A stretch of 64,000 nt of DNA, taken from positions 47,897 through 111,896 of the forward strand of contig CAZBTX010000003.1 of the NCBI GenBank assembly GCA_964494945.1. Direction: 5' to 3'. The stretch is from an uncultured Candidatus Saccharibacteria bacterium. Its GTDB lineage: Bacteria; Patescibacteriota; Minisyncoccia; Sungbacterales; JACQCQ01. This document shows, in pieces, positions 1 through 64,000 of this stretch. The position numbers and the translations under genes were made by a program. Numbering within the stretch: position 1 is the first letter of the stretch; each line of letters opens with the position of its first letter. A model generated the notes under the pieces. That model was not told where the DNA came from and ran no database searches. It saw only the letters and a program-made list of their open reading frames with translations.

Positions 1-495
1 GTGGTCGCGGCGCGCAATCAGGCGGCACGAGCCGTCGGGGAATGCGAGATAGATTCCCTCGCGGATATCCCATACGGTCGTACCGGTGGCGAGAAAATCA
101 GGCACCGGCAGGGCCAGTGCCCACGTGCCACGCGAGAACCATCCGTCGGCGTGGTACGTCCACTCCTCGCCCTCGGCCGGGGTTCCGAAACCCGGAACCT
201 CGATCATCGGGGTGAGGCGCTCCGGGCGGAGCGCATCCGCGGCGCGCTTGAGCCAGCCGCGCACATAGTGCGCCTCGCCCTGTTGCCCCACGTTCCGAAG
301 CGTCCCGGCGTGGAGCCATGAGCCGATGGCGACGTCGCCGTTCGGCTCGTAGTGCGCGAGGAGTGTGATCCCCGCGTTGGCGCCGAACGCAACGTAGTAC
401 GTACGCTGGTCGGCCGAGACCGCGAAAGTCCGGGGATGCCCCCCGGGGAACTCCCCGATGGGAGCGTCGAACAGGTAACTCTCTCTCGTTTCCAT
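1..495 (-). CDS. Hypothetical protein, high-GC (about 64%), 3' end beyond window edge. Hand-translated; absent from ORF track because its stop codon lies off-window. Begins METRESYLFDAPIGEFPGGHPRTFAVSADQRTYYVAFGAN...
   Basis: Open minus-strand frame from ATG at 495 down to position 1 with no stops; upstream in-frame TAG at 595-597. AGGGGAAAAGCA then ATG gives an SD-like site. Diverse, non-repetitive amino-acid composition, unlike the Arg-rich alternative frames 98..541 and 204..569. Confidence 0.55.
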   Translation of the reverse strand, partial: METRESYLFDAPIGEFPGGHPRTFAVSADQRTYYVAFGANAGITLLAHYEPNGDVAIGSWLHAGTLRNVGQQGEAHYVRGWLKRAADALRPERLTPMIEVPGFGTPAEGEEWTYHADGWFSRGTWALALPVPDFLATGTTVWDIREGIYLAFPDGSCRLIARRDH

Positions 496-926
496 TGCTT
501 TTCCCCTCGCCGCGCTTTGCGCGGCTCCGATCGTTTCGCACCCTGCACCATGCGGGATGCGTACCCCAATCCCCTCTATGCGGGGAAATTTGTTCTAAAC
601 GTACCTCTTAGAACCTCCGAACTTTCATTCCGAGATTCAGTTGAAGCACGAGGTGCGTTCCAGCGGACTTCGCAGGTCCGCACCTCGTTTCGCGTGCCCC
701 GTACGGAGCTGCCGGCCGCGAAAGCCGTTCGGTTCTGATTTGGCGTAGATTGTGGCAGGGCTCTACGCTCACCTTACCGAAAAAGGAATTGCCGGCCCAT
801 GGAAAGTCCCGTTGTCTTGATCTTGGCGATTCATCGGCTTCCCCGCGATGGGCCAAGTTTTTCTCATGCCATGCCTGTCGCCAACATGGGCTTCCCTCCT
901 TTCTTGCGCCTTTGGCTCGGCGCTAG

Positions 927-1247
927 TTACTGCTTCTTCTTGCCGGTGCCCATGCCGGCCGCCATCTGCCGATTCTCCTCGGCGCGACGGTCGCGGTTTT
1001 TGAGCTGACGCTTCTTCCGCGCCGCCTCGCACGAGTGCGAGGCCGTCCGCTCGGAGGCCTGCCGGTTGGCGAGCATACGCCTCGCGCAGGCGAGCCGCGG
1101 CCGCCAGAAGTCGGTGTATCCGAGCTCGTGCGACACGAGCTGGATGTCGGCCGCGACCGTCGAGGTCGCGATCTGACCCGGCAGGGTGCCGGCGAGAAAC
1201 TGGTGCAACCGCCGAATAGAAATGTTCAGGTCGTTCATCACGGTCAT
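927..1247 (-). CDS. Hypothetical 106-aa protein, high-GC, basic Lys/Arg-rich C-terminus
   Basis: ORF with GAGAGGAACAACG then ATG as RBS; coding-like composition. No family confidently recognised. Confidence 0.5.
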   Translation of the reverse strand: MTVMNDLNISIRRLHQFLAGTLPGQIATSTVAADIQLVSHELGYTDFWRPRLACARRMLANRQASERTASHSCEAARKKRQLKNRDRRAEENRQMAAGMGTGKKKQ

Positions 1248-1350
1248 CGTTGTTCCTCTCGTCGCGGTTCGCGGCTTCTGGTTTTCTTACGGAACTTTTA
1301 CTCCTTTGAATCCGCCAGCCAATCTGGTGGACTCGGTTAGAGTGGAGAGT

Positions 1351-1427
1351 TCCGTCCGTGCTTCGGACGGAGCTCTCCAAGGGATTGCTACCTGTGAGTT
1401 TCCCGAGCTCCGTCCGCTATCGGACGG
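1351..1427 (-). terminator. Two GC-rich hairpins downstream of the 1417..1812 gene: TCCGTCCG/CGGACGGA at 1351-1371 and CCGTCCG/CGGACGG at 1410-1427. They also pair with each other through GAGCTC extensions.
   Basis: Perfect 8-bp and 7-bp stems seen directly; the second loop contains the gene's stop codon. No clean T-run follows, so intrinsic-terminator function is tentative. Confidence 0.4.
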
Positions 1428-1812
1428 CGTTGCCTGGGTGACTCTTCTTCTCGGCGCGACGGCTCATCTCGGTTCCCACGGTCACGAGGCCGTAGGCAGC
1501 GAGGACGAGGTACGCTGGGGTAGCGCTTGCCCACATGTTGCGTTGCATGTTATCGATGACCCCCGCGAATCCGAAGAGCATCGGGATTACCGCGATGAAT
1601 GCCACTCCGCCCCAGCCCGAGTGGTAGCAGGAGCGCCGGCAGAACCGGAGCGCGAACCCGATGAACCCGATCGTCACCATCATCATGAAGAGGATGTATG
1701 ATGGTGTGGAGAGGTTTCCGTCGTGCCACCAGAAGAGGAGGCACGCCAGGAGGCCGACCGCGATCAGAACCACTTCGAGCGCGACGCATTGCCGATGTGT
1801 CAGTTCGCTCAT
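1417..1812 (-). CDS. Small integral membrane protein, 131 aa, 3-4 predicted TM helices, high-GC
   Basis: Start MSELTHRQC... at 1812 preceded by GGAGGGTCAC; the longer track ORF 1417..1926 extends upstream of this RBS. Hydrophobic segments visible in the translation. Confidence 0.55.
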   Translation of the reverse strand: MSELTHRQCVALEVVLIAVGLLACLLFWWHDGNLSTPSYILFMMMVTIGFIGFALRFCRRSCYHSGWGGVAFIAVIPMLFGFAGVIDNMQRNMWASATPAYLVLAAYGLVTVGTEMSRRAEKKSHPGNAVR

Positions 1813-1875
1813 GTGACCCTCCGCTGTTGTATAGCATTGCGGTTTTTGAACGGAAGTCGCGATTCTCCCTATCGG

Positions 1876-1933
1876 GAGAAAGATGACGAGAGAAATTATG
1901 TGAAGAACAATCGTAGCTCTCGTCATCTTTCTC
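1876..1933. repeat. Perfect 17-bp inverted repeat GAGAAAGATGACGAGAG ... CTCTCGTCATCTTTCTC with a 24-nt spacer, at the boundary between the high-GC block (1-1.85 kb) and normal-GC DNA
   Basis: Read directly; a smaller CTCCC/GGGAG hairpin lies immediately upstream (1864-1880). Confidence 0.6.
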
Positions 1934-2271
1934 CTTCCGTTTTGCTTTTGTCTCTATAGAAAAAACAAAACGGCCGGGAGATATTTTTTCACCCGCCTTC
2001 GCATAAAGCTTTAGCGGGCAAAGAAGAAGCATCTCCTGGCCGTTCAGAATGGGTTAAGGCATAAAGCCGTTTATTTTGAATACACCATTTGATAGCAATG
2101 AGAAAACCTCTCCTCAATTTTCCTTTGCTTTATGTGCCCTCCGAACCCTTTCAAGGTAGGGAGGCGTTATTTTTCAAATTGCGGGCCTTTCTTGCGGAAT
2201 CTTGAGTACTGAAATCTTACGTTTGCACCCTAGCATAGATTATTGACTTTGTCAAGTGCTTTGACATGAAA

Positions 2272-2311
2272 AGACACCAAAAACGGCTTATTTGCTGGGA
2301 AATAAGTCGTT
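2272..2311 (-). terminator. Rho-independent terminator of hppA
   Basis: On the minus strand, stem AAACGACTTATTT / AAATAAGCCGTTT (one G-U) then TTTTTGGTG; located 25 nt past the hppA stop. Confidence 0.55.
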
Positions 2312-2336
2312 TTGGGGTGGGTTGTTTTTTAGGGTT

Positions 2337-4334
2337 TTAGAGCAAACGCACCAAAAGCAAAGCCACTATATTCACTATTTTTATCATGGGGTTTATAGCG
2401 GGGCCTGCTGTGTCTTTATAGGGGTCGCCGACGGTGTCCCCAGTAACGGCCGCTTGATGGGCGGGGGATTTCTTGCCGCCGTAATTGCCTTCTTCAATAT
2501 ATTTTTTGGCGTTGTCCCAAGCGGCTCCTCCGGCCGTCATGGAGAGCGCCACAAAAAGCCCCGTAAGTAGCGAACCGATTAGAACTCCGCCCAGCGCTTC
2601 AGCGGCGTGCCCGCGGAAAATTATAACTATCAATATGGGAATTACGACGGGTATGAGCGCGGGAATTATCATTTCGCGAATGGCGGCTTTAGTCACGATG
2701 TCCACAGCCCTTCTGTAATCGGGCTTGGCCGTACCCTCCAGAATGCCTTTTATCTCGCGAAACTGGGCCCTGACTTCTTCCACGACTTCACCCGCGGCTT
2801 TGCCGACAGCCCGCATGGCGATGGAAGCAAAAAGATAGGGCATCATGCCTCCGACAAAAAGCCCCGCCAGCAAATACGGATTGGAAAGATCAAAGACCGC
2901 GAAGTTGCCGAAACTTTTTAACTCTTCGGCGTATGAGGCAAAAAGCACAAGTGCCGCAAGTCCGGCGGAGGCAATGGCATAACCTTTGGTAATGGCTTTA
3001 GTGGTATTGCCGACGGCGTCCAGCGGGTCGGTAACGGCGCGTACCGAATCAGAAAGGCCGGCCATTTCGGCAATCCCACCGGCGTTATCCGTAATGGGGC
3101 CGAAAGAATCAATCGCGACAATAATGCCGGCGAGCGATAACATGGCGACTCCCGCAACGGCAATGCCGTAAAGTCCGAAAATAAGGTAAGCCGTTATCAT
3201 GCCTCCCGCGATCACCAGTACCGGGAAGGCCGTGGCCTCCATGGACATGGCAAGTCCCATTATCATATTGGTTCCGTGCCCCGTGGTAGATGAACGCGCG
3301 ATATTTTTAACCGGCCTGAATTTTTTAGAAGTGTAATATTCGGTGGCCAACATCATAAGCGCTGTTACAAAAAATCCGACAAGCCCCGCAAAAAACGCGC
3401 GAGTCGCGTCTCCGCCCATGAAAAATGATTTTGTTATGGGATAGAGAAATATGGCCGCGAGCGCCGAAGAAGCTATCAAACCACGATACATACCTCCCAT
3501 GATTGAGCCGCCCTCTTTAACTCTCACGGCGAAATTTCCGAGAATGGAAGCGACAATGGAGGCGGCACCGATTGATAGCGGGAAAAGTATCATTTTTTCA
3601 TTGCCGGGGAATATAAGAGACCCAAGAAGCATCGCGGCAATCGTGGTAACGGCATAGGTCTCAAAAAGGTCCGCCGCCATGCCTGAAACGTCGCCCACAT
3701 TGTCGCCCGTCGCATCAGCAATAACAGCCGGATTTCGGGGGTCGTCCTCCGGAATACCCGCTTCAATTTTTCCCACGAGGTCCGCGCCCACATCCGCTCC
3801 TTTGGTGAAAATCCCGCCCCCGAGGCGCGCAAATACCGAGATCAGTGAGCCGCCGAAGCCAAGACCTATAAGAGCTGAAATATCATTGAAAATAAAATAA
3901 AAAAGCGAAACGGAAAGAAGTGCCAGTCCCACCACTAAAAATCCCGTAACCGAGCCGCCTTGATAAGCAACCTTAAATGCCCTAGACAGTCCGTTTTTCG
4001 CCGCTTCGGCTACTCGCGTATTGGCATCAACCGCCGTCATCATGCCGAGATACCCGGCGAGGCCCGAAGCAAAAGCGCCGATCAAGAATCCGAGCGCGGT
4101 TTTCCCGCCAATGGCGTACCAAATGATGACGGCGAGGACGATGGCAACCCAGAGCACCGTGATATTTTGGCGTTTCAAATAGGCCTTGGAGCCCTCGCGG
4201 ATGGCATTAGCGATCTCTATCATTTTGGCCTCGCCCCTGGGATACTTCTTCAATCGGTACATGGTGGATATCGCAAAAGCGATTGAACCAAAAGCGACAA
4301 TAATTGGAGCAAACAAAGAAAATGAAGCGAACAT
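2337..4334 (-). CDS. hppA: Membrane-bound proton-translocating pyrophosphatase (H+-PPase)
   Basis: 665-aa polytopic protein with characteristic H+-PPase motifs (GGG(I/L)FTK, DNVGDNVGD-like '[20 protein letters not shown]', C-terminal [11 protein letters not shown]). Confidence 0.9.
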
Positions 4335-4353
4335 ATTTATTCTTATTTTTTAT

Positions 4354-4427
4354 CCCCCACACCAGAACGTGGGCTTATAGTATTTGCTTGATTGCTTTCG
4401 GCAATCTGCCCACGTTTGGTGTGGGGG
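4354..4427. mobile_element. MITE-like inverted-repeat element, copy 1. Arms CCCCCACACCAGAACGTGGGC (4354-4374) and GCCCACGTTTGGTGTGGGGG (4408-4427) with a 33-bp interior. The right arm lies inside the last codons of nusA and the interior contains the nusA stop.
   Basis: Near-perfect 20-bp inverted repeat seen directly. Same terminal motif as elements at 11835-11931, 20336-20651 and 59998-60095. Confidence 0.6.
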
Positions 4428-5766
4428 CGAGCTGATTTTTAGTTGTCTTTCTCGTCTTTTTCTTCGGTACTTCTTCGGTTGACGCCGCGGGCGTTTTTTC
4501 GGACGCTTTTAATTCTTCGATTTTTTCTGCCGATACTTCCGGAGTTACTTCTTCAGGAGCCGTTGCTTCTTCTCTGGGTTTATCGGACCTTACGTCAATT
4601 TTCCAGCCGGTCAGTTTGGCGGCCAGCCGCACGTTTTGCCCGCCCTTGCCGATAGCCAGCGACAACTGATCATCAGGGACGGTAACGCGCGCTTCTCGGG
4701 TTTCCGGGTTGACTTCCGCGTCAATGACTTTGGCGGGGGAAAGAGCATGCGATATGAAAGTCGCGGGGTCTTCGGCCCATTCAATAATGTCAATTTTTTC
4801 TCCGGCCAGTTCATGTATGACCGTAGAAACCCGTACGCCTTTTTGGCCGACCATGGAGCCAACCGGGTCAATACCTTCTTGATTGGATGCCACCGCCACC
4901 TTGGAGCGAGAGCCGGCTTCTCTGGCTATCACTTTAATTTCCACGCTAGCGGCCGCAATTTCCGGCACTTCCAATTCAAAAAGTTTTTTTACAAGCCGCG
5001 GATGCGAACGGGAAACGATGATACCCGGGCCTCTCGGATTTTTTTCAACCGAGACGATCAAAACCTTGATGCGTTCTCCCATGCGGTATCTCTCAAAGGA
5101 AACCTGTTCTTCGGCGGGGAGAAGTGCGGTAGTGCGGCCAAAATCAATGAAAACATTCCGGCCCTCCACGCGCTGGACCATGCCCGAAATAAGTTCGCCC
5201 TCATGGTCTTTGTATTCGTTATAAATGGCGTCTCGCTCCGCTTCACGAATTCTTTGTATAATTACTTGCTTGGCGGTTTGCGCGGCAATACGGCCGAAGT
5301 CCTCTTTGAATTCAAGCGGGAATTCCAGTTCGTCGCCGGGTAGGGCGTCTTTTTTTATTTTTTTGGCCTCGTCCGCCATCAAATGCTTTTCCGGATTGAA
5401 GCGCACCTTTCTTTCGGTCTCGGTGGGGATTCCTTCCATTTCATCCTCATCTCGCAATGGGCCGCGGCTATTTGTCGCGCGCCTAACGCTCTCGGCAAAT
5501 CGCTCGGTTCTTTCGCGCTCTTCGGCTTCAATTTCTTCCTCGGATTTCAGCATGGATTCGTCCACCACTATCTTTATTTGCTTCATTTTTACGTCCCCCG
5601 TGGCGGGATTAAAAACGGCGCGTATGATCTGCCCCTTTTTGCCGTAGTCCTTTTTATAAGCCGCGGCTAAAGCCATCTCAATCGTTTCAATGACCTTTTC
5701 CACCGCGATGCCTTTTTCTTCGGCAATTTGCTGAATAGCCGATCCGAATTGTTTTAAGTCAAACAT
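4375..5766 (-). CDS. nusA: Transcription termination/antitermination factor NusA, with a roughly 90-aa acidic insertion in the N-terminal domain
   Basis: N-terminal RNAP-binding domain, S1 domain and KH domains recognisable (IKVIAREAGSRSKVAV..., VGQKGVRV...). The insertion is an interpretation from alignment memory. Confidence 0.85.
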   Translation of the reverse strand: MFDLKQFGSAIQQIAEEKGIAVEKVIETIEMALAAAYKKDYGKKGQIIRAVFNPATGDVKMKQIKIVVDESMLKSEEEIEAEERERTERFAESVRRATNSRGPLRDEDEMEGIPTETERKVRFNPEKHLMADEAKKIKKDALPGDELEFPLEFKEDFGRIAAQTAKQVIIQRIREAERDAIYNEYKDHEGELISGMVQRVEGRNVFIDFGRTTALLPAEEQVSFERYRMGERIKVLIVSVEKNPRGPGIIVSRSHPRLVKKLFELEVPEIAAASVEIKVIAREAGSRSKVAVASNQEGIDPVGSMVGQKGVRVSTVIHELAGEKIDIIEWAEDPATFISHALSPAKVIDAEVNPETREARVTVPDDQLSLAIGKGGQNVRLAAKLTGWKIDVRSDKPREEATAPEEVTPEVSAEKIEELKASEKTPAASTEEVPKKKTRKTTKNQLAPTPNVGRLPKAIKQIL

Positions 5767-5773
5767 TTTCTTT

Positions 5774-5854
5774 AGCCACTAGCGACTAGAAACTAGTCAC
5801 TAGGAATTTTTATCTTCCGCTGCGGCTAGTCGCTAGGAACTAGTGGCTAGTCGC
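5774..5854. repeat. CTAG-rich palindromic repeats (AGCCACTAGCGACTAG, ACTAGTCACTAGG, GGCTAGTCGCTAGG, ACTAGTGGCTAGTCGC) in the nusA upstream region. The same 12-mer CTAGTGGCTAGT recurs at 21014-21025.
   Basis: Seen directly; motifs are reverse complements of one another (CTAGCGACTAG / CTAGTCGCTAG). Confidence 0.6.
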
Positions 5855-6120
5855 TTATTAAGAGCAAAGACCCGTTCTCACGGGTCCTACTTGGTTGCCA
5901 TATTGGCAGTACAATTTTCATTGTAGCACGTGGCTTGACCTCGTCAAGTGCGACTCCGGGGAATACCATGGAGTTTAGCCGTATCCCCAAGTTGGGGAGC
6001 GTAAGATCAGCGCTTTTTGTGATATTATTTAGACAAACACTATTAAATTCAAAAATCAAAGGTCAAAAGTCAAAATGATTGTAGCGCTGAAAGCGCTTCC
6101 TAAATTTTGACTTTTGCATT

Positions 6121-7896
6121 TTGAATTTTGATTTATCCACTGTGCCCCTCATTCACGATAATCAGCTAAAGGCCCTTCTCAAAGATACCAACGCCGTATC
6201 CAAAGATTTGCTTACAGAAGCCGAAGCCGAAGCCAAGACCGGGGGGAAGCGCTTAAGGGATGTATTGCTGAACAAGGGGATCATAAAAGAAGAAGAGCTT
6301 CATCAACTGGAGGCGTATATTTTGGGTATTCCTTACGTGGACTTGGAAAAAGAAAACATCAGTCCCGAAGTTTTACACATCATTCCCGAGCCCATCGCCA
6401 AAAAAAATAATATTGTGGCCTACAAAAAAGAGGGGAAGGATTTACATGTTGCCATGCTGGACCCCGAAGATATCCAGACCATTGAATTTATAAAGAAAAA
6501 GGCGGGGTTACGGATACTCCCGCGGCTAACCAACACGGCTTCTATCAAGAACGTATTGAGGCAATACCAAAAATCGCTGGCGGCGGAGTTTTCCGAGCTG
6601 ATCTCCAAAGATGCCGCTGAAGCGCTGGTGGTTAGAGCCGAGTCGGGGGAACCGGCTGACGAGAAGGACTTGAAAAAGATGGCTGAGGACCTGCCGGTGA
6701 TTCGCATAGTTGATTCCATCATTCGCCAGGCCATAATTTCCACCGCTTCCGACATACATATTGAACCGCTGGAAAAAGAAGTCATCGTGCGTTACAGGAT
6801 TGACGGGATCCTTCATGACCAGCTCAAACTGCCAAAAGAAATAGCACCTGGAGTGGTGGCCAGGATCAAGGTTCTGGCGAGTCTTAAATTGGACGAACAC
6901 CGCCTGCCGCAAGACGGGCGCTTCAAGATAGAAACCCCGGAATATAAATTTTCTTTCCGCGTTTCCATATTGCCGGTCTTTGACGGAGAAAAGATCGTAA
7001 TGCGGCTTCTACCCGAGGGCTCGCACACATTCTCCTTGGAGCAACTCGGATTTTTTGGCGAGATGCTGGAGCGGGTGCACCGCGCCATAAAAAAACCTAC
7101 AGGCATATTGCTTGCCACCGGCCCCACGGGTTCCGGCAAAACCACGACCCTTTACACAATCTTAGACATGTTGAATGTCCCGGGCGTGAATATTTCCACC
7201 GTTGAAGATCCAGTGGAATACCGCATGCAGCGCGTCAATCAAACGCAGGTAAGGGCCGATATCGGCCTCACTTTCGCCTCGGGACTTCGCACCCTTCTTC
7301 GGCAGGACCCCAACATCATCATGGTGGGCGAGATCCGCGACAACGAAACGGCGGGGCTCGCCATTAACGCGGCCCTAACAGGGCATTTAGTGCTCTCAAC
7401 CCTGCATACCAATTCCGCCGCCGGTTCTCTGCCGCGGTTATTAGACATGAAGATTGAGCCATTTTTGATCGCCTCCACCGTGAACGCCGTCATTGCCCAG
7501 CGGCTGGTGCGTACCCTTTGTGAAGAAAAAGAGATGCGTATTTTGACCGCGGCCGAGATAAGCTCGTTTTCCAAGCAGGTGGATTTGAAACACGTGGTGG
7601 AAAAGTTGAAACAAGAAAAGATCGTGGAACCGAAAGCCGATGTGGGAAACATCAAATGGGGTTTTCCCCGAAAAACCGAAAGTTGCCCGGACGGCTATAA
7701 GGGCAGGATCGGCATACACGAAGTTCTGGAAATGACATCCACCATCAAAGAGCTGATATTAAAGAACGCCACCACCGACCAAATCCATGACGAGGCCCGG
7801 AAAGAAGGCATGCTCACTATGCTGGAAGACGGTTTTGTCAAAGCGGCGCAGGGCGTCACGTCGCTGGAGGAGGTATTGCGCGTAACCAGCGAGTAA
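6121..7896 (+). CDS. pilB: Type IV pilus assembly ATPase PilB (GspE family). Start probably TTG at 6121.
   Basis: N-terminal GSPII_E_N-like domain, Walker A GPTGSGKTTT, Asp box, Walker B, His box, tetracysteine-like region. Confidence 0.85.
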   Translation: MNFDLSTVPLIHDNQLKALLKDTNAVSKDLLTEAEAEAKTGGKRLRDVLLNKGIIKEEELHQLEAYILGIPYVDLEKENISPEVLHIIPEPIAKKNNIVAYKKEGKDLHVAMLDPEDIQTIEFIKKKAGLRILPRLTNTASIKNVLRQYQKSLAAEFSELISKDAAEALVVRAESGEPADEKDLKKMAEDLPVIRIVDSIIRQAIISTASDIHIEPLEKEVIVRYRIDGILHDQLKLPKEIAPGVVARIKVLASLKLDEHRLPQDGRFKIETPEYKFSFRVSILPVFDGEKIVMRLLPEGSHTFSLEQLGFFGEMLERVHRAIKKPTGILLATGPTGSGKTTTLYTILDMLNVPGVNISTVEDPVEYRMQRVNQTQVRADIGLTFASGLRTLLRQDPNIIMVGEIRDNETAGLAINAALTGHLVLSTLHTNSAAGSLPRLLDMKIEPFLIASTVNAVIAQRLVRTLCEEKEMRILTAAEISSFSKQVDLKHVVEKLKQEKIVEPKADVGNIKWGFPRKTESCPDGYKGRIGIHEVLEMTSTIKELILKNATTDQIHDEARKEGMLTMLEDGFVKAAQGVTSLEEVLRVTSE

Positions 7897-7977
7897 AAAC
7901 AAGCGACATGAAACAAGCGACAAGCGACAAGTATTCATATCAGCCATGTCACATGTCCCTTGTTGCATGCTACTAAT

Positions 7978-9192
7978 ATGAGATTCCACTACACCGCGAT
8001 TGACAGGGCGGGGGCCGTCCAAAAGGGCGAGCGCGAGGCCGTTGACGAGAAGGAACTTTCTCGGACACTGCGCCAAGAGGGTTTACTTTTGACGCTCGCG
8101 CGTCCGGCGGGCAAGGACGCCGGCATTTCATATCTGCTGACTTTTTCCATCGGCGGCGTCTCGCTGGTGGATCGCATGGTGTTTGCCAGGAACTTAGGAG
8201 TTATGGTGGGAGCGGGAATTTCCGTGACGAGGGCGCTGGAAGCGCTTGAAGAGCAATCCAAGAACAAGAAATTCAAGCTGGTGATCGGCGACGTTAAAAA
8301 GAGGATCAGGGAGGGCATTTCGTTATCCGCGGCTCTTAACGCCCACCGGCAGGTTTTCGGAGATTTTTTCGTTCACATGATAGAGGCCGGCGAGGTTTCC
8401 GGTAAATTTGAGGGAGCGCTACGGCTTTTGGCGCGCCAAATGAAGCGCGACCATGATCTTCGCGCCAAAGTCAGGGGTGCTATGATGTATCCAGCGATTG
8501 TTTTTACGGCGCTTGTCGGCATCGGGATTCTCATGCTGGTTTATGTGGTGCCTACGCTCACCCAAACCTTCAAAGAGCTTGAAATTCAATTGCCGCCTAC
8601 GACCCAATTCATAATTTCCGCGAGCGATTTCGTGCAGAATTACGCGATATATACCTTGGGGGGATCAATCATGCTTGCCTATGTTGCGTATCGCGCTCTA
8701 AGATCATCCGCGGGCAGGGCGGCTTTTGACCAGGTAATCCTTAGAGTCCCCGTTCTAGGGCCTCTTACGCAGAAACTGAATGCCGCGCGCATGTCCCGAA
8801 CCCTGGCTTCTTTGATAGCGGCGGGGCTTTCCATCACCAAGGCCTTAGATATCACCTCCAGAGTGCTTGGCAACAGCCGATTCCGTGACGCCATGAAAAA
8901 TTCCGCAGTTGAAATTGAAAAAGGCAGGCCTTTCTCGGAGATCTTGAAGAATTCACCTGACCTATTTCCGCCGCTGGTCATACAAATGATCTCCGTCGGC
9001 GAAGAAACGGGGACGCTCTCTCGAATGCTTCTCCGCATCGCCCTTTTTTATGAGGAAGACATCAATAACACCACTAAAAACCTTTCTTCCATCATCGAGC
9101 CGATTATGATGATTTTCATCGGCGCCATCGTGGGGTTTTTCGCGATTTCCATGATTCAGCCGCTTTACTCGTCCTTATCCGGCATTCAATAA
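7978..9192 (+). CDS. pilC: Type IV pilus platform protein PilC (GspF family)
   Basis: Two T2SSF repeats, three TM segments; begins MRFHYTAIDRAGAV... as PilC proteins typically do. Confidence 0.85.
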   Translation: MRFHYTAIDRAGAVQKGEREAVDEKELSRTLRQEGLLLTLARPAGKDAGISYLLTFSIGGVSLVDRMVFARNLGVMVGAGISVTRALEALEEQSKNKKFKLVIGDVKKRIREGISLSAALNAHRQVFGDFFVHMIEAGEVSGKFEGALRLLARQMKRDHDLRAKVRGAMMYPAIVFTALVGIGILMLVYVVPTLTQTFKELEIQLPPTTQFIISASDFVQNYAIYTLGGSIMLAYVAYRALRSSAGRAAFDQVILRVPVLGPLTQKLNAARMSRTLASLIAAGLSITKALDITSRVLGNSRFRDAMKNSAVEIEKGRPFSEILKNSPDLFPPLVIQMISVGEETGTLSRMLLRIALFYEEDINNTTKNLSSIIEPIMMIFIGAIVGFFAISMIQPLYSSLSGIQ

Positions 9193-9198
9193 TAAGTC

Positions 9199-10299
9199 AT
9201 GCTCTTTGCTCCCGTGAGAACATTAGCCAAACGCCTGTTGTCGGTTCCGATAGTGGGGCTGGATATTTCCGACCGCACCGTAAAATTTATACGTTTTAGC
9301 CGGCACCGTCTGCGTGTCAAGGTTGAGAGCTATGGCAGTGTCGCGATTGAAGAAGGAGTAGTGGTGGGCGGCGAGATAAAAAAACCGGAAATTCTCGTAC
9401 CCCAATTGGCCGCGCTTAAACTGCAAAGCGGCGGAATCTTCCGGGGCAGGTTTGTAGTCGCCTCACTCCCCGAAGAAAAAAGTTTTCTGCGCATCATTCA
9501 AGTGCCGCGGGTAAAAGTGGAAAAGCTCCAGAACGCCGTGCGCTGGGAATTAGAGGGGAATATTCCCATCGCCCCGGAAGAAATTTACTTTGATTACGAG
9601 GCGGTGCCGTCATTGGATGAGAAGCCGGATCACTTTGATGTTCTGACGATAGCTTTCCCGCGGACGATCGTTGACACTTACGTTTCCGTTTTGCGCCAGG
9701 CAGGATTTATACCCCTAGCTCTTGAATTGGAGTCCCAGTCCATCGCGAGAGCCCTTGTTGACAGAAAAGACCTTAGTACGCCGAGGGTCTTTGTGGACAT
9801 CGGGGCTTCTCGCACGAGTTTTGTTTTAGTGGGTGGCGGAACCATCATTCTTACTTCCACCATTCAGCTTTCCGGCGTGGAGTTTAACAAAGCCATTATG
9901 CGGGCCCTCAATGTGTCCTATGAAGAAGCTGAAGAGATCAAAAAGAAAGATGGGCTTCGTGAAGATGTCAATGGCGGAAAAGTGGCGGTTGTCCTAAAGC
10001 CGTTTCTTGAGACACTGTCGGATGAGATTGAAAAGCAAATAGAATTCTATCGCGATCATTTATCGGAGCATCACGGCACGTCCCGCGACATAGAATCCAT
10101 AGTTCTTACGGGCGGGGATTCCAGCTTAATAGGACTTGATGCTTATTTGGCCCGGGCGCTTAAAAAACCGGTACTGATGGCGAATTCATTCGCCTCGCTC
10201 GGAACGGCCTTCGGCGATTATATGCCGCCCATTACCCAAAAAGACGCCATGCAATTCACGACTGCCATCGGTCTTGCGCTTCGCGATATGGATATATAA
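9199..10299 (+). CDS. pilM: Type IV pilus assembly protein PilM (actin-like ATPase fold)
   Basis: Begins ...IVGLDISDRTVKFI; length and order (pilM-pilN-pilO) are typical. Confidence 0.8.
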   Translation: MLFAPVRTLAKRLLSVPIVGLDISDRTVKFIRFSRHRLRVKVESYGSVAIEEGVVVGGEIKKPEILVPQLAALKLQSGGIFRGRFVVASLPEEKSFLRIIQVPRVKVEKLQNAVRWELEGNIPIAPEEIYFDYEAVPSLDEKPDHFDVLTIAFPRTIVDTYVSVLRQAGFIPLALELESQSIARALVDRKDLSTPRVFVDIGASRTSFVLVGGGTIILTSTIQLSGVEFNKAIMRALNVSYEEAEEIKKKDGLREDVNGGKVAVVLKPFLETLSDEIEKQIEFYRDHLSEHHGTSRDIESIVLTGGDSSLIGLDAYLARALKKPVLMANSFASLGTAFGDYMPPITQKDAMQFTTAIGLALRDMDI

Positions 10300-10346
10300 C
10301 CCCTCAATAACAAATTCCTAATTCCTAATTTCTAAATAATTACGCC

Positions 10347-10892
10347 GTGATCTTATTCCAGCCCAATTTGCTGCCGCCCCAAGTTCGCGACGAAACGCGA
10401 TACGCGGTGATGTCGCGCGTGGTCGCGCGTCTCGGCGTGATATTCGCGGTTCTTGCCGTATTCTTTGCCGTTTTGCTTTTGCCTTCGTTCATCTTAGTCA
10501 GTTTGCAGAAGAACGAAATTTTGCGACAAGTGGAATTTGAAGAGGCCAATCCGTTAACGCATCGCGTCAACGAAGTTGACGGCAGGGTGGACAAGGCCAA
10601 TAAGCAAATCCTCGGCTTGAAAAATAACCTTTTGGGTCAAGATACGCTTTTTTCAATGCTCTCGGCAGTGCTTGCCGACTCGCCTGAGGGCGTCAGTTTC
10701 CAGCATTTTATTTTTGACAGGGGAGAGAAAACGCTAAGTTTGGCGGGCAAGGCCAAAACCCGGGCGAGCGTTTTGGAATTGGATACGCGGCTTAAAAAAC
10801 TGCCGTTGGCGGAGAAAGTTGAACTGCCGCTTGCGAGCCTAGTGCGCGAAACCGATACTGATTTTACCATACGGATTTTATTGAAATTATGA
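10347..10892 (+). CDS. pilN: PilN-like pilus assembly protein; GTG start, single N-terminal TM
   Basis: N-terminal '...NLLPPQVR' motif characteristic of PilN, then a TM helix; stop overlaps the pilO start (ATGA). Confidence 0.7.
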   Translation: MILFQPNLLPPQVRDETRYAVMSRVVARLGVIFAVLAVFFAVLLLPSFILVSLQKNEILRQVEFEEANPLTHRVNEVDGRVDKANKQILGLKNNLLGQDTLFSMLSAVLADSPEGVSFQHFIFDRGEKTLSLAGKAKTRASVLELDTRLKKLPLAEKVELPLASLVRETDTDFTIRILLKL

Positions 10893-11449
10893 CACATTCC
10901 AGCGGACTTCTTGGTTTTATAAAGACCCTGCTAATTACACTCATAGCTCTTGTGGCTTTGGGGTATTTGCTGCCATATCGGATATTTTCTGCGATTGGGT
11001 CGTCATCAGGCCAAATTCTGGAGGCATATACCAAGCTTGCCCGCATTGATATGGCCAAGCTTTCCGCGCGCCGGAACCAGCAAATGCTTGCAGAAAACGA
11101 GCAGAAAATCGCGCGCGTGAACACGACTTTTTTCTCACCCGAAAATCCCTTGCCGCTCATAGAGCATTTGGAAGCGTTGGCGAAATCCGCTCAAGTGGAA
11201 CTGAAAATCAATTTAGTGCAAATTCCCGGGTCGGAATTTCCCGACTTTCAGCTTTTGGTTTCCGGCGTCACCCCACAAATTTTCTCGTTTCTCCGCATGC
11301 TGGAAAACGGGGATAAGGTAATTGTTGTGAGTACTGCTTCATTTGATAAATTGGGTCCGCAAGAGCTTGCCTCCGCGGGCGGCAAGAGCGGCGTCAGGCC
11401 TCCTCCGGAACGCTTAACGATAACGGTGCGTGGATTGCTCACGAAATAA
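10889..11449 (+). CDS. pilO: PilO-like pilus assembly protein
   Basis: Position after pilN, single TM, coiled-coil region; translational coupling to pilN. Confidence 0.65.
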   Translation: MTHSSGLLGFIKTLLITLIALVALGYLLPYRIFSAIGSSSGQILEAYTKLARIDMAKLSARRNQQMLAENEQKIARVNTTFFSPENPLPLIEHLEALAKSAQVELKINLVQIPGSEFPDFQLLVSGVTPQIFSFLRMLENGDKVIVVSTASFDKLGPQELASAGGKSGVRPPPERLTITVRGLLTK

Positions 11450-11486
11450 ACTTATGCTTTTGCCTTTCTCACAATACTTAAATAAT

Positions 11487-11753
11487 ATGAAGCGCCCCTC
11501 ACTTACTTTAAGTACCGCGCTTGAGATTGTTATTGTCGCAGTAGGACTTCTTTTTGCAACGGCGATAGTGTGGGCGGCACTCGTCTATTACCGTAATACG
11601 CTGCCTTTGGTGGAAAATATGCCTCTCGCGAATTTCAAGCCGCGTGAGCTGAACATTCCCGACCTTGATCGGGTAATAAAATTGCTGGATGCGCGCCGGT
11701 CTCAATTTACCGGCTCTTCCACCCCACCCGATGTCTTGAACGTGTTTCGTTGA
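11487..11753 (+). CDS. Small membrane protein, 88 aa, last gene of the pilMNO unit (PilP-like position)
   Basis: ATG at 11487 (MKRPSLTL...), one TM helix; the longer track ORF starts upstream. Confidence 0.5.
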   Translation: MKRPSLTLSTALEIVIVAVGLLFATAIVWAALVYYRNTLPLVENMPLANFKPRELNIPDLDRVIKLLDARRSQFTGSSTPPDVLNVFR

Positions 11754-11834
11754 TTTTAAAAGTCAAATTGATTTTCTCCGCGGTTCCCGATACAATTCCG
11801 TCTGCATTTGTATCCCTCCCCGTAGTTCAACTTG

Positions 11835-11931
11835 CCCCCACACCAATCCCCTCGTAGCTCAATGGACAGAGCAGCGCTCTTCTAAGGCGTTGATGAGGGT
11901 TCGATTCCTTCCGAGGGGATTGGTGTGGGGG
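11835..11931. mobile_element. MITE-like inverted-repeat element, copy 2, enclosing tRNA-Arg(TCT). Arms CCCCCACACCAATCCCCTCG / CGAGGGGATTGGTGTGGGGG are a perfect 20-bp pair whose innermost 7 bp form the tRNA acceptor stem.
   Basis: Seen directly; same CCCCCACACCA terminus as the other copies. Confidence 0.6.
11848..11919 (+). tRNA. tRNA-Arg (anticodon TCT); begins with a C1-G72 pair; no encoded CCA
   Basis: Manual cloverleaf: acceptor CCCCTCG/CGAGGGG, U8, D-arm GCTC-AATGGACA-GAGC, anticodon loop CTTCTAA, T-arm GAGGG-TTCGATT-CCTTC. Confidence 0.7.
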
Positions 11932-11946
11932 TGAAGACAGAACTCC

Positions 11947-11990
11947 GGACTTCTAAGCTCTTGATCGAGGTTCGATTCCTCGCGAGGGGA
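11947..11990 (+). pseudogene. Partial duplicate of a tRNA 3' half (anticodon loop TTCTAAG, T-arm CGAGGTTCGATTCCTCG, acceptor CGAGGGGA)
   Basis: Aligns with the 3' half of the tRNA at 11848-11919, with substitutions; no matching 5' half. Confidence 0.5.
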
Positions 11991-12063
11991 CACTTTAGAA
12001 AAATTATGGAATTGCACCGATAAAAACCGCAAAAGAACCCAAATTCTAAATCATAATTTTTTC

Positions 12064-12312
12064 ATGCTTTATACACTCAAACCGCACGCGCGAATGCGTA
12101 TGCGAGAGAGAAAAATTACTGAACGTATCATTAAAGACGTACTCGACAATCCCACTAAGATCGAATATGATACAAAAGGTAGAGTGTTATTCAAGAAACT
12201 TTATCAGAATAAAGGAAAAGAACGCCTTGTACTTATTGTAGGCGAAAGACGAGGAAATTTAACGGAAATTATTACGATAATAGACACAACTAAGGTTAAA
12301 AAATATCTATGA
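12064..12312 (+). CDS. DUF4258-family protein (putative toxin of a two-gene toxin-antitoxin-like pair)
   Basis: 82 aa; '...HARMRMRERKITERIIKDVLDNP' matches the DUF4258 N-terminal signature; about 33% GC; overlaps the next gene by 4 nt. Confidence 0.55.
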   Translation: MLYTLKPHARMRMRERKITERIIKDVLDNPTKIEYDTKGRVLFKKLYQNKGKERLVLIVGERRGNLTEIITIIDTTKVKKYL

Positions 12313-12545
12313 ACAAAAAAAACATAAAAATCTTATATGATAAAAATAGTCAAGTTCTTTCTTTAGAAATTAGGAGGGGGGAAAGTGTTGACTCTGATAT
12401 TCAGGACAACGTGGTACTTGATTATGATAAAAGGGGCAAAATCGTCAGAATCAATCTCTACGATTTTAGTTTTGATCAATTTCGATCTAAACGTTCGGCG
12501 CTCAAAAAGTTCTCTCGCCAGCTCCTTTTATCGCCACGGCGATAA
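12309..12545 (+). CDS. DUF2283-family protein (putative antitoxin partner of DUF4258)
   Basis: 78 aa; 'LSLEIRRGE...VVLDYDKRGKIVRINLYD' matches DUF2283; ATGA overlap with the upstream gene. Confidence 0.55.
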   Translation: MNKKNIKILYDKNSQVLSLEIRRGESVDSDIQDNVVLDYDKRGKIVRINLYDFSFDQFRSKRSALKKFSRQLLLSPRR

Positions 12546-12774
12546 AAACCGCCAAAGAACCCGTGAAAAACATCGGCGGGAACTATATTTTGAATTTGCT
12601 TGCACTTGAGTATAGTCGAAGTGGGGGACGGAAAAATTTTCATAAGGATCTTATACGAGAGGTAATAGAAGTGCTGATTTTTTGTTGCTATTGACTTTTG
12701 CGAATGTTTATTCTATACCGTAAACAGTAGTTCAATCCCCTAAATAGCCGTCAACAGACGGCAAGGAGGAGCTC

Positions 12775-13311
12775 ATGATCAGCCGACACACTCTCGAAGG
12801 ACACATGGATGTTCGGGAAGTAAAGGTGAGGCCGGCCATATATCACCTGGTCGGTCCAACCACCGAACGGATGCCGGTGATGACGGGCGAACGTCCGATG
12901 AACTGGGGCTGGGAGAAGCTCTCGGAGCTTTCCGAGATCGCCGGGACCCGAGGCACCGATCTGGTGATGGAGTTTATCTGCATCAGGCCCTGGCGCCTCG
13001 GAAGCAGAGAAGGTGGTAGTATCACACTCGCTATCCCCGACTCCCCAGATGGGTTCGTCATGTATGGCAGAGGCGAGAAGTTTCTAACTCGGGGCTGCTG
13101 GGGGAGCGGGCCCCTCTACACTGTCGCGATCGAGGAAGCCGAGTTTCGGTCGTACCTAGACAAGATGATCGCCAGTCATGAGGTTTTTGTGCCGGCCGGA
13201 TGGGCGATCGCGGTCCTTGAGGACATGATGAAGATCCGCCGCCGCAGGGATGATCAGCGACACAATGACGAGGAGCGGCGGCGACGTGAAGAGGCTTCTC
13301 AGTTCGGCTAA
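12775..13311 (+). CDS. Hypothetical 178-aa protein, high-GC (about 60%), family unknown
   Basis: AAGGAGGAGCTC then ATG; candidate promoter TTGACT-N17-TATACC about 100 nt upstream; own GC-rich terminator. Confidence 0.6.
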   Translation: MISRHTLEGHMDVREVKVRPAIYHLVGPTTERMPVMTGERPMNWGWEKLSELSEIAGTRGTDLVMEFICIRPWRLGSREGGSITLAIPDSPDGFVMYGRGEKFLTRGCWGSGPLYTVAIEEAEFRSYLDKMIASHEVFVPAGWAIAVLEDMMKIRRRRDDQRHNDEERRRREEASQFG

Positions 13312-13345
13312 AGGAAAGGCGTGCCAGCGCCGAGCAACAACTTCT

Positions 13346-13380
13346 GACGAAGTACCTGGCAGTACTTCGTCTTTATTTTT
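13346..13380 (+). terminator. Rho-independent terminator (GACGAAGTAC-CTGGCA-GTACTTCGTC then TTTATTTTT)
   Basis: Perfect 10-bp stem followed by T-run, 35 nt after the stop of 12775..13311. Confidence 0.75.
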
Positions 13381-13543
13381 ACGCGAATTTGCCGCCACAT
13401 CCTTTGTTAAAGCTACGGAAGGGCAAAGCAAAGAAAAACTTGCCTGTCCGTCTCGGGCGGAAAAATTTGATGGTTCGTTCGCCTGGGGCGGGCGAACCAA
13501 CCCAGGACTTAATCAAATTTCTACTACCTGGCATACTTAATAC

Positions 13544-14437
13544 GTGGCGCGGTTTTTCGTTTTTAAAAAAACGCCGAGCAGCACTAAACCCGGATTTACG
13601 TTAATTGAAGTGCTGATAGTTATTGGCGTCTTAGCCATTATCGGCTCAATTTCGTTAGGGGCTCTTTCGCGTTTCCGGGGCGGAAGCCAAATAGATACGG
13701 CGGTTAGATCGGTTCTGGGGACATTAAGACTTGCGCAATCAAAGACCCTGGCCTCCGAGGGTGACGCATCGTATGGCGTGCATTTCGAATCAGATCGCGT
13801 AGTGCTTTTTCAGGGGCCTGTGTATTCTTCAGGCGCCAGCGGCAATCAGATAGTGCTATTACAATCTCCGGTAAGGGTTGCCGTTATCTCGCTGACCGGG
13901 GGCGCGGCAGATACACTTTTTGGGCGCGTAACGGGCACCTCCAGCGTTTCTGGGGCCGTTACTCTTTCTGACGGGACAAGAACCAGAGTCGTAACACTTG
14001 AATCGTCCGGGCAAGCCCGGGCAGAAGCGGCCGCGCTGGCAGCAGGCAATACGCGCATTACTGATACTCGCCACGTAAATTTTTTGCTTGGCTGGAGCAT
14101 TCAAAACGCCACCGCCCTGAAACTTATATTTTCCAATCCGCCTAATCCCGATACGGTGCAGTCAATCGGCATGAGTCCGTATTTCAACGCCGACAAATCC
14201 TCCTTTGACTGGAGCGGTACAGTGAACGTCAACGGAGACAGCCAGACGCTCCGCGTCCACACCGTTTCGCTGGATGCGGTCAATACCCATCTCTCAATTC
14301 ACCGCGATCGCGGCCTTAACGATAAGGCAGTCGCAATCTTTATTACCGACGGCGGCTTTGATAAGGAGATTGTGAGCTACACTGCCGCCGGTACGTCCAC
14401 CGCCGGCATTTATGGCGGGACCATGACGGTGCAGTAA
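13544..14437 (+). CDS. Type IV pilin-like protein (prepilin class III signal: ...KPG|FTLIEVLIVIGVLAII); GTG start
   Basis: N-methylation/prepilin-peptidase motif G-FTLIE plus hydrophobic helix; Ser/Thr/Gly-rich globular domain. Confidence 0.75.
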   Translation: MARFFVFKKTPSSTKPGFTLIEVLIVIGVLAIIGSISLGALSRFRGGSQIDTAVRSVLGTLRLAQSKTLASEGDASYGVHFESDRVVLFQGPVYSSGASGNQIVLLQSPVRVAVISLTGGAADTLFGRVTGTSSVSGAVTLSDGTRTRVVTLESSGQARAEAAALAAGNTRITDTRHVNFLLGWSIQNATALKLIFSNPPNPDTVQSIGMSPYFNADKSSFDWSGTVNVNGDSQTLRVHTVSLDAVNTHLSIHRDRGLNDKAVAIFITDGGFDKEIVSYTAAGTSTAGIYGGTMTVQ

Positions 14438-14477
14438 AAATCCTAATTTCTAATATCTAATTTCTAGGCAAATCCCA

Positions 14478-15041
14478 ATGATTAAAATTACAAACTCAAA
14501 ACACAGATTTAAGAAATTTGAATTTAGAATTTTGAATTTGTTTAGGATTTCGGATTTAGGATTTAGAGTTTCCGCATATGGGGGTTTCGGTTTGATTGAG
14601 GTTATTATCACCTCGGCCTTGATCTCGCTGGTGCTGGGCGCCTTTATTCAAGTGGCCAATGTTTCGCTTAAACTCCTGCAAAACGAAAAATATACTCTGG
14701 AAGCGTCTTATCTTTTGGAAGAAGGCATAGAGGGGTTGCGGGTGATCCGCGACAGCGGCTGGGACGCCAATATTGCGCCTTTGGCCAACGGTACCAGCTA
14801 CTATCTGCTTGCGGCTTCAACCTATTCCTTAACCGCCGTGCCCCCGCCGTTTATCAACGGGCGCTATATGCGCACGATTGTCTGGGGCGCGGTAAATCGC
14901 GATGCCAACGACCGCATCGCGTCTGCTGGGACGCTTGACCCCGGTACGCGGCAAGCAACCGTTACCGTCGCCTGGTCAAATCGCCAGGCCACCACATCGG
15001 TCCAGTCGGTTATTTATCTTACGAATTTTAGGCAGGACTAG
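14478..15041 (+). CDS. Pseudopilin/minor pilin (motif ...GG|FGLIEVIITSALISL). Start uncertain; possibly an internal TTG giving a shorter leader.
   Basis: Prepilin-type N-terminal cleavage/methylation motif; 5' part of the ORF overlaps AT-rich repeats. Confidence 0.65.
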   Translation: MIKITNSKHRFKKFEFRILNLFRISDLGFRVSAYGGFGLIEVIITSALISLVLGAFIQVANVSLKLLQNEKYTLEASYLLEEGIEGLRVIRDSGWDANIAPLANGTSYYLLAASTYSLTAVPPPFINGRYMRTIVWGAVNRDANDRIASAGTLDPGTRQATVTVAWSNRQATTSVQSVIYLTNFRQD

Positions 15042-15114
15042 CTATGTTCAAGCATTATTTCCGCCCATTGGGTTTCACCCCGTTAGAAATTTCTAAAATG
15101 TGCTGTTTAGTATC

Positions 15115-15681
15115 ATGAGGTTTTATCCCAGGAAAGAAAACCACATTTCCTCACCAGCTCTTGCGGGATTTCTAACGGGGTTCACGCTTATTGAGATCAT
15201 GGTCTATGTTGCCATCTTGGCGGTAATTTCGGCGTTCCTTTTGCAGACGCTCATTTCTTTTTCGGCGGTCTACCGCAAAGTCCAGGCGGAACGCGATGTG
15301 CTGGCCAATGCCCGCGGCGCCATGGAAACGCTGGGTCTGGAAATCCGCGGCGCTAAGAATGTTTATACTCCCACATCCGCTCTCTCGGCGACCACAAGCC
15401 AACTGTCGCTCGCAACTTCACTAAGTTCTAATGTGAACGAGGCGTTAACGTACGTTGATTTCTACGTTGATAATAAGCGCTTGTATTCAAAGCGCGAAGG
15501 CGCCGCAGCTTCTCCCATAACTTCGGAGAACGTGGAAGTCGCTGAATTTTTAGTGGAGCGCGTAACGGCTGGAACACGCGAATCAGCGCGGATAACGCTG
15601 ACACTCACTTCCGCGCTTCGCGGCCCGTTCCAGGCCTCCTCAACCATTACCGCCGCTTTTACGCCCAGAGGCAATTACTAA
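15115..15681 (+). CDS. Pseudopilin/minor pilin (motif ...LTG|FTLIEIMVYVAILAVI)
   Basis: ATG at 15115 in frame; prepilin motif G-FTLIE. Confidence 0.7.
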   Translation: MRFYPRKENHISSPALAGFLTGFTLIEIMVYVAILAVISAFLLQTLISFSAVYRKVQAERDVLANARGAMETLGLEIRGAKNVYTPTSALSATTSQLSLATSLSSNVNEALTYVDFYVDNKRLYSKREGAAASPITSENVEVAEFLVERVTAGTRESARITLTLTSALRGPFQASSTITAAFTPRGNY

Positions 15682-15724
15682 CAAAATTTTCAATTATCAA
15701 TTTACAATTTTCAATCAAATCAAA

Positions 15725-17032
15725 ATGTACCAATATTCCAAACATTTGAAAATTGAATCATTGAAAATTCATTGGAAATTAGGAATTGAAAATTGGAAAT
15801 TTCAGAAGGGGTTCGCCGCCTTGACCTCGTTAATATTTGTTCTGGGCATTTCGCTGGCGTTGATTTCGGGTTTCGTGTTTGTAACACTTCGCGAGGTAAA
15901 AACTGCCAGGAACTTCTCGCAGTCGATGAGGAGTTATTACGCCGCGGAGAGCGGTGTGGAAGACGCGATATATCGCTTCATTACGGGGAAGCAAATTACG
16001 TCCGGCGAAACTTTGGCTACCGGCACTGCCACCGGAACCATCTCCATCGCCACTCTTGGCGCGGAGAAAACCATCACTGTTTCCGGCGTCGCCCCCAACC
16101 AGTACTATCGCAAAGTGGAAGCCAAGATCGCTTCCCAGGTTATGGATGTCGGGTTTCATTACGGAGTGCAAGTGGGGTACGGCGGTCTGACTTTGGGCGA
16201 TGGTTCGGAAATCGTGGGCGACGTCTTTTCTAACGGCAAGATTAAAGGCGCCGGCAAGGCAAAAAGCACGGTAACGGGTACAGCGGAAGTTGCCGGCACC
16301 AGCACTATAGAAGATATTAAAATAAACCAAAACGCCTACGCCTATAGCTTTGAAGATTGCGCTATCGGCGGCGTGGCGAATTATTTCAATTCCTTTTCCG
16401 AATGCACCGCCGGCGGAGGCGCGGTAGTAATGAGCCAGCAAATACCGGCGCAGAATTTTCCCATCTCGCAGGACGACATTACCGCGTGGGAGAACGATGC
16501 TTCCGCCGGCGGCTATACGTCAAGCTACTCGCTTGGCAATAACACTTCCGGTTCGCTCGGCCCCAAGCATATTACCGGGGACGTTACCCTGGGCAATAGT
16601 TCCACACTGACTCTTGGCGGAACGGTTTGGATAAGCGGCACGCTAACATTCGGCAACACGGATAAAATAAAACTTGATTCGTCGTATGGAGCAAACGGCG
16701 GGATAATTATCGTGGACGGTGCGGTTGATATGAGCAATAAACCCATCCTAGAGGGTTCGGGACAAGCCGGGAGCTATTTGCTGCTTATCTCAAATTATAG
16801 AGGCGCGGGGTACGCTATCAATGTGGGGAACAGCGCCTCAAGTTCCGTGTATTTCGCGCCCAACGGTACGATCAATTTAGGCAACGGCATAGATTTGCTG
16901 GAGGCAACGGCATACAAGATTATCATCGGCAATAATGCCTCGGTCACGTATCAGCAGGGGCTTCTGGATACAAATTTCACTTCCGGTCCCACCGCAAACT
17001 GGTCAGTAAAAAGTTGGAAGGAGGTTCAGTAA
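15725..17032 (+). CDS. Large pilus-associated protein, 435 aa: prepilin-like N-terminus (QKG|FAALTSLIFVLG...) then Gly/Thr/Ser/Asn-rich repetitive, beta-helix-like domain. Candidate tip/minor pilin (PilX/PilY-like role).
   Basis: N-terminal hydrophobic helix after a KG motif but lacking Glu5; repetitive G-x-x-T/S segments. Confidence 0.55.
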   Translation: MYQYSKHLKIESLKIHWKLGIENWKFQKGFAALTSLIFVLGISLALISGFVFVTLREVKTARNFSQSMRSYYAAESGVEDAIYRFITGKQITSGETLATGTATGTISIATLGAEKTITVSGVAPNQYYRKVEAKIASQVMDVGFHYGVQVGYGGLTLGDGSEIVGDVFSNGKIKGAGKAKSTVTGTAEVAGTSTIEDIKINQNAYAYSFEDCAIGGVANYFNSFSECTAGGGAVVMSQQIPAQNFPISQDDITAWENDASAGGYTSSYSLGNNTSGSLGPKHITGDVTLGNSSTLTLGGTVWISGTLTFGNTDKIKLDSSYGANGGIIIVDGAVDMSNKPILEGSGQAGSYLLLISNYRGAGYAINVGNSASSSVYFAPNGTINLGNGIDLLEATAYKIIIGNNASVTYQQGLLDTNFTSGPTANWSVKSWKEVQ

Positions 17033-17118
17033 TCCCGCCAGAAGTCACGATCGCAAAATATAGATTAGAAACATATTAACTTCTTCAATTTAAGATTCTA
17101 TAAGGCATGAACGCGTTT

Positions 17119-17141
17119 GATCGCGATCTGCTTCTAACGGG
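17119..17141 (+). promoter_or_regulatory. 23-nt leader motif GATCGCGATCTGCTTCTAACGGG (contains palindrome GATCGCGATC) immediately before an ATG. A second copy at 22479-22501 precedes the DUF457 gene; an inverted variant lies at 22392-22414.
   Basis: Exact 23-nt repeat seen at two loci, each ending 0 nt before an ATG. Confidence 0.5.
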
Positions 17142-17189
17142 ATGAATTTCTACCAAGAGGTCTATAAGTGGGTAAGAAAAATTCTTTGA
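17142..17189 (+). pseudogene. Truncated paralog of the alkyltransferase-like gene (MNFYQEVYKWVRKIL*), a 15-codon remnant
   Basis: Its first 12 residues are near-identical to the N-terminus of the 18673..19008 product (MNFYEEVYKWVCKV...), then a stop. Confidence 0.6.
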
Positions 17190-17220
17190 GAAAACGCAGA
17201 TGCAAATAGAAAAGAAGTAT

Positions 17221-17247
17221 ACCAAGGGCCGCGATTGAATCGCGGCC
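17221..17247. terminator. Bidirectional hairpin AGGGCCGCGAT-TGA-ATCGCGGCCCT (11-bp stem)
   Basis: Perfect stem; T-rich on both flanks; lies 3' of the minus-strand gene 17267..17527. Confidence 0.55.
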
Positions 17248-17266
17248 CTTTCGTGATTTATGGAAA

Positions 17267-17527
17267 CTACCCCCTGGGATAGGCAGCCGTCCACTCAGTG
17301 AGCTTTCCCATAGCCTCCTCGACATTGTGTGTAGGGCGAAGCTCCTCGTAGTATTTCTCATCGAGCTTCGTGAGGAAGATGTTCATTTCTTCAACCTCGA
17401 TCTCGAAAGCCCGCCCGATGGAGATACCATCCTCCCGTTGGCGCTTCAGCGCTTGCTCATATAAACCCTGTGCGAACATCGTGAGTCCTTTCAGCATCTT
17501 GGGGTTGAATCCACAAAGTGGCATCAT
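17267..17527 (-). CDS. Hypothetical 86-aa protein (MMPLCGFNPKMLKGL...)
   Basis: AGGAGAAA then ATGATG; followed by the hairpin terminator above. Confidence 0.5.
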   Translation of the reverse strand: MMPLCGFNPKMLKGLTMFAQGLYEQALKRQREDGISIGRAFEIEVEEMNIFLTKLDEKYYEELRPTHNVEEAMGKLTEWTAAYPRG

Positions 17528-17618
17528 TTTCTCCTTTTCTGTTTCTGTTCTTGATTCCATTCCGTCATGCTTTTCAGGGTTTCCTCGACTGTCTGCGTCT
17601 CTCTGAATTTTTTGAACA
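17523..17618 (-). CDS. Possible 31-aa upstream ORF (MFKKFRETQTVEETLKSMTEWNQEQKQKRRK) translationally coupled (ATGA overlap) to 17267..17527
   Basis: Hand-translated; below the ORF-track size cutoff; stop overlaps the downstream start. Confidence 0.3.
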
Positions 17619-17857
17619 TCTTATCTCGGGTAATCCAGAGAGCATCCTGTTTCTCCCAATCCCCGTCGCTCTCCCCAAGCTAATCAGCGTTGAACACCAT
17701 GGGTAGTGTCTCCTTATAGGTAGTGTCTCCTTGCTGGGAATGAACTGTCTGTGCCTATCTCACAGCAAATAAGTATTATGGTCAAAAAATGCCTTATTTT
17801 AATATAGTAAGTAAACACTCTGTTTACTTTTGAGTACTTCTTTGCTATTCTCCAAGT

Positions 17858-18676
17858 ATGGCTATTTCAGTCGAGGAATCAGTACTCGAGGCTATTCGGC
17901 GGGGTAGTATGGCTACTTCAGGTCTCGTTCATAGTTTAAGACCTATTACAAAGCAGGGTGTCTATCGGGTTTTGAGAAAATTGAAAGAGGAGGGGAAAAT
18001 CGTAATCCATGGAAAAGAAGTATCGCTGAATCTTCAGTGGATCAAGAAGATGAGTGAGTTTTTTTCACTTGCAGAGTATTATTACTCGCCCAAAGCCGGG
18101 GCTGATAGTTTCTTGAATCTTTCTGATTTGGACAAAGTCGTATATTTTTTCAAAAATCTGAATTTACTTGACTCATTTGCGAGCCATATATTGCATATGC
18201 TTAACGAAGTTGTGGATTCAAAGGAACCGATTTACGCATACAATCCACATGAATGGTTTTTTTATGCGCGGCAAGAGGCAGAAGAAATGTTGGTTGATGC
18301 CTTCAATCAAAGCAAAAGGCAAATCTTAATTACCTCAATTCACCATGATCCTCTCGATAAAGAATTAAAGAAACACTATAACAACGACCTCGTCCAGTAC
18401 GATATTTCTGGCCGACAAATCAGAGACGATACCTATTATTTTGTTGTCATTGGTAACTACTTGATAGAGCTCTTCCTGGATGAAAAAATAGCGAAGGAGA
18501 TTGACACATTCTATAAACGGACGAAGCTGTTTGATGAAAAAGCGAAAGCCGAACTTCATGAAATCGTGTTTACGCCTAGCCGAAACAAGTTAGTCATCTC
18601 ACGGAATCGGAGTAAAATTGAGAAATATAAAAAAGTTTTATCGAGAAACTTTTTTATCTCAAGCCATATCATATGA
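17858..18676 (+). CDS. Hypothetical 272-aa protein, low-GC (about 34%), possible N-terminal winged-helix
   Basis: Clean ORF overlapping the next gene's start (ATGA); no confident family assignment. Confidence 0.5.
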   Translation: MAISVEESVLEAIRRGSMATSGLVHSLRPITKQGVYRVLRKLKEEGKIVIHGKEVSLNLQWIKKMSEFFSLAEYYYSPKAGADSFLNLSDLDKVVYFFKNLNLLDSFASHILHMLNEVVDSKEPIYAYNPHEWFFYARQEAEEMLVDAFNQSKRQILITSIHHDPLDKELKKHYNNDLVQYDISGRQIRDDTYYFVVIGNYLIELFLDEKIAKEIDTFYKRTKLFDEKAKAELHEIVFTPSRNKLVISRNRSKIEKYKKVLSRNFFISSHII

Positions 18677-19008
18677 ATTTTTACGAAGAAGTTTACAAAT
18701 GGGTGTGCAAAGTCCCGCGCGGAAAAGTTGCCACCTACGGCCAAATCGCCTCTATTATTTCAACACCGCGCTCGGCCCAAGTGGTGGGGTTTGCGCTCCG
18801 GGCTCTCCCGAAAGATAACGATGTCCCGTGGCAGAGGGTGATAAATTCCCAGGGCCGCATTTCCATACAAAATCCCAGATGGCCGCAATCGGAACAAGCG
18901 CGATTATTAAAAAAAGAAGGCGTTAAAGTCATTTATAAAGAGAATGCCTATTGGGTAGATTTGGATAAATATTTATACGAGTTCCGAAGACCAAAAACCG
19001 CCTTATAG
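18673..19008 (+). CDS. Alkyltransferase-like protein (ATL; MGMT/Ogt DNA-binding-domain family lacking the catalytic Cys: has PWQRV instead of PCHRV)
   Basis: '...KVATYGQIASIISTPRSAQVVGFALRA...VPWQRVINSQGRIS' matches the MGMT C-terminal domain with Trp replacing the nucleophilic Cys, as in ATL proteins. Confidence 0.7.
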   Translation: MNFYEEVYKWVCKVPRGKVATYGQIASIISTPRSAQVVGFALRALPKDNDVPWQRVINSQGRISIQNPRWPQSEQARLLKKEGVKVIYKENAYWVDLDKYLYEFRRPKTAL

Positions 19009-20328
19009 GCGGTTTTTGATGTATTCCGCAAGTTTTTCTTTGGCGACGGCTTCCTGGGTTTCTTTCCGCAGGTCTTTTATTTGCGGATTTCCCGATAATT
19101 TTTCTTTTTCTCCGTAAATTAGGACGAAAGGAATTTCTTTTTTAACGGCGTAAGCGAGCTGGTTTTGAAATGACATATCATCGCCGATATACAACATTGA
19201 GCGAATTTTTTCTATTCTCAAGTTCTTAAGAACTTGAGAATAGTCGGAAGCCAGCTCTGGCGAAAGATTAAGCACTAAAACCTGAACGAGCGTTGCTTGC
19301 TTTTTGATCTTCCCCAGTTTTTCCAAAGCCGCCAAAAGCCGGTCTACGCCGACGGAAGCCCCCACCGCCGGCCAGGATTCACGGGAAAATCGCGAGGTCA
19401 GACCGTCAAACCGTCCGCCGGAAAATACTGAGCCGATTTCGGGAATGTCCGTCAGTACCGTTTCAAAAACCGAGCCGGTATAATATCCAAACCCTCTTAC
19501 GAGCGAGGTGTCATAGATAAGATATTTTTGCGGCACGCCGAGTTTCTCAACTTTTTCGCGCAGCGCCTTGATTTTGGTGGTTTCCAGCATATTTTCTCCG
19601 GAAATTTTCCAAAGATATTTCTCGGCGGCTTCGGGTGAAATCCCCGAGGCGCGGATTACTTCATTTTTCCATTTGTCGGGACTTAACTTATCTTTTTTAT
19701 CTACGGCGATAAGTAGCACTTTTCGATTATTTTCTGGGATACCGAATTCATCCAGGAGTTTCAGCATTTCTTCTTTGTCATTAAGCCGTATCTTGAAATT
19801 ATCAATGCCAAGCGTTTTCATGGCCTCGTACATCACTTGTATGACTTCAGCATCGGCATCCGCGGATTTAACACCCAAGATATCAATATCCATTTGCGTG
19901 AATTCTTTGTAGCGGCCGAATTGAGAGCGCTCGCCTCTCCATACATTCCCGATTTGGTAGCGCTTGAAGGGTTTGGGAATATCAGGATTAGCGGCAAGCA
20001 CTCGCGCTAAGGGTACGGTTAGATCAAAACGGAGAGATGCTTCATCTCGGTCAGTATCTTTTACTTCACCACGCACAGCCGGAGCAACACGAAAAATAAT
20101 TTTGTCAGATTCTTTATCCCCCGTGATTAGTACGTCAGTTCGCTCCACGGCCGGTGTTTCCATGGGGTCAAAACCAAACTTCTCAAAAACGCCGCGGATC
20201 GCCTCCATCATTTTTTGTTTAGCTATCATTTGGCTTGGTAGAACATCGCGAAAACCGCCGGGGAGTTCCGGTTTTATAAGTTTTTTCCTGTCTTTATCTG
20301 CCGGTTTAGGCATATATTCTCTCACCAT
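19003..20328 (-). CDS. hisS: Histidine--tRNA ligase. Start at ATG 20328 or 20313; the track's GTG 20343 lies inside the inverted-repeat arm.
   Basis: Class II aaRS motifs and HisRS-specific regions (…RGERSQFGRYKEF…, GGRFD…, anticodon-binding C-terminus). Confidence 0.85.
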   Translation of the reverse strand: MVREYMPKPADKDRKKLIKPELPGGFRDVLPSQMIAKQKMMEAIRGVFEKFGFDPMETPAVERTDVLITGDKESDKIIFRVAPAVRGEVKDTDRDEASLRFDLTVPLARVLAANPDIPKPFKRYQIGNVWRGERSQFGRYKEFTQMDIDILGVKSADADAEVIQVMYEAMKTLGIDNFKIRLNDKEEMLKLLDEFGIPENNRKVLLIAVDKKDKLSPDKWKNEVIRASGISPEAAEKYLWKISGENMLETTKIKALREKVEKLGVPQKYLIYDTSLVRGFGYYTGSVFETVLTDIPEIGSVFSGGRFDGLTSRFSRESWPAVGASVGVDRLLAALEKLGKIKKQATLVQVLVLNLSPELASDYSQVLKNLRIEKIRSMLYIGDDMSFQNQLAYAVKKEIPFVLIYGEKEKLSGNPQIKDLRKETQEAVAKEKLAEYIKNRL

Positions 20329-20335
20329 GCCATTT

Positions 20336-20651
20336 ACCCCCACACCAAAACGCTTAGGCGGAGATAGATTCTTTTATCCTTTTTAATAATTGCTGTAAAG
20401 CGTGAGCGCGGAGTTTTAAGTTTTTCTCTCTGTACCTTGCCTCTTTCTCACTAGAGTACGCTTCGTAGTATACCAGTTTTAGTGGTTTCCGAAATTTAGT
20501 GGAAAATACCGCCCCAGAATTATGTAAAAGGATTCTTTTCTTTAGGTTATTCGTTGAGCCTATATAAAGCTTTTTGTCTTTTAGGCTTTTTAGGATGTAA
20601 ACAAAGAACATAGATAAATTTTAGCATATTTAAGCGTCTTGGTGTGGGGGT
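20336..20651. mobile_element. Inverted-repeat-bounded element enclosing a GIY-YIG nuclease gene. Arms ACCCCCACACCAAAACGC (20336-20353) and GCGTCTTGGTGTGGGGGT (20634-20651), 17/18 complementary. Same terminus family as 4354-4427, 11835-11931 and 59998-60095.
   Basis: Seen directly; the gene occupies the interior exactly (stop 1 nt from the left arm, start 22 nt from the right arm). Confidence 0.6.
20354..20611 (-). CDS. GIY-YIG nuclease family protein (COG2827 / YhbQ-like, 85 aa)
   Basis: 'FFVYILKSLKDKKLYIGSTNNLKKRILLHNSG...LVYYEAYSSEKEARYREKNLK' shows the GIY-(10)-YIG, Arg, His/Asn and Glu core motifs. Confidence 0.8.
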   Translation of the reverse strand: MFFVYILKSLKDKKLYIGSTNNLKKRILLHNSGAVFSTKFRKPLKLVYYEAYSSEKEARYREKNLKLRAHALQQLLKRIKESISA

Positions 20652-20678
20652 AAACTTGCTTTTTTCAACTTTTGCGTT

Positions 20679-20942
20679 ATGCTCCAAATACTTATGGAAG
20701 TGCCGATAGGAAAGGTGACGCACTATTACGGCAAGGCGGGAGTGGCCGTGGTGGCGCTCTCCGCGCCGCTTAAAATCGGCGACAGGGTAAAGGTCAAAGA
20801 CGGCGATCGCGAATGGGAGCAGGAAGTTGCTTCCATGCAAATAGACCACAAGCCGGTGCAGGCATCCGATACCGGGGACGAGGTCGCGATCAAGGTCAAC
20901 GACAAAGCCCGCGAGGGAGCGCTCGTGATAGTGGAGAGATAA
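20679..20942 (+). CDS. Small 87-aa beta-rich protein (possibly EF-Tu domain-2-like barrel); function unknown
   Basis: ORF with Gly/Val/Lys-rich composition; weak resemblance only. Confidence 0.4.
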   Translation: MLQILMEVPIGKVTHYYGKAGVAVVALSAPLKIGDRVKVKDGDREWEQEVASMQIDHKPVQASDTGDEVAIKVNDKAREGALVIVER

Positions 20943-21002
20943 GATAGAGCCGGAAAGAATTACAATTCTTTCCAAGATTCTTTGGTTGTGTAAAAATTAT
21001 TT

Positions 21003-21030
21003 AGCGACTAGCGACTAGTGGCTAGTTACT
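21003..21030. repeat. Second locus of the CTAG-rich repeat (AGCGACTAGCGACTAGTGGCTAGTTACT), about 25 bp upstream of tRNA-His
   Basis: Shares exact 12-mer CTAGTGGCTAGT and AGCGACTAG units with 5774-5854. Confidence 0.6.
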
Positions 21031-21051
21031 AATTCCTATGAACTAGAATAT

Positions 21052-21126
21052 GGCGGCTATGGTGTAGAGGTAACACAGGAGCTTGTGGAGCTCTTATCAC
21101 GGGTTCGATTCCCGTTAGCCGCCCCA
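21052..21126 (+). tRNA. tRNA-His (anticodon GTG) with G-1 and encoded CCA
   Basis: Acceptor GCGGCTA/TAGCCGC with extra 5' G opposite discriminator C73; anticodon loop TTGTGGA; T-arm ACGGG-TTCGATT-CCCGT. Confidence 0.8.
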
Positions 21127-21129
21127 GGC

Positions 21130-21534
21130 ATGGAAAAAGTAGTGTATCTAGATCCAATAAAAGTTGTTTACACGAATTCTTTTGGTGACCCGAGTCATTC
21201 AAATGCCTTTGTTAAATTAGAAGCAGTTGTTCCGTTAAGAGGCAATAAGTTTTATGCAACCTACAACTCTGAAACTGGTGAGTATTGTGCTTGCGCAAAG
21301 ATAGAAAATGAGGAACAGGCAAAGGTATTTAATCTCCCTGTCAAAACTTTGGAAGGTGGCTGGTATGCAGCCGCAGAATTAGAGGGCTCATTTAGAGATA
21401 TCGTGAGGAATATAGCTCCAACTTTCGCTGATTTAGCGAAGAACTATAAGACAGATCCTGCTAGACTGCCGATCGAGTTCTATAAACGGCATACACACGT
21501 CATTTTATACATGCCGATTATAAAAGAAAGCTAA
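21130..21534 (+). CDS. Hypothetical 134-aa protein, possibly GyrI-like/SRPBCC small-molecule-binding fold
   Basis: ATG 4 nt after the tRNA CCA end; weak similarity to effector-binding-domain proteins; low confidence on family. Confidence 0.4.
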   Translation: MEKVVYLDPIKVVYTNSFGDPSHSNAFVKLEAVVPLRGNKFYATYNSETGEYCACAKIENEEQAKVFNLPVKTLEGGWYAAAELEGSFRDIVRNIAPTFADLAKNYKTDPARLPIEFYKRHTHVILYMPIIKES

Positions 21535-21650
21535 ACCCCCCTCACCGCCGTCTGAAGCACCACTCAATAAGTTCAGGACAAGGTAACCCTTTGACGGGCT
21601 CAGATCAAGCCGCTAGGTGATTCCAGAAAGTCCAAAAGTGAGACACAAGA

Positions 21651-21690
21651 AATCGAGAAATTGAAAATCGTCGGGGGCATCCCCGACGAT
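21651..21690 (-). terminator. Rho-independent terminator of the high-GC gene (ATCGTCGGGG-GCAT-CCCCGACGAT, then a T-run on the minus strand)
   Basis: Perfect 10-bp GC-rich stem then TTTTCAATTTC on the transcribed strand. Confidence 0.7.
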
Positions 21691-21734
21691 TGCGAGCCTT
21701 TGTGGCCGCTCGCCTCACCGACTTCGTCCGAGTG

Positions 21735-22205
21735 CTACCGGTGCGTATGGCCGAGCATCTTCATGAGGCCGGTCACGTCGATGATCGCCCCGTGGGTATG
21801 CTCCTCGATCGTGACGATCTGGCCGCCCCTGCGGATGGCGACGTCGGTCGTCAGCGTCGCCGGGAAGTCCGCCTTGACCTCCCCCCAGAAGAGCTGTTTG
21901 GTGGTCTTCAGCCGGTTCTGGATCTCAGCGTCCTCGGACATCAGCGGCCGAACCCTCTCCTCGAGCGCCACCGCGTTCATCTGCTTGGGATCGATGTCGG
22001 CGATCACGTGAAGGATCCGCCGAAGGAACGCCTCGTACTCGGCGCCGATTTGCTTCACAACGCCCCAGAGGCGCAGGAGCTCATCCGAAGCCGTGCCCAC
22101 GACCGTTTCGTCGGGCTGGGGTTTCGACTCGGCTAGACCCGCCAGCACCTGCTGGGGGTCCACCTTCGCCATCGCGTCCGCGATCTTTCGCATCAGGTTC
22201 GTCAT
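21735..22205 (-). CDS. Hypothetical 156-aa protein, high-GC (about 63%)
   Basis: AAGGAGGCGGCAG then ATG; candidate promoter TTGACA-N17 about 60 nt upstream; own terminator. Confidence 0.6.
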   Translation of the reverse strand: MTNLMRKIADAMAKVDPQQVLAGLAESKPQPDETVVGTASDELLRLWGVVKQIGAEYEAFLRRILHVIADIDPKQMNAVALEERVRPLMSEDAEIQNRLKTTKQLFWGEVKADFPATLTTDVAIRRGGQIVTIEEHTHGAIIDVTGLMKMLGHTHR

Positions 22206-22501
22206 CTGCCGCCTCCTTGTGGGTGGGGTAGCTGCGTCAGTAAAATAACAATAGATTCAGTTATTGTCAACTCAAGGATTTTTCTGATAGCATTGATTAG
22301 TATGCCGAAGCATTCCGTAGTGGGATTTAAAAATGAAATCTATAATTGGCATTTTCCGCCGCTTCCTTAGTCCTTAATTCTTACTGAATGGATCCCGTTA
22401 GAAGCCGCGATCGCGAAAGAAATTTAAAGAATAAATTATGGCATTATTAAGAGATTATTATAAGCAGAAAGCGACTCTGATCGCGATCTGCTTCTAACGG
22501 G

Positions 22502-23059
22502 ATGGATATTTTCGCGCACGCGCTCTGGTCGGGCGCTGTCTACAACAAAAAACGAGTGGGCTGGGCGATTTTTTTCGGCATAGCGCCGGATTTATTTTCT
22601 TTCGGCATTCTGATAGTCCTGCATCTTGCCGTAAACGGTTTTGTACCCATCGCCTTCAATCACGGCGACATCCCGCGACCGGAATTTGTGCCGCCGTTTG
22701 TATATTCTCTTTATAACTTCTCACACAGCTTGGTCGTCTGGGCAGTACTATTTGCCATCGGCTGGCTTTATTTCAAGCGACTGCCGTGGGAATTCACGGC
22801 TTGGGCCGTCCACATTTTAATTGATGTCCCCACGCATTCAGCCGCCTTTTTCCCCACTCCGTTCCTTTGGCCCCTGCCCCAACCCTTTTTCATAAACGGC
22901 ATTTCCTGGGCCACGCCCTGGTTCATGGCGGTCAATTACGGCGCCATAATCCTGATTTACGGTTATCTTTACTCCGTACACCGGAGGCGAATCAAAAATC
23001 TCGGCGGAGTCCCGCCTGGCCGGCAGGCAGGCGACACTTTGCGGAACACAACGCCCTGA
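22502..23059 (+). CDS. Membrane-bound metal-dependent hydrolase-like protein (DUF457/YdjM-like)
   Basis: 'MDIFAHALWSGAV...' N-terminus and His-rich TM core typical of the YdjM/DUF457 family. Confidence 0.55.
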   Translation: MDIFAHALWSGAVYNKKRVGWAIFFGIAPDLFSFGILIVLHLAVNGFVPIAFNHGDIPRPEFVPPFVYSLYNFSHSLVVWAVLFAIGWLYFKRLPWEFTAWAVHILIDVPTHSAAFFPTPFLWPLPQPFFINGISWATPWFMAVNYGAIILIYGYLYSVHRRRIKNLGGVPPGRQAGDTLRNTTP

Positions 23060-23152
23060 TGCCTCGGAGCTTATGCGCGAGGACGTTTTATTGCCGCTGG
23101 CGGGCGGCTTTACGCGTAAAGCAATAATGAGTTTGGGATTCTTGGAAAAGCG

Positions 23153-23187
23153 AAAAGCCGCCCCGCGTTTAACGCGGGGCGGCTTTT
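23153..23187. terminator. Bidirectional terminator AAAAGCCGCCCCGCG-TTTAA-CGCGGGGCGGCTTTT
   Basis: Perfect 15-bp stem (including 4 A-T pairs at the base) with T-runs on both strands, between convergent genes. Confidence 0.75.
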
Positions 23188-23240
23188 AACGGCTTAATCC
23201 CTACTTACTTCTGAATTCTTAATCCTTAATTCTAATCTTA

Positions 23241-24308
23241 TTACGGCGCCACTTCTCTAAAGTTCTGGATGGGACCGAATTGAGTAGTAACCGTTGCCTG
23301 TCCGGTCCCGCCCGCCCCCGTTACGGTGCAGGTCTGTGTTTGTAGTGGATTTACTTGAATGCTCCCGTTGATGGAGCCCGACCCGATATTTCCCGTGCAT
23401 GAGTAAGTGCCTGCGCCGCAAGATGACGCGGAAAGCGTCGTAGTTGCGCTTGGATTCACTGTTGAGGGAGTGAACGTAACCGTGCAGGAGGGGAGTCCGC
23501 ACGTACCGCTATTGCAGGAGCCGCTCTGGCACTGACTACCCGCGTTGCAGCTATACCCGTTGGGATTGGCGGGGCTTGATTCATTGTTATCACTACTGCC
23601 ACTGCACCCGGGGTCGGAGAGGTCTATTAAACCGTCACCGTCATTGTCGCTTCCATCCGCGCATTGTGTCGTCGGCGGAGCGCAGTTTGGGGTGCTGAAA
23701 GAGCCGCTTGAGATAAGATGGCCGTTTCCGGTGGAATAAGTGATGGGCGGCCCACTTCCGTACACAACCCCGACGCAAGCGCATTCTCCTTTCGGGTTGC
23801 AGACCGTTTCTCTGCAGGGGTTTGTGACAATGGTGGTGTTAACAGTTTTATACCGGACGTTGTATGAGTAATTGGTGTTGGAAGACGCGCCGCTCCAAGC
23901 ATAACTGCCGGAGCAGGCAAGACCGGTACCCGCGACAGCGCTATTGGCGGTAATCTCCGTGGTGGCGCAGGTTATGCTTATGGTAGTGCCATACGTATTT
24001 GCCGCGCACGCCGCTTGTTCTTCCGGCAACGGAGCCGCGCAATTCACGCCCATATTCCCGCTGTCAGCCCAAGTGAACGTCACACTGGTTTGCCCCCCAG
24101 AACAAGTGGCGACGGCGCTGGATGAACCGCAAGCGGGTGTGGCCAGCCCAAGACCCGTTTGGCTTGTCCACTGTAACGTAGAGGGCGACGGCAAATTGCC
24201 GCCGGGTGTTAACCCCAATGCGACCATCAGAATAAATAAAACCAGCGCAATCAGCACCGGTGGATGCGGGAGCAGATTATCCTTGAGAAAATGAGCGGCG
24301 TTCGTCAT
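23241..24308 (-). CDS. Cys/Gly/Ser/Thr-rich cell-surface protein with N-terminal signal-anchor and a DGSDNDGDGLIDLSDPGC calcium-binding-like (DxDxDG) motif
   Basis: About 30 Cys in 355 aa, low-complexity T/S/G stretches, hydrophobic N-terminus; ATG at 24308 preferred over the track's GTG. Confidence 0.6.
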   Translation of the reverse strand: MTNAAHFLKDNLLPHPPVLIALVLFILMVALGLTPGGNLPSPSTLQWTSQTGLGLATPACGSSSAVATCSGGQTSVTFTWADSGNMGVNCAAPLPEEQAACAANTYGTTISITCATTEITANSAVAGTGLACSGSYAWSGASSNTNYSYNVRYKTVNTTIVTNPCRETVCNPKGECACVGVVYGSGPPITYSTGNGHLISSGSFSTPNCAPPTTQCADGSDNDGDGLIDLSDPGCSGSSDNNESSPANPNGYSCNAGSQCQSGSCNSGTCGLPSCTVTFTPSTVNPSATTTLSASSCGAGTYSCTGNIGSGSINGSIQVNPLQTQTCTVTGAGGTGQATVTTQFGPIQNFREVAP

Positions 24309-24501
24309 GTCCTTATTATATGGCAGCCAGAATTTTTTTATCTCCCGGTTTATCCCCACACTTTCCCAGAGTACCCCGCGGGAAGGTGCGGGGATTTATT
24401 CACCGTGTTTATAAGTTGGGGTCAGTATACTTGTTAGCTACCAAACACGCCAATGACGCGCCGGAATTGAGCGCGCTTATTACGCGTGGTAAGCTGACGC
24501 C

Positions 24502-25551
24502 ATGGCAATAACGCTCTCTATCTCACAGTTCGATAGCGCTCCGGTGTTTTACGCTCGGCGCTTGCAAACTTTTCTCATTTCCCCCTTTTTCCTTATCATC
24601 TCAATTTCACTGCTTCTCACCGCCGCATTTTATGGGCTTGTTTTTGCGTGGAAAGGAATACTCGGCGTCATCCTGGGAACAACGCTATTCGCACAAACAC
24701 ATTTTATTCTTGGCTACGCATTTGCCTTTAACCGCCTCAAGGAAAGGACTCGCTCTTCGTACACCGCACTCGGAATATATGCCCTCTTTCTTGGCGGGAC
24801 TGCGCTCCTGTATCCCGCCCTCCAGGGTTTAACTATGACATTCTGGGGCGTGATGGCGATACTGGGGTACTTCTTCCTTCACTATTATGAAAACATCCTT
24901 TATTTCTGGGATGTGAACTTCGGCCCTCCCGTCTACTCGCGGCGTCCGCTGTATTTTCTTATGAGCGCGACCGCTTTTCTCGCGCTCCTTCCGTTCGCGC
25001 GGCTTTTTGGACCGCAGTTCGCTGGCGCGGCCATTTCTTATCAGGGCGTGAATAACTTCGCTTTTCTGCTCTCGGCTTCCGCGATTATTTTTTTTGCGGC
25101 ATTGCTTTTCCGAAACAGTTCCTACCAAAAAAGCGGCGGAATGGTCATGACCGCGGCAGCTCTGGTCGGCGCTATTGTCATCACTATCCTTATCGCCTCA
25201 TATTTTCTCAACTTTCTGGGCATTGCCTATCTTATCGTTATCTGGCATTTCTTTATGTGGCATATATTCTATTTCTGGAAATTATGGCGTCGGGCACCGG
25301 GACTTTCCCTTTGGCCGTCATTTATTAGAGAGGGCCGGGGCCCGCTGAACCTGTTTCTGGCTTACGCTACAAGCGGCGTGGTTCCGTTTACCGCGGCCAC
25401 GGCGCTTGTGGCCGCGCCTATACTTACATACTTTATGTTGAGCTACGACGGGGCGCGCTCCACGTTCCTCTTTAATCCTTTCTACGGCCAATTCGCGATG
25501 TTCGTCTGGGCGGTGCCGCACATTACTCTCTCCTTCGTCATCAGAAGATAA
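24502..25551 (+). CDS. Polytopic integral membrane protein (about 10 TM), function unknown
   Basis: 349-aa ORF with many hydrophobic helices rich in F/Y/W. Confidence 0.55.
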   Translation: MAITLSISQFDSAPVFYARRLQTFLISPFFLIISISLLLTAAFYGLVFAWKGILGVILGTTLFAQTHFILGYAFAFNRLKERTRSSYTALGIYALFLGGTALLYPALQGLTMTFWGVMAILGYFFLHYYENILYFWDVNFGPPVYSRRPLYFLMSATAFLALLPFARLFGPQFAGAAISYQGVNNFAFLLSASAIIFFAALLFRNSSYQKSGGMVMTAAALVGAIVITILIASYFLNFLGIAYLIVIWHFFMWHIFYFWKLWRRAPGLSLWPSFIREGRGPLNLFLAYATSGVVPFTAATALVAAPILTYFMLSYDGARSTFLFNPFYGQFAMFVWAVPHITLSFVIRR

Positions 25552-25602
25552 TATCCGCGCGTTATTGCCGCGGGGGGTCTCTTTAGCCGAGTGCGGGTGA
25601 CT

Positions 25603-27255
25603 TTAGGCGTTCTTTTGCCCGGGCAACTTCCACCATACGGCTAAAACAATAAAAGCAAAAAACAGGAACCAATTCCGGTATCGTACTGCCGGAGTGATTA
25701 TATCATTCGTGTGTAACTCCGCCGTGATAACCCTTTCCGAAAGGTCAGGACTTTCCAGCACAATTTTTCCAAAAGGATCAAGCATGAACGACCGTTCCCC
25801 GCTTGAAACATAAGAGAGCGCCCGCCTCGTTCCTGCCGCATTTATACGCGCCATGGCGATATTTTGCGCATGCAACACCGGCGACCCCCTCAAAATCGCA
25901 TCGGATGCCGTATACATGAGAATCTCCGCGCCCGCAGCAACTGTTTTTATATTCAAATTCGGCGAAAGTATTTCCGAACAGGTTAAGAGGCCTATTTTCC
26001 CAAAAGGAGACGAAAACACGCCAGCCCCGCTCCCCGACTCATACCATCTTAATTGCCGGTTTCTTTCAAGCCACGCGCCGCCATCAATGACTTTAGCCAT
26101 CCATTGAATAGCGTACGGCAGATATTCGCCATAAGGCATCAAGAACTGCTTTTCATAGAGTCCGATGACACCGCGCTGGTTATCAAATACCGCGGTGGTA
26201 TTTCTAGGTTTGAGAGCGTTTGGAACATGTTCCCACTTCGTCAGTAATATTTGGCGCTTAACGGGAGATAGAAACTCACCTAATTTATCATGACGGGATT
26301 TCTCGTCGGTAAGCGGTATTTGTGGGAACAGAACGGCGCTTTCCGGCACGGCAATAATATCGGCGGGCGGGTCAAGGGCGGCTGTTTCCCGCATCAGGCG
26401 TTTGTAGGTTGCTTCCGCACGGGCGATATAACCGGGTTTGACCCATTCTTCGGGGAAAAATGCGGCTTGTACGAGCGCAATGCGAACCATACTCTTCGGT
26501 TCATAAAAACGTGTACCGATTAGGCGCCCCAGAAATGTAAGCGCGATGAATACGAGCAGCAACAGCGCGCTGAAGAAAAGAACTGGTCTTATTCGTCGCT
26601 CTAGGCGATGCTGAAAGAAATCACGGATTATAACGAAGATAAACATATTCGGCAGGGCAACCAAAAAGCTCAAAAAATACACGCCGCCGATGGCTGAAAA
26701 CTGACGGAGCGCGTCATTGTCGGCCAGTCCGTATCCCAGAAGGGCAAACGCCATATTGTCCCCGACAATCGTTCCTTCCCCGTATCCCAGCGGATGAAAT
26801 GAAAAAAGAAATGTCCGCAAATATTCAAGAAGCGTCCAAAGCAGGGCCAAAGAGACGGTGTCAAAAAGAGTGCCCCTTACAACGCGGCGCGCGAGAACAA
26901 GGAAAATACCGAACGCGATGGCGAAATAACCGACCGGCAGAAACCAGCCGAACACCGCAAGCCACACGCTTCCCCAATAACTGTTGATTCCTATCCATGT
27001 CAGCGGCACGGCATCAAAAAACCACCGAAGATATGTTCCTACTGCCGCGACTCCCGCCAGCCAACCAAGTAAAAACAGCTCCTTTCCACTTTTAGTCGGG
27101 AAAGTAAGTATCAGAAGAAACGGCACCAGGGAAATCCAATACATGCCGGGCGCGATTTTTGGAGGCAAAGAAAAAGCAATAAAAAAACCGGCGCCAACCG
27201 CATACAACCCGTGCCACCAATGACTACGGCAATATCGCCCAAATACCCTTTGCAT
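25603..27255 (-). CDS. lnt: Apolipoprotein N-acyltransferase
   Basis: N-terminal multi-TM region plus C-terminal carbon-nitrogen hydrolase domain with catalytic Glu/Lys/Cys context (…LLTCSEIL…). Confidence 0.75.
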   Translation of the reverse strand: MQRVFGRYCRSHWWHGLYAVGAGFFIAFSLPPKIAPGMYWISLVPFLLILTFPTKSGKELFLLGWLAGVAAVGTYLRWFFDAVPLTWIGINSYWGSVWLAVFGWFLPVGYFAIAFGIFLVLARRVVRGTLFDTVSLALLWTLLEYLRTFLFSFHPLGYGEGTIVGDNMAFALLGYGLADNDALRQFSAIGGVYFLSFLVALPNMFIFVIIRDFFQHRLERRIRPVLFFSALLLLVFIALTFLGRLIGTRFYEPKSMVRIALVQAAFFPEEWVKPGYIARAEATYKRLMRETAALDPPADIIAVPESAVLFPQIPLTDEKSRHDKLGEFLSPVKRQILLTKWEHVPNALKPRNTTAVFDNQRGVIGLYEKQFLMPYGEYLPYAIQWMAKVIDGGAWLERNRQLRWYESGSGAGVFSSPFGKIGLLTCSEILSPNLNIKTVAAGAEILMYTASDAILRGSPVLHAQNIAMARINAAGTRRALSYVSSGERSFMLDPFGKIVLESPDLSERVITAELHTNDIITPAVRYRNWFLFFAFIVLAVWWKLPGQKNA

Positions 27256-27261
27256 TATTTG

Positions 27262-28062
27262 TTAGAACGATCTATTTGCGTTTTCTGCTTGTCTCAAATT
27301 AGTTGTGATAGCGTCTTTAAACGCCCCAAGCCCGTTTTCGGCGGCCTCGGGATTATTCCCGGGATATGCTGCTTGCCAGTCAGCCAACGACAACCCATCA
27401 GCCAATTTTTGGGCGCTCTCAAAGGCCTTTTTTGCTTCTTCAAATTTGCCTAAATTAAGTTCGGCTACGCCGAGGCCGTTCCAAAGCCACGGATTTTTTT
27501 CGGCATTCAGTGCTTCTTTAAAGGCCGAGTTTAAAATTTTTTCCGCTTTTTCGTATTTTGCTTCTTTTTGCAAAATCCAGGCCAGGTCATTGTATCCCGC
27601 CCATTCCTTGGGCGCCCATTCTGTGAATCGGCGGAAGTCATCTTCGGCGGCCGCCAGATTGCCACCATATCCGTAAATCAGCCCGCGGACGTACAAAGAG
27701 CGTAGATTTTCCGGATTAGCTTCCAGTTCTTTGTTGATTTCCGCAAGCGCTTCAGCATATTTGCCTTTTACAAAAATAATTCGCGCCAGCTGGTAATGCC
27801 CCCATAGGATTTTAGGGTCGGCTACCACGGCCTTCCGGTACGCCCGCTCGGCTTTCGCCAAATCGTAAGCCCCGCCGTTAAAATAATAGTTGCCGAGTTG
27901 CATAGAAAGTCCGGCGTCTCGTCCCACAAGAGCCAGCGCGGCGGCAGGGGAGCGGTATTTTTGCCAGGCGGCATCCGCCAAAGAATCCCGCCAAAATAAA
28001 AAACCTAGGAGAAAGATCAAACAAACGGCGACAATAATTTCCCAGTGCTTCGCAAAGAACAT
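27262..28062 (-). CDS. Membrane-anchored TPR-repeat protein
   Basis: N-terminal TM helix then tetratricopeptide-like repeats (A/L/Y-rich 34-aa periodicity). Confidence 0.6.
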   Translation of the reverse strand: MFFAKHWEIIVAVCLIFLLGFLFWRDSLADAAWQKYRSPAAALALVGRDAGLSMQLGNYYFNGGAYDLAKAERAYRKAVVADPKILWGHYQLARIIFVKGKYAEALAEINKELEANPENLRSLYVRGLIYGYGGNLAAAEDDFRRFTEWAPKEWAGYNDLAWILQKEAKYEKAEKILNSAFKEALNAEKNPWLWNGLGVAELNLGKFEEAKKAFESAQKLADGLSLADWQAAYPGNNPEAAENGLGAFKDAITTNLRQAENANRSF

Positions 28063-28065
28063 TTA

Positions 28066-28350
28066 TTAGTGTGGTTTTATTCTCTTCTGCAAAAGGCCGT
28101 GTTCTGATTGTTTTTTTCTTCCTCTATTTCCGTCTTGCTCTATAGACCACTCCAGTAAGTTGATGTACCAATTTAGGTATCCAACAAGCGCTTGGGCTTG
28201 GCAATTCGCGCAGTCAAAACAAAGCTCGGTACACACTCTTTTCCCGAATCCCTTTTGAACGTCCTTTTTTAATTGTTTTGCGATTCGCAAAGAAACTTTA
28301 TCGTTCATGCACGTTTTTATCATTCCCAATAACACTTCGGACATTCCCAA
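28066..28350 (-). CDS. Small Cys-rich protein, 94 aa (CTELCFDCANCQ cluster); start uncertain
   Basis: ORF overlapping the preceding ORF by 31 nt in another frame. Confidence 0.35.
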   Translation of the reverse strand: MGMSEVLLGMIKTCMNDKVSLRIAKQLKKDVQKGFGKRVCTELCFDCANCQAQALVGYLNWYINLLEWSIEQDGNRGRKKQSEHGLLQKRIKPH

Positions 28351-28595
28351 TACTCGACATGAGCATAGGATTTCGGATCCTTTTTCAAAACATCAACAAC
28401 CATGTCGCCTATACGGCGCTTAACAATGCCGGCTCGATAGGCCTTGTCCCACTCTTTTTTCTTAAATAGCGGAATCTTGCCGAAATAGTGTCCGCCCCGA
28501 TATCGGCCACCCCGATACTGTATAAGCCGGATGTTTCTCGCGCATATCGAACATTTCTTGAAGGATCGTTTCTTGATTTCTTTATGCACCACCAT
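28320..28595 (-). CDS. Small zinc-ribbon protein, 91 aa (CSIC ... CPKC, with an RGGRYRGG segment)
   Basis: Two CxxC pairs at N- and C-terminal ends. Confidence 0.4.
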   Translation of the reverse strand: MVVHKEIKKRSFKKCSICARNIRLIQYRGGRYRGGHYFGKIPLFKKKEWDKAYRAGIVKRRIGDMVVDVLKKDPKSYAHVEYWECPKCYWE

Positions 28596-28613
28596 GGAGA
28601 AGATAGCACTGAC

Positions 28614-28874
28614 TCAAGAATACAAGTTGCTATGCGTATCGATAATGGCAAATTCAACAGAGGTATCGTTCAATGGTTTATAGAAAGCACGGAAATCGCC
28701 GGTTACATTGATACTGCGAAAATCTCGCCACTCACCATGGAGGGCATGATTATTAAGTAATGGGTTAAAAGGATTGGTAATAAATAGCCGGAGCCTCTTT
28801 TTGAACTTATCTCTTACCGACTTCGGAAGTTTTTGATAATTTTTATCAAAATTCTTGTGAAAGAGAACTTTCAT
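28614..28874 (-). CDS. Type II toxin RelE/YafQ family
   Basis: 86 aa; '...NNHALHGEWRDFRSINVTGDFRAFYK...' matches the YafQ/RelE core; overlaps the antitoxin by ATGA. Confidence 0.75.
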   Translation of the reverse strand: MKVLFHKNFDKNYQKLPKSVRDKFKKRLRLFITNPFNPLLNNHALHGEWRDFRSINVTGDFRAFYKPLNDTSVEFAIIDTHSNLYS

Positions 28875-29146
28875 AGCCGATCAAGGTGCCGGAGCGCTTC
28901 TTCATAGGCAAACGGCCTGCGGGCATTCTTGTCGCTTTTGATATCCTTAATAATTTGCCGGAGCAGTTTTTGAGTACGCTTGTTCGGCATCGGAGGCACC
29001 GAGAAAATAACCCGCTTTTCACGTATAAATTCTTTAAGATACGCGTTGATGATAGTTCCCAGTGGAAGTCCAAGCTCCCGTGCCGCCATCTGCGCTTCTT
29101 GTTTGAGCTTTTTATCAGTTTTTACATTAAGCAACGTTTTTTCCAT
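28871..29146 (-). CDS. Type II antitoxin RelB/DinJ family
   Basis: 91 aa; ribbon-helix-helix N-terminus '...LNVKTDKKLKQEAQMAARELGLPLGTIINAYL'. Confidence 0.75.
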   Translation of the reverse strand: MEKTLLNVKTDKKLKQEAQMAARELGLPLGTIINAYLKEFIREKRVIFSVPPMPNKRTQKLLRQIIKDIKSDKNARRPFAYEEALRHLDRL

Positions 29147-29252
29147 ATATCCATAGTATATACTTTAGTTGTATATATCGTCAATTCTCCAATAAATAAA
29201 TTAGCGCCAACTGATAATGCCCTCAAAGAATCTTAGGGGCAATTATATTTCT

Positions 29253-29405
29253 TTATTTCCCCACAGCCAGCCCGTAAACTACGGATTCCGTAACTCCATC
29301 AATATCAACCAGCGTCTCCAAGTTATGGTCCCGCGTGCCGCCCAGAGCACAGCATTTAAGACCAAGCGCCTCCGAAACCAAATATATGTTTTGGCCACGC
29401 GATAA
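29253..29405 (-). pseudogene. Remnant of a SagB-type (nitroreductase-fold) dehydrogenase paralog: ...GQNIYLVSEALGLKCCALGGTRDHNLETLVDIDGVTESVVYGLAVGK*
   Basis: Hand-translated 50-codon segment aligns with the C-terminus of the 32248..32967 product (GQNIYLVGTALGLGVLAIGRMTDHAAVERELDLDAEEETVFYQLAIGYPKK); in-frame stops lie upstream. Confidence 0.6.
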
Positions 29406-29526
29406 CGACAAGGTTGTCCTTATAACTAATTATTGCCAGTAGTGCGATTATTCCAATACTGGCAAAGATATACCCCTGTCTCATCAACAGGTTTTTGTTA
29501 CACTGCTCTGCTATGCGGGATCCCCG

Positions 29527-30645
29527 CTATAAATCCTGTAGTGCTTTCCCAAACTCTTCTCTGTTTCGGAATACGAAGATGTTCTTTTCCTTGAACTCGG
29601 CCGTGACCGCAAGGTAGCGCTCAAGATATTGTTTGGCCATTGCTTTATCGCGCTTTGCCATGTACGTGCGAGCAAGGGTTTCCAGACAGATTGATTTAGG
29701 GTAGTCAAATTGAGTAACTCCAGCTATTTTCCCACTAGCAGTTGTAATTGCTTGACTATAATCTCCAGTATAGTAATATATTTTCCCCAAAATACATTGG
29801 TGAATATTTTTCTTACTAAAGGTTTTTTCAGCGAGTGCGTCGGCTTTCTGGTACTCATCAAGGGCTTGTTTCAAGTTTTTTTCTGCTGCAAATTGTTGAG
29901 CCAAAATGAGGTGAGCGATTTGGACATCGACATTGGCATTGTCTCCGGCGGCACTAATGGCGGCCGAGGCGAAGGATTTGGTACTTGAAGTATCACTCGA
30001 ATACGAAAATAATCTGGCGGTGAGCACCTGCAGGCGGTAAACGCTCTTCTCATAGATAGTTCTGCCATTGACGCTCAGGTTCGCCGTATTTAAGCCGAAA
30101 ACGGGCAAGAGTATTTGCAGGGCCTCTGCGGGTTTGTTAGAGCGGTCAAAGTAATCTAGCGCCACGTAATACCTCGCAACGAATGAAGTGTCCGGTGCCA
30201 ATTCTATAAGTTCTAGATATTGAGCTGTCGCCTCGGGGTATTGCTTTAGCATCCAATGCGCAAATCCAGCGTCATTCAGGGCCTCTTTAAAATTGTTATA
30301 ATTTTTATTTTTTAAATTAAGAGCTATAGCCGCCTCGTACTTGTCTACAGCTTCCGGATAGTTCGCATTGGGGTATAGTAACGGGCCACCGACATCGGGT
30401 TTACCCAAAGCCAACTTCCCAAGATAGAAGTGGGGTTCCGGATTTTTTGAATCGAATTTTAAGGCTTTCTCAAAAAGCGGTTTGGCCTTAGTGATATTTC
30501 CACCTTGGAATTCCTGAATACCGCGTTTAAAATAGTAGCCAGCAATGGCTTTGGAACCATACAAAAAACCGCCAACGGCAAGCAAAAGCACGATAATGCC
30601 GGAGATAACCCAAAACGGCTTTAAGTTGCGCGGCGTCTCATCCAT
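29527..30645 (-). CDS. Membrane-anchored TPR-repeat protein
   Basis: N-terminal TM then TPR-like repeats. Confidence 0.6.
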   Translation of the reverse strand: MDETPRNLKPFWVISGIIVLLLAVGGFLYGSKAIAGYYFKRGIQEFQGGNITKAKPLFEKALKFDSKNPEPHFYLGKLALGKPDVGGPLLYPNANYPEAVDKYEAAIALNLKNKNYNNFKEALNDAGFAHWMLKQYPEATAQYLELIELAPDTSFVARYYVALDYFDRSNKPAEALQILLPVFGLNTANLSVNGRTIYEKSVYRLQVLTARLFSYSSDTSSTKSFASAAISAAGDNANVDVQIAHLILAQQFAAEKNLKQALDEYQKADALAEKTFSKKNIHQCILGKIYYYTGDYSQAITTASGKIAGVTQFDYPKSICLETLARTYMAKRDKAMAKQYLERYLAVTAEFKEKNIFVFRNREEFGKALQDL

Positions 30646-30648
30646 GAA

Positions 30649-32151
30649 TTACTTTGTGTATTTCTCAAGAGGTATAAGTGATTTAAGGCGCGTTCTTGCT
30701 TCTTCCGAAATTCGTTCCTCCCAATTTCCGGCGAGCGCCTTAGATTCTTTTCTAATCGCCGAATAAAAACCGAATGATTTCATAAGATAAGTTTCCCCTT
30801 CTTGCTGGCCGCAGTTCAATTCGGGACTTCTGAACTCAACATCTACAGTATCGCCGGGAATGAGATGGAGGTATTCGGCAGCTGAAGTTTCCGAAAGCGT
30901 TGACGTCACATCCCCAGCTCTAGAACTCTCCGCATGTTCGACCGTCAATTCCTCAATTCGATACCGGCGCTCTTCCATGTCTTGGAGCGCGCCGAGGAAT
31001 CCTAAAGCATGGCGCTTGGTAAAATCTGCGCGAATTTCCAAAGAGCCGTCTTCGCGAACCGCCCCTTTAGGAAGTGTGATAATTTCAGCTCCGTAGTTCC
31101 AGGCCCGGGGCTTATTAATCGCGGCCTGCTTCCACTTTCCCGAAGGGTCTTTGTAGGAAAAGTAGATTGATTTGCCACCGCACATTGACCCACCATCACC
31201 TCCACCCCCACCCCCACCTCCACCGCCACTCCCAACTATAAAAGGAGTAAACGCTAAAGCCCCCGAAAGTCCTTTTCTGCCCAAGAAAAAATAGACCGTG
31301 GCAATAGCGAGAATCGCCATACGCGCAGCCGTGTTGGTAAATATTTGAGGGATAAATTCTCGCATACTCCGCTTACTCACTCTTTTCCCCGGCATCCAAT
31401 CGCGGAATACCGATTTCACAAAAAGATTAACCGCTTTTTCTGTAGAAAGGCTTTGAAAAGTGAATTCAATGAAGTCCCCCCTTTGCAGGATAGACGCGCC
31501 GCTGGGGTTTGATTCCCAAAGCGCTTGTTTATCGCCGTAACGACCGCTGATTTCTAAAGTGCCGTTTAAAAGCACGTTTTGGGGTAGCTGTAGATTCTTT
31601 TCGGTTGAGGATTTATCCAGTACCCATATTTTCTCAAACGAGGAATCAACAAAAACCTCTGATGTTTTAGGATGGATTACGCGAATTAGTTTTACCCAAT
31701 CAACAAATGATTCTTCAAGTTCATTCTCTTGAAGCTGTATTATAAGTTTCCCATCTTTTTTCCGTGGTGGTGCGCTAAATTTTAACAAATCAGGAATAGT
31801 GAAACGACGCTTCAGTGATTGAAACGATTTTATGTTCGCGTAATCTGTAATAAAATATTCCGGCCTCCCGCCAAGGAAATCGTTCTCTATCTTAAATTTC
31901 GTCCCGTCAAAGTAGGCCACATGCGGGCACCCAAAGCCGCAGTCACCGCCAGAGCAGTTGCTACAACTGGGCGCAGGCGCATCCGCCTTGGCTTTGTCTG
32001 AGCCGAAGAGGTTTGCATCCTTATTTCCGTTAGATGGAGAGTTACTCTTGATCAGGTTGGAAACATTGATGAATACCCAACCCAGGAATAAAAGAAGAAT
32101 TAAAAACAGGGCTTTGAAAATAAACAAAGACGAATTGATAATTTTTTTCAT
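30649..32151 (-). CDS. Unusual 500-aa membrane protein: N-terminal signal-anchor, Cys cluster CSNCSGGDCGFGCPH, internal TM, and a poly-Gly/Cys segment GSGGGGGGGGGGDGGSMCGG
   Basis: Features read from the translation; no family recognised; lies immediately downstream of the YcaO/dehydrogenase pair. Confidence 0.6.
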   Translation of the reverse strand: MKKIINSSLFIFKALFLILLLFLGWVFINVSNLIKSNSPSNGNKDANLFGSDKAKADAPAPSCSNCSGGDCGFGCPHVAYFDGTKFKIENDFLGGRPEYFITDYANIKSFQSLKRRFTIPDLLKFSAPPRKKDGKLIIQLQENELEESFVDWVKLIRVIHPKTSEVFVDSSFEKIWVLDKSSTEKNLQLPQNVLLNGTLEISGRYGDKQALWESNPSGASILQRGDFIEFTFQSLSTEKAVNLFVKSVFRDWMPGKRVSKRSMREFIPQIFTNTAARMAILAIATVYFFLGRKGLSGALAFTPFIVGSGGGGGGGGGGDGGSMCGGKSIYFSYKDPSGKWKQAAINKPRAWNYGAEIITLPKGAVREDGSLEIRADFTKRHALGFLGALQDMEERRYRIEELTVEHAESSRAGDVTSTLSETSAAEYLHLIPGDTVDVEFRSPELNCGQQEGETYLMKSFGFYSAIRKESKALAGNWEERISEEARTRLKSLIPLEKYTK

Positions 32152-32247
32152 AAATGCTTCTTAGTGATGCGTTGGAATTGTACTTACTATAAACCTAGTT
32201 ATTTTTTCATCAACACTAAGTTTATTCACAGTAATTCTATCATTTTT

Positions 32248-32967
32248 CTATTTTTTAGGGTAGCCGATGGCTAACTGGTAAAATACGGTCTCTTCTTCCG
32301 CATCTAAATCAAGTTCGCGCTCAACCGCGGCGTGATCAGTCATCCTGCCAATAGCTAGAACTCCCAATCCCAAAGCCGTCCCCACAAGGTAAATATTCTG
32401 CCCGATATGACCGCCCTCAAGGATTCCAAGTTTATATCCAAGATTGCCGTATTTTCCCGCGGTTCGTTCGCCGACAAACGACAGCAAAATCAGCGCCGGA
32501 GCTGTTTTGTAGAAATCATAAGTCGTGGCTTGTCGAATTTTCTCAGCGTCTGCGCCGTGAATCAGTTCTAGCGAATGTTCCAGAAAGTTGTAGTGATACG
32601 CGCCCTTCTTAACACCTTTTCCATTAAATAACGCGACATAAATTTCAACTGGGAATCTTGCGCCGCCGGAGGGATAGGGCCGGCGGAACGAATTTCCCGT
32701 TGCGCTTAATTTGTGGATTGGGCCCGCGCTCCAAAAAAGCAATCTGCCCAATACGTTTTGAGATATGGGTTGGTTAGAAAAATTTCTTTCCGTTCTCCTC
32801 TTCAATAAGGCCTCGGCCAAGTTTAAACTGGGGAATGATTTGAATTTGGACAAAAAAATGCGCGGCGAGCGCGGATATTCTTTAAAGGAAATATTTTTCC
32901 ATTCCGTCGCTTCAGGGTCAATAGCCGGCCTGTCTTTGTAAAAAAAATCAAAAAATGGATCTGGCAT
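32248..32967 (-). CDS. SagB-type dehydrogenase (nitroreductase superfamily; McbC-like oxidase of azoline-forming RiPP pathways)
   Basis: Nitroreductase-fold motifs and the '...RPYPSGGARFP...' signature of SagB/ThcOx dehydrogenases. Confidence 0.7.
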   Translation of the reverse strand: MPDPFFDFFYKDRPAIDPEATEWKNISFKEYPRSPRIFLSKFKSFPSLNLAEALLKRRTERNFSNQPISQNVLGRLLFWSAGPIHKLSATGNSFRRPYPSGGARFPVEIYVALFNGKGVKKGAYHYNFLEHSLELIHGADAEKIRQATTYDFYKTAPALILLSFVGERTAGKYGNLGYKLGILEGGHIGQNIYLVGTALGLGVLAIGRMTDHAAVERELDLDAEEETVFYQLAIGYPKK

Positions 32968-32990
32968 AAGACTTCCGGTGTTACCTTTTA

Positions 32991-34481
32991 TTATAAAAAT
33001 GGGTGAGGTATGACATTAAACTCCTCTTCTTTTTTAGGTCGTTGAAATATCCCCATCTTTATCGGCGCTTCATGAAGGCGCTGCGAGCCGAGACACTTAA
33101 AATGTTCGTTAAGATACAACGGGTAAAGACCGGCAACCAGCGCCATTACCACACGGAGTCCGGCTTGACTTGCGAGCGAACCGGTAATATCGGTAATGTA
33201 AGCACTAAGTCCATAATTAGTCAGGATCTTCTTAAGTTCTTTCAGTTTAGCGGCATCGTCTTTCCCCTCATGGCCATTTCTCTCCAGTATCTCAGTTTGC
33301 CCCAAAAACATAAATTCGGCGTCCCGGTCGCGTCTTTCGTCGCACCAATAAATTCTGCGCTCGTTAAGGTTTTCTATAGCCGGCGCTTTTTGCTCAACTC
33401 GTTTAATTTCTTCCACGGTTGTTGTTGAAAGAAATCCCGCGCGAAAGCCGTCAGTCAGCGCGGCAACCAGCGCTTTCTCTTTATCAAGATCACAACGCGG
33501 GGATAGATAAAGTCGCGGCAACCCCGGCGCATGAGGCCTAATCACCGCCATAAATACCGGCACCCTTAGATCAGTCGTGATATCAAGCAGGGATACGTTG
33601 ATAGCATATTTTTCATAAAGGTTTAAAAGCGCGTTGATTTCCAGATGGCCGAGTTTGCGGAGGGCTGTCAATTCTACTTGGGGAGGAGAAATCTGATTAA
33701 GCCAGTGAACCATCAGAGCGTCGCGTTCTATGACCTCGCATAGGGCGTGATATGCGGCCCCGTCCCAGGAAATTCCGGCGGCCCCGCCGTTGGAAATGGT
33801 CTGGCGGATACGTGGCTCTTCCGATAAAAAATCATATTTGATATGAGCCAGCTGTGCTGGGACCAGATATATCCCATTTCCTTCCAGAGAAACCGATTTT
33901 ACCCAGCGGAAGGTGGAATCACTTTTAATTCGATGCGGCGCATATTCCGGCCTTTCGAGCTGGGCGGAGGAAAAATGATTGAACAGCCGCGGGTCAATGG
34001 CTTTATTGTGACCGAGCTTTTCAAAAGAACCGGTGACAAATCTTTGATAATCCGGGGTAGCAAGCGTATGCCATTCAATAAGTTCGGCAACCGCCTTAGT
34101 AGCCGCAATTTCCGGATCCAGAGCGTAACCGGAAGCATGAACTTCGTTGCTTGAAAGAATGGAGAAAGCCGGGATATGCGGCCATCCGGCTATTGGTTGA
34201 GGAAAAAAGATTTTCTCAATCACTCCTTTGCGGGCAAGTTCACGCAGTATGCGCTGGAAACGAGCGGGAATATTATCCCACGGGGACAAGGAGCTTTTAA
34301 CATATATTTCTCCGCCCATAAGCACTTCTAGGGAAAGGAAGAAATTTTTGGTCAAGCGTTCAAGAAAATTATTGGAGGATTGAGGCCGACCAAACGGCCG
34401 TTTGGACCAAACAGCCACTCTTTCTTTCGCGTAATCAGCTAGCCGCTTGCCGCGAATGAATTGGATTTTGTTTTCGGTCAT
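32991..34481 (-). CDS. YcaO-domain protein (ATP-dependent cyclodehydratase/amide-activating enzyme) with a roughly 110-aa N-terminal extension
   Basis: YcaO core ('HASGYALDPEIAATKAVAELIEWH...', 'GGAAGISWDGAAYHALCEVIERD'); 23 bp upstream of the SagB-type gene. Confidence 0.7.
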   Translation of the reverse strand: MTENKIQFIRGKRLADYAKERVAVWSKRPFGRPQSSNNFLERLTKNFFLSLEVLMGGEIYVKSSLSPWDNIPARFQRILRELARKGVIEKIFFPQPIAGWPHIPAFSILSSNEVHASGYALDPEIAATKAVAELIEWHTLATPDYQRFVTGSFEKLGHNKAIDPRLFNHFSSAQLERPEYAPHRIKSDSTFRWVKSVSLEGNGIYLVPAQLAHIKYDFLSEEPRIRQTISNGGAAGISWDGAAYHALCEVIERDALMVHWLNQISPPQVELTALRKLGHLEINALLNLYEKYAINVSLLDITTDLRVPVFMAVIRPHAPGLPRLYLSPRCDLDKEKALVAALTDGFRAGFLSTTTVEEIKRVEQKAPAIENLNERRIYWCDERRDRDAEFMFLGQTEILERNGHEGKDDAAKLKELKKILTNYGLSAYITDITGSLASQAGLRVVMALVAGLYPLYLNEHFKCLGSQRLHEAPIKMGIFQRPKKEEEFNVIPHPFL

Positions 34482-34742
34482 ATATCTTAGTGGATGCTGG
34501 CTTTTAACAGAAAAAGTTGGTTAGTTACAAGATACGAATCATTTATTTTAAGTTAATACACCCGTAGCTTACTGCGGATAATGCCCGCCGGTAAGCATCC
34601 TCAATTAAAAGAATTCAATCTTCAGCGGTGCTTCTTCTACGTAAGAATAATATTTAGTGATTTCTTGTCTTTTACGGCATCGGATAGTACGGTGGGGATA
34701 CAGAAACCATTTTTACCCTATCTCTTTGGACGAAAAAACACA

Positions 34743-35600
34743 ATGCAAAAAGTTCTCATTATAGGCGGCTCGCGTTTTATCGGCCCATTTTTGGTGGAGG
34801 AGTTGCTTTTCAGGGGTCATGAAGTCACTGTGTTTAATCGGGGACGGATTCAAAAACAATATCCCGACAGAGTGCGATTTATACCAGGAGACCGAAATGA
34901 CGGCTTTGGCGTCAAAGAGCGGTTTGATGCGGTAATAGATATGTGCGCTATGTATGGCGCACATACGGCAAAAGCCATTAACGAATTAGTTTTTGATTTT
35001 TTTGTCAATTTGGGGACAGCCGCGGTTTATGAGAAATCCGAACTTTTTCCCCTTACCGAAGAATCTAATTTGGGTAATTGGTCCTTGTGGGGCGACTACA
35101 ATCGCGGCAAGGTAGAGTGTGAACGTGTTCTCGCAAAAAGCGGAGTCAGCTACGCTTCTCTCCGTCCGGTTTACATACTCGGACCCAGGAACTATTTACT
35201 GCGCGAAGCATTTATTTATGCAAAACTAAAGCGTGGCGAGCCGTTGATTCTTCCCGGCAACGGTCAAGCGCTTTTACAATTCATTCATGCGCGTGAGGTC
35301 GCGGCGTCACTTGCCCTTATTATGGAAAAACGAATTGAGGGAGTTTTTAACTGTGCTGGCGATAAAATAGTTACATTAAGAGGTTTAATTGAGGAGATGG
35401 CTGGAATTGTTCACAAAGAACCGCACATTGAATATAATCCCAAGGCCGATGGCTGGAGATTTAACGCACGGGAGTTTCCATTTGCTAATGAAAATTTTGT
35501 TGTCGCTAATGATAAAATAAAGGGTCTGGGCGCGCGCTTCGCGCCCATTTCCGAGTTCCTCCGAAGCGATTATGATAACTATTATGAAAAAATCATCTAG
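34743..35600 (+). CDS. NAD-dependent epimerase/dehydratase family protein
   Basis: Rossmann GGSRFIG motif and YxxxK-type catalytic context; start at ATG 34743. Confidence 0.7.
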   Translation: MQKVLIIGGSRFIGPFLVEELLFRGHEVTVFNRGRIQKQYPDRVRFIPGDRNDGFGVKERFDAVIDMCAMYGAHTAKAINELVFDFFVNLGTAAVYEKSELFPLTEESNLGNWSLWGDYNRGKVECERVLAKSGVSYASLRPVYILGPRNYLLREAFIYAKLKRGEPLILPGNGQALLQFIHAREVAASLALIMEKRIEGVFNCAGDKIVTLRGLIEEMAGIVHKEPHIEYNPKADGWRFNAREFPFANENFVVANDKIKGLGARFAPISEFLRSDYDNYYEKII

Positions 35601-36327
35601 CCCCATTGCTGTTATTCTCGCCGCCGGCCGGGGAAAACGTCTTGGAGAATTTACGCGTTTAAAGCCCAAGTGTCTCATTGAGGTAGGCGGCTTACCCATT
35701 TTGCATCGTCAACTTACGGCGCTGGAGACGTACGGAGTAAAAAAAGTTGCTATAACGGTGGGGTTTTTGGCGGAAATGGTGAAAACGTACGCTGTTACGC
35801 ATTTCTCAAATATGGACTTTATCTTCGTGCATAATCCGGATTTTGAAAACACCAACACGCTTTATTCCCTGGCGCTCGCTGCCGAAGAAATAGATTATCG
35901 CGGGGTCGTTTTGCAATTAAACGGCGATGTGGTTTTTGACCCGGGGGTTATTGAGCGTCTGCTGAATACAGATGAAAATGAGTGCTATGTTGGCGTAAAG
36001 ATCGCATTGTGCGGGAAAGAAGAAGTAAAAGTTGTGCTTGCCCCCGGTAACACCGTGAGCGCGATAAGCAAGCAATGCGACCCGAACCGGGCCGCCGGGG
36101 AGGCCGTGGGGATCAATAAATTCTCCCACGTTTTCTGGGGGGCACTATCACGCAATTTACAATCCTTGAAAATGAAGCTCCCGCACGAATATTTTGAATA
36201 CGCCGTAGAGCGAACAATAGGGGAAGGAGCAAAAATTCAAGCGTTCAATATAGCGCCTCATCGGGCTATGGAAATAGACTTTCCCGCCGACCTCGCGGCC
36301 GCTAGAAAAAAATTTAAGAACGAATAA
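35584..36327 (+). CDS. Sugar-phosphate nucleotidyltransferase (NTP_transferase fold; LicC/cytidylyltransferase-like)
   Basis: 'AVILAAGRGKRLGE' G-rich loop. Confidence 0.7.
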   Translation: MKKSSSPIAVILAAGRGKRLGEFTRLKPKCLIEVGGLPILHRQLTALETYGVKKVAITVGFLAEMVKTYAVTHFSNMDFIFVHNPDFENTNTLYSLALAAEEIDYRGVVLQLNGDVVFDPGVIERLLNTDENECYVGVKIALCGKEEVKVVLAPGNTVSAISKQCDPNRAAGEAVGINKFSHVFWGALSRNLQSLKMKLPHEYFEYAVERTIGEGAKIQAFNIAPHRAMEIDFPADLAAARKKFKNE

Positions 36328-38789
36328 TGAATTTAGCCAGGGCTTTTAAACTCATCACAACTGTCCAAAATAAGCGAACCACCTATCAAGAATTGGCGGA
36401 ATTTTTGTTTAGTGAAGCTCCGCCTCAAGACCATAATTTCTTGCGGAGAATCAACGACTCGGTCATTTCAGAAAATATAAAATCTAGATCGTATGACGAG
36501 ATATTGGAACTTAGCGAGTCGCCAAGGGCTGGTGCGACCATTGCGTTTCTTATCAACTATCCATTTCAATATTATATTTACAAAAATATATATCGTTATC
36601 TGCCGGAGGCGGAATTCGTAATTGACGCCGCATGGATTCGGCGCAATGTGGATAACTGGCAAGAACTTTTGGAGTCATTCGCATCATTTTTGCAAGCCGA
36701 GAAAGCATATTTCAGAATATTTACACCTGCCTCCAAACCGGAAGAATTTTTTGCGGGTTATGAAGTTTTAATTTCCTATAGCCGCACGCCGCCCATTGAT
36801 TTTCCGTGCAATGTTCACAAAAAGAAAATCAGGGTGATGTATGGGCACAGCAAGGATTTATGGAATTTCGGCGCTTGGTCGCGCGTTTTCGATTTGGCTT
36901 TGACATACGGACCCTATAGCCACGAACGCATGAGTCCGTACGTGAAAAGCGTTGTAGTCGGTAATCCGCGATTTGATGACTGGTTTAATCGGAGCACCAA
37001 ATCATCAAGCGCCTCGTACATTGAGAAAAGAATTGACAGCAGCAAAAAAACTGTATTTTATGTTCCAACCCATGGCAGTCTTTCCTCGCTCGAAAAAATG
37101 CCCGGCGCGTTGTTTGATCTCAACAAACTTTATAATGTTATTATCCGACCGCATCCGTTAACGCTCTATACGGAGCGTGAAAGGTTTATGCGATTTAAAG
37201 AGGCGGTAGAAAAGCAGGACAGGACCGGCAAAATTGTCTGGCTTGATGATACCGTGGATCTTATTGATATATTGTTTGTTTCTGACATCGTTATTTCCGA
37301 CAACAGCGGCGCAATCTTTGACGCGGTACTTGTTGATAAGCCACTGGTATTGCTTGATTTTCTGAAAGAAGATTTTTTTGAGAGCGAACTTAAAAATATT
37401 AAGCAATGGAAACCGGATTTATCCACTAGGCCGCTCACTTATTCTCAAAGCATTGAACAGCGCATAAAAAAAGAGGATGAGCTTAAGCCGGGAGAGATCG
37501 TTTCCCGCAAAGAAGAAATATGCTCTGCCGTCGCTAAGGCGTTGGCCAACGAGCATTATTACAGGCCGCGGAGGCGAAGAGTCAGGAAAATGCTTTTTTC
37601 ATTTTGCGACGGCAGTTCCGGTAAACGCGCCGCAGATGCTGTACACGCGCTTTTAGAGAGTTCGCCGCAAGAGAAGACTCTAATTGCGATACAAACGGAC
37701 ATCGAGATTCGTTGGTATGCCGCGCATATCCACAAAATCTTTAACATACTGTATAAAGCCATTCGCGATTATCTTAATATTTCACCCACCCTGATAAGGG
37801 AAGCTGGCCTTTTTTCTCCGGGGGAAGAAGACTTGCGCGACATTCTTTTTAGTGTAGTAATACCGACGCGCAATCAATGCCAATCTTTAGATAGAACACT
37901 AGCATCGCTTATCTCACAGGACGGCATCGCAAAAAACCGCTTTGAAATATTGATTGTGGACAATAATTCCGATGACCAAACAAAAAGAACGACCGAATGT
38001 TTTATAAAAGACCACCCGGATTACAGAATTCGCTACCTTGCCTTAAGAGAAAACAAGGGTCTGGCGTTTGCGAAGAATGTTGGGATTAATTGTGCTCGCG
38101 GGTACGTTGTTGCATTTACAGACGATAATTCTGTACTGCCGCGGCAATGGCTTGCCGATTTTCGGAATGATTTTGAAAATAATCCGGAGATTGCCGGGAG
38201 CGGAGGATGGTTGGAACCGGGAGCGCCGATGGATAGCGAAGAATCAAGTGTTTATAACAAGCATGTGTATTTGCAGAGGACAGTGCCCCTGAAGCATCCG
38301 TATAAATCTATTGCGGCAGATTCCGATATCAGTTGCGTAAGCACAAGCAATATCTGCTATAAGAAATCGGTTTTGTATAAAATTGGTGGATTTAATCACT
38401 ATTTTGGGTCTGCCGCTATGAATGATTACGAATTTAAGATCCGTTTGCATGAATTAAAGTTTCCATTTTTTTACAATGCAAGGCCGGTCATGCGTTTAAA
38501 AAGTGTTTCGCTGTCCGATTTTACGCGTTATTGGCTTCTGCAGGGATGGGGCTATTTTTTGGCGCACAAAGTTCATCCCGCTCAAGCGCATCTAAACTGC
38601 TCTTTGTGGTATTGCATTTTTAATGCTGTTCGCGGAATTTTGCGTGTTGTAAAAGAGAAAAATTTTGCGGTATTAAAGCTGTCAATGCTGGATAAGTTAA
38701 AACTATCTCTTCTTGTTGTATTAGAAAACTTATGTCTGTGGTTTGGGAAATACTGGGTGCCGTTATTCTTGAATGAGGATTTTGGCTAA
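36327..38789 (+). CDS. Fusion protein: CDP-glycerol glycerophosphotransferase (TagF/TagB-like) N-terminal part plus family-2 glycosyltransferase C-terminal part
   Basis: TagF-like '...IIRPHP...SDNSGAIFDAVLVDKP' region; GT2 'FSVVIPTRNQ...ILIVDNNSDD...' region. Confidence 0.65.
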   Translation: MNLARAFKLITTVQNKRTTYQELAEFLFSEAPPQDHNFLRRINDSVISENIKSRSYDEILELSESPRAGATIAFLINYPFQYYIYKNIYRYLPEAEFVIDAAWIRRNVDNWQELLESFASFLQAEKAYFRIFTPASKPEEFFAGYEVLISYSRTPPIDFPCNVHKKKIRVMYGHSKDLWNFGAWSRVFDLALTYGPYSHERMSPYVKSVVVGNPRFDDWFNRSTKSSSASYIEKRIDSSKKTVFYVPTHGSLSSLEKMPGALFDLNKLYNVIIRPHPLTLYTERERFMRFKEAVEKQDRTGKIVWLDDTVDLIDILFVSDIVISDNSGAIFDAVLVDKPLVLLDFLKEDFFESELKNIKQWKPDLSTRPLTYSQSIEQRIKKEDELKPGEIVSRKEEICSAVAKALANEHYYRPRRRRVRKMLFSFCDGSSGKRAADAVHALLESSPQEKTLIAIQTDIEIRWYAAHIHKIFNILYKAIRDYLNISPTLIREAGLFSPGEEDLRDILFSVVIPTRNQCQSLDRTLASLISQDGIAKNRFEILIVDNNSDDQTKRTTECFIKDHPDYRIRYLALRENKGLAFAKNVGINCARGYVVAFTDDNSVLPRQWLADFRNDFENNPEIAGSGGWLEPGAPMDSEESSVYNKHVYLQRTVPLKHPYKSIAADSDISCVSTSNICYKKSVLYKIGGFNHYFGSAAMNDYEFKIRLHELKFPFFYNARPVMRLKSVSLSDFTRYWLLQGWGYFLAHKVHPAQAHLNCSLWYCIFNAVRGILRVVKEKNFAVLKLSMLDKLKLSLLVVLENLCLWFGKYWVPLFLNEDFG

Positions 38790-38854
38790 CCTGAAAACCA
38801 CAAGCCTAAATACGGGCCAGTTGCTCTTTTGGGTCGGTATGACAGCAGCCATTT

Positions 38855-39946
38855 TTACGATGATTCAAAGAACCTTTTAATTAGGTTGATTGTTCGCATA
38901 GTTTCTTTTTCCGGGATCTTGCTATCGGTAGGCAGAACTAAAGATTCTTCGGAGATTTTTTCGGCAATCGGGAAATCGCCCCTTTTGTATCCTAGATGTT
39001 CAAACGCGCCGAAATACGGCAGAAGAACTCCGTACTCTATGCGCGCCGTAACCCCACCTCTCTTCAAAAATCTATGCAGTTCACCTCTTTCCTTAGTGAG
39101 AACGACGTATCTGTAGCCGTTGATAAAATAATCGGATTGATGCGCGATTTCGGGGAGCACTAGTTCGTCCATTCCGCGAAGCAATTTCGCATACAAGAAA
39201 TAATTTTTTCGCCATGCATAAACGGTTTTATCCAAATTCTTAAGATTTTCACTCAATATCGCAGCGTGAAATTGGCTTAAACGGCTCGCTACACCAATTA
39301 TGGGATGACGGGTACTTATGTCCCCAGGCCTCGCGCCGTACATCTTCATAAAAAAAATTTTTTCTGCCAGCACGGCGATATTGGTAGCTATCGCGCCGCC
39401 ATCGCCGTAACTGGAAAGAATTTTGGTGGGATTAAAACTGAAGCAGGCCAAGTCGCTGTAATATCCGGGCGATTTCCCTTTATATTTTGAGCCGATGGCT
39501 TGCGCGGCATCTTCAATCAGAAATAGATTATGCTTTTTCGCTATGGCCGAAATTCTTTCCATATCGGCCATCCTGCCGTTTAGATGGACAGCAATTATAG
39601 CTTTCGTTTTTGAAGTAATCGCTTGCTCAATTTTTGTCGGGTCAATATTTAAACTTTCTTTTTCAATATCCACAAAAACCGGTTTCGCGTTAATCCAGGC
39701 AACCGCGCCAGCAGTTGAGAAAAAACTAAGCGCGGGCACAATAACTTCGTCGCCGGGGCCTATCCCTAGCGCTTTTAAGGCAATAATAAGAGCATCCGTC
39801 CCGCTCGCCACACTTATGACGCTATTGATGTCGAGATAATGCGCCAATTTTCTTTCAAAATCAAAGGTTGTACCCCGTGTGACGTTCCCATTCTTAAGAG
39901 TTTTAAAAAAGGACAGCAGGATTTTAATTTTAGAGAGGAGATTCAT
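38855..39946 (-). CDS. DegT/DnrJ/EryC1/StrS-family PLP-dependent sugar aminotransferase
   Basis: Family-typical length and motifs (…SGTDALIIALKALGIGPGDEVIVPALSF…, Lys-containing PLP region). Confidence 0.75.
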   Translation of the reverse strand: MNLLSKIKILLSFFKTLKNGNVTRGTTFDFERKLAHYLDINSVISVASGTDALIIALKALGIGPGDEVIVPALSFFSTAGAVAWINAKPVFVDIEKESLNIDPTKIEQAITSKTKAIIAVHLNGRMADMERISAIAKKHNLFLIEDAAQAIGSKYKGKSPGYYSDLACFSFNPTKILSSYGDGGAIATNIAVLAEKIFFMKMYGARPGDISTRHPIIGVASRLSQFHAAILSENLKNLDKTVYAWRKNYFLYAKLLRGMDELVLPEIAHQSDYFINGYRYVVLTKERGELHRFLKRGGVTARIEYGVLLPYFGAFEHLGYKRGDFPIAEKISEESLVLPTDSKIPEKETMRTINLIKRFFESS

Positions 39947-41247
39947 TTAAAATTTTTGATGAATGGGGGGGTTTTGCCGTCCTTGTTCGGCATAATAAAC
40001 GGTACTTTCTCAATAGTGCATGAAACCTCATTGTGGAAAATGTCTTTTAGAGATGCCAATAATCTGGTATCTGAATTCTCTACGTAATATTCTGATGGTG
40101 CAAAACGGAATATAAATTTATCTTGGCTAACCTGTTCCAATTGAAATTTCTTGATTTCTCTATGGAAATATTTCGCAATTAGTGAATTTATTCCAATAAA
40201 TGAGACAAATTTGCCACTTGGGGTTTCAATGCTGGTCGCGGATCGCCCGGTGAATGTAATGGTTTTTGTTTGTTTTCCGCACGGACACGGCTCCGTGCGG
40301 ATAACCCCTCGGTCTCCGATGTCGTAACGTATAAATGGCATGACAAAATTATGAAAATAAGTCACCACAATTCTCCCATTAACTTCTTCCGGTAAGGTAT
40401 TCCCATCATCATCTATTATTTCAGCATAATTTACCCACGGGGTGAGATGGAAATTGCCCCTTTTACACTCAAGTGCTATGGAAGAACATTCGCGTGTGCC
40501 GTAGTTGGAGAATATTTTACCTTGATAAATATTGCGTAGATAATCTCGATCGGTTGGTGTAAGCTGTTCTCCAACAGTACGGATGATTTTTGCACTACAG
40601 AAAAATCCGTCCAACTTAAGGAAATGCGCAAGTCGTTTTAGGTTGGTTGGTGTTCCTATAATTGCTGAAGGATTCGCGTTATTTATAAAACGATAGAGTT
40701 GGTTTTTCCGCGTTTTATCATTTTCTATGTCTGTCTCCGAGAAGCGTGTTCCAAAACTGTTCAATTGTTGATGTGTTTTAAGTCCAAGAATGAGCGCGGG
40801 CTTATCCAATGTGAATCCGAACTCAGAAAATTCATAGATAACACCGGCCTCACGCCATACAAACTCTCGTGAATCCCGGAAAAACTCCAGCGGTTCAGCT
40901 GTGGATCCTGATGTCGTGGTTCGAACACGGTGTTTTAGATTAGAAGTTTTAACTTGGAATGCCTCTCTGCATTTTTTAAGATCGGAGCGCGTAATAATTG
41001 GAAGTTGATAAAATTTTTTATCGGAGATTAGTCTTGGCTCAAAGTGTAATTTCTCAAAAACTGATTCCCAATATGGGGTGCCGCGCGCAGTTCTGAGTAT
41101 GTTTTTCAATCTTGCTTTTTGGATCTTATGCCACGAAGTAGCGGGGAGTGTATTTGCTAGTTCTAGTATATAAGCAAGATACTTTGGGTTTCGATACATC
41201 CAACTCGGGGTACATCCAAGAATAAATTCAAGAAAGAAGTTTTTCAT
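39943..41247 (-). CDS. CapK-like adenylate-forming enzyme (phenylacetate-CoA ligase / F390 synthetase family), copy 1
   Basis: AMP-binding motif TTSGSTAEP and PaaK-family architecture. Confidence 0.65.
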   Translation of the reverse strand: MKNFFLEFILGCTPSWMYRNPKYLAYILELANTLPATSWHKIQKARLKNILRTARGTPYWESVFEKLHFEPRLISDKKFYQLPIITRSDLKKCREAFQVKTSNLKHRVRTTTSGSTAEPLEFFRDSREFVWREAGVIYEFSEFGFTLDKPALILGLKTHQQLNSFGTRFSETDIENDKTRKNQLYRFINNANPSAIIGTPTNLKRLAHFLKLDGFFCSAKIIRTVGEQLTPTDRDYLRNIYQGKIFSNYGTRECSSIALECKRGNFHLTPWVNYAEIIDDDGNTLPEEVNGRIVVTYFHNFVMPFIRYDIGDRGVIRTEPCPCGKQTKTITFTGRSATSIETPSGKFVSFIGINSLIAKYFHREIKKFQLEQVSQDKFIFRFAPSEYYVENSDTRLLASLKDIFHNEVSCTIEKVPFIMPNKDGKTPPFIKNFK

Positions 41248-41297
41248 TATGTATTGCTAGCGAGAGGGCTTATATCTATGCCTCGCCAGATATACTA

Positions 41298-42569
41298 TCA
41301 TCGTATGTTGACTATTGTTTTTCGTTTGCCGTTAGCCATTGGTTCTATGTAATCTACCAACCTGATTACGAACCGCGATGTGTTATTTGTAAGTTTTTTG
41401 ATATCCAACTTTAATCGTGATACAAGGTCATATCGAATGGGTTCGAACGGAACTATACGGATTTCAAATATCCCCGAAGATCGTGATACGATTTGATATT
41501 GCATCACATAAGCGCTGTAGTGGTTCATGATATCAGCAAATTCAAAATGATGAATTTTGCCTACGCGGGTATTTATGAATGAAGCTACTCTCCCCGCCAA
41601 GTGTAGACGGGGAGATGCTACCCCGCAGGGGCAAGGGGTATTATCTAAGCGTCCATAATCTCCCGTATGGTATCTTATGAACGGCATATTGAAATTGTAT
41701 AGATCTGTAATGATAATATTTCCCGCTACACCGGGTGGTGTAGGAAAACCATTATCATCAACTATTTCTATAAGTAGCGTTTCTTCATTGATGTGAAACC
41801 CCGTTTGATAACCGCACTCTTGCCCAATAGCTCCAAATTCTTCCATACCATATCTATCGTAGACAGTGCATTGGAATAGTTTCTCAATATAGCGTCTAGT
41901 GGCGGGAAATAACTTTTCTCCATAAGAAATTATAAATTTTGGATTGAGCACATTTATCTCACGACTACTCATATACTTAGCTAATTCTAGGAGCACGGAA
42001 GGAAAAGATTCAATAACTTCGGGACTGAAGTTAGATATTTTAGAAAAAGCAACAGCTTTATTTCTAATAATATCTTGTACAGGAATAAAAAGACGGTAAG
42101 AGTGCTTGAATGGCGTCAGACGAATATGGACCATTCTGAGTCCTAGCATTATTTTCTGGAGACTGATCCCCTGCCATATCAAGGACCGGTATCCAAGAAA
42201 ATCGTGATAGTAATTGGGCAATGGGAAGTTGTGGATCACAAATTCAAAAGGTGCGCCAGTGGAGCCTGAAGTTTGTTTGCGCACAAGATGTTCTTGGGAT
42301 AAGGCATTGATGTAATCCGAAGCGCTTCTTTTTCTGAAAGTATTTTTATCAATAATAGGAAGATGGGTGAGTTCTACAATACCTTTGAATTTCTTGGGAG
42401 GGATGTCTATTTCGCGCATAATTCTGCTGTAAAGTGGAACTTTTTCAGCAAAATGCCGTACTAGTTTCTTTAAGCGATGATTTTGCCAGATTTTAACGAA
42501 TCTTCTTGGCATAGTATGAATACTTTTCCACACTTCGAACTCAATTCTATTTGTATACAGAAGTGCCAT
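41298..42569 (-). CDS. CapK-like adenylate-forming enzyme, copy 2 (tandem paralog)
   Basis: Motif QTSGSTGAPFEF; similar length. Confidence 0.65.
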   Translation of the reverse strand: MALLYTNRIEFEVWKSIHTMPRRFVKIWQNHRLKKLVRHFAEKVPLYSRIMREIDIPPKKFKGIVELTHLPIIDKNTFRKRSASDYINALSQEHLVRKQTSGSTGAPFEFVIHNFPLPNYYHDFLGYRSLIWQGISLQKIMLGLRMVHIRLTPFKHSYRLFIPVQDIIRNKAVAFSKISNFSPEVIESFPSVLLELAKYMSSREINVLNPKFIISYGEKLFPATRRYIEKLFQCTVYDRYGMEEFGAIGQECGYQTGFHINEETLLIEIVDDNGFPTPPGVAGNIIITDLYNFNMPFIRYHTGDYGRLDNTPCPCGVASPRLHLAGRVASFINTRVGKIHHFEFADIMNHYSAYVMQYQIVSRSSGIFEIRIVPFEPIRYDLVSRLKLDIKKLTNNTSRFVIRLVDYIEPMANGKRKTIVNIR

Positions 42570-42615
42570 GTTTATTTTTCTAAAACCAGGTGCGCTTACT
42601 GGGTTATTACTGAGA

Positions 42616-43020
42616 TTACTTTATTTGGCGCACTTCACCAATGTGCCAAGAGCCGTTTTTGATCAAAGTAATGATGCGGTTATCTATTTTTTTGTTCGTA
42701 TTTATTATAGATGATGACAGTTGTAGTGAATAATATACCTTAGCTAAGTTCTGCCCATAAATGCGAATTAATACATCTTTATATATTGAAACCCCAATAA
42801 CATTAATGTGCTTTTGTATATTTTCTATGAATTGCTCTCTATTAATAAACCTACCATTTATTTCTATAGATGCTTTTAGAGAATAAAACTCTTTAAGTTT
42901 CTCCCAGTTCCTCGTTTTTATCGCGCTCTGTAGTGTAGTTAATAAATTGGCGATTTCTTTTTCCGGGCGAGTCACGGGCTTTTCTAAATAATAGATAGCT
43001 GTGTGCATATTTGTTAACAT
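42616..43020 (-). CDS. Hypothetical 134-aa protein (NTF2/SnoaL-like?), low-GC
   Basis: ORF only; weak fold guess. Confidence 0.4.
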   Translation of the reverse strand: MLTNMHTAIYYLEKPVTRPEKEIANLLTTLQSAIKTRNWEKLKEFYSLKASIEINGRFINREQFIENIQKHINVIGVSIYKDVLIRIYGQNLAKVYYSLQLSSSIINTNKKIDNRIITLIKNGSWHIGEVRQIK

Positions 43021-43026
43021 GAAGAT

Positions 43027-43707
43027 TTATTTAACTATTTCCCATATGTCAATATCGCTTCTATAAGGCACTCTAATGCGGCGCGTTACAATAGATACTA
43101 TAACATGCGCAACATCTTTAGCTGGCCTGCCAACGAAGCTTGTCATTGAAGTTGCTGTTGCGTCCGGATTTACAAGATAAATATCCAGGTGAGGATATTC
43201 TGCCGCTAAGGATTTAGTGAAACCACGAATGCCGAACTTTGAGGCACAATACGTTGCAAGATTTGCACTTCCGAATTTACTAAAACGGCTACCAATATTT
43301 ATAACCATTTCCTCAACATACGGTAAATACCTTTGTGTTAGTAATATTGGTCCCCAAAGATTGATTTGCAGTATTTTTTGTATTTCATTGTCAGTTCGTT
43401 TCAACAGAGAGCCATAGAAATTTATCCCAGCGTTATTAATTAAGATAGATATTGAGCCGTACCATTTAATGACTTGTTTTAGTGTTATATTGATACTTGC
43501 GGGATTTTGTAAATCTAGTTTAAGCAAGTGCACGTTAGGAGAACCGAGCCTAAGACATTCTTTAGCTATGCGCGTTGCGGTATGGTGCTTTCTGTGATAC
43601 CCAAGTATAAGAATTGCTCGCTCTTTTGCTAACTCTAGCGCGGTTGCTTCACCAATTCCTCCTGTAGCTCCTGTTAGTAATATGACCTTATTCTCTAAAC
43701 TTTTCAT
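43027..43707 (-). CDS. Short-chain dehydrogenase/reductase (SDR)
   Basis: TGATGGIG Rossmann motif, NNAG, YxxxK (YCASKFG). Confidence 0.8.
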   Translation of the reverse strand: MKSLENKVILLTGATGGIGEATALELAKERAILILGYHRKHHTATRIAKECLRLGSPNVHLLKLDLQNPASINITLKQVIKWYGSISILINNAGINFYGSLLKRTDNEIQKILQINLWGPILLTQRYLPYVEEMVINIGSRFSKFGSANLATYCASKFGIRGFTKSLAAEYPHLDIYLVNPDATATSMTSFVGRPAKDVAHVIVSIVTRRIRVPYRSDIDIWEIVK

Positions 43708-44185
43708 ATATTGACCAATGTATTTATTGAACGCCCTTACTTACTTTAATTAATAATAGACTGCGTTTCCCTGTGCGTATAAGAAATCAAAATAACCAAT
43801 CTCTTAAATCATGACCCGCTGGCTTAATTAATTCGGTATGCATCGTTGAATCTTCAGATAACTGCAGTGAACTTACTTAATTGTATTCAGCCTCTTTAGG
43901 GATTGATATCCTCGGCCAGGGAAGCTTATAGATAGTATAACCCCCGCACACTTCTCGTGCGGGGTCTGTGCTTGATACCGGGGGTTACATTTGAGGATTT
44001 ACCCCCCGTAGAGAAAGAAATCCCAGTTGTGCTTCTTCAACCCAAACGCTACTTTTTGAGTGTTTAGCCATCTGAAATAGGCGTTAAGAAAATAATATTA
44101 GTTTTATCCATTTGTAATTTGCGAGCATCTTTTAGTTAAAATGAGATAAAGATTAGAAAGATTAGTAAAACTATTAAGATCAAGA

Positions 44186-44226
44186 TAAAGAAGAAAAAGC
44201 CGACCCCCTTTATCTTGGAGTCGGCT
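44186..44226 (-). terminator. Terminator of the secreted-protein operon (AGCCGAC ... GTCGGCT then TTTTTCTTCTTT on the minus strand)
   Basis: 7-bp GC stem, 15-nt loop, T-run. Confidence 0.5.
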
Positions 44227-44248
44227 CTGTTGCGGCCGCGTAGCGGTC

Positions 44249-44716
44249 TTACTTCACCTTGTAGAACTTCCCCTCCCACGTCACCTTCCGGAGCTCGCCG
44301 GTTCCTCGCAGCATGCCGCCGAAAGTGGGAGAGTACTCCAAATCCCACTTGATCGTGCTCTCCGTTCCACCCTCGAGCTTGAGCTTGAGCTTCTTGTAGT
44401 CGGCGTCGAGGAACGCGGTACCGCTCATGGGGATGTTTCTGTTGCGGTTTGTGTACTGCAGATCGACGTTACCGGCGTCGTCGATCCTCTCCACCACGAA
44501 GATGGTGGGATTCATGCCGTCGTCGTACTTCCACTTGCCGAGGAGCGGCCGGAACTTCTCCGGGGTCTCGGAGGTGGACGCCTTCACAGCATCCTTGGGG
44601 GCACCCTCCTGCGCGACGACCGGGGCCTGCTGGGCCGCGGTGATGGTCGTGAACGTGAACACGTTCACGAGCGCGAACAGCGCGATGATGGGAGTGATAG
44701 CGGTGAGGTTCTTCAT
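44249..44716 (-). CDS. Secreted protein A, 155 aa, high-GC (about 64%), signal peptide MKNLTAITPIIALFALVNVFTFTTITAAQQAPVVAQ
   Basis: GGGAGAAGACC then ATG; classic n-h-c signal peptide; unknown mature domain. Confidence 0.6.
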   Translation of the reverse strand: MKNLTAITPIIALFALVNVFTFTTITAAQQAPVVAQEGAPKDAVKASTSETPEKFRPLLGKWKYDDGMNPTIFVVERIDDAGNVDLQYTNRNRNIPMSGTAFLDADYKKLKLKLEGGTESTIKWDLEYSPTFGGMLRGTGELRKVTWEGKFYKVK

Positions 44717-44741
44717 GGTCTTCTCCCTGTGTTGTGGCGGC

Positions 44742-45089
44742 CTATGTCCCACCACCCTTGACGATCTTGCGGGTCATCTCGTCAACCCCATCGGTTGAAT
44801 CCGGGCTGACGGCGACGCATCTGTGAGTTGCCCAGTCGTACTTCCCGTCCTCCGTGCCGCAGAGGGCGTCCAGGGCCCAGTCGATCCACGTCTCTTCCGG
44901 CTTGGCGCTGTCAAAGCGCGGCCAGTTGGCTGGTGCTGGCGCGAGCACACTGCCGCTACGAGACGTTTCTCCCCCCTGCGCGACGACCGGGGCCTGCTGG
45001 GCCACGGCGGGACTCGTGAACGTGAACACGTTCACGAAGACGAGCGCGAGAACCGTGATGATGGGAAAGAGCGGACGCTTCGTGGTCAT
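44742..45089 (-). CDS. Secreted protein B, 115 aa, high-GC, signal peptide nearly identical to protein A (…VLALVFVNVFTFTSPAVAQQAPVVAQ); unrelated mature domain
   Basis: GGGAGGTTCCGCA then ATG; about 60 nt of near-identical DNA shared with gene A across the signal-peptide region. Confidence 0.6.
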   Translation of the reverse strand: MTTKRPLFPIITVLALVFVNVFTFTSPAVAQQAPVVAQGGETSRSGSVLAPAPANWPRFDSAKPEETWIDWALDALCGTEDGKYDWATHRCVAVSPDSTDGVDEMTRKIVKGGGT

Positions 45090-45144
45090 TGCGGAACCTC
45101 CCATGGTTCGGGCTGGACCTAGAAGTCGTTTGTTGAGTATATTC

Positions 45145-45173
45145 TATATACTCTATTCCATTAAAAATGTCAA
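45145..45173 (-). promoter_or_regulatory. Sigma-70-like promoter for the secreted-protein operon (minus strand: TTGACA-N17-TATATA)
   Basis: Hexamers read directly as reverse complement of 45168-45173 and 45145-45150; about 55 nt upstream of ATG 45089. Confidence 0.55.
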
Positions 45174-45283
45174 GTTTAGCTTAAAAATACGGCTTTTCTA
45201 TAAAAACCCCTCAAACACCACACGAAACATCAAAAACTCCCAATAACTCTTACTCCCCGTGTACTGTTCTCTAATACTATTCT

Positions 45284-45301
45284 CTAATTCGTGCGAATTA
45301 G
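45284..45301. promoter_or_regulatory. Palindromic site CTAATTCG-TG-CGAATTAG, copy 1
   Basis: 8-2-8 inverted repeat; second copy at 45531-45552. Confidence 0.5.
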
Positions 45302-45530
45302 CGCATAAGGAGAAAAACCAAGCCACCTAGATTGTGTCAGATCTAAATTGTATCAGCTAAAGCCACCAATTATTTAGCCATTTCATACCCACGAGAATTC
45401 GCATAAATTTAACCCCCATTAGCAAATACCATTCTGGCACGATTACACTCTCTCCGACAAGCAAGGGATTAAATGGAGCTGGCAGAAACCAAGCAAACCC
45501 AACTCCCACCCATATACTTAATTCATATAT

Positions 45531-45552
45531 CCCTAATTCGCACGAATTAGGG
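45531..45552. promoter_or_regulatory. Palindromic site CCCTAATTCG-CA-CGAATTAGGG, copy 2 (10-2-10)
   Basis: Reverse complement of copy 1's core; about 250 bp apart, upstream of the promoter above. Confidence 0.5.
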
Positions 45553-45619
45553 ATATAGTTAATTACCTATGGAGGGGTTTTCTCCGGATGATTGATGATT
45601 TTTTAGGAGATTTTAACTA

Positions 45620-46309
45620 CTACACCCGCGAGGAGGGGCAAATGTTTTTTAGGGGGCACTGGGCGCATTTGGGATTTTGGGCAATACACGTTCCGCGCCC
45701 AAGGTCTACCAAAAGCGTATTGACCTTGGGCCAGAGTTTTTTATTCGGCACCAGCGCCATTAAATCCTTTTCTATCTTTTTGGGGTCGTCATGCTCGGTA
45801 AATCCCAAACGCTGGGCCAGGCGCGCGGCGTGAGTATCAATAGCAATGCCGGAAATGACGCCATGTACGTTCCAAAGTACGATATTCGCGGTTTTTCTGG
45901 CTACTCCCCGGAGCCGCAAAATTTCCGGCATGGTTTTCGGGATTTTGCCGCCGAACTCGTTGCGGAGCATTTTGGCTGATGTCAAAATAGATTTGGCTTT
46001 GGAGTGGAAAAGTCCTACTTGCGATATCTCTTTTTCAAATGTTTTGGGGTCGGCATTCGCAAAATCATTCACGGTCTTGTATTTTTTGAAAAGATGGTTT
46101 TGCGTTATTTCATTGACTTTTTTATCGGTGGATTGCGCCGACATTATAACAGTAGCCAGCATCTGCATCGGTGTTTTAAAGAGCAATGCGGTTTTGGAAC
46201 GAGGATTTAGTTTATTAAGAATTGCCAAAACCCTAGCCGCCCGCTTTTTCTTGGCGGCTACGGACTCTTTTTTAATCCAAGATTTCTTGTATTCGTTATA
46301 TTCGCCCAC
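45620..46309 (-). CDS. nth: Endonuclease III
   Basis: HhH-GPD motif and C-terminal 4Fe-4S loop CIAQNPKCAQCPLKNIC. Confidence 0.85.
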   Translation of the reverse strand: MGEYNEYKKSWIKKESVAAKKKRAARVLAILNKLNPRSKTALLFKTPMQMLATVIMSAQSTDKKVNEITQNHLFKKYKTVNDFANADPKTFEKEISQVGLFHSKAKSILTSAKMLRNEFGGKIPKTMPEILRLRGVARKTANIVLWNVHGVISGIAIDTHAARLAQRLGFTEHDDPKKIEKDLMALVPNKKLWPKVNTLLVDLGRGTCIAQNPKCAQCPLKNICPSSRV

Positions 46310-46312
46310 AAT

Positions 46313-47386
46313 CTATTTCCTTTCTTCAAGGATTACAGAGATTTCTATTTCTTTCGCGTCGCGCAGGATTTTCAATTTTATTTCATCGCCGATTTTGGCG
46401 TTTTCCAGGATATCTTCAAGCACGTTGGTTTCCGAAAGCTCTTTGCCGTTAACTTCCAGAACAATGTCGCCCTCGCGAACGCCGGCTTTATCCGCGGGAC
46501 TTCCCCGCATGATCGCCGGGCGGCCGGGCAATTCCTCGCCACGCACCAAAACGCCTTTTTCCACCGGCAATTTTAATTTTTCTTTTAGTCCCTGACTTAT
46601 AGGAATGTAACGTACGCCGAGATACGGCTTTTTTAGATAGCCGAATTTTTTTATGTCAGCTAAGTCCTTTTTGGCTTTGTTTACGGGAATAGCGAACCCA
46701 ATGTTGGAAGCTCCAAAAACCATGGCCGAGTTAATACCTATAACCTCGCCCGTCAAATTAACCAAGGGGCCGCCGGAGTTCCCGGGATTTATGGCGGCAT
46801 CGGTCTGGATTAGTCCCCGCAAATGTTCGGGCGCGCCGTCACCGTCAGAAAAGGCCGTGATAAATCGCGAAAGTCCGGAAATAATCCCGGCTGACGCCGA
46901 ATTTTTAAATTCACCCAGAGCGTTCCCCAGCGCTATCACGCTCTGACCCAATAAAATTTTTCCGGAGTCACCCAGTTCGGCAGTCGGCAGATTGTTTTCT
47001 TCAATTTTTAGTATAGCCACGTCGTTCAAAGGGTCGCGCGCGAGGACTTTTGCTGTGTAGCGATCTTCAGCAGCGGTGGTGATAGTGTATTCGGCATCCG
47101 CGTCAATCACCACGTGCTTATTAGTCAAAATTAATCCGTCAGACGAAATAATAAACCCGGAGCCGTAGCCAACTCTCACCTTGCCCGATTCGGTTTTCGG
47201 CATATGACTTACGATCTCCTTTCTATCAACATCTTCATTTTCTTCTCGCGCCGAACTTTCAATTTCCTGCCACACGGCCTCTGGTATGGAACGCTGAACA
47301 GCGCCGGCCTCTTTGCCTATCATGATGGAGACCACCGCCGGCAAGGTCTTTTTAATGGCGGAAATGATTTGTTCTTCGTGGGTCAT
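46313..47386 (-). CDS. htrA: HtrA/DegP-family serine protease with C-terminal PDZ domain
   Basis: Catalytic triad context (…TNKHVV…, …GNSGGPLVN…) and PDZ. Confidence 0.8.
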   Translation of the reverse strand: MTHEEQIISAIKKTLPAVVSIMIGKEAGAVQRSIPEAVWQEIESSAREENEDVDRKEIVSHMPKTESGKVRVGYGSGFIISSDGLILTNKHVVIDADAEYTITTAAEDRYTAKVLARDPLNDVAILKIEENNLPTAELGDSGKILLGQSVIALGNALGEFKNSASAGIISGLSRFITAFSDGDGAPEHLRGLIQTDAAINPGNSGGPLVNLTGEVIGINSAMVFGASNIGFAIPVNKAKKDLADIKKFGYLKKPYLGVRYIPISQGLKEKLKLPVEKGVLVRGEELPGRPAIMRGSPADKAGVREGDIVLEVNGKELSETNVLEDILENAKIGDEIKLKILRDAKEIEISVILEERK

Positions 47387-47547
47387 GTAGACATTATATA
47401 GTGAATAAGGTATAGGGAATAGGTAAGGTAAGCACAAATATCAAAGCTCAAAATCCAAAACAAATCTAAAGTTCAAATGTTTAAAAACTTTTGGAATTAG
47501 GATTTATGAATTGATTTGGATTTTGTACTTTGGATTTATTAGTATAG

Positions 47548-47622
47548 GCCCTCGTAGTTCAACGGATAGAACTGCACACTCCTAACGTGCCGATTGAGGT
47601 TCGACTCCTCACGAGGGCGCCA
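47548..47622 (+). tRNA. tRNA-Arg (anticodon CCT) with encoded CCA
   Basis: Acceptor GCCCTCG/CGAGGGC, D-arm GTTC-AACGGATA-GAAC, anticodon loop CTCCTAA, T-arm TGAGG-TTCGACT-CCTCA; one A-C mismatch in the anticodon stem. Confidence 0.75.
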
Positions 47623-47676
47623 GTGGATCGTTAACAACCAGAATATAATTCAACGTCAAACAAGATGGAGGTTGAC

Positions 47677-48222
47677 ATGCCGAAGCTCGCGGATGTCCTG
47701 CCGGCAGAAGCCAAGACCATTTTTGACGCCAACCCGCTGGACTGGAGTTTCTGCTACGCTAAGGAACGGCTGGCGCGTCTCTATCCGTTCGCTGTAGCGG
47801 ATGTTATCTGGGACGACGGGAGCGGTCTTTATTTGGTCAACGTGGCGCGCTGTCTCGAGGAGTACCCGCGTTTTCAGCACGGGGTCCCGGTAACGATGGC
47901 CAAGCTCTACTGGAAAGAGCCGCCGTCTTTTAAGCATCGCCATTCTTTCCGCGCGCCAGCCACGGCTGGCGTCACAACGCTTCGGGTGACAACAGTGCTA
48001 ACGCCCGCAGAGCTCGCGCACAGTTTCGAGATGGTCGTCCCGGATTTGCTTTGGGGCTGGCTGGAGCGTCGCCGCCGGGCGATCTTCGGTGATGCCGAAA
48101 GCAAGTCAAAGGTATCCTTCACCTTCTTCGCGGAGCACATCCGCGTTGAGGTTGAGGGAGCCGAGAATAGGCCCGATCTTTTCGTCGTCTCACTCGCGCT
48201 GGGCGACTGGGACGACTATTAG
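47677..48222 (+). CDS. Hypothetical 181-aa protein, high-GC (about 62%), 55 nt downstream of tRNA-Arg(CCT)
   Basis: GGAGGTTGAC then ATG; own terminator. Confidence 0.6.
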   Translation: MPKLADVLPAEAKTIFDANPLDWSFCYAKERLARLYPFAVADVIWDDGSGLYLVNVARCLEEYPRFQHGVPVTMAKLYWKEPPSFKHRHSFRAPATAGVTTLRVTTVLTPAELAHSFEMVVPDLLWGWLERRRRAIFGDAESKSKVSFTFFAEHIRVEVEGAENRPDLFVVSLALGDWDDY

Positions 48223-48236
48223 GCAGATTCTATCTG

Positions 48237-48280
48237 CACCCCACCCCGGCGTAGACACGCCGGGATGGGGCAACTTTTTC
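48237..48280 (+). terminator. Rho-independent terminator (CCCGGCG-TAGACA-CGCCGGG, extended CCCC/GGGG, then CAACTTTTTC)
   Basis: GC stem plus T-run after the high-GC gene. Confidence 0.6.
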
Positions 48281-48369
48281 TTGACACAACTTGTCGCTAG
48301 GTTTACTTTTAATCATGATTTCATACTTTTCATATTTTCACTCAGTTAGAGATTTAAGATGCATTGTCT

Positions 48370-48627
48370 ATGAAAAAATCCAAGTCAATATTCCCCGGCA
48401 ATCACACCTTCTACGGTTCTACGGTCGTGGGTGCTAGGGGACAAATGGTAATTCCTATTAAGGCCCGGCGGGACCTTAAACTAAAGACCGGCGAGGAGCT
48501 TTTGGTTTCGGGAATGCACGGCCGGTTTTTAATGATAATGAAGATTTCCGAGATAAAAGGTGTCATGGAAGAGCTTTCCGCCAAGGTTAAAGAATTTCAG
48601 AAGATTTTGACGAAAGTAAAAAAATGA
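48370..48627 (+). CDS. AbrB/MazE/SpoVT-family DNA-binding protein
   Basis: Swapped-hairpin motif '...TVVGARGQMVIPIKARRDLKLKTGEEL'. Confidence 0.7.
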   Translation: MKKSKSIFPGNHTFYGSTVVGARGQMVIPIKARRDLKLKTGEELLVSGMHGRFLMIMKISEIKGVMEELSAKVKEFQKILTKVKK

Positions 48628-50168
48628 GAAATATTTTGTCTCGCATAACGAAATTAAGCCGCCGCGCTAAAATTATTTACGGTGTAATTCTTATTGCCGT
48701 TCTTGTGGGCGGGTATTTTTTATTTTTCCGTCCCAGTCCCGCGCCGGAAGTCGTAAAAGTTGAACGCCGCAATTTGACGCAAGTAGTGGCGGTAACGGGC
48801 ACGGTAAAACCTGTATCCATCATTGACTTGGAATTTCTTTCAAGCAATCGTGTGGTCTGGCGTCCCGTGGCGGTGGGAGACAAAGTCCGGCGCGGCCAGG
48901 TCTTGATGGCGCTGGACGCCAGAGACGCGGATATTCAAATTGCCAAAGCCGAAGCGGCTCTCGCCGGGAATCGCGCGAAGTTGGAACAATTGAAAATGGG
49001 CTCAACGCCGGAAAGCATTCGCCAGGCGGAAAACGCGGTAGACGCAAGTTATAGAAGCGCCTTATCTTCGCTTGATACGGCTCTTACTAAAGCCGATAAG
49101 GCGCTTACCGTACTGCGAACGGAAATATTTACTTCCGCCAACACCGTACGCACTGATTTTTTGCTTCCCCATGACAGTTACTTAAGCAGAGCCGAGCAGG
49201 AAAAATCAGCGGCGGATGCCGACTTGGCGAAAGCCAGGGCTGCCCGAGAGGAAGCCGCGCGCAATTTTTCTCAAGTGCCCGTGCCGGCGGAAGTAGACAC
49301 CCTATTCAATCAAGCGCCAGAACTGCTTAATTCCACGCGTGCGGTCATGGTAACCACTATTGAACTCCTTAGACGCGTAGTTTCCTCGGCTATATCGCAA
49401 TCAACCGTAAACGGCTACATTACGGATGTTGCGACCGCCCAGGGTGAATTTGAAAGCGCCATGACTTCTTTAACGACCAGTATTGCTTCCATTCAAGCCG
49501 CCAAAGACACCTTGAGAGTCAAACGAGAACCCCCGCGCTCGGTGGACATTGAAGTATTGGAGGCCAACGTAAAATCAACGGAGGCGGACTTAGCACTTCT
49601 TAAGAAACAAAAGAGCGATTTGGCATTAACAGCACCCGCGGATGGAGTTATTACCGACCTTAAATATGAGGTTGGGGAAGTAGCGCGCACGGGAGCCACG
49701 GCGGTCTCCATGATAAGCGGCGCTAATGCCGAAATTGAAGCGAACGTGCCGGAAGTGGACATAGCAAAACTTGCGATAGCAGAAAATGTTTCCATAACAC
49801 TGGACTCGCTTCCCGGAGAAAAGTTTTCCGGCAAAGTCGTTCATATTGATCCGGCCGAAACGCTGGTGGACGGCGTTACCAATTACAAGGTAAAAATTTC
49901 TTTTGACGCCAACGACCCGCGCGTAAAACCTGGCTCCACGGCTAATTTAGACATTGAAACATTGAAAAAAGAAAATGTGCTGTCTCTGCCGCAATTCGGC
50001 ATCGTGGAAAAAGACGAAGGGACCTTTGTCCGCAAATTGGTTAGCGGCAATTCCCAGGAATTACCCGTTAAGATCGGCATCCGCTCCTCCGATGGCTATA
50101 TCGAGATATTAGATGGACTTTCCGAAGGCGAAGAAGTGCTGAACGCCGGATTAAAAATCGTAGAATAA
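48624..50168 (+). CDS. HlyD/MacA-like periplasmic adaptor (membrane fusion protein)
   Basis: N-terminal TM, long coiled-coil, beta-barrel/lipoyl-like segments; precedes MacB-type ABC components. Confidence 0.75.
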   Translation: MRNILSRITKLSRRAKIIYGVILIAVLVGGYFLFFRPSPAPEVVKVERRNLTQVVAVTGTVKPVSIIDLEFLSSNRVVWRPVAVGDKVRRGQVLMALDARDADIQIAKAEAALAGNRAKLEQLKMGSTPESIRQAENAVDASYRSALSSLDTALTKADKALTVLRTEIFTSANTVRTDFLLPHDSYLSRAEQEKSAADADLAKARAAREEAARNFSQVPVPAEVDTLFNQAPELLNSTRAVMVTTIELLRRVVSSAISQSTVNGYITDVATAQGEFESAMTSLTTSIASIQAAKDTLRVKREPPRSVDIEVLEANVKSTEADLALLKKQKSDLALTAPADGVITDLKYEVGEVARTGATAVSMISGANAEIEANVPEVDIAKLAIAENVSITLDSLPGEKFSGKVVHIDPAETLVDGVTNYKVKISFDANDPRVKPGSTANLDIETLKKENVLSLPQFGIVEKDEGTFVRKLVSGNSQELPVKIGIRSSDGYIEILDGLSEGEEVLNAGLKIVE

Positions 50169-50170
50169 AA

Positions 50171-50893
50171 ATGATCTCGGTGCGAGATCTAAAAAAAGAA
50201 TACGAGACCGATGGTACTAGTACCGTGGCGCTTGACGGCGTTTCTTTTGAAATTAAGGAAGGTGAGTTTGTGGCGATCATGGGGCCTTCGGGTTCCGGCA
50301 AATCCACGCTTCTCCATATTTTAAGTTTTCTAGACCGTCCCACGGGCGGCTCGTATACTTTTCTCGGCAAAAGTATCAATGACTTAACGGATGCGGAGTT
50401 AGCTAGGATCCGCAATCAGGAAATGGGGTTCGTATTTCAAGCATTTAATTTGCTGTCGCGCGCTTCGGTCTACGAAAATGTGGAGTTGCCGCTTTTGTAT
50501 TCGGATGTGTCAATTTCCGAAAGAAAAGAAAGGGTGGAAAAGGCGATTTCAGCCGTCGGTATTCAAGAAAAACTTTGGTCCGAGGCGGGGCGGCTTTCCG
50601 GCGGCCAAAAACAAAGAGTTGCGATTGCGCGGGCCCTGGTCAATGAGCCCTCGGTGATATTCGCCGACGAGCCGACGGGGAATTTGGATTCCAAATCCGG
50701 CGGGCAGGTGATGGAAATACTGGAGGGTCTCCATAAAGCCGGCCGTACTATTGTTCTTGTAACGCATGAAACCTATACTTCGGAGTTCGCCAATCGTCTC
50801 ATCCGTTTGAAAGACGGCCTTGTGGAAATTGATGAACCGATGAAAAAGAAGCATCGTCATACAGAAGACAGCGAAAACGATTTTTTCAAATAA
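50171..50893 (+). CDS. ABC transporter ATP-binding protein (MacB/LolD type)
   Basis: Walker [10 protein letters not shown], signature LSGGQKQR, Walker [12 protein letters not shown]. Confidence 0.85.
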
Positions 50894-50894
50894 T

Positions 50895-52139
50895 ATGCGC
50901 TTTCAAGACACATTCAAAACTTCCAAAGAGGCCCTAAAGCGCAACCGCACGCGCTCCATATTAACCATGCTTGGTATTGTCATCGGTATCGGGTCGGTTA
51001 TCCTTTTGATGTCCATCGGCAGCTCGGCGCAGAAATTAATTTTAGACCAAGTGCAGGGCACGGGGTCTAATTTGGTATTCGTTATCCCGGGAGCGACTAA
51101 GGGCTCCAGATTTGCTTCGCCGCCGTCAGTGCAGGGAGTGGTCATTAAAACGCTGGTGAAAAACGACGTGGATATTTTGCGCCGTGAGCCCACGATCGTT
51201 CGCGTAGCTCCCGAAGTTAGGGGGCAAGCCAAGGCCGTTTCTGATATCAATGACACTACTGTGACTTACGAAGGCACTACCGCGGATTTTTTTGAGATAA
51301 GGAACTTTACTATCGCGAATGGCGCGGCTTTCACCAATTCCGATGTGGATTCTTTCAACCGCGTGGCGGTTTTGGGGCCGGAAATCGCCAAAACGCTTTT
51401 TAGCGAAATTGATCCTGTGGGCAAAACCATACGTTTGAAGGACATAACGTTCCGAGTTGTTGGTGTTCTAGATAAAAAAGGATTGGGGCCCTTTGGTGTT
51501 GACCAGGATAACTTGGTCATCATTCCCATCACTATCGCGCAAAAACAAATGCTGGGTATTAATCACTACAATGTGATTACCATTCAAGCGGGGGATTCTT
51601 ACAATATTGAGTTTACCAAGGCCAGAATTATTTCCGTGCTCCGCCAAAATCACCACATCACCGATCCCGACAAAGACGATTTCACCATAAGAACGCAGGA
51701 AGACGCGCTGTCGCTTCTCGGCAATATCACGTCTATTCTGACTCTATTCCTGACTTCCATCGCTTTTATTTCTCTGATAGTCGGCGGTATCGGCATTATG
51801 AATATAATGCTGGTTTCAGTAGTGGAAAGGACGCGGGAAATTGGCCTGCGAAAAGCCGTAGGGGCTACCAACCGCGATATTCTTCAGCAATTCTTGACGG
51901 AAGCCGTTATCCTTACTTTTGTCGGCGGACTTGTCGGAATTATTCTCGGCTCTGGTCTCACTGTGGTACTTTATTTCGTTCTCATCAATCTTCTACCGAC
52001 GGGCTGGGCTTTTGCTCTGCCGCCGTCCGCCATCGGACTTGCCGTTCTCGTCTCATCCGTTACGGGGATTGTTTTCGGCATTTATCCCGCGCGAAAAGCG
52101 TCTTTAGCGAGTCCCATAGATTCGTTGCGGTATGAATGA
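50895..52139 (+). CDS. ABC transporter permease (MacB/FtsX family)
   Basis: MacB periplasmic core domain plus 4 TM FtsX domain. Confidence 0.8.
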   Translation: MRFQDTFKTSKEALKRNRTRSILTMLGIVIGIGSVILLMSIGSSAQKLILDQVQGTGSNLVFVIPGATKGSRFASPPSVQGVVIKTLVKNDVDILRREPTIVRVAPEVRGQAKAVSDINDTTVTYEGTTADFFEIRNFTIANGAAFTNSDVDSFNRVAVLGPEIAKTLFSEIDPVGKTIRLKDITFRVVGVLDKKGLGPFGVDQDNLVIIPITIAQKQMLGINHYNVITIQAGDSYNIEFTKARIISVLRQNHHITDPDKDDFTIRTQEDALSLLGNITSILTLFLTSIAFISLIVGGIGIMNIMLVSVVERTREIGLRKAVGATNRDILQQFLTEAVILTFVGGLVGIILGSGLTVVLYFVLINLLPTGWAFALPPSAIGLAVLVSSVTGIVFGIYPARKASLASPIDSLRYE

Positions 52140-52143
52140 GAGC

Positions 52144-52181
52144 GGCCTCGCTTGAACTTTGCAAAGTTCAAGCGAGGCCGG
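52144..52181. terminator. 38-bp perfect palindrome CGGCCTCGCTTGAACTTTG|CAAAGTTCAAGCGAGGCCG between convergent genes
   Basis: Seen directly; 17-bp stem with 4-nt loop. Confidence 0.6.
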
Positions 52182-52183
52182 CG

Positions 52184-52456
52184 TTACAAGGTGAACGGGA
52201 CTTCCACCCACTCGTGTGTCTCGGAAGTTTCTTCTTCCGTTTGCGTTACCGTCGTCGTAAGGATCAAAATCCTCGGCGTTCCGACAAAAGGAGGGTCGGC
52301 TAGCTTTTGTCGTTTCACCATCGTTCTTGCGGCTTCCTCCACTTGAGTCGGGTCGAGGTCTTTGCCGATAAAGATGGCCCGCGAGACGGGGACGGCGGCG
52401 GGGGCTCGCGCAGGAACCCGAAGAGCCACCAAAAATACATGCCTCGTTGTTTTCAT
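52184..52456 (-). CDS. Hypothetical 90-aa protein, moderately high-GC
   Basis: GGAGGCGCTA then ATG. Confidence 0.5.
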   Translation of the reverse strand: MKTTRHVFLVALRVPARAPAAVPVSRAIFIGKDLDPTQVEEAARTMVKRQKLADPPFVGTPRILILTTTVTQTEEETSETHEWVEVPFTL

Positions 52457-52529
52457 TAGCGCCTCCGGTTGAAAGTTGCCGCCAGGATTGTTACTCTTTA
52501 GAACACGTTTTGTTCATAAATAAGTTTCG

Positions 52530-52603
52530 GGGCCTATAGTAAAATGGCATTACGCATCCATGGCATGGATGAGTCCGGGGTCCGATTCCCCGTAGGTCCA
52601 CCA
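52530..52603 (+). tRNA. tRNA-Ala (anticodon GGC) with G3·U70 and encoded CCA
   Basis: Acceptor GGGCCTA/TAGGTCC containing the Ala identity wobble pair; anticodon loop ATGGCAT; T-arm CGGGG-TCCGATT-CCCCG (unusual T-loop). Confidence 0.7.
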
Positions 52604-52661
52604 CGTACCAACTTATGCCAAGTTATACCAACTTGTTCCACAGTTTAGTTTAAATGTCTCT

Positions 52662-53210
52662 ATGAAGCGAATTTGCATCTTTCTTTCAGGGTATGTTACA
52701 GATGAAAAATATGCCGGGCCGGCAAAGGAATTCGCTCGGCTTATGTGCCAACATGATTATGGTCTAGTATGGGGCGGCACAAATCTTGGGTTAATGCAAA
52801 TTGTTTGTGAGACGGTCCAGGAAAATGGTGGGAATTTGTGCGGAGTTACGATGGAAATGTTAAAAGATACTCGTAAGCTGGATGCTGATGAGATGATTAT
52901 CGCCAAAGACCTTTCGGAGCGAAAAAAGCTTCTTTTAGAGAAATCCGACGCAATTGTGGTGATGGTTGGAGGAATTGGGACGTTAGATGAAGCGACCGAA
53001 GTTCTTGAACTAAAAAAGCATGGTGCTCACAATAAGCCCATTGTATTTTTAAATACTGATAACTTCTACGGCGGTTTAAAGTCGCAATTAGAAAAAATGG
53101 AGCGAGAAGGATTTTTACCAAAAAGGTTATCAGAACTCACTTATTTCGCAGCGGCGCCTTACGATGCGATAAGCTTTATAGAAAAAGAGCTAAGCTTGAA
53201 CAAAGTATAA
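52662..53210 (+). CDS. LOG-family protein (TIGR00730 Rossmann-fold nucleotide-binding / cytokinin riboside 5'-monophosphate phosphoribohydrolase-like)
   Basis: '...VVMVGGIGTLDE...' PGGxGTxxE motif. Confidence 0.75.
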   Translation: MKRICIFLSGYVTDEKYAGPAKEFARLMCQHDYGLVWGGTNLGLMQIVCETVQENGGNLCGVTMEMLKDTRKLDADEMIIAKDLSERKKLLLEKSDAIVVMVGGIGTLDEATEVLELKKHGAHNKPIVFLNTDNFYGGLKSQLEKMEREGFLPKRLSELTYFAAAPYDAISFIEKELSLNKV

Positions 53211-53264
53211 ATGCCCGAAAACGAACGTCCTAAAATTGGAATAGGTATAATCGTCGTTCGAATA

Positions 53265-53286
53265 GGACAATTCCATAGAATTGTCC
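53265..53286. promoter_or_regulatory. Palindromic operator-like site GGACAATTC-CATAG-GAATTGTCC, copy 1 of a 4-member family. Just downstream of a TATAAT box and upstream of the high-GC gene 53435..54148.
   Basis: 9-5-9 perfect inverted repeat. It and about 30 bp to its right are about 90% identical to copy 2 at 54267-54288. Confidence 0.55.
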
Positions 53287-53328
53287 TATGTTCGTGCTTT
53301 TTCCAAAATTAGCCACCGCGAAAACTTT

Positions 53329-53366
53329 GAAAAATCAGCCAGTGATTGGCTGATTTTTCGTTTGGC
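53329..53366 (+). other. Strong hairpin GAAAAATCAGCCA-GTGAT-TGGCTGATTTTTC followed by GTTT, in the 5' leader of the high-GC gene
   Basis: Perfect 13-bp stem; absent from the otherwise similar copy-2 region. Confidence 0.5.
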
Positions 53367-53434
53367 TGAACTTGTTTTTTCTCTTGCAAAGCGCTACATT
53401 CCCACCACGCGGTCATACACGAAAGGAGAAGGTC

Positions 53435-54148
53435 ATGAGGGAAGAAGATCTCAGTGCGGTGGTTTCCCATGGGGAAAGCTCGCTTCTGAAGACCGATCTC
53501 AACCAAGCGGTAATGGCACTCGCGGCCGCACACGAGTCGCACTTCCGGCCGCACGTTTGCCTGAACGGCGAAGACGGTGTGAGGGTCATCGGCGAAATCA
53601 TGCCAACCTCGAACACGGCGTTCCACCTCTGGCACCACATGATCGCTTCCGGGGACGACGTGTGGCTGAACATCATCCTCTGCGTCTACCTCAACGACTT
53701 CTGCATACCGACCAATCTCGCGCGGTTAAGTCCTCGGCAGTCGGCCTATGTCATCGCGAACCTGCCGGCCGAGTCGCGGACGGCTGTTCTCGCCAAGGCC
53801 AAGCGCTGGTACCTCGAGAGGTTCCTCGCCGACATCAAGAAGGGCCTCGACACCATCACCAAGCAGTTCGAGCACGGTGATCCGCTCCTCGAGAGCGACC
53901 ATCGGAATCGGATCCTCGATCTCCACGGCGAGCGCTTCTCTATGGGCATCCCGTACACCGAGACGTGGGTCGTCGGTGAGCAGCTCTTCTGGGCCACGTG
54001 CTACGGCGGGACGATGTTCGAGCACGAGGAGGACGGGTTCCTCCGCGCGGATGAACTCATCACCGCGAGGCGCGAACGGCAGAAAGGCACTGTCGAAGCT
54101 GTCGTAGGCGTATTCCGGGGGCTGGAGCGGATCAAACGAGGAATTTGA
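53435..54148 (+). CDS. Hypothetical 237-aa protein, high-GC (about 62%)
   Basis: AAGGAGAAGGTC then ATG; the track's longer ORF 53372.. extends through the leader. No family recognised. Confidence 0.6.
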   Translation: MREEDLSAVVSHGESSLLKTDLNQAVMALAAAHESHFRPHVCLNGEDGVRVIGEIMPTSNTAFHLWHHMIASGDDVWLNIILCVYLNDFCIPTNLARLSPRQSAYVIANLPAESRTAVLAKAKRWYLERFLADIKKGLDTITKQFEHGDPLLESDHRNRILDLHGERFSMGIPYTETWVVGEQLFWATCYGGTMFEHEEDGFLRADELITARRERQKGTVEAVVGVFRGLERIKRGI

Positions 54149-54266
54149 CCGTAACGACTTCGGAGATGGAGAGCCATCTCGTCTTACCACAGCCACCCTC
54201 GCCGATGGCAACAGTGCCAACGGCGAGGGTCTCCCATCCCAAAAATCTCCGGTACATGTTCCCATA

Positions 54267-54288
54267 GAACAATTCCATAGAATTGTCC
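54267..54288. promoter_or_regulatory. Palindromic site GAACAATTC-CATAG-GAATTGTCC, copy 2, about 35 bp upstream of the GNAT start
   Basis: Core ACAATTC-CATAG-GAATTGT identical to the other copies. Confidence 0.55.
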
Positions 54289-54321
54289 TATGTTCGCACT
54301 TTTTTCAAAATTGGCCACCAT

Positions 54322-54801
54322 ATGGCAAATCCGGGAAAATCATCAGGAAAAGAGCTGAAAATATCTTTCCGAAAATCTACTAATGAAGATTTTGATTTTG
54401 TCTTTAAGCTTAATAAAACCAACATGCAAAAGTATGTTGAAAAGATAAGAGGATGGGACGAGGAAGCTGAACGCAAAGATATGAAAGACAAGTTTACAGC
54501 TGACATTGATTTGATAATTCAAATAAATGGAGAGGACGCGGGGGTTCTCCGCGTGCTGGAAAAAGAAGGTTCGATAAATCTCGGCCACATTGAGTTACTC
54601 CCCAAGTTTCAGAATCAAGATGTCGGCAGCAAAATTATTGAAGGCGTGATACGTAAAAATAAACCAGTGACCTTACAAGTTCTAAAATCAAATCCCGCCG
54701 TAGAATTATATAAAAGACTTGGATTTGAGATAATGGGAGAAACAGACCTAAAATATAAAATGTCGATTCAAGTAAGCCCAAAATCGACCGTTAATCGATA
54801 A
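54322..54801 (+). CDS. GNAT-family N-acetyltransferase
   Basis: Acetyl-CoA-binding motif region '...QNQDVGSKIIEGVI...LKSNPAVELYKRLGFE'. Confidence 0.7.
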   Translation: MANPGKSSGKELKISFRKSTNEDFDFVFKLNKTNMQKYVEKIRGWDEEAERKDMKDKFTADIDLIIQINGEDAGVLRVLEKEGSINLGHIELLPKFQNQDVGSKIIEGVIRKNKPVTLQVLKSNPAVELYKRLGFEIMGETDLKYKMSIQVSPKSTVNR

Positions 54802-54811
54802 AAGGAGCACT

Positions 54812-54855
54812 AATAAATAAAAAAGCTGCGCCCGCTTGGGAAACCAAGCGGGCGC
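54812..54855 (-). terminator. Rho-independent terminator for 54863..55093 (GCGCCCGCTTGG-GAAA-CCAAGCGGGCGC, then a T-run on the minus strand)
   Basis: Perfect 12-bp stem with GNRA-like loop and AGCTTTTTTATTTATT on the transcribed strand. Confidence 0.7.
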
Positions 54856-54862
54856 CGGTGTT

Positions 54863-55093
54863 CTAGAACTCGAAACGCTGGGGGAGTAACTCCGCTGTTT
54901 CCGGGATCTCCGGGTAGGGGATGTACCCCTCAACCCCCGCTCGCACGCCCTTGATGAACATATCGAGATGTTCACGGGTAGGACAAGTTTCCTCCCAGAC
55001 GCCCCCGTCGCGTTCCACTTCTACGTGGAAGATGTCGATTTCCGGGTCGAGATTGACCCGGTACCGCCTGATGCGGATGGTAATTTCCCTCAC
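54863..55093 (-). CDS. Hypothetical 76-aa protein, high-GC (about 57%); GTG start
   Basis: GGGAGAACTCCGCC then GTG; 13 bp downstream of 55107..55772; followed by a strong terminator. Confidence 0.5.
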   Translation of the reverse strand: MREITIRIRRYRVNLDPEIDIFHVEVERDGGVWEETCPTREHLDMFIKGVRAGVEGYIPYPEIPETAELLPQRFEF

Positions 55094-55106
55094 GGCGGAG
55101 TTCTCC

Positions 55107-55772
55107 CTAGTCCGCCAAGGTGGGGTCGTGAAGATAGGCCGTCTGCTCGAGGAGATGCACGCCCTTCAGCTCAAGATCGGCATGATCGGGGGCACGCAGG
55201 ATTCCCTCGGCGAACATGTGGGTCTGCCCCTCGCTTATCCTGATGCGCGTCCCGTGGCCATTCAGTTGATGGCGCGTTCCAAAGACTGACTGATCCTTTA
55301 CTTCGTCCGGGTCCTTAAACTCCGGCAGGTTGGAAAGAATGACGCTCATGCGGGCCACTTCTTTCCACGAAGACGAAACCGGGAAAGCAAAGATATCTCC
55401 CTGCCGTTTTGCTTTCTTGCCGAGAAGGTTCTCGAGGCGGCGGATGTGAGGAGGGCGCAGGGCTTCAAAAAATCCCTTTTCGCCGCCCTTATTGAAGGCA
55501 TCCCGCACGCTGCCGTTCAGACGCACGAGAAAGGGTTCCTCGTCGGTCCCGCCAAAAAACGTCAAGTCATCGTCGTAGCTGTTTCTCGTTCTCGCGGCGA
55601 AGAGAAACTGCGTCCCTCGGGCAAGCTGCACGATCCGGGCTTCCGGATAGAGCGGAAGTGTAATGATATCTTTTTGTCGCGCGGGAGCCAACCGCTTTTC
55701 ATACGGGACCCATTCGATGCGCGCTTTTCCTGCCCGAGTTGGGAGCTTGGGATTCGACACCATAACGTTCAT
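55107..55772 (-). CDS. Hypothetical 222-aa protein, high-GC (about 55%)
   Basis: GAGGAGGACGAC then ATG (MNVMVSNPKLP...). Confidence 0.55.
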   Translation of the reverse strand: MNVMVSNPKLPTRAGKARIEWVPYEKRLAPARQKDIITLPLYPEARIVQLARGTQFLFAARTRNSYDDDLTFFGGTDEEPFLVRLNGSVRDAFNKGGEKGFFEALRPPHIRRLENLLGKKAKRQGDIFAFPVSSSWKEVARMSVILSNLPEFKDPDEVKDQSVFGTRHQLNGHGTRIRISEGQTHMFAEGILRAPDHADLELKGVHLLEQTAYLHDPTLAD

Positions 55773-55861
55773 GTCGTCCTCCTCTGAAGTTTTAGCTTCT
55801 ATACTTTCAAAGACCCGATTGCATCGTCGCATTTGCGTTGAGATTATCTAGACAATCGGGA

Positions 55862-55888
55862 ATTGACTCAAATTTGATTTGAGTCAAT
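55862..55888. promoter_or_regulatory. Palindrome ATTGACTCAAAT-TTG-ATTTGAGTCAAT, 22 bp upstream of the wHTH-Nudix gene (candidate autoregulatory operator, overlapping a TTGACT -35-like hexamer)
   Basis: Perfect 12-bp arms. Confidence 0.5.
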
Positions 55889-55909
55889 CATTGCTGCGAG
55901 AATAGCATC

Positions 55910-56566
55910 ATGCATTTCATCCAGCAGCACATCCTGAAATTGCTCACCTACGGGGGAGCCAAGCGGTACTCCGATTTGAAACCGTCCGGAGTAGAAGGCA
56001 ACCGGTTTATGTATCATCTGAACCGGCTGATCGCCGGCGGGTACATCCGAAAAACAAAGTCGGGCTATTTTCTCGCGGCATTCGGCAATCGGTATGTTGA
56101 TAAATTGAGTTTGAAAACATTCACGCCCCGCATACAGCCCAAAATCGTCACGGTCCTTCTTTGCCGGAATAAGGCGGGAGAATATCTTACGTACACAAGG
56201 AACCACGAGCCATTTAAGAACTTACTGGCTTTTCCGTACGGCAAGCTGCATCTTACGGAAACCATATATGAAGCGGCGGCGCGCGAACTAAAGGAAAAAA
56301 CCGGCCTTGCCGGTAAACTTTCTCATCGGGGTGATGTGTATCTGAAGATCTTTTTGGAAAAAGAATTTATCACCCACATGCTTTGTCACGTGTTTGAGGG
56401 AAAAGATCTAAAAGGCACGTTGGTCAAGGAGTCCGACTACGGATCATGCCGATGGCAAGCGCTGGATGCCGCCAAATCAAAAGAATGGATACCGGGATTT
56501 TTGGAAATTGAGAAATTATGCCGGAAAGGACCTGCTCGTTTCTTTGACGAGTTGACGCTCTTGTGA
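55910..56566 (+). CDS. NUDIX hydrolase with N-terminal winged-helix DNA-binding domain
   Basis: Nudix box GKLHLTETIYEAAARELKEKTGL; N-terminal '...LLTYGGAKRYSDL...' wHTH-like segment. Confidence 0.7.
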   Translation: MHFIQQHILKLLTYGGAKRYSDLKPSGVEGNRFMYHLNRLIAGGYIRKTKSGYFLAAFGNRYVDKLSLKTFTPRIQPKIVTVLLCRNKAGEYLTYTRNHEPFKNLLAFPYGKLHLTETIYEAAARELKEKTGLAGKLSHRGDVYLKIFLEKEFITHMLCHVFEGKDLKGTLVKESDYGSCRWQALDAAKSKEWIPGFLEIEKLCRKGPARFFDELTLL

Positions 56567-56677
56567 GCCGCATCCATCCCCGGACCAAGTCCCGCGGGGC
56601 TGGGGTTTGAAACACTGCTCCCCGAAAACTGTTTATATACAATATTAATAATTAATAGGGCGTGCCGGCGAAGAAAT

Positions 56678-56710
56678 AGTCATTGAACAATTCCATAGAA
56701 TTGTCCTATG
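56678..56710. promoter_or_regulatory. Palindromic site copy 3 (TAGTCATTGAACAATTC-CATAG-GAATTGTCCTATGA) upstream of the ArsR-family gene, near a TATAAT box
   Basis: Shares left arm with copy 4 and right arm with copies 1/2. Confidence 0.55.
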
Positions 56711-56794
56711 ATACAATGATATACAGATACCTATAATAATAGAAGAGACCTCCTGGTTACTAGATTACCAACAGAACAAACATACAGAACAAAC

Positions 56795-57061
56795 ATGAAA
56801 AGGTGGACAGTGGTTTTTAGAGCCCTGGCAAATATAAACCGGCTTAAGATAATTAAGATGCTCTCCAACGGCCGAAAGATGAGCGTTACCGAGATCGCGG
56901 AAGATATCGGCATTTCCTTCAAGGCAACCTCAAACCATTTGGCGTTGTTGAAGAATTTAGACGTCGTAGAGGCGCGGGGGGCCTTGGGCCATGTTTTCTA
57001 TTCTTTTAATCGGCAACTGCCCAAAGATTTCCAAAAAACAATTGAGATCGCCCTGAAATAG
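56795..57061 (+). CDS. ArsR/SmtB-family transcriptional regulator (no metal-binding Cys motifs)
   Basis: HTH '...MSVTEIAEDIGISFKATSNHLALLKNLDVVEAR...'. Confidence 0.75.
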   Translation: MKRWTVVFRALANINRLKIIKMLSNGRKMSVTEIAEDIGISFKATSNHLALLKNLDVVEARGALGHVFYSFNRQLPKDFQKTIEIALK

Positions 57062-57096
57062 TCATTGAACAATTCCATAGAATTGTTCAATGACTA
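57059..57096. promoter_or_regulatory. Palindromic site copy 4 (TAGTCATTGAACAATTC-CATAG-GAATTGTTCAATGACTA, 17-bp perfect arms). Begins with the ArsR stop codon and is followed by TTTTCTG, so it may double as a terminator hairpin.
   Basis: Contains TGAACA...TGTTCA half-sites typical of ArsR/SmtB-family operators. Confidence 0.55.
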
Positions 57097-57138
57097 TTTT
57101 CTGAAATTCTAATTTCAAAATAGTAAAAATATGAAAAA

Positions 57139-57363
57139 ATGAAAAAATCGGATTACTTTTTTAGAAGTTTAGTGAATGCCGCGGGTGTCTTTATTTATAT
57201 GTCCGGTGTAGCGTGGCTGGGTTTTAATAACCAGATGATTTTCGGCAAGCCAACTAATTTTCTTACGCCGTTATTCGTACTTCTGTTATTCGTCATATCC
57301 GCTTCCGTGACGGGCCTTTTGGTCTTCGAACCCATCTCTAAAATATCTCCAGCCGCGATATAG
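57139..57363 (+). CDS. Small membrane protein, 74 aa, 2 TM
   Basis: ORF with two hydrophobic helices; 77 bp after the ArsR gene. Confidence 0.45.
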   Translation: MKKSDYFFRSLVNAAGVFIYMSGVAWLGFNNQMIFGKPTNFLTPLFVLLLFVISASVTGLLVFEPISKISPAAI

Positions 57364-57454
57364 GCCAATTTCAGGCAATCCCAGAAGCGATGACGAAGGT
57401 GTATCCTCTGCGATACTCTGAGGAGGAGCGACGCAGGAGTGCCTGAAATTGGCC
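57363..57454. repeat. Long inverted repeat GGCCAATTTCAGGCA ... TGCCTGAAATTGGCC (15-bp perfect arms, 62-nt spacer) starting at the stop codon of 57139..57363
   Basis: Seen directly; spacer contains further short repeats (CCTCTGCG twice). Confidence 0.55.
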
Positions 57455-57744
57455 ATATCCCGCAGGGTTCTTACATTTTTCTTCCTCTGCGGCGTTACTC
57501 CTCGTCGCCGTAGTGCTGCGACTACGGCTTCCTCGTCGTGCCTTGCAGGAAAAGAAAAATTCTAAAGAACGCGACTCGGATATATTTTAGAGATGGGTTC
57601 TAGGCAAACCTATTCACTTGTATTTAGGTGGCCTTAGAAAAGAAGCATTTACCTTGCTTTTTGCCACTTTGGCGTGGCTTATTCTCTTTCTTGCCGCGGT
57701 TGTGATTGTGTTATTGGCGCGGTAGTTTTTTCAGTTTTTGTTTG

Positions 57745-57790
57745 CGTCCACTAAAAATTGAGAAGGCCCGACTCGCCGGCGAGTCGGGCC
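57745..57790 (-). terminator. Rho-independent terminator for 57793..58092 (GGCCCGACTCGCC|GGCGAGTCGGGCC palindrome, then a T-run on the minus strand)
   Basis: Perfect 13-bp arms directly after the stop; TTCTCAATTTTTAG on the transcribed strand. Confidence 0.7.
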
Positions 57791-57792
57791 TT

Positions 57793-58092
57793 TTAGGTCG
57801 CGGTCTTTACCGCGCGCGGGAGGATTACCTCAAATTCCTCACGCAGTTCCGGTTCAACGGCGGCGTAGGGCGTGATTAGCGGCAGGCCGTTCTCTGCAGA
57901 AAGCTCGAGCATCTCTTCTGCGGCGAAGCGCCGGAGAATTTCGTTCAGTGTCCAGCCGGGGCCGAACGCGGGCTTAATGCCTATTCTCCTGGTTCTTGCG
58001 AAGATCTCTATCACGAGGTCTCTCCAAGAGATTTGCCCGCCGAGATGATCCGCCAAAATACGGCGGATGAGATACACCATGAAGTCCTTCAT
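57793..58092 (-). CDS. Hypothetical protein of about 100 aa, high-GC (about 57%)
   Basis: GGGGGAGGTGA region upstream of clustered GTG/ATG starts; strong terminator. Confidence 0.5.
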   Translation of the reverse strand: MKDFMVYLIRRILADHLGGQISWRDLVIEIFARTRRIGIKPAFGPGWTLNEILRRFAAEEMLELSAENGLPLITPYAAVEPELREEFEVILPRAVKTAT

Positions 58093-58249
58093 CACGATGG
58101 TCACGTTCTCACCTCCCCCCAGCGAGTTGAATCTATATTTAATGATAACTCAAGTCCCGCGTTAATTGGAAGAAGTTTATTGACATTTTAGGCATAACTG
58201 TTAAAACGTCTATAAGTTGTAGATTCCAAAAATTCGCAAGGAGGGTCGG

Positions 58250-58648
58250 ATGCAAAGACATGAAATCATAGGGGAACTGCAGGGCCCCGAGGACGTGGGG
58301 CGAGCTATCGATATCTACAGCTTCGTGGATAAAGTTCGGTTCATTTCATGGGTCATTCGGATCTCCGGGTTCATCGGCGGCGGCGGTTTCTTTCTTCTGC
58401 TTCCGCACGGGGGCGGATGGAAGTGGGAGCTGGCGGCGTTTGCAATCTCACTTGCCACCGGCTTCGTGGCCACGGGCTGCGCCCGGGCCGCGTTTGGGAG
58501 TGCTAGGAGGAAACTGGTGGCAGAGCTCGGGGTGTTGCTGGAGAGCGGTCAGGGGTACGTCCTGGTGCTCACTGAACTAACCCCGGAGGATTTCTGGCTT
58601 AACTGTTTCCTCCAGAAATATCTTCCGAAGTATGCCGAGTACGACTAG
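58250..58648 (+). CDS. Hypothetical 132-aa membrane protein, high-GC (about 58%)
   Basis: AAGGAGGGTCGG then ATG; hydrophobic Gly-rich helices; followed by a strong terminator. Confidence 0.55.
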   Translation: MQRHEIIGELQGPEDVGRAIDIYSFVDKVRFISWVIRISGFIGGGGFFLLLPHGGGWKWELAAFAISLATGFVATGCARAAFGSARRKLVAELGVLLESGQGYVLVLTELTPEDFWLNCFLQKYLPKYAEYD

Positions 58649-58667
58649 CCAGAATCACCGCGATTTT

Positions 58668-58709
58668 GCGGCGGTCGGGCGAATTTCGCCCGACCGCCGC
58701 CTCTTTTTA
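58668..58709 (+). terminator. Rho-independent terminator (GCGGCGGTCGGGCGAA-T-TTCGCCCGACCGCCGC then CTCTTTTTA)
   Basis: Perfect 16-bp stem plus T-run. Confidence 0.75.
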
Positions 58710-58875
58710 TACAGAAACCTTTGACTACTGACCTCCGTTATAGTAAACAGAGAGCGTAGTCAGTCCCAATCTACTTAGAAAAGTACACATTTCGCACATG
58801 TCTTTGGACCCACACGACTCTCTCAAAACAAAAGAAAACTCGGAAGGCCAGTCCCGGTTCGGGAAAGGGAACGGG

Positions 58876-59472
58876 ATGGCCGACGAGGTTCTTTTGGCGT
58901 CATCGGAGGATGACCCGCAACTTTTTGAAATATTGGTGCGCCGTTACCAAGAGCCGTTCTTAAGAGCGGCGGGGAGAGTGGTGCACCGCCGTGAGGATGC
59001 TGAGGATATAGTTCAAGAAGCATTTCTGAAGATCTATAGAAACGCCGGTAAATTCGTAAAGCAGGAAGGGATTGAATTTAAAAGCTGGGCGTATCGCGTA
59101 GTTCTGAACACATCTTTTACGCACTATCAGCGCCTGAAAAAACGCGGAATCTGCGAAGAAGACGACGGCGAAGAATCTTTGATAAATGTTATTTCCGAAA
59201 ATGACGACATAAAACGAACATTGGATGTCAAAATGCTGATTGAACGGGTGCTGGTTGATATGCCCGAGGACCTGGCGCGGGTGTTAAGGAGGCACTATCT
59301 GGAAGATAAGGCCTATGAGACCATTGCCGGAGAGGATAAAACAACTATTGCTTCAATAAAAATGCGGCTTTATAGAGCCAGAAAACAATTCAAGAAACTT
59401 GCCGATACCAGCCGCGGTTCTATAAAGAAGAAAGCCGACGTTAAAGTATCAAACGAGACCCAACCATTATGA
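58876..59472 (+). CDS. ECF-type RNA polymerase sigma factor (sigma-70 regions 2 and 4)
   Basis: Region 2 '...DAEDIVQEAFLKIYRN...' and region 4 HTH '...KAYETIAGEDKTTIASIKMRLYRARKQ'. Confidence 0.75.
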   Translation: MADEVLLASSEDDPQLFEILVRRYQEPFLRAAGRVVHRREDAEDIVQEAFLKIYRNAGKFVKQEGIEFKSWAYRVVLNTSFTHYQRLKKRGICEEDDGEESLINVISENDDIKRTLDVKMLIERVLVDMPEDLARVLRRHYLEDKAYETIAGEDKTTIASIKMRLYRARKQFKKLADTSRGSIKKKADVKVSNETQPL

Positions 59473-59849
59473 CCCAACTCATCAATTATTCGGAAGCATT
59501 AACCAGACGCATCATGCGCCGGGTTTATTTTACGTGGTTTGTGAAGCGCGTGGCTCCGACCATGGCTTTGCAGACGGCGTCACTGGCTCTTCTGCTTATC
59601 GGAGTTCATGAGTTTATTTCGGTGAAATTCGTTTTAGCCAATGCCGTGGATTCCATCTCTAGCGTGCCGTCGTTGGTCAGTTTCACCACGAGTGCCGTGG
59701 GTAATGCAGGATTCATCCCGCAATTATTGCTCGGCGCTTCAACGTTTCTCGGGCTCTTGATAGTTCGCGATGTTCTTAAAGTATTCCGTAGCCGCACGTT
59801 TGTTCTTCAAGGAAAGATAACACCGATGGCAGAAAGAATTTATCGTTAG
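59469..59849 (+). CDS. Putative anti-sigma factor / membrane protein co-transcribed with the ECF sigma (ATGA overlap)
   Basis: Position and overlap; 2-3 TM helices; no conserved anti-sigma domain recognised. Confidence 0.45.
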   Translation: MTQLINYSEALTRRIMRRVYFTWFVKRVAPTMALQTASLALLLIGVHEFISVKFVLANAVDSISSVPSLVSFTTSAVGNAGFIPQLLLGASTFLGLLIVRDVLKVFRSRTFVLQGKITPMAERIYR

Positions 59850-59915
59850 GCCTTCTATTTTGGAGGTCTGCCCATGCGCCTTGCCGGCGTGTTGGTAGAA
59901 AAAGGTCGTTTGTGT

Positions 59916-59957
59916 AATAAACAATCCCCGCCCTTTAAAGGGCGGGGATTGTTTATT
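59916..59957. terminator. 42-bp perfect palindrome (AATAAACAATCCCCGCCCTTT|AAAGGGCGGGGATTGTTTATT) after the sigma/anti-sigma pair
   Basis: Seen directly. Confidence 0.6.
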
Positions 59958-59997
59958 GAAAAAAGCGGTTTTTAGTGCTAGATTTGGTTTTGTTTTA

Positions 59998-60095
59998 CCC
60001 CCACACCAGAAAGCTCCACCCCTCAGGGCGGAGATGAATGGAGTTATGAAATAGGTCATTAGAAATGCCGTGTCCCTTAGGGCGTGGTGTGGGGG
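59998..60095. mobile_element. MITE-like inverted-repeat element, copy 4 (CCCCCACACCAG ... TGGTGTGGGGG, interior about 75 bp sharing GGCGGAGAT with copy 3), abutting the tRNA-Ser fragment
   Basis: Same termini as the other three copies. Confidence 0.55.
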
Positions 60096-60102
60096 TTTAC
60101 TG

Positions 60103-60263
60103 GGAGGGTTGGCTCGAGTGGGTCAAAAGCCAAGGTCTTGGCTTTTGACGGGAAATTAGCGCAGATTTATCGGAGCGTATAATTTCCCGGGGTTTCGCTG
60201 GCGAGACGCGAGAGCTTCCGCAATAGCGGAGCTCCCGTCTTAGGGAAGCGAAACAAGGCGCCG
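60103..60263 (+). pseudogene. Disrupted tRNA-Ser copy: 19-nt 5' end (GGAGGGTTGGCTCGAGTGG) and a later internal piece (AAGGCGCCGCACTCG) separated by about 125 bp of hairpin-rich insert
   Basis: Both pieces are identical to the corresponding parts of the intact tRNA at 60425-60512. Confidence 0.55.
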
Positions 60264-60424
60264 CACTCGCCCCGCACTAAAAATTTGGAAGCGTGCCAGA
60301 GTGGGCAAAATCTGAATGTTTTCAGGTTTTGCCGGAAAATAGTGTAAATTTATTGAAACGTAATTTTCCGTGGGTTTCGCCGGGGGGCGAAACAATGGGC
60401 GAGAGGTCTCGTCCCGCACTAAGC

Positions 60425-60512
60425 GGAGGGTTGGCTCGAGTGGACTAAGGCGCCGCACTCGAAATGCGGTTGGGGAGAAATCCCCTCAGAGGTTCGAATC
60501 CTCTACCCTCCG
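60425..60512 (+). tRNA. tRNA-Ser (anticodon CGA), class II with long variable arm. Flanked by a perfect 12-bp inverted repeat (CCCGCACTAAGC / GCTTAGTGCGGG) that extends the acceptor stem.
   Basis: Acceptor GGAGGGT/ACCCTCC, anticodon loop CTCGAAA, variable stem GGGGA-GAAA-TCCCC, T-arm AGAGG-TTCGAAT-CCTCT. Confidence 0.75.
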
Positions 60513-60599
60513 CTTAGTGCGGGATTGCGATTTGTTCCTGAAAATTTGCCCCGTAAATTTGTCAGACAAATCGGGAAAAAACCGTTATACCGGAAACGG

Positions 60600-60708
60600 T
60601 ATCGGAGGTTCGAATCCTCCCGCTTCCGTAGTCAAATTTTAGTGCGGGGTAAAAAATGCGGTTGGGGAGCAATCCTCTCGCAGGTTCGAATCCTGCACCC
60701 TCCGCAAG
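60600..60708 (+). pseudogene. Two further partial tRNA 3' halves: 60600-60632 (T-arm GGAGGTTCGAATCCTCC plus acceptor 3') and 60655-60708 (variable arm, T-arm GCAGGTTCGAATCCTGC, ACCCTCCG)
   Basis: The second aligns base-for-base with the 3' half of tRNA-Ser(CGA), with compensatory changes. Confidence 0.55.
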
Positions 60709-60848
60709 TCAGGATTTTGCAAATGGACAAAGGAAGCCTCGCGGCGCGAGACGCGCCGCTCGGCTAGGATTTGAAAGGGCTTTTTGTGCGAAAACGAAAA
60801 GGATTTATCGATGAAGGGCGAAAGAAATTTTTTCATATTAAAATAATC

Positions 60849-61550
60849 ATGAATAAAAAAATAATCATATCAATTATCTTCTTGGTCTTACTAAGCTCAG
60901 TTAGTTTTGTATCGGCAATTTCTTCTGGTTATAATCTTGAAATTGCAAACATTAATATTCAGAAGGGTTGGAATTTGGTTCCTTTAATTTATGATTATCA
61001 TATAATTGCTGAAGATTCAGACATAAAGCTTCAAGATATTAAGGTAGCCTACATGTACCCTCCGATTGAAAATAAATATGTTAAATATATTGAAAAGGGT
61101 AGAGTTCTTCGAGGAAATACCGGTCATTTTTGGATAAGCGAAGAAGAGATAAGAAAGATCATTGCTTCAAAACAATATTTAATTGACTCAGAAGCAGACG
61201 CAAGGAATTTAACGTTCGGTATGTCTTCTTGGGTTTATATCAATAAAACAGGGAATATAAAGATTAATATTGGTCATGATAGCGATGGGGATAAAATCCT
61301 TATAAGCGGATGGAGCTTTTTAATCATAACTCCCGAGATGATTGGAAAAAACTTGAGCCAAATTAAAGGGGGCTGCGATATTATAAAATCTTATGCATGG
61401 TGGGCCGAAAAGCAAACTTGGGACTTAATTGATTTAAATGACGCTCCATTTGACAACAACCTTATGGGTATGGGTATAATTGTAAAAGTTTCAAATGATT
61501 GTGTATTGAGTAGCGCCAGCCCCACCATTCCTCCACCACTGCCAAATTAA
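60849..61550 (+). CDS. Secreted protein, 233 aa, very AT-rich (about 31% GC), signal peptide; C-terminus ...SASPTIPPPLPN
   Basis: N-terminal MNKKIIISIIFLVLLSSVSFVSA signal; paralog of 61719..62447. Confidence 0.6.
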   Translation: MNKKIIISIIFLVLLSSVSFVSAISSGYNLEIANINIQKGWNLVPLIYDYHIIAEDSDIKLQDIKVAYMYPPIENKYVKYIEKGRVLRGNTGHFWISEEEIRKIIASKQYLIDSEADARNLTFGMSSWVYINKTGNIKINIGHDSDGDKILISGWSFLIITPEMIGKNLSQIKGGCDIIKSYAWWAEKQTWDLIDLNDAPFDNNLMGMGIIVKVSNDCVLSSASPTIPPPLPN

Positions 61551-61561
61551 AAGTTGAGAAT

Positions 61562-61708
61562 ATGAAAAAACTAATTTTAATTATCCTAATTATAGGAGTT
61601 GTAATAGGATTGGGGCTATATTTGTGGCGTTTTGGCTTGTCTATCCCAGGGACAGATACTTTTTCAACTGAAGGGACCATTCCTCAACCGCCGGCATTAC
61701 CAGAATAA
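61562..61708 (+). CDS. Small 48-aa membrane peptide (MKKLILIILIIGVVIGLGLYLWRFGLSIPGTDTFSTEGTIPQPPALPE), sharing the proline-rich C-terminal motif of its neighbours
   Basis: Hand-translated; below the ORF-track cutoff. Confidence 0.4.
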   Translation: MKKLILIILIIGVVIGLGLYLWRFGLSIPGTDTFSTEGTIPQPPALPE

Positions 61709-61718
61709 CTTTAAATTT

Positions 61719-62447
61719 ATGAAGAAACTCTTCCTTTTCACATTATTTTTATTACTTGTAGCCAGCACTGTGTATGCGGCTAGTTCTGCTTTTTACTTTG
61801 TTTCTGCCAAGGAAAATGTAGCAGTAATATTTTTTAGCTATGATCAATGGAACCTTGTTCCATTTACTTCGACGGCCTGGTCTAAAATTATCACTAAGGA
61901 TAGTTTATCCGCTGAACTTAAAGAGCGTTTTAATGCGGCCGAGGTAGATATAAAGGAATCCGATATCACCGCCGCATTTGTCTTTGATTCTAAAGATCGA
62001 AAATATGTTCAAGTTGCTGGACGCGGAACGGATCAAAGTAAATTGCAGACAATTGATTACGACGATGTATCGCGTTATCCAGCCGTGTGGATCTATGTTA
62101 AAGCGGGAAGCGATAAACAATATGCTAAAAATATGTGGTTGAAGATTAACCCCGAACGAATGCCGAAAATAACGGACTTTACAATGAAACGCGGGTGGAA
62201 TTTCGTCTGGTTAACTCCTGACATCACTATGATATCTATGGCGTCGCTGAATGAATACAAAGGAACTTGCTCGATTGACAAAGTAGCGATATGGGAAGGC
62301 AAATGGAATGTTCATAATTACACTGCCGAGGTCGCACAAGATTTAAAAAATGGAACTCCTGGACCAATTTTTCTACTGAAAGTCATGAGCGATTGCCAAT
62401 TGCGGTATGAACCAGTGGTGCCTCAAGCCCCCTCTCTTCCTGAATAA
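61719..62447 (+). CDS. Secreted protein, 242 aa, paralog of 60849..61550; C-terminus ...YEPVVPQAPSLPE
   Basis: Signal peptide MKKLFLFTLFLLLVASTVYA; shared internal motifs (KGWNLVPL/RGWNFVWL, GGCDIIKSYAWW/GTCSIDKVAIWEG, SNDCVLS/SDCQLR). Confidence 0.6.
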   Translation: MKKLFLFTLFLLLVASTVYAASSAFYFVSAKENVAVIFFSYDQWNLVPFTSTAWSKIITKDSLSAELKERFNAAEVDIKESDITAAFVFDSKDRKYVQVAGRGTDQSKLQTIDYDDVSRYPAVWIYVKAGSDKQYAKNMWLKINPERMPKITDFTMKRGWNFVWLTPDITMISMASLNEYKGTCSIDKVAIWEGKWNVHNYTAEVAQDLKNGTPGPIFLLKVMSDCQLRYEPVVPQAPSLPE

Positions 62448-62597
62448 ATTATCTCTCGCCAAAGAAAAACTTGAAATTGTTAATGTTCGCGGTGGAGCTG
62501 CGCGGATTTCTCGCCCTCCCGACCCGAGCCCGCCGCAGGCGGGCGAGGATAGAATTCCGTTCGAGCTATATTCAAGATACACCGCTAGGAAAATTTT

Positions 62598-63062
62598 ATG
62601 ACAACTGATCCCATTATTATTGCTATAGCTGTTTTAGGGGCGCTAGCCATAGCAATGTCTTATTTTCTGTATGACACAAGAAAAAAGTTTCAGTGGCTTT
62701 TCAAAAGTGATTTGCCGGAAAACTACGGCCCTGCGCTGGCTCAAGCTCTGGAACGCATTGACTTGGCAGAAAAAGAAATTAAAGTATTGTCGTCAAGAGC
62801 CGATATATTGGAAAGTATTGCTCGTATCAGTTTCCAAAAAATAGGTTTCATGCGGTTTAATCCGTTTGAAAATACGGGCGGGGACCAGAGTTTTGCTTTG
62901 TGCCTTTTGGACAAAGACAATAACGGCGTTATAATCTCGTCGCTTTACGGTCGCGAAGGCACCAGGGTTTACGCCAAAGCCGTAGACCACGGAATACCGA
63001 AGCATCCTATAAGCAATGAAGAAAAAGAAGTGCTGGAAAGAGCGACACGTAAGAATTTCTAA
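62598..63062 (+). CDS. Hypothetical 154-aa membrane protein (single N-terminal TM)
   Basis: ORF; possible DUF-type family but not confidently recognised. Confidence 0.45.
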   Translation: MTTDPIIIAIAVLGALAIAMSYFLYDTRKKFQWLFKSDLPENYGPALAQALERIDLAEKEIKVLSSRADILESIARISFQKIGFMRFNPFENTGGDQSFALCLLDKDNNGVIISSLYGREGTRVYAKAVDHGIPKHPISNEEKEVLERATRKNF

Positions 63063-63186
63063 TTTCCAATATCTAATTTCTAATCCAAATCCTAATACCC
63101 AATACCCAATACCCAATACATTTCTACATCTTAGAGCATTTCATTAGAAATTAGGAATTAGTAATTGGGCATTGTGAAGAGACAAT

Positions 63187-64000
63187 ATGGCAAAGGCAAT
63201 TGCAGAAAAAACAAAGTTAGGGATGATGACGCGACCACCTGTCGTGGTGGTATTAGGTCACGTGGACCACGGGAAAACCACTTTGCTTGATTATATCCGG
63301 AAAACCCGTGTCGCCGAAAAAGAAACCGGCGGCATTACTCAACATATCGGCGCTTATACCGTTGATATACCGCGAAAAATAACTTTTATTGATACGCCGG
63401 GCCACGAGGCCTTTGCCGCCATGCGCTCGCGGGGTGTTAAGGTGGCTGATGTCGGAATACTGGTTGTCGCGGCTGATGAAGGAGTAAAACCGCAGACCAA
63501 AGAGGCAATTGATATTTTAAAATCAGCTAAACTGCCTTTCGCGGTTGCTATAAATAAAACCGACCGCGCGGGTAAAGACATAGAGCGCGTAAAAAAAGAG
63601 CTTTCGGAGAACGGCGTTCAGGTGGAATCATGGGGGGGCAATGTGCCCGCGGTAGAGGTCTCCGCCAAAACTGGAGATAAAGTTGATGAATTACTGGAAA
63701 CCATCGTGCTCTTGGCGGATTTGGAAAATTTGGCTGGTGATACCGAAGCTCCAGCGGAAGGCGTAGTGATTGAATCCCATCGCGACCCCAAACGTGGGGC
63801 CACCGCCACCATATTGATCAGGAACGGCAAACTTTCGCGGGGTAATTGCGTGGTCATAGATGGACACGCGAGCTCAGTGAAAATCCTTGAGGATTTTAAG
63901 GGCGGGACAATTGAAACCGCAGAACCCTCCGACCCCGTTAGAATTGCCGGACTTTCTGAAGTGCCAGCGGTTGGGTCTATGGTAAAAACATGCGAGACGA
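63187..64000 (+). CDS. infB: Translation initiation factor IF-2, 5' part (continues beyond the window); short form without a long N-terminal extension
   Basis: GTPase G1 '...VVVLGHVDHGKTTLLD', G3 DTPGHEAF, G4 NKTD; hand-translated since no stop lies in the window. Confidence 0.85.
   Translation, partial: MAKAIAEKTKLGMMTRPPVVVVLGHVDHGKTTLLDYIRKTRVAEKETGGITQHIGAYTVDIPRKITFIDTPGHEAFAAMRSRGVKVADVGILVVAADEGVKPQTKEAIDILKSAKLPFAVAINKTDRAGKDIERVKKELSENGVQVESWGGNVPAVEVSAKTGDKVDELLETIVLLADLENLAGDTEAPAEGVVIESHRDPKRGATATILIRNGKLSRGNCVVIDGHASSVKILEDFKGGTIETAEPSDPVRIAGLSEVPAVGSMVKTCET

What the first reader, a model, noticed from the sequence alone, without database searches (positions are those of the whole stretch)
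60103..62447. tRNA-Ser locus littered with partial tRNA copies and nested inverted repeats, followed by AT-rich secreted paralogs with a shared C-terminal P-x-x-LP-[EN] motif
An intact tRNA-Ser(CGA) at 60425-60512 is framed by a perfect 12-bp inverted repeat that extends its acceptor stem (CCCGCACTAAGC / GCTTAGTGCGGG).

Around it are:
- A split copy with its 5' 19 nt at 60103 and an internal piece at 60249.
- Two additional 3' halves at 60600-60632 and 60655-60708.
- Outer inverted repeats CCCCGCACTAAAA / TTTTAGTGCGGGG at 60264 and 60640.
- Two copies of a GTTTCGC...GCGAAAC hairpin module, one carrying a 40-bp insert.

This is what serial integration and excision at a tRNA 3' end leaves behind: att-site scars.

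Immediately downstream are three about 31% GC genes:
- Two paralogous secreted proteins of about 235 aa.
- A 48-aa membrane peptide.

All three end in a proline-rich C-terminal motif (PTIPPPLPN, PQPPALPE, PQAPSLPE). That resembles a sorting or recognition tag I cannot assign.
Basis: partly seen in the sequence, partly recalled or inferred. Interest (0 to 1): 0.6.

Follow-up and report, generated by a model that had tools for sequence, protein, structure and literature searches.

The report
Nested tRNA genes from palindrome-bounded cassettes
The "littered" tRNA-Ser locus is three tRNA-Ser genes nested inside one another, built by a widespread and apparently undescribed family of palindrome-bounded DNA cassettes in ultra-small (CPR) bacteria that break a tRNA gene while delivering its replacement.

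Summary
The features are real, but they are not scattered att scars. The locus is a three-deep nest of tRNA-Ser(CGA) genes.

- **Inner gene:** intact (60425-60512), clamped by a 12-13 bp inverted repeat.
- **Shell B:** the inner gene sits in the anticodon loop of this degenerate second gene.
- **Shell A:** B, with a second inverted repeat, sits after C34-G35 of this third gene. A becomes a perfect tRNA-Ser(CGA) once the inserts are removed in silico.
- **Second nest:** tRNA-Arg(UCU) at 11.8 kb.

The repeat ends (CCCC[C/G]CAC...GTG[G/C]GGGG, plus TRAA) define a family.

- The flanks are usually halves of a second tRNA of the same anticodon, split in the D-, anticodon- or T-loop.
- Inner tRNAs can be 97-100% identical between otherwise unalignable contigs.
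- Outer shells range from perfect to almost erased.
- The same repeats enclose an 85-aa GIY-YIG nuclease gene here (20337-20650) and in other CPR lineages.

Best reading: mobile cassettes, probably nuclease-driven, that replace the tRNA gene they disrupt. No integrase is present. The AT-rich genes are a separate, movable module. Their C-terminal motif is conserved but unexplained.

The parts
59998..60095 (.). Type-1 palindrome-bounded element (CCCCCACACCA ... TGGTGTGGGGG) with about 76 nt of non-tRNA cargo, flanked by TTTA/TTTA, directly upstream of the nest
   Evidence: (I8); no tRNA by ARAGORN or Rfam
60103..60121 (+). Shell A (outermost tRNA-Ser(CGA)) exon 1: acceptor 5' strand, D-stem 5' strand and D-loop up to G18G19; 19/19 identical to the inner tRNA
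   Evidence: (D5)
60122..60254 (+). Insert in the D-loop of shell A: three hairpins (H1 13 bp, H2, H3 GGTTTCGC..GCGAAAC carrying a nested hairpin); origin unexplained
   Evidence: (I6, I13, I4); no Rfam hit; no homolog in about 1 Mb of other loci
60255..60269 (+). Shell A exon 2: D-stem 3' strand, anticodon-stem 5' strand and C32 U33 C34 G35; 15/15 identical to the inner tRNA
   Evidence: (D8)
60270..60287 (+). Left inverted repeat of the outer cassette (CCCCGCACTAAAAATTTG, type 2)
   Evidence: (I5)
60287..60304 (+). Shell B (middle, degenerate tRNA-Ser) exon 1: GGAAGCGTGCCAGAGTGG; the same 5' remnant lies upstream of tRNA-Ser in relatives L151 and L153
60305..60393 (+). Insert in the D-loop of shell B: three hairpins homologous to those in shell A, with compensatory differences in H1
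   Evidence: (D2, D6, D7, I9)
60394..60411 (+). Shell B exon 2 (AATGGGCGAGAGGTCTCG): degenerate, with a 3-nt insertion relative to the L153 remnant; ends in CUCG
60412..60424 (+). Left inverted repeat of the inner cassette (TCCCGCACTAAGC)
   Evidence: (I2)
60425..60512 (+). Inner intact tRNA-Ser(CGA), the presumed working gene; 98% identical to the un-nested tRNA-Ser of relative L148
60513..60524 (+). Right inverted repeat of the inner cassette (CTTAGTGCGGGA)
   Evidence: (I2)
60525..60577 (+). Accessory hairpin of type-2 cassettes (TTGCGATTTGT ... ACAAATCGGGAA); the same module follows the right repeat of nested tRNA-Cys in L148-L152
60578..60628 (+). Shell B exon 3: A36-38, anticodon-stem 3' strand, variable arm, T arm and acceptor 3' strand CGCTTCC
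   Evidence: (D1)
60633..60653 (+). Right inverted repeat of the outer cassette (CAAATTTTAGTGCGGGG) plus the extra terminal TAAA
   Evidence: (I5)
60654..60704 (+). Shell A exon 3: the 3' half of tRNA-Ser; its T stem GCAGG/CCTGC differs from the inner AGAGG/CCTCT by two compensated pairs and matches the native tRNA-Ser of relatives L147, L151 and L153
   Evidence: (D1)
60849..61550 (+). AT-rich gene 1: 233-aa secreted-type protein ending in PTIPPPLPN; no family hit
61562..61708 (+). 48-aa membrane peptide ending in IPQPPALPE; ortholog in L140-L146
61719..62447 (+). AT-rich gene 2: 242-aa paralog ending in VPQAPSLPE; three homologs at 71-76% identity, found in a different genomic context
11814..11990 (+). 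Second nest in the window. Intact tRNA-Arg(UCU) 11847-11920 lies between type-1 repeats (11835-11845 / 11921-11931) with CTTG...TGAA flanks. It sits inside the D-loop of a decayed second tRNA-Arg(UCU).
20337..20650 (.). Type-1 palindrome-bounded cassette whose whole cargo is an 85-aa GIY-YIG nuclease gene (20354-20611, minus strand); candidate autonomous member of the family
4354..4427 (.). Type-1 palindromic element without coding cargo (long hairpin), overlapping the 3' end of nusA

Best explanation
The locus is a Russian doll of three tRNA-Ser(CGA) genes. It was made by repeated insertion of palindrome-bounded DNA cassettes, each carrying a complete tRNA gene, into the anticodon loop of the tRNA-Ser gene already there. 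The insertion point is directly after C34-G35.

The cassette ends are a conserved inverted repeat, CCCC[C/G]CAC...GTG[G/C]GGGG. It continues inward with co-varying base pairs and has an extra TRAA at one end.

Only the innermost gene is intact and is the working gene. The broken outer genes are relics: shell A is still perfect, shell B is already degenerate.

Proposed working at the RNA level (inferred):
- The whole nest is read from the old tRNA promoter region.
- The GC-rich repeat zips up and clamps the inner tRNA into its own fold, keeping it from mispairing with the near-identical outer halves.
- The ordinary tRNA end-processing enzymes and the CCA-adding enzyme then release the inner tRNA.

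Proposed working at the DNA level (mobility supported by comparison, enzyme inferred):
- The cassettes belong to a mobile family widespread in CPR bacteria.
- Its protein-coding member is a roughly 310-bp unit bounded by the same repeats. It encodes only an 85-aa stand-alone GIY-YIG nuclease, and one copy lies in this window.
- That nuclease is the likely mobilising or homing enzyme.
- An insertion into an essential, single-copy tRNA gene survives only when the cassette brings a tRNA of the same kind. That would explain why inner and outer genes share an anticodon.

The AT-rich genes downstream are an unrelated, separately movable module.
For: Shown in the window:
- The minimum-free-energy fold gives three concentric cloverleaf-like layers, z = -14.1.
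- Removing the inserts from shell A in silico gives a perfect 89-nt tRNA-Ser(CGA).
- Shell B and the outer tRNA-Arg give only degenerate solutions.
- There is a second nest at 11.8 kb.
- There are four properly paired type-1 repeat elements in 64 kb: 8 half-sites against 1.2 expected, 0 of 100 shuffles reaching 8.

Shown across the family:
- 115 of 121 matches enclose an ARAGORN tRNA, covering 25 different anticodons.
- Deleting the cassette recreates a tRNA across the junction in 63 of 121. Where the junction lies in the D-loop or T-loop, that tRNA nearly always has the same anticodon as the inner one.
- In 67 of 94 loci the flanks resemble their own inner tRNA better than any of 15 inner tRNAs of other types. 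Scores grade down to background.
- Repeat positions 11-13 pair in 98%, 87% and 76% of elements, against 48-53% with shuffled partners.

Evidence for a mobile, DNA-level element:
- The asymmetric frame NNNG|repeat...repeat|TRAA also occurs as its exact reverse complement (TTYA|...|CNNN) relative to the tRNAs: 50 against at least 11 of 102 loci, chance 4e-4 each.
- In six locus pairs the inner tRNAs are 97-100% identical while the outer shells are 62-83% identical and the distal flanks are at random level.
- The window's inner tRNA is 98% identical to the native tRNA-Ser of L148, whose neighbouring DUF4446 protein is only 59% identical.
- Relatives L002 and L147-L154 keep the same gene order with a single tRNA-Ser. 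L151 and L153 retain only a remnant of shell B.

Evidence for the nuclease link:
- The GIY-YIG domain scores E = 2.9e-17, and the gene lies inside the repeat pair 20337-20650.
- The same repeats bound the orthologous gene in Sungbacteria, Woesebacteria and Buchananbacteria. A degenerate version bounds it in Omnitrophota.
- 7 of 11 GIY-YIG ORFs in the fetched loci lie within 160 nt of a repeat half, against 2.7 expected (P = 0.003).
- Several sit between a tRNA remnant and a complete tRNA.

Negative evidence:
- No integrase or transposase is present in the window.
- No group I or group II intron family is detected.
Against: - No filled-versus-empty site pair from the same species was recovered, so insertion is inferred from comparison and not seen directly.
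- There is no consistent target-site duplication. The 4 nt on one side of the cassette replace native loop bases instead of flanking them. The insertion chemistry is therefore unknown.
- The outermost shell A should be the oldest relic, yet it is flawless and its 5' exons are identical to the inner gene. The middle shell B is degenerate and old. This needs gene conversion, or movement of the whole B nest as cargo, and it leaves room for A being functional.
- The Ser nest uses the type-2 repeat variant, while the window's GIY-YIG cassette has type 1.
- The nuclease link is an association only. The 85-aa protein has no DNA-binding domain.
- The homologous three-hairpin D-loop inserts of A and B are unexplained.
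- There are no expression data.
Confidence: 0.6

Rival explanations
1. RNA-level reading. The outer shells are genuine interrupted tRNA genes. The cassette is a tRNA-shaped intron, released by the tRNA end-processing enzymes or by cleavage at the base of the repeat helix. The outer exons are then ligated, so one transcript yields two or three tRNA-Ser molecules.
For: - Shell A, and the outer tRNA-Ala and tRNA-Pro of L003, reconstitute perfect cloverleaves with the right anticodon and identity elements such as G3:U70.
- The repeat helix co-varies.
- The layout, exon followed by a complementary leader/trailer, resembles archaeal split and intron-containing tRNAs (paper PMC10714607).
Against: - There is no bulge-helix-bulge. 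The junction is a 4 x 7 internal loop abutting a continuous helix.
- The frame occurs in both orientations relative to transcription.
- Outer shells hit in the T-loop have lost T54-T55-C56. Several shells lack the whole anticodon arm, or would carry a wrong anticodon on an Ala-identity body.
- Many shells are decayed or truncated.
- No splicing endonuclease or RNA ligase was seen in the window.
- Bacteria are not known to have such a pathway (my own knowledge).
Confidence: 0.12
2. The nests arise in place, by local duplication and gene conversion of tRNA genes around pre-existing leader/trailer processing stems. The inverted repeats would be RNA-processing signals and nothing is mobile.
For: - Shell A's 5' exons are 34/34 identical to the inner gene, and L083's outer 5' part equals its inner gene. 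Both suggest conversion.
- The repeats also occur as plain intergenic hairpins.
Against: - Near-identical inner tRNAs are found in unalignable genomic contexts.
- The same repeat ends occur in several CPR phyla and around a nuclease gene.
- The frame occurs in reverse-complement orientation.
- Syntenic relatives lack the nest.
- Duplication does not produce concentric insertion into loops.
Confidence: 0.1
3. One reading: att-site scars left by serial integration and excision of integrase-bearing islands at the tRNA 3' end, with the AT-rich genes as the last island.
For: - The AT-rich genes are missing between tRNA-Ser and DUF4446 in all relatives.
- They have low GC.
- tRNA 3' halves lie downstream of the intact gene.
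Against: - 5' pieces and D-loop inserts lie upstream.
- The halves pair concentrically.
- The 3' halves are only 20-70 nt apart, with no island between them.
- There is no integrase in 64 kb.
- No tRNA-derived repeat bounds the distal end of the AT-rich genes.
- The architecture recurs with conserved inverted repeats in more than 100 loci.
Confidence: 0.03
4. Assembly artefact: a mis-assembled MAG region that collapses or chains tRNA-like repeats.
For: Short-read unitigs from three runs all end about 95 nt after the upstream gene.
Against: - The break coincides with a 28-nt perfect palindrome (I1).
- Equivalent nests occur in more than 100 contigs from many projects and assemblers, and in GenBank MAGs of other phyla.
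- The structure is internally consistent, with compensatory changes.
Confidence: 0.02

Closest known systems
Integrative islands and prophages that target tRNA genes and restore the gene with a partial copy (attL/attR)
   Same: A mobile element uses a tRNA gene as its landing site, keeps the cell supplied with a working tRNA, and leaves displaced tRNA fragments behind.
   Different: - A complete tRNA is delivered here, not only a 3' part.
- It lands inside a loop of the resident gene, so both 5' and 3' relics remain and enclose it.
- The ends are inverted repeats, not direct att repeats.
- There is no integrase.
- The cassettes are about 100-380 bp.
Archaeal disrupted tRNA genes: multi-intron, split and tri-split tRNAs, and tRNA introns that transpose between tRNA genes (Fujishima et al., as summarised in PMC10714607)
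   Same: - Inserts lie in the D-, anticodon- and T-loops.
- Related inserts are found in many different tRNA genes.
- Complementary sequences next to the exon ends form a helix.
   Different: - These organisms are Bacteria.
- There is no bulge-helix-bulge.
- The insert contains a whole second tRNA of the same anticodon.
- The frame occurs in both orientations.
- The outer genes decay.
Free-standing GIY-YIG homing endonuclease genes, e.g. phage T4 SegB in the tRNA gene cluster (my own knowledge)
   Same: A GIY-YIG nuclease gene sits beside tRNA genes, and the neighbouring tRNA allele is preferentially inherited or spread.
   Different: - The nuclease is only 85 aa, with no DNA-binding domain. 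Its closest solved structure is the UPF0213 protein 1ZG2.
- It is itself enclosed by the cassette repeats.
- tRNA cassettes occur without it.
- Activity is untested.
MITEs and REPIN/RAYT-type palindromic repeats (my own knowledge)
   Same: - Short, non-coding, inverted-repeat-bounded units.
- Several copies per genome.
- A protein-coding relative shares the same ends.
- Some copies are plain intergenic hairpins.
   Different: - The cargo is a functional tRNA gene.
- Insertion goes into the cognate tRNA gene.
- There is no regular target-site duplication.
- The associated protein is not a known transposase family.
Introns with homing endonucleases in CPR rRNA genes (Tsurumaki et al. 2022, cited in PMC10714607)
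   Same: They occur in the same group of organisms, and selfish inserts sit in essential RNA genes. LAGLIDADG ORFs also appear at this very tRNA-Ser locus in relatives.
   Different: No ribozyme family is detected. The host gene is rescued by a spare copy and not by splicing.

Membership tests
Integrase-mediated island at a tRNA gene (att scars) | A tyrosine or serine recombinase gene in or next to the inserted DNA | tested here: not met
   Pfam scans of all window ORFs of 120 aa or more, and of the ORFs around the locus, find no integrase, recombinase or transposase.
Integrase-mediated island at a tRNA gene (att scars) | A direct repeat of the tRNA 3' end bounds the far side of the island, and only 3' partial copies occur | tested here: not met
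   There is no tRNA-derived repeat beyond 60705. 5' copies exist at 60103, 60255 and 60287, and the halves pair concentrically.
Archaeal-type (bulge-helix-bulge) tRNA intron / split tRNA | A bulge-helix-bulge motif at the exon-intron junctions | tested here: not met
   The fold and the sequence show the anticodon stem, then a 4 x 7 nt internal loop (CUCG / UAAAAAA), then a continuous 17-bp helix.
Archaeal-type (bulge-helix-bulge) tRNA intron / split tRNA | The joined exons give a canonical tRNA | tested here: inconclusive
   Met for shell A and for L003 Ala and Pro. Not met for shell B and the outer Arg, nor for outer shells hit in the T-loop, which lack T54-C56.
Archaeal-type (bulge-helix-bulge) tRNA intron / split tRNA | A splicing endonuclease and an RNA ligase encoded in the genome | not testable with these tools
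   Only 64 kb of the genome is available, and neither is in it.
Group I intron in a tRNA anticodon loop | A group I ribozyme core detectable by covariance model | tested here: not met
   Rfam finds no intron family at E <= 10 in 59700-61000, and none at gathering score in eight related loci.
MITE / REPIN-like palindromic repeat | Conserved terminal inverted repeats and multiple copies per genome | tested here: met
   The window holds four type-1 and two type-2 elements. The ends are conserved in more than 100 loci.
MITE / REPIN-like palindromic repeat | A regular target-site duplication | tested here: inconclusive
   Direct 4-5 nt repeats occur only in a few loci (L107, L116, L129, window 59998). 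Most show CNYG...TRAA, which is not a duplication.
MITE / REPIN-like palindromic repeat | An autonomous relative with the same ends that encodes a transposase | tested here: inconclusive
   The same ends enclose a GIY-YIG nuclease gene, which is not a recognised transposase. No larger bounded element was found in about 1 Mb.
Free-standing GIY-YIG homing endonuclease | A GIY-YIG catalytic domain | tested here: met
   PF01541, E = 2.9e-17.
Free-standing GIY-YIG homing endonuclease | A separate DNA-binding domain, as in I-TevI and the Seg proteins | tested here: not met
   The protein is 85 aa and consists of the catalytic domain only. The closest solved structure is the UPF0213 protein 1ZG2.
Free-standing GIY-YIG homing endonuclease | Cleaves the element-free allele and drives copying of the element | not testable with these tools
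   Only association is available: 7 of 11 ORFs within 160 nt of a repeat half (P = 0.003), and ORFs lying between tRNA remnants and complete tRNAs.
Sortase / exosortase-type C-terminal sorting signal (for the AT-rich proteins) | A motif followed by a hydrophobic helix and a basic tail, a cognate enzyme nearby, and many tagged proteins | tested here: not met
   The motif is the last 8-9 residues. No sortase-like domain is in the window. Among about 14,000 ORF segments, only this module and its orthologs carry it.

The most novel reading that the evidence does not exclude
CPR bacteria harbour a previously unrecognised class of minimal mobile DNA.

- The autonomous form is a roughly 310-bp palindrome-bounded unit that encodes nothing but an 85-aa stand-alone GIY-YIG (UPF0213-type) nuclease.
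- The non-autonomous forms carry complete tRNA genes.
- These spread horizontally as 'replace-what-you-break' gene drives through single-copy tRNA genes. They pile up as tRNA-in-tRNA nests and continually overwrite the host's tRNA alleles.

A still more radical variant, not excluded for clean nests such as shell A, is that the tRNA-shaped insert is also removed at the RNA level and the outer tRNA is re-joined.
Probability: 0.35. Interest if true: 0.9.

Novelty: new variant of a known kind. Interest (0 to 1): 0.82.

Why it matters
- **A new way to invade an essential gene.** It would show a mobile element invading an essential RNA gene without killing the host, by bringing a spare copy instead of splicing. 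It would also show that tRNA genes of CPR bacteria are turned over horizontally.
- **A testable role for an orphan protein family.** It gives a concrete hypothesis for the widespread small UPF0213-type GIY-YIG proteins: recognising or cutting at the CCCCCACACC palindrome or at tRNA-gene loops.
- **Practical consequences for annotation.** These nests break short-read assemblies, hide pseudo-tRNAs from tRNA finders, and can inflate or confuse tRNA counts and codon-usage inferences in MAGs.

Tried and rejected
- **Rfam scans.** The locus at E <= 10, and eight related loci at gathering score, gave only tRNA. There was no group I or II intron, tmRNA, or large structured RNA such as GOLLD or ROOL.
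- **Other structural motifs.** Bulge-helix-bulge and kink-turn readings of the junction were checked by eye and rejected, because the sequences do not fit.
- **Repeat-only scan of viral contigs.** It gave 7 G/C-rich chance-like hits without tRNAs, so there is no phage link.
- **Combined search pattern.** Only type 1 was therefore scanned in metagenomes.
- **Strain variants of the locus.**
  - The upstream gene is found only on short unitigs that stop at a palindrome.
  - Exact-protein look-ups returned nothing for DUF4446 or for the 233-aa protein.
- **Larger bounded elements.** The first search for repeat-bounded elements longer than 350 bp used a faulty pattern. Repeated correctly, it found none with a larger ORF.
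- **D-loop hairpin inserts, the 76-nt cargo and the accessory hairpin.** A local BLAST of these against about 1 Mb of fetched loci found nothing outside the window. The accessory hairpin's counterparts at tRNA-Cys in L148-L152 were recognised later, by reading the sequences of relatives fetched afterwards.
- **Simple target-site-duplication and IS200/IS605-style target models.** These were tried against the junction table and do not fit consistently.
- **AT-rich proteins.** PHROGs and Pfam gave no hits.
- **Literature.** Nine searches found no description of nested tRNA genes, of this repeat, or of repeat-bounded GIY-YIG cassettes.

Full report
**1.

ARAGORN finds one tRNA-Ser(CGA) at 60425-60513, and Rfam scores it at 44 bits.
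- the 19-nt copy at 60103-60121 and the 15-nt copy at 60255-60269, both 100% identical to the 5' half of the tRNA;
- two further 3' halves, at 60578-60629 (62% identical) and 60654-60705 (88%);
- a perfect 20-nt inverted repeat that prolongs the acceptor stem;
- an outer inverted repeat at 60270-60285 / 60634-60649;
- two GGTTTCGC...GCGAAAC modules.

The 621-nt stretch folds far better than shuffled sequence (-292 kcal/mol, z = -14.1).

**2. The pieces are nested, not scattered.**

The predicted fold is three concentric cloverleaf-like layers.

Shell A (outermost):
- Exon 1 is 60103-60121 and ends at G18G19 of the D-loop.
- A 133-nt, three-hairpin insert follows.
- Exon 2 is 60255-60269 and ends with C32 U33 C34 G35.
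- Then comes everything between CCCCGCACTAAAAATTTG (60270-60287) and CAAATTTTAGTGCGGGG+TAAA (60633-60653).
- Exon 3 is 60654-60704.
- Joining the three exons in silico gives a flawless 89-nt tRNA-Ser(CGA).
- Its T stem (GCAGG/CCTGC) differs from the inner gene (AGAGG/CCTCT) by two fully compensated pairs.

Shell B (middle, 60287-60628) has the same plan: a D-loop insert with homologous hairpins, then an anticodon-loop insert after CUCG.
- Its own acceptor stem is GGAAGCG/CGCTTCC.
- Its anticodon and D region is degenerate, and no clean tRNA can be rebuilt.

The inner gene C is intact.

**3. The same thing happens elsewhere in the window.**

- tRNA-Arg(UCU) at 11847-11920 is framed by CCCCCACACCA/TGGTGTGGGGG. 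It sits in the D-loop of a second, decayed tRNA-Arg(UCU).
- That repeat occurs as four correctly paired elements in the 64 kb, at 4354-4427, 11835-11931, 20337-20650 and 59998-60095. This is 8 half-sites against 1.2 expected, and 0 of 100 shuffles reach 8.
- The Ser nest uses a sister repeat, CCCCGCAC...GTGCGGGG.

**4. Relatives of the locus.**

The organism is a Candidatus Sungbacteria MAG (names attached to P0001, P0005 and P0125).
- Relatives keep the gene order sigma-70, a 127-aa protein, tRNA-Ser(CGA), DUF4446, IF-2, RbfA. They have a single tRNA-Ser 25-125 nt before DUF4446 and no AT-rich genes.
- L148's tRNA-Ser is 98% identical to inner gene C, although its DUF4446 is only 59% identical to the window's.
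- L147, L151 and L153 carry the T stem of shell A.
- L002's tRNA-Ser resembles shell B.
- L151 and L153 retain a 5' remnant of shell B upstream of their working gene. In L153 the remnant includes a D-loop insert that also ends in GGCGAAAC.
- Window shell B has a 3-nt insertion relative to that remnant. B is therefore an old, dead resident.
- LAGLIDADG ORFs occupy the same spot in L147, L151 and L152.

**5. This is a large family.**

- One metagenome scan for CCCCCACA, a T-loop and TGTGGGGG hit its 120-locus limit. By my own estimate only a handful of matches are expected by chance.
- 115 of 121 matches enclose an ARAGORN tRNA, covering 25 anticodons.
- Deleting the cassette creates a tRNA across the junction in 63 of 121 cases.
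- The junctions cluster in the D-loop (about positions 8-20), the anticodon loop and the T-loop (about positions 52-58).
- Wherever the junction is outside the anticodon loop, the outer anticodon nearly always equals the inner one.
- In 67 of 94 non-redundant loci the flanks resemble their own inner tRNA better than any of 15 inner tRNAs of other types. Scores grade down to background, for example where only a T-stem and a 3' acceptor strand remain.
- GenBank MAGs of Doudnabacteria show clean nests of tRNA-Ala(CGC) and tRNA-Pro(CGG), split after C34-G35 as in the window.
- L118 holds a triple tRNA-Ala nest with the type-2 repeat.
- Beyond the fixed 8-mer the repeat helix co-varies: 98%, 87% and 76% paired at positions 11-13, against about 50% with shuffled partners.

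**6. Evidence that the cassettes are DNA-level and mobile.**

- The frame is asymmetric. On one side sits a 4-mer (CTTG, CCCG or CACG) where native loop bases (TTCG, or ..TG of the D-loop) should be. On the other side sits an extra TGAA or TAAA.
- The exact reverse-complement frame (TTCA...CAAG) also occurs, while the inner and outer tRNAs stay on the same strand: 50 against at least 11 of 102 loci. An RNA motif would not flip like this.
- Normal tRNAs in the same contigs never show these 4-mers. The outer loops are therefore damaged.
- In six pairs of loci the inner tRNAs are 97-100% identical, while the shells are 62-83% identical and the distal flanks are at random level.
- Some shells lack the whole anticodon arm (L022, L061, L070). 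Some carry two cassettes (L074).

**7. A nuclease shares the same ends.**

- The element at 20337-20650 is filled by an 85-aa ORF with a GIY-YIG catalytic domain (E = 2.9e-17). The closest solved structure is the UPF0213 protein 1ZG2.
- Its homologs are 60-77% identical across CPR phyla.
- They are bounded by the same repeat, with both ends complete (TTCA-CCCCCACAC...GTGTGGGGG-TGAA), in Sungbacteria, Woesebacteria and Buchananbacteria. A degenerate version bounds them in Omnitrophota. These copies are inserted between housekeeping genes.
- In the fetched loci, 7 of 11 GIY-YIG ORFs lie within 160 nt of a repeat half (expected 2.7, P = 0.003).
- Several sit between a tRNA remnant and a complete tRNA of the same kind (L111, L114, L134).

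**8. How it most likely works.**

Shown:
- the nested architecture;
- the conserved, co-varying repeat;
- the same-anticodon rule;
- the graded decay of the shells;
- near-identical inner genes in unrelated contexts;
- the nuclease gene within the same ends.

Inferred:
- Cassettes insert into exposed loops of tRNA genes.
- Insertions survive only when the cargo replaces the gene it breaks, which explains the same-anticodon rule.
- The GIY-YIG protein supplies the cut.
- In the transcript the GC-rich repeat clamps the inner tRNA so that it folds apart from the look-alike shell halves. It is then released by ordinary 5' and 3' processing and gains CCA, which is not encoded here.
- A sigma-70-like promoter match lies at 59956-59984.

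Overall confidence is about 0.6. It is higher (about 0.8) for 'nested mobile cassettes, not att scars' and lower (about 0.45) for the nuclease as the driver.

**9. What does not fit.**

- Shell A is perfect and its 5' exons are identical to C, although it is outermost.
- The D-loop hairpin inserts are unexplained.
- There is no regular target duplication.
- The RNA-level rival (a tRNA-shaped intron) is therefore kept at about 0.12. In-place duplication and conversion is at about 0.1, integrase scars at 0.03 and an assembly artefact at 0.02.

**10. The AT-rich genes.**

- The two proteins are paralogs.
- The 242-aa protein has only three homologs (71-76% identical).
- In those genomes the pair, a 49-aa membrane peptide ending in ...VPQPPELPE and a 238-aa protein ending in ...VPQAPSLPE, lies beside an Exo_endo_phos gene. 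No tRNA or repeat is nearby.
- DNA homology to the window covers only 61561-62469.
- The motif is thus a conserved feature of a small movable two-gene module.
- It is the extreme C-terminus, not a sortase-type signal. Nothing else among about 14,000 ORF segments carries it.
- Its function is unknown.

**11. Novelty.**

Nine literature searches found no description of tRNA-in-tRNA nests, of this repeat, or of repeat-bounded GIY-YIG cassettes. The library is incomplete, so this is absence of evidence only.

The closest known systems are:
- tRNA-targeting integrative islands;
- archaeal transposing tRNA introns and split tRNAs;
- free-standing GIY-YIG homing endonucleases such as T4 SegB;
- MITEs and REPINs.

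The locus fails defining tests for the first two and only partly meets the last two. I file it as a new variant of known kinds of selfish DNA. There is a substantial chance that it is a new class.

Noticed in passing
window 11814-11990: A second nest. Intact tRNA-Arg(UCU), framed by CCCCCACACCA/TGGTGTGGGGG with CTTG...TGAA flanks, sits in the D-loop of a decayed tRNA-Arg(UCU). The decayed copy has an acceptor mismatch and a broken anticodon stem.
   Followed up: yes
window 20337-20650: A palindrome-bounded cassette whose only cargo is an 85-aa GIY-YIG nuclease gene (minus strand), next to hisS. The same arrangement next to hisS is seen in another Sungbacteria MAG (L155).
   Followed up: yes
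window 4354-4427: A type-1 palindromic element with no coding cargo. It overlaps the last 16 or so codons and the stop of nusA (4375-5766, minus strand), so the element seems to supply the C-terminal end of NusA.
   Followed up: partly
window 59998-60095: A type-1 element with about 76 nt of non-tRNA cargo (two CCCYYAGGGCG hairpins), flanked by a TTTA/TTTA direct repeat. It lies between a promoter-like site (59956-59984) and the Ser nest.
   Followed up: partly
L118 1200-1460: A triple nest of tRNA-Ala(CGC) with type-2 repeats. If only the cassette were removed, the middle shell would read anticodon CAC on a G3:U70 (Ala-identity) body.
   Followed up: partly
L147 2367-3353, L151 2383-3390, L152 2581-3390; L153 6201-6941, L154 3929-4669: LAGLIDADG-type ORFs lie exactly between the shell-B 5' remnant and the working tRNA-Ser in relatives. 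Another abuts tRNA-Cys. Rfam detects no ribozyme around them.
   Followed up: partly
L148 6215-6440 (also L149-L152): tRNA-Cys(GCA) is nested with type-2 repeats. It carries the same right-hand accessory hairpin (ATTGCGATTTGT...ACAAATCGGGAA) as window 60525-60577.
   Followed up: partly
L134 1-490; L114 1040-1480; L111 250-770: GIY-YIG ORFs lie between a broken tRNA and a complete tRNA of the same kind.
- L134: a tRNA-Ser(UGA) 5' half ending in CTTG, then hairpins, the ORF and a full tRNA-Ser(UGA).
- L114: a full tRNA, then the ORF, then a 3' remnant.
- L111: the ORF starts 22 nt after a tRNA-Arg cassette, inside the outer gene.
   Followed up: partly
L017-L019 (window about 59945): Three independent short-read unitigs that carry the upstream gene all end about 95 nt after it, at the 28-nt palindromic terminator-like hairpin (59909-59964). 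Assemblies break at these palindromes.
   Followed up: no
window 32248-34481: A YcaO cyclodehydratase gene lies next to a nitroreductase-family gene (both on the minus strand). This pairing is typical of azol(in)e-peptide (RiPP) clusters. No precursor was looked for.
   Followed up: no
window 6121-17032: A type IV pilus or competence-pilus cluster: a PilB-like ATPase, PilC, PilM, and several N-terminal-methylation pseudopilins. It is relevant as a possible DNA-uptake route for horizontal spread of the cassettes.
   Followed up: no
window 61562-62447 and L140 4829-5717: A conserved two-gene module: a 48-49 aa membrane peptide plus a 238-242 aa secreted protein, both ending in PQxPxLPE. It is found in different genomic neighbourhoods in different genomes.
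   Followed up: partly
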